Below are positions 1 to 64,000 of a DNA stretch of 64,000 bases, piece by piece. Origin of the DNA: Phaeosaccion multiseriatum (taxonomy: Eukaryota > Protista > Ochrophyta, other classes); assembly GCA_965112735.1 (NCBI GenBank), contig OZ218964.1:186001-250000 (forward strand), given 5' to 3'. Numbering within the stretch: position 1 is the stretch's first letter; each line of letters begins with the position of its first letter. The position numbers and the translations under genes were made by a program. Below the pieces are notes generated by a model. It was not told where the DNA came from and did not search any database. It saw only the letters and a list, made by a program, of their open reading frames with translations.

Positions 1-178
1 CCGATTACTCTTCACGTGCGGTTCGTTCTCACACAGCACGCGCCCCCACAACCTGCCCCCCCCCCCCCTTCTCTGTCTCGCTCTCTTCTCTCTTTCTCTT
101 TCGCGTTCTCTTTCTTTCTCTGTCTCTCTCTCTGTCCTCTCTTTCTCTTTCTCGCTTTCCCCTCTCCCTCTCTCTCAG

Positions 179-2048
179 CCTCGGACTTCCCGCTGCTCAG
201 CCAGGACGAAATGGCAGAGGTGTTGGGAAGCGTCATGGACAGCCGACTCAACTTCCTCACGGTGGGTGGGTGGGAGAGGGAGGCAAAGCATAAAAAAGGC
301 TTGCATACATACAGGCAGGCATGGACCTGGGATGAGACGGTGTGGTACCTTCGCTCTCGTGTGGAGCCCGTCATGCCGACCCTTTGACTTCACTTGACTT
401 TACATGTCCTCAACCATCCCCACACCGCACCCACGACCTACGCCCCCAGGGCGGTGTGATTGAGTTCGAGCGAGAGTTCAACCGAATCACCGGTTACAAT
501 GATGACGAGGCCGTTTTCATGAACGACCCGCCCCACAATCAGGTTCGCTCGGTTAGGGGCTCGGTTCGGGTTCGGTTCGGTTAGCCACCCATTTGCTGAC
601 CTTAATGCTTCATGAGGATCTAATAGCGTTGGGGTCAGTGCCAGTGTCAGTGTGTGCGTGAGCTTCAGCTCTTTAGCAAACATGCTCCGGTCTAGCCAGG
701 AGGAGGAGGAGGAGACTCACTCGCCCCTCGCATGTGCACATCTTTATAAACGCCGTATTCCTTCTCTGTCCCCCTGTGCTCTGTGCTTCACTTTCCTGCT
801 TGCCCCACATGCCTTTCTCTCCCCTCGCTCGTCCCTCTCGGCTCCGGGCAGATCGACCTCATCAAGGTCCACAACGGGAACAACAAACACATCTTCCGAA
901 GAGACGTACCCAACCTCTTCCAAATCTACAAGGGGGAGTTCTGGGTGCTGCTGCATAGGAGGTACGTGTGTGCGTGGGTGCGTGGGTGCTTTTGTGGGTG
1001 CGTGTGTGCGTGTGCGTGTGTGCGTGTGCGTACGTGCGTGCACGGTGGGGGGTAGATGAGCATTCATTGCCTGACGTCGGAGGGAGCAGAGCAGGGAGCA
1101 TGCGAGGTGCGGAGGAAGAGATCGTTTATCTGTGTCATCGATGGGCGAAGGCGAACGTCAAAATGTCGTGGAGAGAGGGGTGGGAGGCCGGGGGATAGCG
1201 GTTTGCATCATGGAGAGAAGTGGACGCGCAAAGGAACAACGTACCACACGTCCAATCCTTCCTTGCTGCTGCTGGTGGTGGTGCTGCTGCTACGTGCTGC
1301 GTGCTCAATATACCCCTGCCTCACCCTCCGCCTCCTCCTTGAACGCTCGCTCCCTGCCTGCCTGGCAGTCTCGCCGAGTACTCCATCCGATCGCCCGATG
1401 GCGTGGCCCGGCAGCTCTTCGCGTACTTCGCGTCCATGCGCATCTGTGACGAAAGCTACTTCCAGACCGTCGTCTGCCATCCCAAGTAAGATCGATGAGG
1501 CGGAGGAGGACGAGGAGGAGGGACGATTGTCCCGAGGAAGGGCGTGCAGTCTCTCGCGTCCTCCTCCCCCTCCTCTCCTCCTCCTCCTCCTCCTCCTCCT
1601 CATGCATCATCATCATGATCTTCCTCCTCCTCCTCCTCCTCCTCCTCCTCCTTCTCCTTCTCCTCCCGCCCTCCTCCTGCCCCCCCCCCCCCCCCCCCCC
1701 CTTAATTCCTCCTCCTCATCAGCGCTCCTGCCGAGTTCCCTGTCCTGGGTAACTGCCTGCGGTACGTCAATTGGCCTCCGAGAATCCCCGGGCAGCCCCG
1801 GCCACACCCCTCCCCCATTGAGTCGAATCAAGTGGACGACATCCTGGCCACGGGCATGCTTTTTGCACGCAAGTTTGACTACAGCACCGCGGATGGGCGG
1901 GCCGCCGTCGATAAAGTAGAGGTGAGAAGGCGAGGGCCGAGTGAGGTAACGGGTGGGTAGTGGAGACTCACAGGTCCAGACCCACCCGCCGCCCATGCGT
2001 GGTGTGAAACAAGGGGCAGGTGATGGAAGGGAGGAACTCTTGAAGAGG

Positions 2049-2079
<31 letters not shown>

Positions 2080-2296
2080 GCTCTTGACTCCCTGGCGCCC
2101 TTGCCCCCGCTCTTCTGTTGCTCCGTTGCTGCATCTCCAGAAAAACATCAAGGACAAGTCGCAGCGTAAGAAGCGAATCGCGCGCACGCTGGAGCACATC
2201 CTGCCAGCGATTGAGGCAACAGACAAGTTCAGCTACTGCAACGCATCGGGGGAGTACACCTCAGTGGGCGCCCAGGGTATTGGCACTTGGCCCTAA
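179..2296 (+). CDS. Glycosyltransferase family 14 (core-2/I-branching / xylosyltransferase-like), 5' partial; exons 179-261, 450-542, 852-961, 1369-1485, 1723-1921, 2141-2296
   Basis: Hand-spliced GT-AG exons join in frame and give the GT14 motifs in order: ASDFPL, YKGEFWVLLHR, DESYFQT, NCLRYVNW..HP, LFARKFD. Stop TAA at 2294-2296. Confidence 0.85.
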
Positions 2297-2924
2297 CGTG
2301 CACTTGCTTGAGCCTAAGGAAGCACTTGTATCCTATGACTTCGGCTCCTTTGATTCCTCACTCGTCCCATTGGGCATACACCCCCACTCATTGTTGGTGC
2401 TTTGCGCTTCGCATCTCTCTCAGCCCGGCGCTATAGCCTCCCTCCACACTCACGCACTGTGACCCTACTGCTGCCGCTCGGCATCCAGAGCCCGTGTGGG
2501 GCAGCAGTGGCAGCTGCAGGAAGGAGGTGCACCCTCAGGGGCAGCAGCTGTTGGTGACGCAGTTGGTGACTCAGTTGGTGGTGAAGCAGCACGAGGAGTA
2601 GGAGGAGGAAGAGGAGGGGAAGAAGACGAAGAAACGAAGAGGCAGAGGAAGAGAGTCGGAGGACGAAGAACAACGAAAAAACAGTTGGTTCCACCACCAC
2701 CACCAGGGCCATGAATTTGGAACCCAAACTTTTTCTGTAACCTTCAACCTTCACTTCCTTTCTTTTTTTTCTTTCTTTTTTAGAGCTGGGGGGGAGGAAG
2801 GGGAGCAGGAGAAGCGCTGGAGGAGAGGAAGGGGAGCAGGAGGAGCGCGCAGAGGAGGAACAGAGACAGGAACGGCGGCAGGAAGAGAGGAGGAATTGAG
2901 GCAGGAACGGGGTTCCTTGTCACA

Positions 2925-4294
2925 ATGGATGACGACGAGCAGCCAATGCTGCAAGAGTCCGTAGAGGAGTTCATGTCTTCAATGGACGCGGGTGAAATCA
3001 CTTTCCCGTCGAGATCAGCAACAGCGCCTGTCGGCAAGGACACGCGACCAAAGAAACTGTGGGGGGTGGTAAGGGAGAAGGCTGGGGGCCTTTTGTCACC
3101 GAAGAGAAAGCAGCAGAAGAAGCAGCAGCGGCAGGAGGAGGATCAGGAGCAGGAGCAGGAAGTGGAAGAGCACAGGCAGCAGCATCATGTTGAGGCAGGG
3201 ATTCTTTCCGAGGAGAGAGGGCCAACAGAGGCAGCAGCTCTGCACGAGGGACAAGTTCTACTCGACGGTGGCTTCCTCTCACCCGTCTCTCTTTTGTACA
3301 TGGGGGTCTTTCTGAATGGCGTGGGCGCTGAACTTGCAGGGTGAGAGCAAGATGTACATGGCTAAGTCGGTGCAGCCTACACCTGAAAATTGCTGACGCC
3401 CCCCCTCTCTCACTTGCACTTGTCCTTGTTCTACTACGCAGGTATAGCCCTTTGCAGAAGCGAAGCAAGGCGAAGAACGTAGTTCGGGAGCATGTGCTCG
3501 CTTCCACGAATCCTCTCACTGCAGGAAGCAAGTACATTGTAAGGGTCGGTTCTACTTTGGTCATCTTCTTTCTCGTTGACTCTCGAAATAGAGTTTACTC
3601 GTGCTTGGCAGCGGCGGATTACCCGCGACCACTTGCCTTCGCGATGCTCGAAGAACTTCAAGTGGCTGGCAGGAAAGAGGTAAGCATTAATTCCACTAAT
3701 TCCCCCAGCCCACCCCCCCGCCGCCCACCCTGCCTCTGTCGACCTGTCCTGCGACTACCCAAAGCACAGGGCCAGAGCACAGACAGAGACCAAAGTATAC
3801 GTCTCTCCCTATGACACTGTCCCGTTCGCCTCCACCCTTCATCTCCCCGCCTCATGCCTTTCCTCTCTCCCCTGTCTCTCTCGGGGGATTGATTTTCCCG
3901 CCCCTCAATCGAACACACGTCACCATGCTAACTGTGTACGTAGGGCTCCTTTTCTCAGATATGCGTCTCCCTCCTGTCTCGATACGAAGAGCTCGGGAGG
4001 TCCATGATGCTTTCCAACGAGAAGCTTGAGAGGGTCTGCAATGTTTCCCATCAAGACGCCACCATCATAGAGCAAGACTACACTTCGGAGCCATCCTTCG
4101 CTATTCTGAAAGAGATTAAGTTGGCAGAGGAGGAGGTCACTGGTGGAAAGGCGGGGCAGCAGCGACACCAACACCACCCTGTCGCGCGGCTGGAACAGAC
4201 CAAGAGTCACGGGACAAGCGTTTTGTTTTGGGTGTCAGGATTGTGCAGCGCAATCGTCTTGGTCCTCCTTGCACTTGCTCTTGGCTTCAAATGA
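2925..4294 (+). CDS. Tail-anchored longin-domain protein (VAMP7/phytolongin-like); exons 2925-3340, 3442-3679, 3959-4294; true start may lie upstream
   Basis: Exons join in frame. Longin-like motif VYSCLAAADYPRPLAFAMLEEL. C-terminal hydrophobic helix VLFWVSGLCSAIVLVLLALALGFK*. Confidence 0.65.
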
Positions 4295-5062
4295 TACAGA
4301 TAGTGTAACAAGTCTCATTGTGCAGAAAATAAAACTTGTCGATTTAGCAAAGAGGGACCTTGCCTGAAGCCCTTGGTCGCTGCCGCCTCTGCTCATCCAC
4401 TGCCATCCCCTTGATCGGAGGATGGCAGCGGATGTCGAAGGACGAGAGACGCAGCATGGGGCATGGTGCCTTTTCCCTTTGGGAGAGGGGTTGGTAGGGA
4501 CCGGAATGGTCGTAGCGTTGAGCGCGTAGACTTGCGCCGTTTCGGTAGCGCCGCTTCCCTCTGTATCAGAGCCCTTTGTAGCCCCCCTCCTCCCTCCCGC
4601 CTCGGGCGAGCGAAGCGAGCACTAAGGAGATTCATGGCACTCACTGCACCACGACTTTCCTCACTAAGCCGCGCGTCTGGGCTGAGATTAGAGGAGGGAG
4701 GAGATCCCTCGGGAAGAGACATGGAGATGAACCCCAGCGGCCCGCCTGCCCGTCGCCCGTCTTCCTCCCGTTTGGTGGCGGTGAGCGCCTTGCCGGCCCG
4801 CCCTCGGATACCGAGTGCAGCAGCGATCAATGCCTCTGCGTGCGCTTTGCTGCCACTCCTGTGCATTCTTGCGGCGATGAGGGGAGTGAGGACGTGGACT
4901 GCCCTCCCTTCATTTCGAGGTTGTCGCTCGTGTGTCCTCTATAGGGCGGTGCTGATGTGAACTGCAACATACGGCAGAGAGCTGCTGCGAGGTGGCATGG
5001 GCGTGGCATGGCATGGGCCAGGCGGAGGGGAATAGCATCTCCATCACCAGCCTCATCGCTCC

Positions 5063-8000
5063 TCACATTGCTCTCGGGGGGAGTGAGTTGTACCTGCTCC
5101 ACGGCCAAAGAATCAGCAGCAGCGAGGGAGATAAGGAGGAGGAGGAGGAGGGGGGGGGGGGGGGGCAAGGCAGTAGGCAGAATCAGCAGCAGCGAGGCAA
5201 CAGCGGCGCACAAAAAGACGCGTCGTGCCCGGCACTTCTCTTTTCTCTATCTATCACACACACACACACACACACACACACAGCACACAAGCACACACAC
5301 GCGCAAGCACTTACGATCTCCCTTTGCAGGCCTGTACCGGTGTGGTGATGCCCATTTCGATCTCCACCTCGGCCCTTGTAGTCATCCACAGCTCCTGCAG
5401 CTGACCGCATACGCCGGGCCTGAGTCGAGTTGGTGGAGGAGAGGGCGAGCGAAGGACAAAGGGTAAGTGGGAGCACAGGTTGGCGGCCGATATACGCTTC
5501 ATTTCTATACAAGCGGGATGGGCTCATGCATGTGGTGTGTGAGTGCGTGTGGAGGGAGGTCCGGTATGGGGTGGAAGAAATTATTGACTTACTTGCGTTG
5601 GCATTGCCAGGGCTTGGGGCACGCGTCAGTGAAGTGCACCGACTGTGGAGGGGGAGAGAGAGGGAGGGAGGGAGGGAGGCAGAGAGAAGAGAGAGAGGAG
5701 CGGGAGAGAAAGGGAGGGGGGGAGAGGAGGGGGGGGGCAAGAGAGAGAAAGAGAGGTAGAGAAAGAACGAACGGGTAGCGCGCAGCAAGGGAGGTGAAGA
5801 ACATGAGACCACAGCGCCTAGTCACATGTCAAATCCTTCGCTGTCCTGCATGAGACGTATCTCCCTCCCTCCCTCTCTCTCTCTCTCTCTCTCTCGTCTC
5901 TCAGTGCGGGACTTGCCTTGATGACGTCAAGGCTGTACTTGTCGTCTCGGCACTCGTCGTTCTGCGCCATGTGGTTGTACACGCAGCGGTCGATCTGTGT
6001 TGCCCAGTAGGGCCGCTTTTTGGTGTAGTAGAACGGCAGTAAGCCCTGTCGCAGCGAGGAGAGAGGCAAGCGTAGACAAAACACATTATTGTCTGGGATG
6101 GAATGATGTTTGGCCCACAAGATAATATATTTATAGTGTATGTATGTGAGGGGGGGGGGAAATTGAAAGCGATTTTCCCGTCTGACCTGGATGGTGGGGC
6201 CGCCGTAGAAGAAGCCGATGCCGCTGCCCTCCCATCCCGTGTTGACTCGCCAGTCCCCCTTCTGCACAAGGGCCACGAGCTCGTCGAACACCTGCCAAGG
6301 CCAAAAGGGGAAGGTGCAAAGGTTCGAACGAAGGTGTGGTGCAAACAGGCCACATTGGAGAGGGGAGGGGATGCATACACACCACACGAGGGGCATCTAG
6401 GGTGTGAGGGAGTGAAGGAGGAGGGAAGGAGGGAAGGAGGGAGAGGGGGCAAACAAACACAAACACGCTGCACTGCACCGTCGGTCTAACCAGGGTGCCG
6501 GCACACGCAATTGACCCGACAGGCAGGCCTTGGGGTGCGTACAGAGCACACGTAAGCGCCCACGTAAGCGCCCACGTAAGCGCCCACCCCTGCCCTCATC
6601 GCTCCCTTTCCCTCGGGTCCAGAAGACTTCCGACTTCCCTGCCCTCCCCCTGCCGGCCACCCCATGCAGGGCGTCCGAATCCTCCCGTCTGCTGTCCCAA
6701 GTTGTTGCCGTCCTCCTCAAGCTCTGTAGTTCTGTGACGGATCACCAGCCCACCCACTTACCCGCATACTGGGCGTGATCACCAGAAAGCCCCCCTGCAC
6801 GGGCTTGGCACGCCCCTTCTTCTTCATCATGGCGTTGTCCGAGGTGTATTGGAGGCTGGAATTGGATGCGAAGAGATCGTCCAATGGCTGCAGCAGTAGG
6901 GTGTCGGCTAAAGATAAACCGAGCAGGCAGGAGGCGTATGGGCAGGCCCAAGGCAGACAGACAGACAGGCAGACAAGCAGGCAGGTAAAGCAGTAAGTAC
7001 CACACGTGGGTAGGGATTGGGTAGGGACAAGAGCAGTAGCAAGCAAGCAAGTACCACTCCTCTTGTCGCTCTGCTGGAGGGGCGAGTGCGGGCGCTACAA
7101 GTAGCCCCCGGGCCAACACCAGATGGCATCAGATGGCATCAGATGGAGCGGAGAGGAAGCGAATGGAATGCGATGGACACTTCTCTCTACACGTATTTCT
7201 CCCCCCCCTCTCTTTCTCTGACTTACCATCCAGATGCACCACTTTGTCGTACTCTGTGAGTGTGTAGGACCACAGCTTAAGCAGCTCAAGCTCTCCACAG
7301 CAGCTGAGGAAACACACACGCGCACACACAGAGGTGCGATGGAGCGTTTTTGAGGTGGGACAAGTGTCGGTAAGTGGGTGGCTGATCGACTGTGAGGTGG
7401 GGCAGATGTCGATAAGTGTGGGTGGGTGTCTGCTTGACTGTGAGGTGGGGAAAGTGTCGATAGGTGGGTGGGTGTCTGACTGATACACCCCTCCGCGTCC
7501 TTCTTGTCTAACTCGGTCCCTTCCTTCTCTCCGGGCATGGCGAACATGCGACTTACCCGCTTTTCACCAAATTCTTGACGTAATACGCGTTCTTAATATC
7601 CTTCACCGCCACCGGCACATCCTTCACTATAGGTCTGGTCATTGCAACAGCAGCACGGGTAGAGGTACACAAGTTGGTCATACAGGCACACGTCGTATAC
7701 GGACTATAGGAGAGGGAAGGGCGGGTAGGGAGGGAGAGGAGCAAAAGAGAGGGAAAAGCAGAGCAGACTCCGAATGGTACGCGGGGCACGACGTCGAGAG
7801 CCCGCGGAAGTCCTCTAGACCGCCCACCCAAAGCCGATGCAGCACCGTGGGCATTCAAAACGCTGCCTCTGCTGTTTCCTTTTGATTTGGTGACAGGAGT
7901 CAGTGTGTGTACGTGCGAGAGAGAAGCTACTTTTGGTGGTGCGATGATGCAACACACCTCCTCCATCACACACACACCCATCCTGTAGGCGGGTAGGCTT

Positions 8001-9025
8001 CAGTGGTGCGATGAGAGGCGGAGGAGACAACACGTTTCCAACTTCCTTCCCCGCAACAGGTCAAACATAACATCCTCCCCTCCTCTCCTCTCCTTCCCTA
8101 AAGCTCTCCTCACCTCCAGCCCATTCTCTCCACCCTGTCCTTGGCCTCTTGGCTGATGGCCGAGTGCACGAATGCCACCTTGTCGCAGAGGTACACAGAC
8201 TTGGCGCACACCTTGTGGATGGACCTGTGACGCCCAACAGAAGAGCAGAGCATCGTCGTCATCGAGGGCCAGGTAAGGACCCCCCCCCCCCCCACACACA
8301 CACGCTCAACCCGCCCCCACAATCCGACAGGCAGCAAACCAACTCCATCTGCATTGTACGTACTTGCTCAGACACGAGAGCCCGTCCACAAAGCCACCGC
8401 GCTCCTGCAACTCGGTGACGGTGACCGCGTAGGCAACTCTTCGAGGCACGTTTCTGTCCACCATACTCTGCACAATCTCCTGCCGCGCCTTCTCCGCCGC
8501 AGCCGCCGCCTCATCGACCGCTATCTGCTGCGCTACTAGGCGCGCCTTGAGTTCGTCAAAAGCTGGTGCAGACTGCCGCCCAAGTCTAGCCACAACAGCA
8601 ACAGTCGGGGCGGAGGTGGTAGACGGCCCTGCAGTACCCCTGGTGTGAAGCGAGAGCCGTGACAGAGCGGGGGGGAGAAGCGAGAAGGCGGCGGGAGCGG
8701 GCAAGCGACCCCCTGCTGGTTAGCCCCAAAAGCAGTGCTTACGATATGTCCTTGGCTTTCTCCTCGCCCCTGCCACAAGCGGCCTCCTTCTAGTGCCTCT
8801 ATACAGCCAGACAGTCCGATTGGGGCGTTAATATTGTAAGTTAAGAATCGTGTACTCCAGCCCTTAACAAGTCACGTACGTGAATATGTCCTCCTCCACG
8901 GCCGGCCTCCAGAAGAGTAGGAGCAGGGAGCACGCCAGCAGCCCTCCCACAACGACTTTGATCATGTAATTCCCACGGCTGAGTGTGTTCGTGGCCCTAC
9001 CCCGCACCTTCCGCTCGCCCGCCAT
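5063..9025 (-). CDS. GT8-like (GT-A fold) type II membrane glycosyltransferase, about 12 exons
   Basis: N-terminus MAGERKVRGR...MIKVVVGGLLACSLLLLFW (basic tail plus signal anchor). Exon peptides: AYAVTVT, CCGELELLKLWSYTLTEYDKVVHLD|ADTLLLQP (DxD), VQGGFLVITP, GWEGSGIGFFYGGPTIQG, HFTDACPKPWQC. Last exon ends SYNSLPPRAM*. Confidence 0.8.
7350..7482. repeat. Intronic minisatellite, three imperfect units of about 41-49 bp (TGAGGTGGG..TGTCG.TAAGTG.GTGG..)
   Basis: Units start at about 7351, 7393 and 7441. Confidence 0.7.
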
Positions 9026-9576
9026 TCCCCTCTTGCTTACGAGCTCTTCATCGTCTTCTTCGCTTCTTTACACAACACCAAGAATGGCTAGCCCTTGCAA
9101 GCTTCCTGCCGCTGCCGCTGTTGCTGCTGCCGCGGTTACAACGTCTTAAACGTGATTGCTTTGGTTGCTGCCGAACATCACAAAAAACCAGCAACGCCTC
9201 GAATCGAATTTACACGCAAACTTTTCTTCTGACCTTGCCCAGGGCGTCCCCTTTGCTTTAGCATAGAGAGGGAGAGAGATTTTCGCTGCTCGTGGTCCGC
9301 TGTGCCTTGGTTGGGCTGTATGCTGGATCATACCTCAAAGCCATGAGAGGTAGTGGGATTCTGGCGTTGGAATGAAGGTTTCTTAGGCGGTCATCGGCGA
9401 AGAAGCAGTCCCGAAGAGCGGGGTGGTCAGGGTAGTCCCGCCATTTTTTTGGGTGTAGTTACCAGATTTGTGGAGCCCCGAGTGCCGGCCGGCAGCACGC
9501 CCTGAAGCAGTAGCGTGTCGTCCTTTCCAAGCTCTGGGTAGACGGCTGCCCGCGCTTTCAAAGGTGCACACAGTCC

Positions 9577-12500
9577 ATGACATTTCAAACCGGCACGGCC
9601 ATTGTGGTCAAGGGGGAAGACAACAAGAGCTTGAGGGAGGCCACGATCACCAAGGTCACAGAGAAGGGCGGCCGCGGGGGTAAGGATGCCGTCTACCAGG
9701 TAAGCGGCAACAGCTGTGGGGTGGGCGGAGATTATTTTCTGGCAAGCGCATCGGAGGAGTGGGGGAACAAGGGGGGGGGGCTGGACGGGGGGCTCGCACC
9801 AGCGCTACCATGTCTTGGACTGTGCTTAGCCTATCGGGGGTGCTCCTTTTGTGGTCGCTGGTGTGGGAAGGGGTAGCACTATTGTGTATGGTGGAGTTGT
9901 GAGGAGGATTACCGTTCGTTGAGAGACGAGCGAGAGATCTTCGCCCCCACCCCCCCTCTTCCCGACTATCTACGTTGTGCTGTGAACTGCTGCGATTCGA
10001 AGTGGCTACGTCCAATGAAAGACGGGTGTGCCGTGGTAGGGATCAGTGGGAGGAGAAGCAGGCAGTTGGGTGGACGAGAGGATCGGGATAGCGTTGGGGC
10101 TCAGCCTATCAATTGTGTATTGTACTCCTGCCTGGGAGGAGACTGTCGTTAGGGTCTCAGCTCACCCATGATCCTGCGCCTCCCTTCGCTCTCTCAGGTG
10201 TGGTACTCAGGCACGCTCAAGGGAGCGGAGGAAGAAGTGGTGGATGGGGACCGCTTGCTAGAGAAGACGCCGGAGGTTGTGGCAAAGCTTGGCAAGCAGC
10301 AGGATGAGGAGGCGAGGAGACAAGCCTCAGCGTCAAAGCCCCGGCGGGCCAGCATTGCAGCGGCCGCCAGCATAAGTCATAGTGCAGCAGCAGCGGGAGA
10401 GGACTCTGGCAATGGCGACGCTGGTAGTGCTAGCGAACCGCCCAAGGGAAGGCCGCCACCCAGAAACAGGAGCAGCAGGGGCTCTTTACCTGGGTCTAGC
10501 AGTAGCACTGCTGCTGTTCCTATCGCTGCTGGTGCTGCTGCTGCTGCTACTAGTACTTCTGCTTCACCTGCTGCCGCCCCCAAGGTGGGAAGACACCCGT
10601 CCTACATCGATATGATCAAGGAGGCAGTGCACCAGTTGCGGGAGCAAAAAGGTAAGGAATCGTTGTTTCCTCCTCATTATTGGCATGTCCCTTCTCGTGG
10701 CATCGTCTTCCTTCTCCCCTCTTGCCCCTTCAGTGCTGCGGCACCGCCTCCCCCCGTTGCTTCACTCGCCTGCCCCTCCTCTGTCGTACCACTCGCGTGC
10801 ATCCCGGTCTCTCTGTCTACTCTGAGCAAAGAAACACCCCCCCCCCCCCCTCATTCCTTTTGGTGTATCACAATAACCACCCCCCCCTCCACCAGGCTCC
10901 TCTCCCCAGAGCATCCAGAAGTGGTTAGCGGCGAGCGAGGAGTGGTCCCCGGCGCTGAACCATCCTAAACTCAAGGTGAACATTGCCAAAGCAATTCGAG
11001 ACGGGCTGTCCTACGGCACTTTCCTTAAGGTACGTCATACCATTGACTGTGGACCAGGAAACGATTGGGTATCGCTCTGTCCTCCCAGTCATGGAGATCT
11101 CGACTCTAGGCCCTCCGTGGCCTGGCCTTGCAGTATGTGGCTCCATTGCCATCTCTCACACACCTTATGCTTAATTGCTTCCTTCTCCCTTTCCTTCTTC
11201 AACCTCTTGCTAAGGTGGGGGCCAACATTCGCCTGTCCCCAGACGCCATCAAGGACTTGAGCAACGCACGGAGGAGAAGGGCAAACGCGGCCAAGTCTGC
11301 CGCAGCGAAGGGCAAGAGCAAGAGGCAGAGAGGCGCTGCTAGGGAGGAAGCAGCAGAGGAGGACGAAGAGCCCAGGGAGGAGGAGGGGGAGGAGGAGCGA
11401 GAGGAGGCCGAGGAGGACGCGACAGGCCCGAATAATAGAGACTTGGAGGCGGATGGGCTAGTAGAGGATAGGGAATTGCTACGGAGGATGAAGAGAGACG
11501 CAGCCACACCAGCAGGGAAGAAGAAGGCTGCGAAGAAGAAGAAGAAGGCAGCTGCTGCAACTGATGCCGCCGCAGCGGCGAATGGGAAGATCACTACCGC
11601 TGAGCAGCCCTTCCCTCCACCGCCACACCGTGACTTTTGGGGAGTGCCCAAGGAGGAGGTTGGCGATTTGTTGATGGTGTGGGACTTCCTCAAGAGTTTG
11701 GGCCCGCTGATGCACATCCCCATCAGCAACTTCTCTCTGGAGGAGTTCCGGAGGGCGCTTGTGTCGAGCAGCTGGGATAAGATGCAGCACTTCACCGCAG
11801 AGCAGGTCAAGGAGGAGCGGAAGAGGAAGCAGCAGCAGCAGGAAGAGGAGGAGAAGGAAAGGAAGGAGAGGGAGGAGAAGGAGAGGGCAGAGAAGGAGAG
11901 GGCAGAGAAGGAAGAGGAGGAAGAGGACGAAGAGGAGGAGCTGAAGGAGGAGAAGGAGAAGGAAGAGAAGGAAACGGAAGACGATAAACAAAAGGAGAAA
12001 GAAGAGGAGGAGCAACCGCAGCAGCTGGAGGAGGAAGAGGATGAAGCGAAGGAGAAGGAAGAGGCGGATGTGAAGGAGGATAAGGAGCAGCGGCACGAGG
12101 AGCAGAAGAAAGACGAGAAAGAGAAGGATAAGAAAGAGGAGGAGGAGATGCAAGAGGATGCGGCGGAGAAAGAAGACGAGGAAGTGCGTGGAGGTGAAGT
12201 GATTGTGGAGGACCTGGGCCCCAAGTCGAATTCGAATGCCAGTGTCGCGGTGGAGAGCTCTATTATTCATGACCCCGCCTTGGCCAGGGAGGCCATCACC
12301 GCTTCCCAAAAGCTGCTGACCACCATCAGCCTGGCCCTCCTCCGAGCACTACTGGGGCGCAAGGCGGACGGAAGCTTCAACCCGGTGGCGACCTTTGACC
12401 CCACCAACGGCGTGACGATGGTGCAGGTGCGGGACTTGCTGGGCGAGGTACTGAACCCTTTAACCTGGCCGGAAGTGCTCCGACTCTACATGGGTGCCCA

Positions 12501-14638
12501 AGAGCGCTTCTGCACGGCTTTGGCGGCTCGATACGGCGCGGAGTGGCTGCCAGAGGACGACCCTGTCCGTAGCGCCATGCTCGCGTTGAAGGAGAAGAGC
12601 TACTTTGAGCTTTCCTCCCAGCATATGCTAGCGTTGCTGCGCTGTCTCGTCAACGACACTATGGACGTGGAGAGAGTGAGCGCCCGCGTGAACGATGCGC
12701 TGGAGCAAGTCACTGCTCTGCTTGCTGCCAAGAAGAGAGCGGAAGCGTCGGAGAAGGAGCTGGCCGCTGCCTTTGAGGCCGGCAAGGGCATGTTCGAGGG
12801 AAAGAGGCTCAGCAGGAGGGAGGTGACGGTGGCAGCTGAGGCGACCAGGAAGGCGACGATGGAGTACAACAGGTACGTGTGTTTGTGTGTTTGAGGAAGC
12901 GCGCAGCGTTGGTGTGAATAGGGGGGCAGGGGGTGGAGGGGGGGGCAGTAGTGATTGATACCAAACTCGAACTGTCTTGACGACAGGTCTGTTTTCCCTG
13001 TCTGCTGCCTCCTTCACGCTTGCCTCGCCTCGCATGCGGCCGTGCCCACCCACTGCCCTCTTCACTACCTTGTTGTAGGGCTGTGCGGAGGCTTCCTCTT
13101 CGCCGAGAGGCGCTGGGCCAGGACAGAAACATGTCTCGATATTGGGCCCTCCCTTCGGAGCCCACTCACGTGTACGTGGAGTCTCACGGCTCCACCGAGT
13201 GGGGGCGCTACTCTCACCAGGTGCGTCGCATGAGGAGTCATACGAGAAGCAGGCACTCAACACACACAACCTGACGTTGCTTTAGTTTCAGTTTCTGTTC
13301 ATTAAGCGGCTATAGATCTCACAACGTCCCTTCCTCCTACCGCCGTCTGTGATTATTTCTTGGACGTCGTCGAGCAGGCGGAGATCTCTGCGCTGCTGGA
13401 GGGCTTGCTCCAAAAGGGCATGAGAGAGTCCAAGCTGAAGGCCGCCTTGCTGGAGGCGCTGGACCGGGTTCAGGCGGGCTTGATACCCTTGTCGGGTATT
13501 GCCGTCCATCCGAGAGATCTGGAGCCTGTTGATGTGGTAGACAGGATTTCCAGGCGAAGCACACGGGTGCGAGTGAATCAATTGAGCGCCGCCATTGAGA
13601 TGCAGGACCTTGAGGCAAGGCAGGCGAAGGAGAGGGAAGAGGAGCAGGCGAGGAGGAAGGCAGAGAAGAGGTTGGGCAAGTGGGGCGCTTCCCTAATCAG
13701 CAGCACCCCGGAGGAGGAGTACGTGCCCTTGCTTCGAGCGTGGCAGCATCACAGCCTCAATGTGGCGGAGCAGGGCTTTGAGAACCTCAAACTTGAGCTC
13801 AAGAGCACGGAAGAGAGGATCGGAGGGCAACTTGGGCACTTAGTGGAGGCACCTCGTACGCACGGGGCGGTGGAAGAAAAAGAGGGAGCAGAGACACCGC
13901 CACACACGGCGGAGAAGGAGGTTGCCCAGAGCACGACCGCAGGCGACGGTGGGGATGAAGGCGGCGGCGGCAGCAGGAGCACCAGCAGCACCGCCCTCTC
14001 GGCGTGGACAGGAAAGGAAGCGGCGTCAATAACGGGCGCGGCTGTGGCGGCTGCAGGCGGGATGGGTATCATGGAGTCTGAAGAGCAGAAGAAGACTCGA
14101 GAGAAGGCCATTAAGGAGATCCTGAAGCAAGAGGAGGAGATGCGGGTGGCAGAGGAGGCGGCCATGGCCCTGGAGGCTGAAAGGAAAGCCCTCGAAGGTG
14201 CAGCACCAGAGGCTGATGCTGATGCTTCCGTCAAGGGAGAGAGTGGCGGAGCTGATGATGCTGATCCATCTGCCGCACCGCTTGAAGAAGGTGCCCCACA
14301 GTCGGGTACTGCTGAGCTACCCAACGGGGGGGTGGGCTCTGCTGCCTTAGTGGTGGCACCCCGTCCTCCAGAGGGGCGCGTCATGCGTTCGGACATGTCT
14401 CGGCTCGAGAGCCTTCGCACGAGGAAGAAATCACGCACCGGAAGCAGCAGCAGTGGCGGCGTGGTTCGCAGCAGCAGCAGCCGCAGGGTTCCGATCCCTC
14501 CGCCCACCAAGCCCGTCAAGAAGGGCGCTGGCCGCACGGCGTGGTGCGAGAAGCTTGATCAAGCGACCGCCGTGAGCCACCTGGTGACGGCCGTCTTAGC
14601 CTTGGAACAGGTACTACGTGTGTCTCTCTGCCTGTCTA

Positions 14639-14711
<73 letters not shown>

Positions 14712-17700
14712 GTGTCTGTCTGTCTGTCTGTCTGTGTGTCTGTATGTGCGTCTGTCTGCATGTCTGTATGTGTTCATGTATGTATGTATGCATGTATGTT
14801 TGTATGTTTGTATGTATGTATGTATATATGTATGTATGTAGGTATGTATGTATGTATGTATGTATGTATATGTGTGTATGTGTGTGTATGTTTTTATGTT
14901 TGTCAGTCAGTCAGCTTGTCTGTCTACCTGTCTGTCCAGCTGTCTGTCTATTCTCTCGTATCCGTCTCTTTGTGTCTGCCCGTCCCGAAGTCACTTTTTT
15001 GTGATGATAGAGGGCTGGGGGTAAGGGGCTGCTGTTTTTTTTTTCTTTTTCCGAAGACACTTTTTTGTGGTACATGTGATGTTGTTTGTGATAAGGTTTT
15101 CATAGAACGAACACCGCACTCTCATCTCTCTCCTCTTGTCACTCACTTGTATGTGTCCCTCCATTCCCTCCATTCCCTCCCGCCCTCCCCCCCTCCCTCC
15201 CTCCCTCCTCCCTCCCTCCCTCCCTCCCTCCCTCCCTCCCTCCCTCCCTCCCTCCCTCCCTCCCTCCCTCCCTCCCTCCCTCCCTCCCTCCCTCCAACAA
15301 AAGGTCATTTTTGAGCTCCGTCATCGACTTCTTCTTGCGCACGTCATCGATTGGGGCGACCTCCAAGTCACGGAGGACGAGGAGGTGGAGTGGGAGAGCC
15401 CCTGGGACTGGACGGGGTTCTATTTAAGGAGCCACGAGAAAGGGGGCGTCGTCAAGGGCCAGAAGGCGTACATGATTGGCTCCCTAGCCTTGGCAGCCGA
15501 GATGCAGAAGGCCGAGGAGCGTGTGGTCATTAAGGAGGTGTTGGATGAAGTCGTTGCGAAATCAGTGGGGGGAGAAGCGGCGCCCTCAGTGCAGGAGGAG
15601 GAGAAGGAGCCTGCGCAGTCAGGCGCAACAGCGGCTCCGAGCAGCGGCTCAGCCAAAGAGAAAAAGGGGGGCGAAGATGCCTTGGATGTGGATGTGGACG
15701 TGGACGGGGGGGAGGGGCAGGGGGCGGAAGAAGAGGAAAGCGATGAGGAGAAGCTTGAGAGAGGTCTTGGTCAGCGAAGAGGGAGTAGGAGGGTGGCCAA
15801 GATGAGCGCCAAGCAGAGGATTATGGATACCTCGGGGGATGAGCAAGGCCGGGTGGCAGCGAGTGGACGGGTAGCTGCTGCCGCTGGTGCCGTGGAGGAG
15901 GAGGAAGGAGACGACGACGACGACGAAGAAGAAGAAGAAGAGGAAGAAGGGGAGGGCGGAGCAGGGGCTGTGCCAGGGGAGGATGAGGATGACGATGCTC
16001 TGTGGGAGAGTCAGCGCGACAAGATTGCTCTGGGTAATCTGCCCAGTGACTTGATGGGTGCGCTGTCCGAGAAGCCGAAGGAGAGGATGCGCTGGCGAGC
16101 GGAGGTGCGGGAGGTGACGACTCTCTCTCAGATGGCAGTGTGTGTGTACACCTTCGTCAGCAAGGCGTACGCCGTTATGCCGCTCATTCAGGACAAGCAG
16201 GCCTTGGAGGATGGGTACATTGGGCCCAACGGGGAGTGGATGTTGCCCAAAGCCAGCAACCAGGCTCTCCGCCTGCGCTGTCAGCCCACCGGAGAGGTGG
16301 TGTGGGCCCGCATGCACGGATTCCCGTGGTGGCCAGGTGAGAGGGATGGGACACGGTCGTTATCGGTTATTCAACATCGACTGGGGAGAACGGAAGGAGG
16401 TGGCGGTAGACATGTATGTGTATGTATGCCTACATGGACTAACATGACGAGTGTGGATAACGCCAGGCCCTGGGAGAGAGGGGCTGGTGCATCCTCTGCA
16501 AATGAGCTGAGCTGCTCACGAAAATTGTCCCTCATGCATACGTATGCATGTGTACGTACCCCCCCCCCCCCTCGCCCTCCACCTCTCACCCCCACCCTCA
16601 CTCAACTACTCACTCCTCATTACATAGCCCTCGTAATGCACGCGGACAACGAGCGGATCAACGACGCCCTGTGGGCGGTGGGGGACCGACTCGTTACCTT
16701 CGTGGGAGAGTCGGACCAGTTTCGCTTGTACCACAAGAACTGCAAGCCCTTTATCGGGGGGGCAAGGGACGAAATCGCCAAGAAGTCCTCCAGGGGAAAC
16801 AAGTGCGTGGAGTGATATGGGGACGTCCTACGATGGCGGGGATGGCAGTGGATGGCAGGGGATGGCAGGGGATGACAGGGGATGTGTTGTTCGATGAAGT
16901 GTAGGACTGGTAGGGGTGGTAGGGAGCAACGCCACACCCACACTCACACATCTACCATCTGCTGCCATCTGACGTCTGCCCTCTCCTCTCTCTTCTCTCT
17001 CCCTCTCTCCCTGTCTCTCTCCCATTGTCTCTCCCCACCCCCCCCTCTGTCTCTCTCCTGTGGCGCTATGTGTCACATCACATGACATAACAGGAGCCTC
17101 TTGCGCGCTATGAAGATGGGCTGCAAAGCCATTAAATCGGCCTTCGAAAGGCACGGGAGGAACGACCCCAACGCCCCACAGAACCGCCCCGTCTTCCCCG
17201 ATGTGCCCCCCGGGGAGATTCTCACGGCCACAGCAGAAGCAGCAAGCTCAGCCGCCACCGCTGGAGAGGGGGAGGGAGGAGGAGACGACTCTGGGGAAGA
17301 GAGGGAGCAAGGGCTCGAGGGAGAAGAGCAAGAGGGAGGAGGAGGATACAACCAGGAGAACGGGGGCGATATGCACGATGACAGCGGTGAGCGCCTTTCG
17401 AATGGGGGTGACGAGGACGACGAGGGGGGCGACGACAGAAGGGGGGGGGGGATGGGGGGATTGTCGGCTGAAAAGAGGGCGCGGAGGCGCGGGGGGGGCA
17501 GCAATGAGCCCCGCACCACCAAGAGGAAGGCAAGTAAGACGGCGGAGGAGGGCGGAGGAGGAGCAGGAAGGCCCAAGGCGACTCGGAACAAGCGGCCTAT
17601 TGGCAATGTGGAGCGCACTTCGAGTCGCAAGAGGAAGATGACGGCGGTGGTAATGGAGGCCATTGAGAGCGGAGACATTGGCATGAAGTACCACGGGGCA

Positions 17701-18565
17701 GAGCTGCCTGCGCCACAAGAAGAGGAGGAGGAAGGAGGCGGACGACGACGCGGAGGAGGAGGAGGAGGAGGAGGAGACGGAGGGGAGGGAATGGGAGCGG
17801 GTGGGCAACAGTGGGGAGGACAGCAGTGGGGACAGCAGCAGCGGCAGCAGCAGCACCTACAGCAGCAGCAGCAGCAGCAGCTACAGCGTGGGCAGCATGC
17901 GGGGACGTGGCAGCAGGCGTCATACGGGCTCGAACAGCAGCAGCAGGTCCTTGTGCATCAGCAGCGACAGCAGCACCAGCAGCAACACAGGGGGTACCCG
18001 CAGCAGGATTCTTTCTCGCCGCACGGCGGGCGCGGATTACCTGGGGCAGGGCTTGTGCCGGACTACCGCACAGCGCAAGGGCAGGGGCAGGGGCAGATCG
18101 GTCCACCACAGCAGTTCTACCAGCCGCAGCAGCAGCAGCAGCACCAGCAGCAGCAGCAGCAGCAGCACCAGCAGCAGCAGCAGGAGCAGCACCAGCAGCA
18201 GCAGCAGCAGCAGCACCAGCAGCGCTATCGAGAGGGGGACCCGCGTAGTGGGGCCCTCTCGCAGCTGGCGGGCCTGCTCGTGGAGGAAGACAGCAGGAGG
18301 GTGGTGCCTATGCCTGTCGGAAGTGGAGCAGTTGGTGCTTCGCAAGTGGAGCGGCTGGTGGCACAGCCCCAGCACTCGCACTACGCCGCACCGACCCACT
18401 CGAGGCCCTCGGAGGAAGATCAGCGGCGCCTGAGCGAAGCGAGGATGCATCAGGAGGAAGAGATTTTGAGGCGCCAGCGGTTCCAACGACAGCTGCAGAT
18501 TGAGGGGCAGCAACGCGAGCAACAAATGCGCCAACTCGCTATGCAACAGCAGTTGGCATTGCAAA

Positions 18566-18605
<40 letters not shown>

Positions 18606-19344
18606 GCAACAGCTGCAGGCGCCTCCGCCCCAGTCGCAGCCGCAGCTCCCAGGCTACTACCCACAGAAGGGGCAAGAAGCTCAGGGCGCTCTTTACCAGC
18701 CGCAGCGGCAGATACAGCAGCAGCAGCCCTTGGCCATGCAGCAGCCGCGGCAGTTGCAGCAGCCGCCCTTAGCGATACCGCAGCAGCGGCAGTTGCAGCA
18801 GCAGCGGCACCCCAGCCAGGACCCCAATCAGGACCCCAACAGGATGATGGGGGCGGGGGCCATTGTGGCAGAGGGGCAGCGTGGACAGGACGTGGGAACG
18901 GGAATGACCAGCATGAGGCAGGACCAGCGCCAGAGGCACGATGAGCAGATGCATGTACCGCCCCCGCAGCAGCAGCGCCAGCCCCAGCAGCTCACGCAGC
19001 AGCAGCTCCAGCAGCAGCAGCAGCTCCTCCTCCTGCAGCAGCAGCAGCAGCAGCAGTTCCTAATCCAGCAACGCCGAAAACAGCAGCAGCAGTTGGTGAT
19101 GCAGCAGCAGCAGCAGCAGCAGCAGTTGGCGATGCAGCAGCAGCAGCAGCCAGCCTATCAGCAGCAGCAACAACAACAACAACAACAGCAGCAGCAGCAG
19201 CAGCAGCAACAGTCCCCGCAAGCAGCAGCACAGCCACAGCAGAGAATGTACTTACCGCCGCCGCCGCCGCCGCAGCAGCAGCTGCACCAATCACAGCCAC
19301 CGCATCATCCTTCTCAGTCTCTGCCGCACAGACGGTCCCCCTGA
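9577..19344 (+). CDS. Large chromatin protein: Tudor-knot, linker-histone H15 globular domain, DDT, WHIM1/2/3, PWWP and a polyQ tail (BAZ/ACF1-like ISWI partner)
   Basis: Spliced peptides: LREATITKV...VYQ|VWYSG (Tudor-knot); HPSYIDMIKEAVHQLREQK|GSSPQSIQKWL...AIRDGLSYGTFLK|VGANIRLS (H15); GDLLMVWDFLKSLG...FSLEEFRRAL (DDT); TWPEVLR and SYFELSSQHMLALLRCL (WHIM1); LGQDRNMSRYW (WHIM2); LLEGLLQKGMRESKLK (WHIM3); VVWARMHGFPWWP (PWWP). Final Q-rich exon ends at 19344. Confidence 0.8.
14620..14950. repeat. Intronic (TCTG)n to (TATG)n compound microsatellite
   Basis: Visible tetranucleotide arrays. Confidence 0.9.
15184..15295. repeat. Intronic (CCCT)n microsatellite
   Basis: Visible array just upstream of a splice acceptor. 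Confidence 0.9.
17800..19330 (+). repeat. Coding CAG/CAA tracts (polyQ region)
   Basis: Many (CAG)n runs in frame in ORF 17101-19344. Confidence 0.9.
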
Positions 19345-19588
19345 CCAAGTGACAGCAGTGACAGCCGTGACAGCGTGACTTTAGGCCGAAGGGCGAAGGC
19401 TTTTCTATAACATAATACATTGAGACATTTTTAGTTGACACAGTTGTGGAAACAAGCCTCTTGCTTTTTGTTTATTGATCATCCGACGATGAAACTACAG
19501 TATAAAACGACAGTAATGCACCACAGAGCTGAGGGGGAGGGGGGCTCATCAAACAAAAAGGCTCCGGCACAAACGTAACTACAGCCCG

Positions 19589-20872
19589 TCACCGACGCCT
19601 GAGGACGACAAAGGCGAGCGCCGCCCCTGCTAGAACCACCACTGCAGCAGTAGGCACAGCCAGCCGCCATTCCCCCCCGTCCTCCCTCTCCTTAGCCTTG
19701 CCTGCTGCTGTTGCTGCCAGTTCTGCTGCTGCTTCTGCGCCTGCCTCTTCTACTCCTGTCGCTGCTGCCTCAGTTGCGGCTGCTTCATTTCCGTCCTCTC
19801 CGACTCCCTCCGACTGGTCAGAGACCTCTGTGACGGCATCCTGCTGCTCTTGCTCGGCCACTTTCTCCATACTGTCCACTCCCCCCAGGGCAGCGCCCAA
19901 GCCCCCGTCCTGGTGCTGCTCCTCTCCGGTAGCTTGTTCCTCCCGCGCAGTTGTTGCATCTGCCGCCACCGCCCTGCCAGCAGCGGCTGGGCCTCCCTCT
20001 TCGTTAGGTGGTGCATCCTCCGCTACGGAAGAAAACTGGGGCAACAAATTCTCGCCCCTTTCCGGAGCTTTTTCGGTGGGGAAAACATCCTCGAGGGCTG
20101 CCGTCACATCCGCATCTGCCTCCACCTCGGCCTCTGCAAGCTCTTCTCCCACTCCCGAGATCTCTGCAGCTGCAGCGGGGAGAGATTCCTCCCCTGTACT
20201 TAACTCTTCTCCCACCCGCATGAGATCTGCAGCCACTGCGACGAGCGCTTGCTCTTCTGCCTCCTCCTCCTCATCCTGCTTCGTCTTTGCCTCCCACCCT
20301 GCTTCTTGCTCTTCTTTTTGCACCGAAGCCGGCACTGCTTCTGATGCTTCGGCGTCCATCGATGCTCTTCTCACGTCTTCGGCCGCCTCAGCAGACACTA
20401 GCAGCGAGGGCTTACGGCCGGCCTCAGTTATGGCAGCAGCTGCGACGGCGATTACGGACCCTGAGTCTCGCCGCCCGCCCGGACTCAGTGGCCCAAGTGA
20501 TTCTCGCCGGCCAGGACTCAGTGGGCTCAGTGGGCTAACAGAGGAAGCCTCTGTCGTCACGTTGAGCTTGAGCTTGTTCTTGCTCTTGGCTGAGGGGGAG
20601 CGAGGTGATCCTTTCGGAGAAGGGGATGACGTGGTGGCGCTGTTACCTCCTCCTGCTGCTGCTCCTGCCCCTGCTACTGCTCCTGCCCCTGCTACTCCTC
20701 CTATCCCTTCTCCTCCTCCTGCCCCTGCTTCTTCAGCTGGGGAAGCTGCTGCTCCTCCTGCCGCGGCAGGTCCCCCTTTCCCCCTCCTTGATCTCTTCTT
20801 TTTCTTCGAGGAGCTCCCATTGGATGATACTTTATACGCTACTGGTGCCACTGGTGTCCTTGGAGCCTCCAT
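19589..20872 (-). CDS. Single-exon acidic, low-complexity tail-anchored membrane protein (about 427 aa)
   Basis: ATG at 20872 (MEAPRTP) opens an uninterrupted ORF with a basic KKKKRSRR patch, SPLSP repeats and an E/A-rich body. It ends AVPTAAVVVLAGAALAFVVLRRR*. Confidence 0.7.
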   Translation of the reverse strand: MEAPRTPVAPVAYKVSSNGSSSKKKKRSRRGKGGPAAAGGAAASPAEEAGAGGGEGIGGVAGAGAVAGAGAAAGGGNSATTSSPSPKGSPRSPSAKSKNKLKLNVTTEASSVSPLSPLSPGRRESLGPLSPGGRRDSGSVIAVAAAAITEAGRKPSLLVSAEAAEDVRRASMDAEASEAVPASVQKEEQEAGWEAKTKQDEEEEAEEQALVAVAADLMRVGEELSTGEESLPAAAAEISGVGEELAEAEVEADADVTAALEDVFPTEKAPERGENLLPQFSSVAEDAPPNEEGGPAAAGRAVAADATTAREEQATGEEQHQDGGLGAALGGVDSMEKVAEQEQQDAVTEVSDQSEGVGEDGNEAAATEAAATGVEEAGAEAAAELAATAAGKAKEREDGGEWRLAVPTAAVVVLAGAALAFVVLRRR

Positions 20873-21083
20873 GGGCAAGTATAAGTAGTGAGGCAGGTTT
20901 GGAGAAGGCAAAAAAAAAATAATCGGAAACTGAAACTGCGTCGTGTAACCGTCAACCCCTCGTCCCCGTTTTCTCTCTCTCTCCTCTACCCCTCTCCTCT
21001 CTTTTGTTGTCTCTCGTGCACTCCGCAAGGGCTCAGTTTCTCAGTGCAGGACCTGCGAGGAAGAGAAGAGATTGGAGAATAAT

Positions 21084-24000
21084 ATGGCGGGAGGCAAGAG
21101 GAATAAGCGAAAGGCGAAGGGGGGAGGAGGAGGGGCGGGCCCTGGAGTAGGCGCAGCTAAGGCAGATAATCCTTTGGTAGCGGCGGCGGGAGCCGAAGGA
21201 AAGCAACGGCCCTCTACTCCTGACGCTGCTGCTGCTGTATCGGTTAGTGGCGACGACCTCGATGTCAGCATCACCCGGCCCTTTGTGAAGGACCTGATCC
21301 AATTAGATGTGTCTGCTGCGCATGAGCAGGCGCCTTCTGCTACGGTGTCGCCTCGTCCAGTGGGCCCAGAGGGCAAGAAGGAACAGCATCTGAAGGCCGA
21401 TGCTGCTATTGGAGTTCCACCGTCAACCCCTCCCGCTTTCTGTGAGGACCATGCCATTGAGGGGCAGGGCAGCGGGACCGGTACCGCCCCCGCTACTCCA
21501 GCAGCCACAGAAGCTCCGGCAGCCCCCACCGCAACGGAGCAAAACCCGAAAAAGAGCAAGAAAACGAAGAAGGAGTCCGCTGCAGCAGCCCTTGCCGCCG
21601 CCAAGGCCGCCTTAGAAGCTGCACTGAAAGAGGCGGAGGAGGCAGACGATGAAGATGAGGATGGGGAGGATGAGGAGGGCGAGGAAAAACACGAAGACCA
21701 ACAAGACAAGATCGGACACGTGGAGGTCGTGCTTAGGGGTGAGGAGGATACCATCAAGGAGGTGGTGGTGGACCCGGTTCAAGCGAAGATGGAGGAGGCG
21801 AGTGCATGGCAAAGGAGGGCGCAGGCATCGTCAAACTCACCACAAAGACCCAGTCGAAAGAGCCCCAAGCCAGAGCAGCCCAAGGAGGAGGAGGAGGAGG
21901 ATGAAGCGGCGTCCCCCGAAGAGGAGATGTCTCTTCTCGATGAAACCGCAGATAGAGTAGAGGAAACTCAGGAGGCCGTACCATTCACCACAACTGAAGG
22001 AGGCACGGACTCCATATCAAGCGGCAGGGCCCCGAGGGACCCCTCTCCAGACATGGTGACACCAGGCAACTGCCTAAGCTTGTCGGGGATGCGGGCGAGA
22101 GCAGCGGCCAAGAAGAAGGCAGCAGACGCCATCGCCGCCGCATCTCTCGCCGCCAAGCTCAAGTCTGATGGTGTGGGAAACCGAAAGGGTGCGCGCAAGG
22201 AAGAGGAGGAGGGGGTGCAGGGGCCATCAAGCAACAAGAGGAAGAAGGAGAAGCAGCAGCAGCCCAAGCTCAGCGCCAAGGAGGCCAAGGCCCTGGCCAT
22301 TGCTGACGCCAAGGCTCGCGCGGAGGCCAACTCCGTCCGTGACAAGGCCACCAAGGTGCGGAGAGGGAGGGCAATGCGCTACTTCAAAGACGCTGCTACT
22401 GCCTTGCTTTGGGGCGCCCGTCTTTAGTCTATTGTGCACCTCGTGGCTGTGTTACATTGTGGCCGTACCCTGGTCTGGAAGACTGGCCGGCTTGCCTCGA
22501 TCAACCCCTCTGCGTTCTTCTCATTGCGCATCGTCCGGCAGCTCGGCTCACTCCCTTCTCTGTGTGTATGTGCGTTTGTAACCATCTCTCCCCGTCATGC
22601 TGTAGGGCACCATCTGGGAGGAGGTCCTGTCAGGAAGTTTAAGTGGAGTGAAGCGAACCATCGAGGCGGGCACCAATCCAAACGAGGTACTAAAGAGAGC
22701 AAAGCCCCCTCCTGCGGCACTCGATCGGCCTGCACTCGATCGGCCTGCTCCCATCCCTTCCCTGTGCCCCCCTCCACATGATTAGTTCATTGATTTGCCC
22801 CTCCCCTCCTGCCTGTCTCTGCTGTACTATGCTCTGCTCTGCGAACTCTCTCACTTCCACAGACCGACGAGCAGGGGCGAACACCGCTGATGATTGCGTG
22901 TGCCCTGGGCTTTGAAAACATCGTCTCCCACCTCATCCGCCCCAACCTAACCCCCAGCGGCGGTGCGAGGCTCGAAGCTAAGGCCATCGAGGGCTGGACG
23001 CCCCTCATGGTGGCATGTGGAGGGGGGCATTTGAATGCCGTCAAGGACCTCATCCAGGCGGGGGCGGACGTGTCTGCGAGGGACTCCGAGTTTGGGTCCA
23101 CGCCGCTCATGTGGGCCTGTGGAGGGGGGCATGTGGAGGTCATCAAGGTGCGATTACGCTTTCCTTGATTGAGTTATTGGATGATTCGTTGATTGTTTGA
23201 TAGACAAAAGGCAAGTCCCCTGCGGATGTCCCACACCCCCAGAAGGAGCGAGGGCCAATCGACAGAAGTATGCAAGCCCCATCTGGCCTCCTGCTCGTCT
23301 CATGCTCTCCCTCCCTCCCCCCCTCCCTCCCTCCCTCCCTCCCTCCCTCCCTCCCTCCCTCCCTCCCTCCCTCCCTCCCTCCCTCCCTCCCTCCCTCCCT
23401 CCCTCCCTCCCTCCCTCCCTCCCTCCCTCCCTCCCTCCCTCCCTCCCTCCCTCCCTCCCTCCCTCCCTCCCTCCCTCCCTCCCTCCCTCCCTCCCTCCCT
23501 CCCTCCCTCCCTCCCTCCCTCCCTCCCTCCCTCCCTCCCTCCCCCTCCCTCCCTCCCTCCCTCCCTCCCTCCCTCCCTCCCTCCCTCCCTCCCTCCCTCC
23601 CTCCCTCCCTCCCTCCCTCCCTCCCTCCCTCCCTCCCTCCCTCCCTCCCTCCCTCCCTCCCTCCCTCCCTCCCTCCCTCCCTCCCTCCCTCCCTCCCTCC
23701 CTCCCTCCCTCCCTCCCTCCCTCCCTCCCTCCCTCCCTCCCTCCCCCTCCCTCCCTCCCTCCCTCCTCCCTCCCTCCCTCCCTCCCTCCCTCCCTCCCTC
23801 CCTCCCTCCCTCCCTCCCTCCCTCCCTCCCTCCCTCCCTCCCTCCCTCCCTCCCTCCCTCCCTCCCTCCCTCCCTCCCTCCCTCCCTCCCTCCCTCCCTC
23901 CCTCCCTCCCTCCCTCCCTCCCTCCCTCCCTCCCTCCCTCCCTCCCTCCCTCCCTCCCTCCCTCCCTCCCTCCCTCCCTCCCTCCCTCCCTCCCTCCCTC

Positions 24001-25676
24001 CCTCCCTCCCTCCCTCCCTCCCTCCCTCCCTCCCTCCCTCCCTCCCCCCAAAGTTCCTTGTACACGGGCCTTGCGCAGCCCCCGAGCACGTACTTGCCAA
24101 GAACGACGATTACTGGACGGCCCTCATGGTGTGCGCCGACGGCGGCTTCACCGAATGCTGCAAGCTCCTCGTCAAAGCAGGCGCCAGCTCCTGTGACTTT
24201 GGCGCAGACGGACAGACTGCGCTGGACCTTGCCGGCCGGGCTAACGAACATATCTGCGTCAGGTGAGGGAGTGAGGCTCTGGTGTGGGGGCGAGCCGTCC
24301 CAATCCTCACTCACACACGCAAATCAACACGGAGCTTTTGAGCACATTTGTTTGTATGTACACCCTCCCAATGCTTGTCCATGCTTGCCCATATGCTTGC
24401 CCATATGCTTGTCCATGCTTGCCCATATGCTTGTCCATGCTTGTCCTCCTTTCCCCAGGTACCTCGCTTCGCTCGCAGCACCGAGCTCAGCGGATTTCTG
24501 GGGGGCGGTGGAGGACGGAGATACCGAGCGAGTGCTCGAGTGGTTGGCCACTAACGGTCACTTGGTGCACGTGGTGAACGACGAAGGGCGGACGCCACTC
24601 TTGGTCACGTGCCTCGCAGGACATCTCGACCTTGCCAACTGCCTGCTGCAGGCAGGGGCCAAGGTGAGAGGGAGGACGAGGGAGGGCGAGCAGGAGGATG
24701 AGGATGAGGAGGATGAGGAGGAGGAGGGGGAGGATGAGGAGGAGGAGAAGGAGGATCGAAGAGGAGGATGGTGGGGAGGAGGAGGGGGAGAAGGCAACCC
24801 ACACACAACCCATCCGAACACGGACGTGCGATGAAGGTCCTCTGAGTCGCGCTGGGCTGGACCATGGAAGACCCCTGAAAGCTTGCTTCCCTTTCTGACC
24901 TCCCCCCCCCCCCCTTCGCATTCTCCGCCTCCTTCCTTTGGTCGATGCCCCTCCTCCTGTACCTTCTCAGGTGGACTTCCAGGACCCGTCGGGTACGTGC
25001 CCCATCGACGTAGCCGTGGTGCTGGGGCGGCTTGACTTGGTCAAGAGCTTGGTTCAGCAGGGGGGCGCGGACCTAGAAGTGGCCAATCAGAAGGGGTGGA
25101 CGCCACTTATGCAGGCAGTCATGACCAGCGATCTGGACATTATTCGGTGAGAAGGGGGAGGATTGAGTCCTCATACTTTCACTTGCTCATTCACTCTCTC
25201 TCTCACTCCCTCACTCACTCATTCACTCACTCACTCACTTACTCACTCACTCACTCACTTACTCACTCACTCACTCACTCACTCACTCACTCACTCAGTC
25301 AGTCAGTCAGAACCCTTTTGATTTGTTGAATTGATTGAGTTGGTCTCTCGATTTAATGATTGCTCCTCTTGGGGATAGGATAGTCCTGACTCTTATCCTC
25401 TCTTGGTCTTGCTTTGTCCGCTCCTTGCTCCTTGCTCTTCGCTCCTCGCGCCCGCGCCATCCTCCCCCGCGGGTACACAGCTTCTTGGTCGACTCGTGCG
25501 CCAGGGTCAACGCCAGCAACAGCGATGGCAGCACGGTACTGGACATTGCTGAGATGGCGGGGAAGAGCCACGTGGTGGAGTATCTGGAGACGAAGGGGGG
25601 CTTCAGTTCCATCGATGTCAGGAAGCAGATCTCGGCCGTGGAGGAGGGCAAGAGGGGCCTCTTTAAGTTGTGGTGA
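21084..25676 (+). CDS. Ankyrin-repeat protein with a long charged, disordered N-terminus
   Basis: Ankyrin consensus in successive exons: GRTPLMIACALG, GWTPLMVACGGGH, GSTPLMWACGGGH, WTALMVCADGG, GQTALDLA, GRTPLLVTCLAGH, GWTPLMQAV, GSTVLDIAEMAG. Confidence 0.85.
23307..24047. repeat. About 740-bp near-perfect (CCCT)n array in an ankyrin-gene intron
   Basis: Visible array with only a few phase slips. Confidence 0.95.
25189..25310. repeat. Intronic (CACT)n microsatellite
   Basis: Visible array. Confidence 0.9.
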
Positions 25677-26204
25677 AGGAATGCAGGAATGGAGGGTAAG
25701 GAGGAGATGAAGAGAGAAGCTAAAGAGGGTGTGTTATGCCGTGTATGGGAGCTCGGAAGGAGGAAAGAGAGGAGGCGAGCTAGGATGGATGGATGGATGT
25801 TCGGAGCGGCTGTGTGACATGACTTGACGGGATAGGACTGGAGGACCGGGGAGGGGAGCAGTTGGTTGTATGTACAGTAATTGTAGCAGGGCCAGTGGGG
25901 TGCTAGGCAGAGCGGAGGGAGAGAGATCCATCGTGTGGTGTGGTGGAGAGAGGGGGGGGCGGGAGCGGCGGATGACGGCAGCGCATCCTTTTTTCTAGTA
26001 GTACTAGTAAAATTAAATCAAGATCGAAAAGAGCAGCAAGAGCTGCCCCACACAAAGAAAAGGCCACGGAGAGAGAGATTAGTCCCTCCCTCACCCCCCA
26101 CCCCTCGCGTCGGCCCTGTAGACTATACCGCAGGCCTCCTAGCTCTACCCTTGACCCTAGCGCAGAGCAAGAAATTTGAGTTTGAGTTTGATTGGCTCCC
26201 ACCA

Positions 26205-27687
26205 TCACGGTTCGTCAGGTATCCTCGATGTGTAGATGTGGATGGTGTCGAACGCCAGCGCTGTGTGCTTGGCATGGGGCAGACCAGCCATGCCCATCTG
26301 TACCACGAATTGCTCCGACAGAGGGAAGTCCGCGATGCTCCTCTGCAGGTGCTGGTACTCCTGACAGGCAGGAGCAGCAGGAATCAGTGAGACAGCAGCA
26401 ACAGTTCAGTTGGTGATACAGACGCAACAGTAGCAGGCCCAGCACGGCAGAAATTGCAGGAGCTCAGGATGCAAGGCCAGGGCAGCAGCAAGCCATCTGG
26501 TGCCATCAAAAGGCTCCTGCTTCTCTGTATTGCTCACCTTGGCTTTGCCCGTGAGTCTGCCCACCAGGGGAGCCACAGTCTCGATGAACACCTTGGCCAC
26601 AGGGGCCAGGGCACCGCTGTGGGGCTGCTGCACTTCGAGGATAGACACAATGCCTCCCGGCTTGGCCACACGACGCATCTCCTTCAGAGCCTTCGCCTGA
26701 GAGAATGGAAGAAAGGGGAAGGACCGTCAGTATCTCCCTTGCTTCTTTGCTTGCACCCCTTTTTATTTGCTTTTCAGCTACCCCTCTCTCTCTCTCCTCT
26801 CTCCCCTCTCTCTCTCTCTCTCTCTGTCTCTCATGGTTTCTGTTTCGTACCCTATTTTCGACATTTCGAATGCCGAAGGCCATGGTGACCTTATCGTAGG
26901 AGTCGTTGTCCACGTCCTCCAGGTGCTGGGCGTCCCCGAGCTGTAGCTTCACCTGCGAGTGGACGAGTGCACACAGAGACAGTGTGTGCCCGAAGCAGGG
27001 CAAGGAGAGATGAAGACGGCTCTCTCTCCAGGCATAGGCACAGGACACAGGGAAGGACGCACCAGCACACAACCCCCCACCCCCCCCCCACCTTGCGCTT
27101 GAGGCCCTCCTGCTTGGCCTTCTCCTTGCCCACTCGGATCATGTTGACGCTAGGGTCGATGCCCAGCACCTTGCCCCCGGCATCTGCGTCCACCGCCTGC
27201 ATCCGCCTGGCCACCATCAGCGCCACGTCTGCGGTGCCTGTGGCCAGATCGAGCACTTTGTCTCCAGGCTTGAGCTGCCAGAGACCAGCGGGAAGGTGGG
27301 GGGGGGGGGTGGGGAGAGATCGAGGGGGAAGCATAGGTGATGCGGCAGCCACAGAGGCAAAATACTACAAGAATCCTGTTGGGGTTCTCCTCCTTCAACC
27401 CTGTATTGATTGGGCCTATTCCGGCCGCTTACCTCCAAACTATCGATGAGATTCTCTCTGAACCAGCCATCCAACCCCATCGTCATAACCTTATTGATCA
27501 GGTCGTACTTTCCCGCAATGTCGTCGAACATGTGGCCGCTCCCCATGGCCTTCCCGCCCCTGCCACCCCGTCCCAGCTGCTCATCCAAATTAAGATGTGC
27601 AAACTTGTTTTGTTGCTGGAGAATGAAGCCCACCACAACCGCAAGGCCCGCAGCGAGAAGACACAGGAGTCCCTTGCACACCTTCAT
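26205..27687 (-). CDS. UbiE/COQ5/MenG-family quinone C-methyltransferase, 5 exons, with an N-terminal hydrophobic segment
   Basis: Motifs MFDDIAGKYDLINKVMTMGLD, VLDLATGTADVA (SAM motif I), GIDPSVNMI, GDAQHL, MAFGIRNV, MRRVAKPGG and EYQHLQRSIADFP. Stop at 26205-26207. Confidence 0.9.
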
Positions 27688-28129
27688 CGCCCCTGCCTCT
27701 TCTGCTGCAGCAGTGCTGCTGCTGCGCGCCCTGCTCTCTGTGCCCTGCTGACCACCGACTTGCCTCCTCTCCCCTCCCCACGCCTTTCTTCTTCTACTGC
27801 TTCTCTGGTCAGAAAGATGTCGCTCCTTTATTCACTACACATTGGAATCATCTTCAACACAGAAGGGATGGCAGAAGCAGAAGGGAACCTGGATATCGAA
27901 GGGCTGGGTCACCACACATGGATAACCAATTGTCGCTTCTCACAGATGGGGAGGAAACGCCCCCGCGTGACACGATGGGTGCAAGCACACACACGAAGGC
28001 ACAAACACGAAGCCAACGACCGAATAGCAAGATAATAGACGACTCCCCCTTCTATGGCAAAGGGGGGAGCCTCTTGGGGAGGTGCCTCCCGATTCCGGGT
28101 TGCGTGTCTTTGAAAAAAAGGGTGACCCG

Positions 28130-46780
<18,651 letters not shown>

Positions 46781-47127
46781 TCTGACCATGTTGCTTGTCC
46801 TCCGCTCCGTCTTGTAAGTAGCTGATGGGCCTCCGTGCCTTCCCTCTGTATTGATGGCTCGGCACTCCATCCATGGACATTGAATGGTTGCCCCAGACCT
46901 CTTAACTAGCTCCACTCCTTTCATGGCAGGGAAGGCGCCAAGGCCGCTTGGATTTCGAGCATGTAAAGCTAATAATGAATCTACTAGCATGCTTGCACAA
47001 CGTAGGTACGGAGTATCGAAGCGAGCAGGAGGTTGCCCGCCAAGTCCCCCTTCCCCTTCCACATCCACGCCGCGTTCATGTACCTCGAGGCTTGAGGGGA
47101 AAGGATACAGCAATGACTCTTATTCGA

Positions 47128-48415
47128 TTATTTGTTAGTTACTTGTAAGTATCGTTGATGAAGGGCCTGCTGAGCTCTCATCATGGTCAAGACGAGAGTC
47201 GACCCGTTCCAGCTTGAGTTGCTGAGCCCGGCCTCTTGCGCATTCAGAATCTGTTGGAAGCACCTCTCAGCCAGCGGGCTCGGCATGTAGACTTCGTGTA
47301 GCGGCGGCACGTCGTCAACCAGAGGCCGCAGGAAGTAGCTCAACGCGGGAAGCAAATTCCTCGAGGCGAGAAAGTCTTCTGTAGAGAGGATTCGAGGCCG
47401 TGTGCCGCCGGCACTCTCGACTGCCAGTTGGAGCGTCTCTGGTGTAATGTTAAAGGCCTCACAGGCGGTGTTATACACCGCCGGTGCTGGTGGTGTATGA
47501 CTGCTGCGCCTACCAACTCCCGTACTTGCCACTCGCGGCTGTGCACTGAGCCGGACGATGACCTGCGACACCAAGTCAACCGGAGTGGCGTTCATAGCGT
47601 GCGCCACAACCTCCCCGTGCTTGCTTGCCTGCTCAATCATGGACGTGAACACGTCCCCGCGCGTGGGGGCAAATCCTGTGGAGGTGTGCCCTGCGACGAC
47701 TGGGACTCTGTAAACACTGACGTCCAGGCCCTCCTGCCCTGCCTGCGTGACGAGCTTCTCTGCTACCCACTTCAGGGTTTGGGGGAAACGAGACAAACAG
47801 CGAGAAGGTGTGAGCATAGCGTGATAAGAGGGTAGAGAGCAAGAGTAACGCAGCACTGTCCATGATCGTACCTTGCTTTGGTAGTACCCGAGCTGCTTGC
47901 CGAGCGTGCACCCCGAGGCAGGAGCTGCAGTCATGTCTCCCAAGGGCGCGTCGGCGGGTATCCTCCCGTCCTCGTTGGCCATGTCCGGAGTTAGAGCAGC
48001 TATTGTGGACACCATGTGCAGCGTCTTCAAAGATTTCGTAGCAGCGAAGCTGAGCACATGAAGAGTCCCCAGTACGTTCGGCGCGAACAGCTGCGCATAG
48101 CTCTTGGAGTAGCTGATGAGAGCGGCCGAGTGGTAAACGAGAGTCACTGTGCTGGCCAGGCGCTGATACACTTCTTTGGAAAGCCCGAGAGTCGGAGAAG
48201 TGATATTCCCCTTGTAGACCATCAGCCTCGCTCTTTCCGACTCGCGTAGAGTAAGCTTGGCTTCTTTCAAGCCGAACAGAGTGCGCTGCATGGCGTCCTT
48301 ATCATCCAAAGCGCGAACAATGCAGTGCACAGTCGACTGAGGGTGAGCATGCAGCAAGTCCACCAGCAGATACCGCCCTACGAATCCTGTCACGCCTGTG
48401 AGCAGGATGGACTCT
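47128..48415 (-). other. Terminal thioester reductase (R / extended SDR) domain
   Basis: ILLTGVTGFVG (Rossmann fold), VHCIVRA, LVYHSAA, NVLGT, MVSTIA, and GYYQSK|WVAEKL (YxxxK) once intron 47770-47871 is removed; VYRVP. Confidence 0.9.
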
Positions 48416-51400
48416 GCTACTGGTGTGCTCAACCTCACACCTCCTGCTGATGCCTGCCACGCCATTTCCCGTATCGTGGCGGCGATTTCGCTCGGCAGAT
48501 ACGCATCCGCCCACAGATCCGGAGCTTCTCGCTTACCCACAAGATCCGCCTCGAACTCTCCGTCAGCGCCGTTGCGACTGTGGGCTCTTCGCGACATACG
48601 CACCGCGGGCACCCCTTCGAGCAGCACATCGTCCGTCTGCTGCAGCCCGGGACCAATGAGAGTTCCCGGAGACACGCCGCAAGCACGGGGAAGAGACGCC
48701 GAGGCAGCAACAATGGATCCTGCCCCTACCGTCACCCTTCGGCCAACCTGAACCTTCTCAAATAGAACACAACAGGTGGTGCTTTCCTCGCTGTGAGCTG
48801 GAAGCGCCCTCCCTTCTTCCACGCTCCCAGTCACGCTGTAATCAAAGGGTAGAGACGCCGAGTCGCCTGCCCCCGCTGTCGCCCTTCGTCCAAGAAGGAC
48901 CTTCTCAAGCAGACTACAGCAATTGGTGCTTTCGTCACTGCGAGCTGGAAGCCCCCTCCCTCTTTCCACATGCACGACTCGTCGGGCATCGACCACGCAG
49001 TCCCTATCCACAACGCTTCCTGCCCCCAAGTGCACCAAATCGAAGCTGGACAGGCCATCCGTTGCAAGCACCACCGCATCTTTGCCCACTTCAGCTCCCA
49101 TGGCTCGTAACCACAAGGAGTGTGCTGCAGTGCCAGCGAGGCCGTTGACACCACTCTGTCTGGCTACCTGCGTGAACATAGTGCTGAACAAGTCTCTGTG
49201 GAACGTCACGCCCCCGACGGCCGCGTAGCAACCTGCGCGAGCTCGGCCAACGACGCCCCACTTCAGCACCACAGCCCACACAATCATAGCCATACTGAGT
49301 GACAAGAGAATCACAGGCGACATGACCAGAGCCAGCCACCTACCCACCGCAGTCACAAGCCACTGGGCCAACAGGGTGCTCGCGTACACACTGGTGAATT
49401 GAAACAGAAGAATGGCAACAGGAGCCACGATGGAGTACATCATGGTTCCCGCACCAGCCCACCACGCGAGTCCCCCACCCGCCCGAGGCTCCTGCTGCTG
49501 CTCATGCCGCTTGTGAAGCTTGACTCGTGTCACTAGGTCGCCACTGCGAAGAGTTCTCTCTCGCACCTTCGGATCGAAGGACGTCGATGAAGACGCACAC
49601 GTCAATGGACCGACCACAGAAGTATCGCAAAGCTCAGACCCCGGACACAGACAGGATCCTGCTGCTGTCACCGTGCAAGCTCCAAGCTTGACTGTCCCTG
49701 TATATCCTTGCGCCCGGGTGGCGAAGCTCCCCGACGCCACAGAGTGAGACCCCAGATCTAGCAAAGCAGGGTCCAGCACAGGGGAAGGAGCGCTCACTTT
49801 GGCAGTCCAGGCGACGCGAGCGCCCAGAGAACGAAGCCATATGACCATGCCAGGCCCTCCTGAGTGCAGAACCATGGACCGGGGGTACACCAGTCGCATC
49901 ATCACGTCGACAGCATGGACCTCTTGCCCCGTGACGCCGCGGCCACTGCTGCGGCTGCTGATGGCAGCAAGGGCTCCCAAGCATCGCCTCAGAGCGACAC
50001 TCATGGCGGTCATGCAGATGCCCGCAACTGAATAGGACAAGGCCAGAATCAGCATTGGCTTCGCCAGATACTGCTCCGTTGTCAGCTCCTTCAGCGGCGC
50101 GAGAGTGTCCACAAAACCAAGGGCGATGGGAAGCAGCGGCACCAGCGCCAGATCGAAGGTGGCGGCACATGCAGCCACGAGGTAGCCCACGTCGAGGGAG
50201 CGATAGTCCGGCACATAGCGTCCAAGCTGAGGCACGTACGTGAATAGGCCCCACGCTTTACTCATCTCCCCCCAGAAAAAGTACGCGGGTATACTCGCGG
50301 CCGCCATGCAAACTGCGGCCAGCGCGAAGCCAACCACAGTTCTCATGACGTCTTTCACGAGTGTAGCTGCAGGGTCATTCACACTGGGCAGCAGGGAGCT
50401 GCTCCCCATCCTATCAGCATTGTCGTCGCACTGCTTGGCCGGAGAGCCCCCCCACTCTGTGCAAGGGGCAAGGGGCCCACACCGCCCGCTGACCACCGTG
50501 GACGGTCGCAAGCGTACCATTTCGCCCATGGTTGTGCCTCCAAACACCTGAGACGATGCCCCCAACACGCAATCTGCGCCAACGGTGATTTGTCGGAGAA
50601 GGAGATGGTGGTCCTCTATCACCGCAGGCCGAACCCGACAAAACTCCTCCACAGTGGACTGCCGCCCCAAGTGCACCAAGTCGAACTCCGATACCGACAC
50701 CGAATGCAGGCGACACCCATGCCCAATCTTCGCTCCGAGTGCGCGAAGCCACCATGTCCACACCACACTCCCATGCAGCGGCAGCCGCTGCAACGCAAAG
50801 TCCGTCACGCGATCCACAAAGAGCCAGCGGAAGTAGTACCCGCTATTGATGGGATAAGACCCCGCCCGGTACCTGCCAATGACCACCCACTTGGTCAGCG
50901 TCACCACCGCCATGAGCAGAAGAGCCCACGAGAGGAAAGCGAGAGGTACACAGGCCAGCGCGGTCCACCTGCCCCACTTGTCTAGCACAATCGAGTCAAG
51001 GGCGATGACAGCGGGCAGCGCAGACGCGGCGACCAGCAGCGAGCTGTAAACCATCGCCACGATGCCCATGCAGAAGCTGACAATGTCGGAGGAGGACGAG
51101 CCAACGTAGTCAGCATCCCTGCCGTCCAGAGCACGGTCACCATCTTCTCTCTCGTCAGCATCACTGGCGTCCAGAGCACTGTAGCCTTCTCTCCTCTCGT
51201 CCTCCCGCACAGCAGCGGCGTCGCTGGAGTCTGCTTTGATCACCACGCCCACACCTCTATTGTCTTCTAAAGGAAATAAAAGCCCCAGTATATGCCGCGC
51301 GATATCTGCCGGTGTCGGGTGTTCGATCGAAATCGAAGGCGGTAGACTAAAGCCGACCCACGCGGAGAGTCGGTTGACAATCTCCACCGAAGCCAACGAG

Positions 51401-54400
51401 TCCACACCGGCCTCCATGAGGAGGGTGGAATCATGAATCAGACCACCTTCGTCTCCAATGCAGTGCTCCACAACCTGCTTCACCTTGTTCACGACCATCG
51501 CCTGGCGCGCCACCGGTGGCAGGTCCAACAACTCCTCATGTAGCTCCGAAGTTCCTTCTCCTGCTTCCAGATCCCCCTTTACATCGCCCAAAAGCCCTTC
51601 GAGCATGTGAACACGCCCACCTCTCGTGGCCTTCCCATACATGGCCCAGTCCATCCCAGGCAGGATGGACACATCACCCAAAGACGCTGAAGACGCTGAC
51701 GACATCACAGCGGCATCTAAGGCAGCCATGCCCAGCTCAGCTGACACCGTGCCCACACCCGCAAGCTCCAACTGCTTTTGAACGATATCGAGCTGGGCGG
51801 CCATACCAACGTCAGCCCACGGTCCCCACTGCAATGACATCCCTGCGAGGCCGAGGTGTCGCCTGTGCCGCATCAAACCGTCCACAGCCGCGTTCGCCGC
51901 AGCGTAGTTGGCCTGTCCAGCGTTGCCCAGTACTCCAGCCATGGATGTGAAGCACACAAAGAAATCCAGGCTTGAGGCGTGATCCTCCTCCCTCGACCAA
52001 CTCAAAGAAAGCTCGTGCAAGTTGACCGCTCCCTGCACCTTCGGTCGGAAGACGTTCGTCACGCTCTCCGCCGTCTGCTCTCCCATCAGCTTATCATCCA
52101 ACACCCCGGCAGCATGCACCACGCCGCGCACAGGGGGCAGCAGAGGCAGCACGCCCCCCAGGCAAGTCCGAAGTGCCTCAGCATCAGCAACATCACACGT
52201 AGGAGTATGGATCAGCTCCACCTTGTTCTGAAGCTGCTGCCATTGTTCTGTCATGCTCTCGGCGACCTTCCCACTCCTCGACAGCAGCACAAGGTGACGA
52301 GCGCCCCTCGACGCGAGGTGCTGAGCAGTCACGAGGCCGAGAGCCCCCAGACCGCCGCTGATGACGTACGTGCCATCGGACACGACTGGTACACCATACA
52401 AGGGGTTGGTCAGCACCACCTTGCCGATGTGCTTCGCTTGGCTCATGAGTACCATGGCCTTCTGAGTATCCTCCCTCATGTCAAAGGGTATGGTTGGTAA
52501 GGGCTTCACATTGCCAGACATGCAGTCCTCAGCCAGATGCTGCAGCTCGTCGCTTATCCAGCCCGGCTCACCCGCCGAAAAGTCGACATCGATAATGGCG
52601 CCCACAGCGACGAGGTTGTACCTCACATCGGGCCGGGCGGTGCGCATCTGGTCGTGATTCCACACGCCTCGCTTGCCAATCTCGACGAATGTACCACCCT
52701 CGCTTAGCATGGCCAGCGAGAAGGGAATGAAGTCGTCGCTCAGAGAGTTGAGCACCACATCGACCTTCACCTCCCCCATGGACAGCTTGAACGCCTCTGC
52801 GTCTCGCGATGACGCAATGTGCTCCACTCCCAAGCTCCGGAGGAAGTCATGCTTCACAGCAGCACCAGCAGTGGCGTACACCTCTGCGCCGACCCGCTGA
52901 GCATACTGCACGGCAGCAAGGCCCACACCGCCCGATGCAGCGTGAATCAGCACCTTCTCTCCAGCCTTGAGGTCGTGGAAGGCCTTCACCACCGTCAAGC
53001 ACACGGTGGGAAGTGCAGCGGCCTGCTCGAAGCTCAGCACGGCCGGCATCACAGCCAGGCACGCATCACTCGTCGTCATATGACTGCGCAAACATCCTCC
53101 GTCCGCAAAGCCAAACACTGCGTCGCCGACACGGAAGCGCGAGCTTCCTCCGACTCTGATCACCTCCCCGGCGAACTCGGAGCAAGGATCCCCAGGATCG
53201 CCAGGGTACATGCCAAGCACATTAAGCACGTCCCGGAAGTTCAGGCCAACAGCCCTGACTGCCACCTCTACGATGCTGCCAGCTGGGTCAAGGAGCTCAT
53301 GTTTGCCCACATCAACATCATCGCGAAGGAGAAAGGCATTGGCTATACTACCTCTTGCCCTAAGCTCCAGGGAAAACGGAAGATTCAAAGCTGGGCGTGC
53401 AAGCCGAGGCATCCAGCACTGACCATCGCGTACCCACACATCTTCTGTGGTGCCAGGGAAGGCCAAGCCTAAGGCAACCTCGCTGTCTGAGGCCTCCTTG
53501 TCGCTCAGGTCCACCACGCGAATCTGCATGTAAGGGTGCTCCATCCTTGCAGTCCGCACCAAACCTGCCACCCAGCTGTGACGCCAGTCCTCGCCGCTGT
53601 CGACGCCTCTCGTCAAAACCGTCAGGGGCATATTCGACGTAGTCGACAGGCTCCTGAGTAGAGCCATCAGGGCGTAAGCCGCTCGTGCTTGCTGGCCCCC
53701 TTCTGCGTCTTCTTCGCCAGCTCCGGGTATCAGCACGTACAAGACGCGAGCCCACTCATCCTCTCCAAGAAGAAGAGCATCATCATCCCCGGAGACGTCT
53801 ACCCCCCCATATCGAGTGTGGACGTGCACGTTCTGCGGAACGCAGCGCCGCACTACAGCCATAATTGCAGTCTCTCCCTCCCTCTCGTCCTGTGGAATAA
53901 CCACCAGCCACTTCTGTGGCGGCGCCGCCTCAGCAGGGTCAGTATCACTACCAGGGGCCTCCTCCTGTGTAGACGGTTCAGCAGCCTGCCACTCCAATGC
54001 GTACATTGCACGACGAACGGGGCTGGCACGCACAAAGCCCCTCGCCCGCTGCACACGGAAGCCCCGCATCTCCACGAGCACCTCTTTGCAGTCGAAGTCT
54101 GCAATGCGGATGTCAACCTTGACGCTGCCCGCCACTGACTGGACCTCAGTCAGCTTCGTGTGCACCCACACGTTCTTTCCCGTCATGGAGGCGGACACGA
54201 TCACCTCGTCAAAGCCAGCAGGTAGGAATGGAGAGCTCCCCCCCTCCTTGAGCAGCTTCCTTGGCAGCGCTTGCATGATGGCATGGGTAGCATTGTCCAG
54301 CACCGCGGGGTGCAGAGCAAAGCCCTTCATCTCCCACGGCTCGCACAGCTCCTCATCCATGGCACACACGGCCGACAGAACCTCTCCGTCCCCTCCGTAC

Positions 54401-57400
54401 ATGTGGCGGGTCCGCTGAAAGCGGGGGCCGTACTGGAAGCCGGCGTCTGCGAAAGACTTGTAGAGCTCACTCGATACGTCCTGCTCGCCAACTCTAGCTC
54501 GAATGGATTCCACGTGCAGCGAAGCACGCGCCGTGCTTCGCTCCAAGACAGACACGTGCTTCATTCTCGCCGTGGTGCCCTTGTCGCCCGTGGCACCTCC
54601 GAAGAACTGCATGCTTGCATCTGCCGTGTGAAGGGCACTCATCCCGGCACAGACCATTGGATGGCGGCTTTGCGCATGGTCCGTGCCGGCCTGTTGGAAA
54701 CCCTCAATCTCCAGTGGAACCACAAAGCTGGCTCCTCGCAGGACTACCTCCTGCTCCACCCCGAGCTGTCTTCCTCCTAGAGCAACGACGACGCCCACTT
54801 CAATGTACGTCACCCCCGGAATGATCACCACATTGTTGACGGCATGGTCCTTGAGAAGGTCCTTGAGGTGAGGGGAGAAGGGGCTGGCGAGCCGCATTCC
54901 GTCCCCCTCTTGGACCACCTCGCCACTGGGCATAAACGCCAGCGGAGGCCTGAACCAGCGGAACGCTTGGCGTGTGGGGTACAGATCGCCACGCTCACAC
55001 TCGTCGTCCTTCGGAAGAGCGTCGATGAGGCTAACACCCTCTCCGTCGGCATGCGTGGCCGTACTCCCAGCTCTGGGACCGGATAGCACGGCGTGAGCAT
55101 TGGTTCCGCCGGCACCGAAAGAGCTCACGGCAGCAACGAGCGGTCCTGTCCACCCGCCTCGACCCACTGGCTCCATGGTCACAGGCAACGTGACAGGGAC
55201 GCCGGCGAGCTCCAGCTCGGGATTGATGTTCTTCAAATGCAGGTTCGGAGGCGCGGCGCGGTGCTGCAGCACCAGTACGGTCTTGATGAGGCCTGCAATA
55301 CCTGCGGCACCCTCCAGATGGCCGATGTTGGCCTTCAGCGCACCTACCACCAAGGCATTTCCCTCGCTGCGGTCCGGGCCACAGTACACCGCCTTGAGGG
55401 CGCTTATCTCGATGGGGTCACCCAGCGCCGTTCCCGTGCCGTGCGCCTCCACGAAGCTAACATCTGCGGGGTCTCTTTCCGCTTCTGCCAGCGCGGCAGA
55501 CAGGAGCTGCTGCTGAGCAAGAGGACTGGGTGCCGTCAGACGAGCGCTGGCCCCATTGTGGTTGACCGCACAGCCCTCGATCACCGCTAGCACAGTGTTC
55601 CCGCTGGCCACAGCATCATCCAGGTGCTTCAGCACAATGGCACCACATCCTTCGCCTCTGACATACCCATTTGCCGATGCGTCAAACGTCTTGCAGCGCC
55701 TGTCGTAAGGCAGAGAAAGGTAAGTGAGGTGTGAGTGGGGTGTCACGGAAGGTCTGGTTTAACTGTAGAGAAGACGCCCAAGAATGAGCTGCATGAGCAG
55801 TAATAGGATAAATGAATCAGAGCACACACACCGGAGCGGCCGGTGCAACTTACCAGTCGGGGGAGAGGAAGGTTCCCGCAATCAAGGACTGAAAGGTGCT
55901 CTTCCCGAGCAGCAGGTTCACGCCACCGACCACCGCCGAGTCGCACTTGCCCAGGCGGAGGTTGCTGCAAGCAGCGTCCAGAGCCACCAGAGACGACGAG
56001 CATGCTGTCTGCAGCAACGTGCTGGGGCCACAGAGACCCAGAGTGTAGGATACGCGATTCGCAATGTTCGAAGCCGTCATGCCCATTCCGCCGTAGGCGC
56101 TCTGGGCGGTATCTCCTGCCACGAAGCCCCAGTCCGTGTCCGACAAGCCCACAAACACGCCGGTGTTGCTGCCCCGCAGGCTGCTCTTGCTGTGGCCCGC
56201 GCGATGGAGGGCCTCGAAGGCCACCTCCAGCATGAGGCGCTGATTGGGGTCCATTGCCTGTGCCTCGGCAGCACTGATGCCAAAGAAGGCATTGTCGAAC
56301 ATCTCAACGCCCTCGATGAACCCTCCCTGTAGCTGCACCTCGCCCTTCTTACTCTCCCACCTGTCGTGTGGCGCTGCCGTAATGCAGTCTCTGCCCTCGC
56401 ACATCAGTGACCAGAACTGCTCCGGGCTGTTGGCTCCACCGGGGAGGCGACACGCCATACTCACGACAGCGATGGGGGCTCGAGAGTCCGAGGAAAAGTG
56501 CTGTCTTATCAGCACCTCTTCACGCTCTGTATCACGCGGCATCTCAAGAATCTGGGCCTCGAGCCACGCGGCCATTGCAGACACCGATGGATACGAGAAG
56601 AAGGCGCCATTCGACACGGGGACACCACACCAGGCCTCAATTCGACTGCGAAACTCCACAGACGCCATCGAATCGAGTCCGGCTTCCATCAAGGGCATCG
56701 TTGCTGCCAAGGTGAAGTCCTCGCCAACGCACTGGACTGCTGTGTCCGTCAGGACCTGTTCGATCCTCTCCCGCCGTGCTGACTCCGGCAAGTGCAGGAG
56801 CTCCTCCCGTACCTCGGCATTGACGCTGTAGCCCTTTGACGCATCACCACTTCCTCTGCGGTCCGTCAATTGCCCGAGGAAATCGCTGTGCACAGGGTCC
56901 AAGCTCGCTCGAAATTTGCCCCACCTCATGGCCGGCATGATGGCCACCTCCTGCACGTTGGCTTGCACGTGACTTGCAAGGATGGCACCCAGTGCCTTCA
57001 TACCCAGCGCCGATGAGATCAGGCCCACTCCAGCCATCTCCGCAGCTTTGGACACCATTTCAAGCCGCACCGCCGTGCCTACGTCGCCCCATGGGCCCCA
57101 GTGAACGTTGGAAGCAGGAAGGCCAAGCTGGTGTCGGCGGTACCGCATCAGCCCATCCAAAGCAGCGTTGGCCCCGGCATTGGCGCTCTGATTGGACAAG
57201 CCGAGCAAAGCGGACGTCGACGAATACGAGGCGAAGAAGTCGACCTCCTCCCTGCCGCTCGCCGCCCACTCAAGGCACAGCGCGTGGAGATTCCAACCTC
57301 CCTGGATCTTGGCGGCAAAGACATTTCGCACGTTCTCTTCCGTCTCGACCGACAACATCCCCCTTGCGCCAATTACCCCCGCTGCGTGAATCACACCCCG

Positions 57401-60400
57401 AACATGAGGCAGCCCCACCAAGGCCGTTGCTACAGCATCTCGAAGCTGGCTCATGTTGGAAACATCGCAGGCCACGGCCACAGCGGTGACATTCTCCATG
57501 CTCTGCAGGGCCTGCCACAGCTCTGAAACTTCCTCCGCCGCCCGGCCGCTTCGAGATAGGAGGAGCAGGTGTCTAGCGCCTTGGGACACCAAGTGATTCG
57601 CCGTCACCAGACCCAGCCCCCCCAGACCACCGCTGATCAGGTAGGTCCCATCCTCCCTGCACGCGAAACGATCGACTCCTGCCGATGTCAGATGGAGTGT
57701 GCTGGGCACCAGCCTCGGAGCGAGGATCTCACACCCTCGAACCAGCAGGTCCACGCCTCGTCCTCCGTCCTGAGCTTCTGCAGCCAGCGTCACAGCCTGG
57801 GAGACAGTTTGGTCTTCCCTCTCCTCTACTCCGGGTTGAGCATCCTCAGACTGTGGAGACATGGCACACTCAAGGTCCACGTGGTTCACGGCGAGGTCGC
57901 CCCGCTCCAGGCGTATGCTTCGCACCAGCCCAGCTGCCCAGCTGTCCTGCCAACTAGCACCGCTGTAGACACCCGTTGTCACCACGGTGATCGGCATCAC
58001 TGCCTCGTCCCCGTCTAAACTCTGTACTGTTTGCACAAAGTGGATTGCCCCATCGGTAGCAGAGCACGTCCCTGACGCCAAGTAGAAGAGATGGGCCCCA
58101 TGTGGCTGCGCGTCCGAGCCGACCGCCTCCACCATGTGCACCTCTACACCACTTGCTGTCGCCGCGCTTCGGATACCTTCCAAGGCTCTATGGTTGCTCG
58201 ATGCGTGGTGGCCTTCGGCTGCCTTGGGAATCACGACGAGCCACGGAAGGCTGCTGGTCAGCGAAGCCCGCTGCGAAGCCGTGGGCACCTCCACCGTCTC
58301 CCACTCAACAACATATAGTGGGCCCTGCTCCGCTTCACTCCGCGTCTGAGGCGCTGCTGTGGCTCGCGCTGTGTACCAAGGAAAGGCTTTGCGCGTTGGG
58401 AACAGGATGTGCTCCTTGCCCTTACTCTTTTGCTGCTGCACTGTGCACAGAGCCGCTCCAAACGAATCCTCAGAGCTCTTCTCGCGCGTGACAGAAGATA
58501 CCCACACCAGCCCCTCGCGACGCTCGCACTTGGCTCCCATATTGCTCAGCACAAGGTTGGGGCCCACCTCAATGATGCTCAGGTCAGCCCCCCTCCCGTC
58601 TCCCATCCAGTGCTCCACCAGCGTGTGGATGCCTTCTGCGAACAGCACTGGCGACAGCATGTGTTGCACCCAATACGTCGCCTGCGTCACCTCCTCCTCT
58701 CTCGCCACCTCACCCGTCACGTTGGACACCAACGGGATGCGTGGGGCGTTGAATGACACCTGCCTCAGAACCTCCTCCAGAGTACGCACAGCGGGCTCCA
58801 TCAGAGGAGAGTGGAAAGCGTGCGACACCTCCAGAGCCTTACAGCCCACCCCATCTGCCGCGAGCTTCTCCACCACCTTGTCCACAGCGCTGCGAGCTCC
58901 AGACATCACGCTCGCCCTCGGTCCATTCGACGACGCCAGCACCACCTCCCCTGCCCCCCCCGCAGCGTCGATGCTTGCCAAAGTCGCCTCCTTGCCTGCC
59001 CTCACTGCGAACATCACCCCCTCCCCCTCGGGGCAGGCCTGCATGGCGGCTCCTCTCTTGGCGGACAGCATCAGCCCATCCTCCAGCGACATGACGCCGG
59101 CCACGCACGCCGCCACTACCTCGCCCAGGCTGTGGCCCATCACCATGGACGGCTCCACGCCCTCCGACTTCCACAGCTCGCACAGGGCGTACTCCAGCAC
59201 AAATAGGCACGGCTGGCAGTAGCGTGTCTCCTTCAGCAGCGCTGCTTGTGCAGTCTTCTCCTCCTCCTCCTCCCCGTCCTCAGCGGCGGTTGGGTACATG
59301 AGCTCCACCACAGACTTGTCTAGCCAGGCCCGCTCCATGAGCAGCCTGCTGCACCGCCGCACGCACTCGCGGAACACGCCCTCCTTCTCGTACAGCTCCC
59401 TGCCCATGCCCACATACTGCGAACCCTGCCCTGTGAACAAGAACGCCACTGGCGTTTGGGCTTGATAAACATGAACAGCTGGTGCCAAATCGCCCCGCTT
59501 CTCCCCATAGCTCCTCAGCAGCACGTGTGCGTTTGCTCCTCCCGCCCCGAACGAGCTCACCCCCACCAACACGTCTCCCTCGTCCTCCAGCTGCACCATC
59601 GCTGAGGGGAGCTGCACGGGGAAGCCGTCCATGTCCAGCTCTGGGTTGATGCTCTCGAGGTGGAGGTTGGCGGGCACAGCGCGGTGCTGCAGCATCAAGA
59701 CGGCCTTGATGATACCGGCAATACCCGCCGCACCCTCCAGATGGCCAATGTTGGTCTTGACCGCACCTACTACGAGCGGGAAAGAATCTTCACGGTTCTT
59801 TCCATACGTGGCCCTGAGAGCGCTCATCTCAATGGGGTCGCCGAGCGAGGTTCCCGTGCCGTGCGACTCCACGATGCGTACCTCGGAGCCCTCTCGACCG
59901 GCCTCACGCAGCGTCGTCTCGATGAGTCTCTGCTGGGCGGCGGGGCTCGGGGCAGTGAGGCGGGCACTGGCTCCGTTGTGGTTCACGGCACAGCCCTCAA
60001 TCACAGCGAGGACCGTGTCTCCGACAGCGAGGGCGCCATCTAGACGTTTCAGCACAACGGCACCGAATCCTTCACCACGCACGTATCCGTTTGCCGACGC
60101 GTCGAACGTCTTGCAGCGCCTGAGAAGGGCATGGGAATTGTGGGATGGGGTGAGGTAAGTTGACTTGGTAAGGCACTCAAGTCGTTCTCACTGTGCGATT
60201 TGCCAGAGAGGCGATGGCCAAAGGGAGAAGAGGGGTGAACACAAACAGGAATGGAAGCACTCCACACATAAGCGCACGTACCAGTCGGGCGATAAGAAAC
60301 CACTTCCCTTCAGCCTTTCGAAGCTCTGCGTGCCCAGCAACAGATTCACTCCGCCCACCACGGCTGCGTCGCACTTGCCCATGCGTAAGCTGCTGCAAGC

Positions 60401-63400
60401 GCTGTCCAGGGCCACCAGAGAGGACGAGCACGCCGTGTCAGTGGTCATGGACGGGCCCTGCAGTCCGAGCGTGTACGACAGACGATTGGACACGCTTGCC
60501 CCGGCTGCGCCCATGGTGCTATACGCGCCTGTCGAGGATGACCCTTCCCCGAGTGCTCCCCAGTCACTGCCGCTCATGCCCACGAACACTCCGGTCTGAC
60601 TGCCTCTCAGGCTTTGCTTGGTACAGCCCGCAGTCACAAGCGCATCCAGTCCCACCTCCAGCATCACCCGTTGGTGTGGGTCCATTGCAGAAGCCTCAGC
60701 ACTGGATATGCCGAACACAGATGTATCGAACATTTCCACGCCGTCGATGAAGCTTCCTTGCCACTGCTGCTCATCCTCCTCCTTGCTCGCCCAGCGGTCG
60801 AGCGGAGCTGGCTGGACACAGTCCTTGCCATTGCTAAGCATGGCCCAAAACTCCTCTGGGCTGTTCGAACCACCTGGCAAGCGGCACGCCATGCCCACAA
60901 TAGCCAGGGGGGCAGTCATGCTACCTCCAGCCGGTTCAGCATTCCTGTCCTCATCTTCACCCTCCTCAGCCCCCAAGACCAAGCCCTCGAGCCACTCTGT
61001 CAGCGCTGCCACTGAGGGGTAACTGAAGAGCACGTCGTTGGGGACCGGCACGCCGAAACGAGCTTGAAGTCGACTCCGAAGCTCCACCGTAGACATGGAG
61101 TCCAGCCCAGCCTCCATCAAAGGCCTCAAAGCGTCGAGCTCGATGCCTGCTTCCCCAATGCATGCTTTTGCCATCTCCATGATTAAAGCCTGCAGCATGG
61201 GCTTTCGCTCACCCTCCGACAGCTCCAGTAGGTCGCGCTTAACCTCGGTAGTCACACTGTTGCTAGCCTTGTTCTGCGGTCCCACCATCGAAGCCTCTCT
61301 AACGAGAGCATCGAGCATCCCCGGGTTGCTAGCCGTCTCAGAGAAGGCGGGCCAGTCCATGCCAGGCAGAACCAAGAGCTCGCGTGATGCCGCAGATGGG
61401 GCTGACACGCCGGCATCAAGCGCCGCCATACCCAATGCCTTACTGATGAGCCCAACGCCGGCCATCTCCAGACTGGCCATGGCAGCTTCGGACCGAGCGG
61501 CCATGCCAGCTTCGGCCCACGGCCCCCACTGGAGGGCCACAGAGCTGGAGTAACCGAGGCGTCGACGATGCTGCATCAACCCGTCCACAGCAGCGTTGGC
61601 TGCAGCATAGTTGGCCTGGCCTGCATTGCCTAACACACCTGCCATGGATGTGTAGGACACAAAGAAGTCCAAGGGCCAGGCCAGCTGCAGCGACAGCTCG
61701 TGCAGATTCCAAGCGCCCTCCACCTTCGGCTTGAAGACCTCTTCGATACTCTCGGGCGTCTGGTCCACCAGCAAGCGATCGTCGAGCACGCCGGCAGCAT
61801 GGATGACACCTCGCACGGGCGGCATGCTGCTGAGCGCCGTGCCTAGGGCCTTCCCAAGCGACTGTGCGCTAGACACGTCGCACGATACAGCCCTGGTGCT
61901 CACCCCGCCGGGCACGTTGAGAAGCTCCTCCCACAGCGCCTGGGAGTCCGCCTTGACCTTTCCCCTCGCGAGAGCAGTACAAGATGACGAGCTCCTTTAT
62001 CAGCCAAATGCTTCGCAGTCGCCAGCCCAAGCGCCCCCAGCCCACCGCTGATAACGTAAGTCCCGTCTCGCACGACGGGAATGCCACACTCAGGGCTACT
62101 GAGCACAACCTTCCCAATGTGCTTCGCAGTTCTGAGGAAGTTCATTGTCTCCGCAAGCTCATCCCTTAAGTCGAATGTCTTCACTGGTAGCGCCTCGGCC
62201 CTGCCCGCCTCACTGTCCGCTGTCAGCTGCTCCAGCCCAGCGAACGCCCAGCCCTGCTTCTTGGCCTTGAAGTCGTCTGCTATCATGGAGTCCAGCGCAA
62301 TCCGGTCGTACAGCACGTCGGGCCTGGCAGCCTTCATCGCCTCCCTGGTCCACACGCCTCGCTTGCCGATCTCCATGAAGCGCCCATTCTTCGTCAGCAG
62401 CTCCAGAGAGTAAGGGATGAAGTTGTCCGACAGGCAGTTCAGCACCACATCCACCTTCGCAGCTCCCATGGAAGCCTTGAAGGCCTCCGCATCTCGCGAC
62501 GACGCAATGTGCTTCACGCCCAGACCTCGCAAGTAGGCGTGCTTCTCCTCGGATCCAGCAGTGGCGTAGATCTCCGCTCCGATGCGCTGAGCAATCTGCA
62601 CAGCCACCAGACCCACTCCACCTGACGCGGCATGGATGAGCACCTTCTCACCACGCTTCAAGCCAGCGAGTTGCTCAAAGGCGTGCACCACTGTGAGCCA
62701 CGCGATAGGCAGCGCTGCCATGTCATCGAAGGTCCTGTTCGAAGGCATGTTGGCCAGGCACACGTCACTTGTCGTTACGTGGGAGCGGAAGCAGCCCTTG
62801 TCCGGAAACCCGTAGACCTTGTCTCCCACTTGAAAGCGCGACTTTCGCGATGCTCGAGTGACCACTCCCGATAGCTCGATGCCAGGCAGTCCAGGGTCGC
62901 CAGGGTACAGGTCGAGCACATTCAGCACGTCTCTGAAGTTGAGCCCCACCGCCTTGACACAAATTTCAATCTCCCTGTCCTGCAAGGCAGTGTCTCTCTC
63001 GGAAGGGAGTACGTCCCTGCGCTTCAAGCCTCCCTCGATGCTTCCCCTCGCTATGAGATCGAAGGAGAAGGGAAGGCGGACTACCGAGGAGCGAGTCAGC
63101 TGAGGCGTCTCGCACTCTCCTCCTTGCACACGCACGTCCTGATTCTGGAGGGGAAGACACAGCACCAAGCTCATGTCCTCCACATCCGCTTCCACGACCA
63201 TGATCTGCATCTGTGGCCGCTCGATACGAACGGAGCGAATTATGCCAAAGACCAGCATGTGTGCCCACCCCTCGCCCCCCCCGCTCAGCGTGTCGTGTAG
63301 TAGCACCATCAAGGGGACTGGTCTCTTGGCCAGCTGCTGCGTTACCGTCAGCAGCTTCTGTGCTTCCTGCTGAGCGGCGCTGGCTGATGACCTTGCCGTC

Positions 63401-64000
63401 TGTCCCTCCTCTCTTTCACCGCCGAGCACGTATAGCACTCGCGACCACTCGCCCCTCTCCAATGCCCTCACCACATCCTGGTCATAGACAGACTCCTGCA
63501 CACGCAGCGTCACGTGCTCGGGCATGGACTGCTCAATCCGCTTCACCAACGCTGCAGCTGCACTTACTCTATCTACCAAAGCCAGCCACGTCTCCTTCTC
63601 CACACCATTCTTCCCCGTGGTGGTTGCCAGAGCCAGCGCCTCGTCTGGCTGCCACTCCAGATAGTATAAGGCTCGACGAAGAGGGTTCAGGTGCGTGAAG
63701 CCCTTGGCCCTCTGCAGCTTGACGCCCTTCATGGTCACGAGCACGTACTGGCTGTCAAAGTCGGCAATGACAATGTCAAAGTTGACGCTGTCGCGCTTGT
63801 CGCTGATCTCGGTGAGCACGGTATGCACCCACACCTTGTTCCCTCTGATGGCGCCCTTCGCAACCACGTCATTGCATCCAGCTGGCAAGAATGTACCACC
63901 CTTGGTCAGCTCAGAAGGCAGAAGCGCAAGCATGGTGTGTGCGGCACTGTCCAGCACGGCGGGGTGGAGGTAGAATCCACGCACCTCCCACTCAGAGCAC
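47128..64000 (-). CDS. Giant modular type I polyketide synthase, 5' partial; exons 64000-60282 (apparent 1-nt frameshift at ~61962-61965), 60119-55854, 55699-47872, 47769-47128
   Basis: ORFs 61900-63984, 60188-61915, 55850-60082 and 47128-55746 link through one frameshift and two phase-2 GT-AG introns (SPD-TG|G-RCKTFDASANG). Canonical KS, AT, DH, ER, KR, ACP and terminal reductase motifs are present. Confidence 0.95.
47770..47871 (-). other. In-frame, stop-free intron (102 nt) in the reductase domain
   Basis: AAG|GTACGA...pyrimidine tract...TGAAG|TGG. Removing it restores the conserved YxQSKWVAE. Confidence 0.75.
48600..51090 (-). other. Pls/NRPS-terminal-like membrane domain: three repeats of [transmembrane hairpin + hexapeptide left-handed beta-helix]
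   Basis: Hydrophobic helix pairs followed by KWVVIGRYRAGSYP..YFRW and KWGVVGRARAGCY. Three copies of WLR(A/S)(L/M)GA(K/R/E)(I/V). Hexapeptide repeats ITVGADCVLGASSQV, VKLGACTVTAAGS and VQVGRRVTVGAGSIV. Terminal WGGSPA and LEGVPA. Confidence 0.75.
51280..56480 (-). other. PKS module n: KS, DH, pseudo-KR, ER, KR (B-type), ACP; no AT
   Basis: QTACSSS, AHGTGT and NIGHLE (KS); LKDHAVNNVVIIPG and HPAVLDNATH (DH); VRAVGLNFRDVL and LIHAASGGVG (ER); HAAGVLDD and GQANYAAAN (KR); AGVDSL (ACP). No GQGxQ or GHSxG motif between KS and DH. Confidence 0.9.
55700..55853 (-). other. Phase-2 intron (154 nt) in the KS of module n
   Basis: GAC TG|GTAAGT...GACAG|G CGC TGC AAG restores SPDWRCKTFDA. Confidence 0.9.
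56550..60915 (-). other. PKS module n-1: KS, AT (malonyl-type), pseudo-KR, KR lacking the catalytic Tyr, ACP; no DH or ER
   Basis: DTACSSS, SHGTGT and NIGHLE (KS triad); FTGQGSQ, GHSLG and HAFH (AT); SGGLGGLG but NQSANAGAN (KR); AGLDSM (ACP). Boundaries approximate. Confidence 0.9.
60120..60281 (-). other. Phase-2 intron (162 nt) in the KS of module n-1
   Basis: GAC TG|GTACGT...TTCTCAG|G CGC TGC AAG restores SPDWRCKTFDA. Confidence 0.9.
60960..64000 (-). other. PKS module n-2 (partial): DH (C-terminal half), pseudo-KR, ER, KR (B-type), ACP
   Basis: HPAVLDSAAH (DH Asp); VKAVGLNFRDVL and LIHAASGGVG (ER); SGGLGALG, HAAGVLDD and GQANYAAAN (KR); AGLDSM (ACP Ser). Boundaries approximate. Confidence 0.9.

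Follow-up and report, generated by a model that had tools for sequence, protein, structure and literature searches.

How does a polyketide synthase (PKS) release its finished chain when a membrane domain of about 834 residues stands between its last ACP and its thioester reductase (R)? The usual view is that PKS and NRPS assembly lines terminate in a soluble release domain (TE, R or terminal C). In the window, i.e., the whole 64,000-nucleotide stretch of DNA analyzed here, four successive minus-strand ORFs (47131 to 63984) were found with Pfam to encode repeated KS/(AT)/DH/ER/KR/ACP modules in a single reading direction, and they constitute a modular type I polyketide synthase. The question is raised by the stop-free frame at 47128-55746 (minus strand, 2872 codons), which runs for 8.6 kb free of stop or frameshift and encodes, in that order, KS-DH-ER-KR-ACP, a domain resembling the end of Pls (the epsilon-poly-L-lysine synthetase of Streptomyces albulus) and a thioester reductase. 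All the features described below lie on the minus strand.

The end of the synthase gene and its reductase

The Pfam matches in this frame are the C-terminal part of KS, DH, ER, KR, PP-binding and NAD_binding_4. The remainder of the last PKS module (C-terminal part of KS, DH, ER and KR, without AT) occupies positions 51475-55746 and is followed in the same frame by the last ACP (51289-51474, aa 1425-1486; PP-binding E 1.9e-8), whose phosphopantetheine serine lies in the GVDSL motif (aa 1447-1451, around nt 51400). The translation then reads as an acidic, low-complexity, flexible linker of about 65 aa (51100-51288), which leads to the first membrane helix and contains a 45-nt tandem repeat (51109-51201, 2.1 copies; Tandem Repeats Finder). 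The gene ends with a stop codon at 47128-47130, and its extension beyond 47128 was rejected, the downstream DNA being non-coding, of low complexity and rich in (GT)n/(CA)n microsatellites. Four runs considered as RNA support were also rejected, as their Logan contigs have an even depth across intergenic and coding DNA, contain no joints and behave as DNA. DDT and PWWP were the only domains found in the neighbouring ORFs.

The R domain (47131-48408) was delimited with PF07993, TIGR01746 and an alignment with the R domains of seven homologues. NAD_binding_4 (PF07993) matched aa 2449-2730 (E 7e-47; 160 bits vs. a cut-off of 20.1), and TIGR01746 matched in two stretches (E 4.5e-53; 180.8 bits vs. 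a cut-off of 213, as scored on the unspliced frame). An earlier note on this DNA had described a complete reductase; the domain does carry NAD_binding_4 and TGVTGFVG (aa 2450), but its YxxxK motif, which begins in GYYQSK (aa 2620), is split in the genomic frame by an in-frame GT-AG intron of 102 nt (47770-47871, GTACGA...CTGAAG), identified from the DNA and the homologue alignment, which the ORF finder reads through as 34 spurious codons. The corresponding 34-aa insert is missing from all seven homologous R domains, and splicing restores GYYQSKWVAEK, with Y2621 and K2625 in GYYQSK/WVAEK. Judged from its sequence, the R domain, which is of the NAD(P)H type, is intact once the 102-nt intron is removed, in its profile match as in its TGxTGFxG and YxxxK motifs.

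A three-unit membrane domain related to Pls and PosA

The three-unit region of about 830 aa that the earlier note had placed after the last ACP, in the same frame, was recovered at aa 1551-2384 (about 834 aa) with all the quoted motifs, each unit consisting of two membrane helices and a left-handed beta-helix. Hydropathy places the paired hydrophobic segments at aa 1555-1615, 1803-1917 and 2097-2156, and the motifs are WLRALGAKIG (aa 1666), WLRSLGARV (aa 1970) and WLRAMGAEVG (aa 2212), KWVVIGR (aa 1619) and KWGVVGR (aa 2162), and, at unit ends, GSPA (aa 1767) and GVPA (aa 2378). The further claim that the three units are repeats of each other stands for units 1 and 3 (38% identity across 130 aa, E 8e-19 with BLASTP, far beyond chance) and is weak for unit 2 (E 0.027). 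The AlphaFold (AF2) model of this middle part (pLDDT 80.5, pTM 0.84) gives the same three sets of two helices plus one beta-helix, with a high fold confidence for all three units, and packs the three beta-helices as a pseudo-trimer on six membrane helices. This arrangement had been proposed in the earlier note and was previously predicted for PosA, the delta-poly-L-ornithine synthetase of Acinetobacter baumannii (PMC10522769). The pairing of the six helices places the ACP, the beta-helices and R on one face of the membrane, in line with the even helix count anticipated before.

Of the three, unit 1 (50422-51096; pLDDT 90-98) departs least from the canonical form; it is made of TM1, TM2, the juxtamembrane motif KWVVIGR, WLRALGAKIG, a left-handed beta-helix and GSPA. 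The best stretch of the TIGR02353 match maps to it, and bacterial Pls-type matches align all three of their units best to it. It retains the invariant K1619, R1640, D1689 and E1711, and its clade-conserved residues are S1635, D1645, E1687, D1689, E1711 and SGR1753-1755, of which E1687 and SGR1753-1755 are clade-specific. Unit 2 (49507-50373), delimited from the model, the alignments and hydropathy, comprises TM3, a hydrophobic insert, TM4, WLRSLGARV and a degenerate beta-helix. The extra insert of about 60 aa (aa ~1834-1890) is specific to the reductase-linked clade defined below, the model helices span model residues 253-292 and 352-395 with a low pLDDT at 325-346, and the canonical polar residues are replaced in the alignments. 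In the DNA runs, the variants of the Pls-like region are synonymous in only 19 of 38 codons, with many non-synonymous ones in unit 2, and the constraint on unit 2 may therefore be weak.

Unit 3 (48595-49476), recognized from its motifs, the model and the repeat shared with unit 1, comprises TM5, TM6, KWGVVGR, WLRAMGAEVG, a beta-helix and GVPA, and it is connected to R by a linker (48409-48594) of low pLDDT (model residues 855-875) with short helices. Its beta-helix carries a tandem duplication that the earlier note did not mention (48754-48969), namely two diverged copies of a segment of about 49 aa, LPA[R/H]S[D/E]EST.CC..[L/F]EKV..GRR, corresponding to the query-specific insertions aa 2260-2280 and 2284-2326 and poorly modelled (pLDDT below 50, model residues 725-777). 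An in-frame GT...AG span of 147 nt (48754-48900) would delete one copy if it were an intron; this candidate was rejected, its 5' site, GTCCTT, being poor. Seven of the 18 codons that differ between the copies show synonymous changes alone. We treat this duplicated insert as putatively coding.

The homology to Pls that had been suggested was borne out by both profile and structure. TIGR02353 (NRPS_term_dom) matched in two stretches with E 7.7e-50 and 169.9 bits, i.e., below its curated cut-off of 423.1 bits, so that the Pls-like domain appears as a clear homologue of TIGR02353 lying far under the equivalog cut-off. The best Foldseek match was the C-terminal domain of PosA over its whole extent (residues 613-1332; E 4.4e-35, TM 0.70 by query, 875 columns), in a comparison of an AF2 model with an AFDB model in which both structures are predicted. 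An exhaustive search of 1.84 billion representative proteins yielded 1537 relatives, mostly Pls/PosA-type NRPSs of 1300-1350 aa, and a word-indexed search limited to homologues of 1580-5026 aa returned only five distant matches. Searching the PDB by sequence and by fold recovered soluble beta-helix acetyltransferases only, and no solved Pls/PosA terminal domain.

The missing histidine motif and the reductase-linked clade

A single histidine motif, QTHLFEDRVMK in unit 3, is conserved across the family: of the 146 members aligned, 92% have its histidine. The criterion was defined here from the alignment and is not a published one. At the position of that histidine the query has R2256 (MAFFT), in a region that fails to align to an HMM built from canonical members only. 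The motif is absent from every reductase-linked member sampled, i.e., the whole eight-row clade and the chytrid NPS4 proteins, whereas its histidine is kept in most other family members, including the Stygiella PKS-Pls that lacks R. Since the motif histidine is lost, along with most polar positions that other members conserve in units 2 and 3, a Pls-type condensation cannot be assumed, and the ligase or polymerase activity proposed in the earlier note does not follow from the homology: the Pls-like domain may not be a polymerase, and we tentatively read the missing histidine as a loss of condensation activity. The conserved residues of the reductase-linked clade cluster in unit 1, and could sustain a genuine acyl transfer. 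No experiment or solved structure was found that pins down which residues of a Pls/PosA terminal domain are catalytic, and the contrast between reductase-linked members devoid of the motif and the reductase-less members, most of which have it, bears on the catalytic mechanism of Pls and PosA and offers a testable handle on it.

The reductase-linked Pls-like domains, that of the query included, form one eight-row clade with a support of 99 in a tree made with FastTree only, from which the motif columns were left out and in which branches are long. Its grouping in the tree, its motif loss and its TM3-TM4 insert place the query, at the level of sequence, in this eukaryotic reductase-linked clade, which is defined here. 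The uncharacterized relatives are Prorocentrum cordatum CAK0807952.1, Symbiodinium pilosum CAE7780214.1, Cladocopium goreaui CAL1133602.1, P0025/P0157 and the ENA metagenome PKS P0156/P0082, with Cladochytrium tenue KAJ1556441.1 as a more distant carrier-Pls-like-R protein. Similarly to the query, they have the carrier-Pls-like-R order, a collinear alignment of the three units, the loss of the histidine motif, the TM3-TM4 insert and membership in the clade; they differ from it in that the identity is only 23-29%, that most have an NRPS C-A-T upstream instead of a multimodular PKS and that none has the duplicated unit-3 insert. The order is C-A-T-Pls-R in Prorocentrum, Symbiodinium and one transcriptome ORF, A-..-Pls-R in Cladochytrium and Pls-R in metagenomic proteins; a PKS version, ACP-KS-AT-FMO-DH-ACP-Pls-R, forms a single uninterrupted ORF on a 416-kb ENA contig. 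The two fused parts, Pls-like and R, thus travel together in other protists as well, and we propose that they are inherited together, because the same order recurs and the domains fall in one clade.

The novelty suggested earlier has therefore to be narrowed, the carrier-Pls-like-R order occurring in other protists and once behind a PKS, but in the literature searched we found no characterized PKS with such a terminus, no paper in which a Pls-type domain is connected with an algal PKS and none combining poly-lysine synthetase with algae or protists. Shelest 2015, on algal PKSs, makes no mention of a membrane or reductase end, Vieler 2012 refers to nothing beyond a type I FAS-like gene, and a Cladocopium SNP preprint labels NRPS_term_dom as being of 'unknown function'. 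What appears new from the alignments is that the reductase-linked Pls-like domains form one clade in which the histidine motif is gone and the unit-1 residues are kept.

Proposed chain release at the membrane and known systems

From these data we tentatively propose, as a reading with a slightly less than even chance of being correct, that chain release at the end of this multimodular type I PKS is reductive and takes place at the membrane, the Pls-like part serving as a non-canonical hand-off or acceptor site. First, the finished chain is held as a thioester on the last ACP. Second, the reductase would carry out the actual release, to yield a long-chain aldehyde or alcohol. Third, as the unit-3 histidine motif is gone from the Pls-like part, whose unit 1 retains a conserved acidic/arginine site, no Pls-type iterative amide condensation would take place there. 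Fourth, the Pls-like part would anchor the megasynthase to the membrane, and would either take up the hydrophobic product or guide it into or across the bilayer, or else join it once to an acceptor held at the unit-1 site.

A possible, less probable explanation is that the Pls-like domain is itself catalytic, a membrane acyltransferase that would use non-canonical residues to transfer the ACP chain a single time to a hydroxyl- or amine-bearing acceptor (such as a lipid head group, a polyamine or part of the wall), while the reductase acts on a fraction of the chains or on another intermediate. Left-handed beta-helix acyltransferases have this fold, unit 1 keeps its four invariant residues together with E1687 and SGR1753-1755, in Pls too a carrier-bound donor becomes ligated to an acceptor that is free (PMC9205021), and both Stygiella PKS-Pls and P0131, which have neither R nor TE, must release via the Pls-like domain. 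However, the histidine motif present in most other members is missing from all the reductase-linked ones sampled, units 2 and 3 have other residues where the family conserves polar ones, and two release catalysts for one carrier would be redundant.

The polymerase model of the earlier note, in which the reductase makes an alcohol onto which the beta-helix trimer repeatedly esterifies ACP chains to build, at the membrane, a polymer of wax-ester, polyester or algaenan-like type, is unlikely. It draws on the iterative nature of Pls and PosA, which hold a free growing chain (PMC10522769, PMC9205021), on the predicted location of the ACP, beta-helices and R on one side of the membrane, and on eustigmatophyte algaenan, made of long-chain diols for which no reducing enzymes are known (PMC6872974, PMC11211512); yet the motif best conserved in the known polymerases is absent, the links in algaenan are reported as ethers and not esters, and Pls-like-R also occurs behind an NRPS C-A-T in dinoflagellates and chytrids, a setting in which one would not expect polyketide alcohols joined into a polyester. 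It is equally improbable that the Pls-like region is a mere membrane anchor or a decaying relic devoid of chemistry or transport, or the gene copy a pseudogene, as might be thought from the canonical residues lost in units 2 and 3, the duplicated and poorly modelled insert of unit 3 and the non-synonymous variants of unit 2, since the frame is open over 8.6 kb, all three units are confidently predicted, and domain and R are retained with clade-specific residues across very distant eukaryotes.

Returning to reductive release with a membrane hand-off, a broader and rather speculative extension is that the histidine-less Pls-like domain and the reductase form a new assembly-line release module, common to PKSs and NRPSs of several protist lineages, that links the reductive off-loading of the chain with its passage across the membrane or its ligation there, and that here would supply surface lipids or a resistant wall polymer with precursors of long-chain aldehydes, alcohols or diols. 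A membrane Pls-type domain between the last carrier and the reductase has no studied counterpart and would place a megadalton synthase at the membrane. The occurrence of the Pls-like-R unit in dinoflagellates, chytrids and uncultured eukaryotes points to a common but unstudied solution, and it may offer a way into the question of how very hydrophobic polyketide lipids, for example long-chain diols, alkenols, wall polymers and perhaps toxin precursors, are exported or deposited by protists.

The closest known systems are Pls and PosA, with which the query shares a domain of about 700-830 aa made of three tandem units. It also has in common with them the helix pair and left-handed beta-helix of each unit, the pseudo-trimer packing, the position directly after a carrier and the three-fold internal repeat, in which every pair of the six membrane helices precedes a soluble unit of about 180 aa. 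In Pls and PosA this domain comes last, after the A-T didomain of a single-module NRPS-like protein, and the substrate is a carrier-bound diamino acid that is polymerized iteratively, through isopeptide links, onto a free acceptor, whereas in the query it follows the PKS modules KS-DH-ER-KR-ACP, which make a polyketide, and is itself followed by the reductase. The query also differs in having the TM3-TM4 hydrophobic insert and the duplicated unit-3 insert, and in lacking the unit-3 QTHLFEDRVMK as well as most of the polar residues that the family conserves in units 2 and 3. Among the left-handed beta-helix O/N-acetyltransferases, whose trimers are comparable to the three-unit arrangement of the query, maltose/galactoside O-acetyltransferase and serine acetyltransferase superpose on unit 1 (TM by hit 0.5-0.7, E ~1e-4); these are soluble homotrimers using acyl-CoA, while the query has three non-identical in-chain copies, a membrane anchor and a carrier-bound donor. 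In algae, the Nannochloropsis 'PKS-Clade II' (Balzano et al. 2019, PMC6872974) is drawn with transmembrane helices (AMP-PPT-KAS-AT-KAR + TMHs) and resembles P0131, which ends with a Pls-like domain; we regard this as a lead only, the membrane region not being named Pls-like in that paper. Finally, the R domain shares with the terminal R/TR domains of PKSs, NRPSs and carboxylic acid reductases (TIGR01746, PF07993) the TGxTGFxG motif, the Tyr/Lys pair of GYxxSKWxAE, the C-terminal subdomain and the position at the end of the assembly line; in the known enzymes a short linker separates it from the carrier, whereas here a membrane domain of about 830 aa lies between the two.

The terminal exon-like block of a polyketide synthase gene

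A single stop-free frame of 2872 codons was read on the minus strand from position 55746 to 47128. In this frame, Pfam recognised the C-terminal part of a KS, followed by DH, ER, KR and PP-binding domains (the latter at aa 1425-1486 of the unspliced genomic frame) and, at the frame's end, the thioester reductase R (NAD_binding_4; aa 2449-2730, E 7e-47), so that the last carrier (ACP), the membrane domain and the reductase share one frame. Three upstream ORFs on the same strand (55853-63984) were assigned by Pfam as ...DH-ER-KR, KR-ACP-KS and KS-AT-KR-ACP-KS. Between these PKS ORFs lie gaps of roughly 100 nt bounded by GT and AG. At least two, at 55747-55849 and 60083-60187 (minus strand), interrupt a KS domain at the matching point (near position 222 of the 252 of the Pfam profile), as expected if the modules were duplicated together with their intron. 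From this series of ORFs and gaps, we conclude that a multimodular type I PKS, in a eukaryote with short introns, ends with the frame 47128-55746 as its final exon-like block.

The earlier note had described a complete SDR-type reductase. The domain is indeed intact, with its catalytic motifs present, but 34 extra codons interrupt its YxxxK motif in the unspliced frame. The DNA and the alignment of R homologues place there, at 47770-47871 (minus strand), a 102-nt GT-AG intron (GTACGA...CTGAAG), which is in frame and stop-free, so that the ORF would read through it and gain 34 false residues in the active-site motif. Once it is removed, the motif reads GYYQSKWVAEK again; none of the seven homologous reductase domains has the 34 residues. 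Judged from its sequence, the spliced R carries the motifs needed for catalysis. Further in-frame introns could be hidden likewise in the PKS gene.

The sequencing runs containing the stretch behave as DNA, with an even depth over the intergenic part and no joints. Variants affect 38 codons, mostly in unit 2 (the second repeat of the Pls-like domain) as concerns the non-synonymous changes, and 19 of the 38 changes are synonymous, which fits a coding sequence under moderate constraint. Over 47128-52700, single-base variants are dense (about one per 50-100 nt) and only short contigs were assembled, consistent with either a mixture of strains or a pair of diverged haplotypes. The summed contig depth of the KR region (51526-52700) in these runs is about 10-fold above that of the Pls-like and reductase parts, suggesting that the KR-module sequence is many-copy in the genome and the terminus low-copy.

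On the 3' side of the PKS stop codon, only microsatellite-rich sequence was found, with long (GT)n/(CA)n tracts and Gly/Glu/Arg-rich low-complexity pseudo-ORFs at 42000-44700, for which no family match is expected. Elsewhere in the window, a row of plus-strand ORFs at 11128-19344, with a DDT domain (11128-12891) and a partial PWWP domain (15136-16812), is probably one chromatin-protein gene with introns. The composition outlier at 22001-24000 (GC 0.65; GC skew -0.40; many overlapping ORFs on both strands at 23143-24834) probably represents repeats or sequence of low complexity.

Homology and fold of the Pls-like domain

The ACP and R are separated by about 834 aa (aa 1551-2384) arranged as three units, in agreement with the earlier note, whose quoted motifs were all found in place. 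Every unit comprises a hydrophobic helix pair, hexapeptide-type repeats and a WLRxxGAxxG motif. Identity between units 1 and 3 is 38% over 130 aa (E 8e-19), and unit 2 is far more diverged (E 0.027). A 45-nt tandem repeat (2.1 copies; 51109-51201, minus strand) encodes the acidic ACP-to-membrane linker (EGYSALDASDADERE / DGDRALDGRDADYVG).

The proposed homology to Pls (epsilon-poly-L-lysine synthetase) proved correct. First, the region matches TIGR02353, the Pls/PosA terminal domain, with E 7.7e-50 (170 bits, the curated cut-off of 423 bits standing far above). Second, 1.84 billion representative proteins were searched exhaustively, which gave 1537 relatives, mostly A-T-terminal-domain proteins of 1300-1350 aa, none exceeding about 33% identity. 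Third, an AlphaFold2 model built from a 146-sequence alignment (mean pLDDT 80.5, pTM 0.84) shows three times two long helices and a beta-helix, and its best match by far among the Swiss-Prot AlphaFold models is the delta-poly-L-ornithine synthetase PosA, matched over its whole terminal domain (residues 613-1332) with E 4.4e-35 and TM 0.70. The next-ranked matches are soluble hexapeptide acetyltransferases, aligned on unit 1; the PDB yielded just such acetyltransferases and no Pls/PosA terminal domain. Since the helices come in pairs, the ACP, the three beta-helices and R lie on one membrane side, as had been anticipated for ACP and R. The idea that the beta-helices form a pseudo-trimer is not new, because Patel et al. 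2023 (PMC10522769) predicted the same for PosA.

Related architectures and the lost histidine

The longer matches, examined by Pfam and by cluster look-ups, indicate that the Pls-like-R architecture is not unique and occurs in several protist lineages. C-A-T-Pls-like-R proteins occur in Prorocentrum cordatum, Symbiodinium pilosum and one transcriptome ORF, with a fragment of this kind in Cladocopium; A-..-Pls-like-R in the chytrid Cladochytrium tenue, with a partial orthologue in Dinochytrium; and Pls-like-R in metagenomic proteins. A 416-kb ENA contig encodes ACP-KS-AT-FMO-DH-ACP-Pls-like-R in one uninterrupted, intron-free 10.8-kb ORF (3001-13791 of that contig), preceded by a small separate AMP-binding fragment (1841-2455); an N-terminal exon for a fatty-acyl-AMP ligase may thus be missing from this gene model. 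A terminal Pls-like domain without R ends a PKS of Stygiella incarcerata and a JGI metagenome protein (A-ACP-KS-AT-KR-...-Pls-like). None of these proteins is a characterised member, and our literature searches found no paper tying Pls-type domains to algal or protist PKSs; one preprint labels the Cladocopium gene 'terminal domain of unknown function', and Balzano et al. 2019 (PMC6872974) drew unidentified transmembrane helices in the Nannochloropsis PKS-Clade II.

A tree was built from the 146 Pls-like regions (FastTree only, with long branches, the columns of the motif QTHLFEDRVMK being excluded). The query falls there in an eight-row clade (support 99), nested in a mostly eukaryotic 19-row set, and a reductase follows in 8/8 rows. 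Just one histidine is shared by over 90% of the family; it lies in unit 3, within QTHLFEDRVMK. The query and all members of this reductase-linked clade lack that motif, both in the MAFFT alignment and in an alignment to a canonical-only HMM; the chytrid proteins likewise lack the histidine, and the Stygiella PKS, which has no reductase, retains it. We know of nobody who has shown the catalytic residues of Pls or PosA, and the missing histidine is therefore a suggestive, not decisive, sign of lost condensation. In unit 3 of the query, moreover, a stretch of about 49 aa occurs in two diverged tandem copies (48754-48969, minus strand). They are inserted with respect to all other family members, and model confidence is low there. 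This duplication occupies the exact place of the canonical His motif and was seen in this gene alone among the homologues compared.

Possible roles of the membrane domain

We tentatively propose, at somewhat less than even confidence, that R releases the chain and that the Pls-like part acts without iterative condensation. The acidic linker of about 65 aa would let the ACP reach the reductase as well as the beta-helix face, and the reductase would off-load an aldehyde or alcohol. The Pls-like part would have given up Pls-type iterative condensation and would hold the enzyme at the membrane. It would also either steer the hydrophobic product into the bilayer or through to its other side, or join it a single time to an acceptor located in unit 1.

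Unit 1 of the query retains the family-invariant K, R, D and E, and S1635, D1645, E1687 and SGR1753-1755 are conserved in the reductase-linked clade alone; other canonical polar residues of units 2 and 3 are also substituted in the query. We regard an active single-turnover transferase as rather unlikely. The polyester or polymerase model of the earlier note is unproven and somewhat weakened by the loss of the His motif, and we hold it to be improbable. Equally improbable is a mere anchor or relic, the modelled domain being a diverged yet well-folding Pls/PosA homologue.

The architecture recurs in several protist lineages without any characterised member. As compared with the Pls/PosA family, the query has the same three-unit plan of TM pair and beta-helix, whereas its score is 170 bits against the 423-bit cut-off. 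In the reductase-linked clade, TM3 and TM4 are separated by a hydrophobic insert of some 60 aa (in the query at 50047-50259, minus strand; aa ~1830-1900), which is missing in bacterial Pls/PosA; modelled with low confidence, it could be a re-entrant loop or an additional helical hairpin. This same TM3-TM4 linker is the site of Pls mutations that, according to Hamano 2014 as summarised in PMC8506220, give a shorter polymer.

What the first reader, a model, noticed from the sequence alone, without database searches (positions are those of the whole stretch)
47128..64000. Giant multi-module type I PKS in a protist genome, extending beyond the window
Seen: about 16.5 kb of coding sequence (~5,480 aa) covering two and a half modules plus the terminus. 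The gene enters the window mid-DH, so the full protein is larger. Both visible KS domains keep Cys/His/His and all three ACPs keep the DS serine. Established: assembly-line PKSs of this type in microalgae and other protists are mostly orphan. Inference: a functional assembly line for a largely reduced, lipid-like polyketide.
Basis: partly seen in the sequence, partly recalled or inferred. Interest (0 to 1): 0.75.

Follow-up and report, generated by a model that had tools for sequence, protein, structure and literature searches.

The report
Probably disabled algal membrane-ended PKS copy
This is a real, intron-split, roughly 29-kb polyketide synthase gene of a protist that ends in an unusual membrane domain plus a reductase, but this copy of a very large gene family carries three defects found in no sister copy and is probably a recently disabled paralogue.

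Summary
The minus strand from 47131 to the window edge encodes DH-ER-KR-ACP / KS-AT-KR-ACP / KS-DH-ER-KR-ACP plus a terminus. It is split by GT..AG introns, and the KS and ACP catalytic residues are present.

- **Whole gene:** it runs about 12 kb further, to C15 ~262.0 kb. It has a Cys>Ser loading KS with ACP and four extension modules, two of them without AT (~8,800 aa by my estimate).
- **Terminus:** between the last ACP and the thioester reductase lie ~960 aa. This is a divergent relative of the Pls/PosA polylysine-synthetase membrane domain, with three repeats of a helix pair plus a beta-helix.
- **Family:** five sister genes here share ACP-X-R, as do a few unstudied protist proteins. The genome holds at least ~110 KS domains.
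- **Functional claim is weak:** this copy alone has a 1-bp deletion in KR2 (61962-61965), a 1-bp insertion in DH1 (upstream of the window), and Tyr>Asn at the KR3 catalytic site (57179-57181). The 20, 9 and 15 sister copies compared at these sites lack them.

The scan has already reported the same terminus on other DNA of this genome. Verdict: new variant of a known kind, and this locus is probably a young pseudogene. Reads and RNA are needed to settle that.

The parts
63706..64000 (-). DH2, C-terminal part (the domain continues beyond the window edge); LHPAVLD motif present
   Evidence: PF14765 hit; motif
62101..62979 (-). ER2 (enoyl reductase), NADPH motif HAASGGVG
   Evidence: PF08240/PF00107/PF13602; motif
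61511..62064 (-). KR2, interrupted by a frameshift; NYAAAN motif present
   Evidence: PF08659 split over two frames (profile 1-40 and 52-180)
61962..61965 (-). Lesion 1: the homopolymer run is one base shorter than in all 20 paralogous modules, which shifts the frame inside KR2
   Evidence: it is the only frame-breaking private indel among 21 aligned copies
60989..61177 (-). ACP2 (GLDSM)
   Evidence: PF00550
60282..60910 (-). KS3, N-terminal exon part (DTACSSS)
   Evidence: PF00109 profile 3-222
60120..60281 (-). Intron (162 nt, GT..AG) at the conserved KS codon ..SPDW|RCK..
59654..60119 (-). KS3, C-terminal part (HGTGT, NIGH)
   Evidence: PF02801
58613..59443 (-). AT3 (GHSLG, HAFH = malonyl type)
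   Evidence: PF00698
57086..57649 (-). KR3 (Lys and Ser kept, catalytic Tyr replaced)
   Evidence: PF08659
57179..57181 (-). Lesion 3: Asn codon at the catalytic Tyr position of KR3. 15 paralogous KRs have a Tyr codon there and only this copy has Asn
56561..56710 (-). ACP3 (GLDSM)
   Evidence: PF00550
55854..56476 (-). KS4, N-terminal exon part (QTACSSS)
   Evidence: PF00109
55700..55853 (-). Intron (154 nt, GT..AG) at the same KS codon
55234..55699 (-). KS4, C-terminal part (HGTGT, NIGH); no AT follows
   Evidence: PF02801
54043..54906 (-). DH4 (HAVNNVVIIP, GFQYGPRF, LHPAVLD)
   Evidence: PF21089/PF14765
52411..53271 (-). ER4
   Evidence: PF08240/PF00107/PF13602
51811..52374 (-). KR4 (NYAAAN)
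   Evidence: PF08659
51289..51474 (-). ACP4 (GVDSL), the carrier that feeds the terminus
   Evidence: PF00550
48403..51288 (-). X: divergent Pls/PosA-type membrane domain, three repeats of a hydrophobic helix pair plus a left-handed beta-helix
   Evidence: TIGR02353 E 1e-50, 172.7 bits, below the 423.1 cut-off; hydropathy; best outside hits are true Pls/PosA proteins; model pTM 0.73; Foldseek finds hexapeptide acyltransferases; dN/dS 0.27-0.43
47131..48402 (-). R: thioester reductase (TGVTGFVG, Y-x3-K); stop codon at 47128-47130
   Evidence: PF07993 160 bits; TIGR01746 185.9 bits
47770..47871 (-). In-frame 102-nt GT..AG intron inside R (after GYYQSK). Sister copies are split at the same profile position (182)

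Best explanation
This is a nuclear gene of a eukaryotic alga, about 29 kb long with 13 or more exons, for a modular type I polyketide synthase. It belongs to a large, lineage-specific family with at least ~110 KS domains in this genome.

Layout (shown): KS(Ser)-ACP loader; KS-AT-DH-ER-KR-ACP; KS-DH-ER-KR-ACP; KS-AT-KR-ACP; KS-DH-ER-KR-ACP; then a Pls/PosA-like membrane domain (X) and a thioester reductase (R).

Mechanism (inferred): the two malonyl-type ATs also load the AT-less modules. A starter plus four C2 units gives a short, mostly saturated chain with an oxygen at C5; sister copies with an intact KR would make a hydroxyl there. R releases the chain from ACP4 as an aldehyde or alcohol. 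X holds the terminus in a membrane and hands the lipid on. X lacks the one histidine conserved in true Pls enzymes, so a Pls-type condensation is less likely.

This copy carries three private defects: a frameshift in DH1, a frameshift in KR2, and loss of the catalytic Tyr in KR3. It is most likely a recently disabled paralogue and not a working assembly line.
For: - **Architecture:**
- **Introns at one KS codon:**
- **Family size:** (KS; ~64 cis-ATs and only one non-PKS AT).
- **X is homologous to Pls/PosA:** TIGR02353 E 1e-50. The exhaustive search gave 1537 hits. The top ones (P0009, P0014) score ~590 bits on TIGR02353, over its cut-off.
- **Three-repeat fold with beta-helices:**
- **X is under selection:** dN/dS 0.27-0.43.
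- **ACP-X-R is conserved:** in five sister genes, and collinear in protist proteins P0084, P0102, P0082 and P0093.
- **R motifs are intact:**
- **Family His is absent from X:**
- **Lesions are private to this copy:** KR2 run one base shorter than in 20 of 20 copies. The DH1 segment is 201 nt against 200 nt in 9 of 9 copies. KR3 has Asn against Tyr in 15 of 15.
- **Paralogue exons are open:** 9 of 10 and 8 of 9.
- **Assembly is accurate in these repeats:** 20 x 3.15 kb of sister sequence hold no frame-breaking private indel.
Against: - The two indels could be assembly errors; one lies in a homopolymer, and repeats are hard to polish. No reads were available.
- Apart from the two shifts there is not one in-frame stop in ~26 kb of coding sequence. 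X still shows dN/dS 0.43 against its nearest sister, so any decay is very recent.
- Private changes of 6 nonsynonymous to 2 synonymous, against 90:78 in the other copies, is not significant.
- Tyr>Asn could be a tolerated change that gives a 5-oxo product.
- The role of X is inferred only from a missing residue and from analogy. Nothing shows which of X or R releases the chain.
- Collinear (non-iterative) use of the modules is assumed.
Confidence: 0.55

Rival explanations
1. The gene is intact and expressed. The two frameshifts are assembly errors, and KR3 Tyr>Asn is a real, tolerated change, so this paralogue makes a 5-oxo instead of a 5-hydroxy chain, released reductively.
For: One indel lies in a homopolymer run. 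There are no stop codons elsewhere, and all KS, ACP, AT, ER and R motifs are intact. X has dN/dS below 1 against its sisters.
Against: Twenty sister segments of 3.15 kb show no frame-breaking private indel, so the assembly is accurate in exactly these repeats. Both of this gene's long reducing exons are broken, while 17 of 19 sister exons are open. A base substitution at a catalytic residue is not a typical long-read error.
Confidence: 0.3
2. X is the true off-loading catalyst of the family. Like Pls or PosA, it would join the ACP-bound acyl chain to a hydroxyl or amine of a free acceptor, possibly the R-made alcohol. That would give membrane-extruded esters or oligomers, with R supplying the nucleophile.
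For: X is homologous to the Pls/PosA condensation region and has the full three-repeat layout. Its beta-helices resemble acyltransferases. Scaffold residues conserved across the family are kept: KW..G, R154/W155, FD203L, E225. About 20 further PKS genes here end in ACP-X' with no R or TE at all, so X' must release something there.
Against: The only near-universal His of bacterial Pls-type domains (QTHLFEDRVMK, third repeat) is missing in X, its sisters and the protist X-R proteins. No other His is conserved. An intact R is always present in this subclass.
Confidence: 0.2
3. The region is bacterial contamination, or a recent bacterial insertion misread as a protist gene.
For: The PKS body is about as close to bacterial cis-AT PKSs (32-46% identity) as to eukaryotic ones.
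Against: It has spliceosomal GT..AG introns at conserved positions. It lies inside a 2.7-Mb contig with eukaryotic chromatin-domain neighbours. Dozens of paralogues are spread over at least ten contigs.
Confidence: 0.01

Closest known systems
Pls / PosA homopoly(amino acid) synthetases (epsilon-poly-L-lysine, delta-poly-L-ornithine; NCBIfam TIGR02353; PMC10522769, PMC7179176)
   Same: A carrier-protein thioester is presented to a C-terminal region made of three repeats of transmembrane helix pairs and hexapeptide beta-helices. X finds these proteins as its best hits, with E down to 1e-57.
   Different: Here the carrier is a PKS ACP loaded with a polyketide, not an A-T pair loaded with a diamino acid. 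X scores 172.7 bits against a cut-off of 423.1. It lacks the conserved His motif of the third repeat and has insertions. It is followed by a reductase, which Pls and PosA lack.
Uncharacterised protist proteins with carrier-X-R: P0084 (environmental PKS AT-FMO-DH-ACP-X-R), P0082 (Prorocentrum/Polarella C-A-T-X-R), P0102, P0093 (Symbiodinium pilosum)
   Same: The same tridomain terminus, collinear over X and R in single alignments. The Pls His motif is lost in the same way.
   Different: Only 23-26% identical. Most are NRPS-type and not PKS. None has been studied.
Multimodular type I PKSs of microalgae (Shelest et al. 2015, PMC4661987)
   Same: Large nuclear genes that grew by module duplication and mix cis-AT and AT-less modules.
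   Different: That paper does not mention a reductase, transmembrane or hexapeptide terminus. The family here is far larger (at least ~110 KS) and its modules are 90-99% identical to one another.
Nannochloropsis PKS clades with transmembrane helices or an MS2 reductase domain, proposed for long-chain hydroxy fatty acids and diols (Balzano et al. 2019, PMC6872974)
   Same: Stramenopile-algal PKSs drawn with transmembrane helices (AMP-PPT-KAS-AT-KAR), the layout of my hit P0134. Others carry a male-sterility-type reductase. The proposed products are reduced, hydroxylated lipids.
   Different: Those are single-module enzymes. The helices were not recognised there as a Pls-type domain. No sequence link to this gene was tested here, and the function is only proposed.
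Reductive release domains of PKS/NRPS (TIGR01746, PF07993; e.g. myxochelin MxcG, carboxylic acid reductase)
   Same: R has the NAD(P)H motif TGxTGFxG and Y-x3-K, and it matches these families.
   Different: Normally R directly follows the carrier. Here ~960 aa of membrane domain lie between them.
KS(Ser) loading modules of polyene macrolide PKSs such as NysA (recalled from memory, not tested)
   Same: The first KS has Ser in place of the active-site Cys (TASSSS) with both His kept.
   Different: Here the loader has no AT or DH, and it is split by about four introns.

Membership tests
Modular type I polyketide synthase | KS domains with the Cys-His-His triad | tested here: met
   KS1-KS4 keep Cys, HGTGT and N.GH. 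KS0 has Ser for Cys.
Modular type I polyketide synthase | Several KS-...-ACP modules in one reading unit, each with a carrier Ser | tested here: met
   Five KS and five ACP (G.DS[LM]) in order on one strand, joined by GT..AG introns.
Modular type I polyketide synthase | An AT in each module (cis-AT type) | tested here: not met
   Only modules 1 and 3 have an AT (GHSLG, HAFH). Modules 2 and 4 and the loader have none.
trans-AT PKS | A discrete AT gene serving the AT-less modules | tested here: inconclusive
   The genome has ~64 in-PKS ATs and a single other AT, a FabD-like gene on C11. No dedicated trans-AT gene was seen.
Pls/PosA family terminal domain (TIGR02353) | Score over NCBIfam's curated cut-off (423.1 bits) | tested here: not met
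   172.7 bits, E 1e-50, in three stretches. True members score ~590 bits.
Pls/PosA family terminal domain (TIGR02353) | Three tandem repeats of a transmembrane helix pair plus a hexapeptide beta-helix | tested here: met
   Hydropathy, the repeated KW..GR motif, the model and Foldseek.
Pls/PosA family terminal domain (TIGR02353) | The conserved His motif of the third repeat (QTHLFEDRVMK) | tested here: not met
   His is present in 19 of 22 outside sequences but absent in X, its sisters and the protist X-R proteins.
Pls/PosA family terminal domain (TIGR02353) | Preceded by an adenylation domain and a thiolation domain that load a diamino acid | tested here: not met
   It is preceded by a PKS module and an ACP.
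Pls/PosA family terminal domain (TIGR02353) | Makes an isopeptide-linked homopolymer | not testable with these tools
   This needs biochemistry.
Thioester reductase (R) domain | Family match plus the NAD(P)H motif and the Tyr/Lys pair | tested here: met
   PF07993 160 bits, over its cut-off. TIGR01746 scores 185.9 bits against 213.35, read through an unspliced intron. TGVTGFVG and Y-x3-K are present.
Functional (uninterrupted) gene | Every exon open in one frame and all catalytic residues present | tested here: not met
   Frameshifts in KR2 and DH1, and Tyr>Asn in KR3. These hold at the level of the assembly; reads were not available.

The most novel reading that the evidence does not exclude
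At the level of the family, the ACP / Pls-like membrane domain / reductase cassette would be an undescribed machine. It would reduce hydroxylated polyketide or fatty chains to alcohols and join or export them at a membrane. That would make it a candidate for building the long-chain diol or algaenan-type wall lipids of stramenopile algae, whose reducing and linking enzymes are unknown (PMC6872974, PMC11211512). This locus would be a freshly disabled member of that family.
Probability: 0.12. Interest if true: 0.8.

Novelty: new variant of a known kind. Interest (0 to 1): 0.4.

Why it matters
- **Release chemistry:** algal modular PKSs are almost all orphans. A terminus that puts a polylysine-synthetase-like membrane domain between the last carrier and a reductase has, as far as I could find, no biochemical description.
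- **Spread:** it recurs in six genes here, with a reductase-less form in about twenty more, and in dinoflagellates and other protists. Understanding it could explain how protists hand reduced polyketide lipids to membranes or walls.
- **Study target:** this copy should not be chosen for expression. Intact sisters exist, for example on C13 and C2.
- **Gene-family evolution:** the family also shows recent module duplication or homogenisation, with modules 90-99% identical, and gene death in progress.

Tried and rejected
- **Loading domain:** I found no adenylation, FAAL or AT domain upstream. tblastn with multidomain PKS queries found nothing beyond the first KS up to 19 kb further.
- **Tailoring genes:** ten neighbouring ORFs in the window gave only DDT and PWWP hits.
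- **Solved Pls-type structure:** none by sequence or by fold.
- **Close relatives of X:** the best in 1.84 billion representatives is 33% identical. The word search found only NRPS-like proteins.
- **Literature on PKS-Pls-R:** nothing for TIGR02353 or for term combinations. An earlier agent's remark that the fusion was 'partly noted in 2012' could not be traced.
- **Organism name:** not established. The Chrysophaeum taylorii assembly does not fit (702 contigs).
- **Relaxed selection in this copy:** the trend (6:2 against 90:78) is not significant.
- **Not done:** a KS phylogeny, because no curated algal reference set was at hand.
- **Left out by rule:** Exons were searched one by one by reference.
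Full report
**Where it is.** The window is G000:C15:186001-250000 of a 67-Mb assembly in 22 contigs. On the minus strand, four long ORFs run from 47128 to the window edge. Pfam places the following on them, N to C: DH(part)-ER-KR(start); KR(rest)-ACP-KS(N half); KS(C half)-AT-KR-ACP-KS(N half); KS(C half)-DH-ER-KR-ACP, then a long unassigned stretch, then NAD_binding_4. KS3 reads DTACSSS and KS4 reads QTACSSS; both have HGTGT and N.GH. The three ACPs keep G.DS.

**Gene structure.** Two of the ORF breaks are GT..AG introns of 154 nt (55700-55853) and 162 nt (60120-60281). They sit at exactly the same codon of the KS (..SPDW|RCKTFD..). KS2 and KS1, upstream of the window, have introns at that same codon. 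A 102-nt in-frame intron lies in the reductase (47770-47871). Sister copies are split at the same profile position. AT1 also has an intron. With DDT and PWWP chromatin-type neighbours, this is a eukaryotic nuclear gene and not contamination.

**Whole gene.** I fetched 60 kb beyond the window. The gene continues for about 12 kb:
- A first KS in about five small exons (L005:~1932 down to L004:~9636). Its active-site Cys is replaced by Ser (TASSSS) and both His are kept.
- An intron holding a simple repeat, then ACP0.
- KS1-AT1-DH1-ER1-KR1-ACP1, then KS2-DH2, which runs into the window.
- No adenylation, FAAL or further PKS domain for 19 kb upstream.

The enzyme therefore has a KS(Ser)-ACP loader and four extension modules, about 8,800 residues by my estimate. 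Both ATs are of malonyl type (GHSLG, HAFH). Modules 2 and 4 and the loader have no AT. Genome-wide there are at least ~110 full KS C-terminal halves but only ~64 ATs, and one FabD-like AT outside PKS genes. AT-less modules are therefore normal here, presumably loaded by neighbouring ATs (inference).

**The terminus.** The ~960 residues between ACP4 and the reductase (48403-51288) match NCBIfam TIGR02353, the terminal domain of Pls/PosA polylysine and polyornithine synthetases. The match has E 1e-50 and 172.7 bits, below the curated 423.1, in three stretches. Hexapeptide repeats alone can give weak hits to this model: the control genomes ring too. I therefore checked further.
- An exhaustive search of 1.84 billion representatives gave 1537 hits. 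The best are ~1,320-aa A-T-terminal-domain proteins, and two that I tested score ~590 bits on TIGR02353.
- Hydropathy, the alignment and an AlphaFold model (pLDDT 67.8, pTM 0.73) all show three repeats of a long helix pair, a KW..GR motif and a beta-helix.
- Foldseek matches the beta-helices to hexapeptide acetyltransferases with TM-score ~0.5.
- No Pls-type structure is in the PDB.
- X is a selected coding domain, with dN/dS 0.27-0.43 among paralogues.
- It is divergent. No outside protein is more than 33% identical. The one nearly universal His of the bacterial family (QTHLFEDRVMK in the third repeat) is absent from X, its sisters and the related protist proteins, and no other His is conserved. 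This confirms a claim made by an earlier agent on a sister locus.
- The reductase after X has TGVTGFVG and Y-x3-K.

**Distribution.** In this genome, ACP-X-R ends six genes: this one, C15:~11 kb, C2:~18 kb, C13:~1.057 Mb, C10:~2.59 Mb and C12:~0.85 Mb. Reductase domains occur nowhere else except one lone gene on C8. About twenty further PKS genes end in KS-ACP-X' without a reductase.

Outside this genome the same carrier-X-R order, collinear in single alignments, occurs in several proteins:
- an environmental PKS (P0084);
- dinoflagellate C-A-T-X-R proteins (P0082 from Prorocentrum/Polarella, P0093 from Symbiodinium pilosum);
- a transcriptome protein (P0102).

PKSs that end in X without R occur in Stygiella (P0092) and in P0134. 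P0134's layout, A-ACP-KS-AT-KR-X, equals the Nannochloropsis 'PKS-Clade II' that Balzano et al. drew with unexplained transmembrane helices and proposed for hydroxy fatty acid and diol synthesis (PMC6872974). I found no paper that describes the PKS-Pls-R terminus. The PKS body has no close relative. The best matches are alveolate PKS/FAS-like proteins and bacterial PKSs at 45% identity or less.

**State of this copy.** It carries three defects private to it.
1. **KR2 (window 61962-61965).** A homopolymer run is one base shorter than in all 20 paralogous modules, which shifts the frame.
2. **DH1 (about C15:255.12 kb, outside the window).** The frame shifts just before EWEISGFYLHPAVLD, with no room for an intron. 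The 201-nt segment measures 200 nt in all nine sister modules.
3. **KR3 (window 57179-57181).** The catalytic Tyr of QSAYAGAN is Asn. Exact pattern searches find the Tyr codon in 15 sister KRs and the Asn codon only here.

The matching long exons are open in 9 of 10 and 8 of 9 paralogues, while both of this gene's are broken. By my arithmetic the chance of that at the family's background rate is about 1%. In an alignment of 21 copies of 3.15 kb, this copy has the only frame-breaking private indel. Its private changes are 6 nonsynonymous to 2 synonymous, against 90:78 elsewhere; that is suggestive but not significant. The same alignment shows the assembly is accurate in these repeats, which argues against error. 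Still, there are no other stops in ~26 kb, so any decay is very young, and only reads can decide. I put 'disabled' at about 0.6-0.65.

**How it most likely works (family level).**
- Shown: the domain order and the motifs.
- Inferred: collinear use gives a starter plus four malonyl units, fully reduced except at the KR-only module 3. The chain on ACP4 then has a hydroxyl at C5, or a keto group in this copy.
- Inferred: R reduces the thioester to an aldehyde or alcohol.
- Inferred: X keeps the terminus in a membrane and passes the lipid on.
- The rival, that X itself transfers the chain to a hydroxyl or amine as Pls does, is kept alive by the twenty R-less ACP-X' termini. It is weakened by the missing His.

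**Relation to earlier work in this scan.** Earlier notes and follow-ups already describe the Pls-type terminus on other contigs of this genome, so the terminus is not new to the scan. This report adds the full model of this gene and the count and placement of R and X termini. It also adds the finding that this copy's KR3 change and both frameshifts are private.

**Limits.** The organism was not identified.

Noticed in passing
window 23307-24046: A (CTCC)n microsatellite of about 186 copies. It explains the GC-skew spike and the pile of overlapping ORFs in all frames. Smaller (GGA)n and (CTCA)n arrays lie at 24671-24794 and 25186-25309.
   Followed up: partly
L004:8988-9539 (C15:258988-259539), minus strand: The intron between the first KS and ACP0 is filled with a simple repeat that reads as (SLTH)n in one frame.
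   Followed up: no
whole genome, e.g. C1:1216097/1221320 and C1:2390523/2395732/2400956: KS-DH-ER-KR-ACP modules 92-99% identical to this gene's module 2 occur in tandem at 5.2-kb spacing within other genes, and also within this gene (modules 1 and 2). This points to very recent module duplication or ongoing homogenisation.
   Followed up: partly
window 48790-48970 approx. (X residues ~776-836): A tandem duplication of ~45 aa (..GR.LPA.S.ES..CC.L.EKV..) lies inside the third beta-helix of X, at the place where bacterial relatives have the conserved His motif. The model has low confidence there.
   Followed up: partly
G000:C1:1221268-1223319 and C1:1226426-1228450: Two sister exons have shorter open frames (1500 and 1430 aa against ~1730-1880). 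Other family members may also carry lesions.
   Followed up: no
window 11128-12894 and 15136-16815, plus strand: ORFs with DDT and PWWP domains (chromatin proteins), which are ordinary eukaryotic neighbours. Eight other long ORFs in the window have no Pfam match.
   Followed up: no
G000:C10:2592229-2594885: The sister ACP-X-R terminus on C10 follows a KS directly, with no DH-ER-KR, and shows one TGA inside the X match. That could be an intron or a lesion.
   Followed up: no
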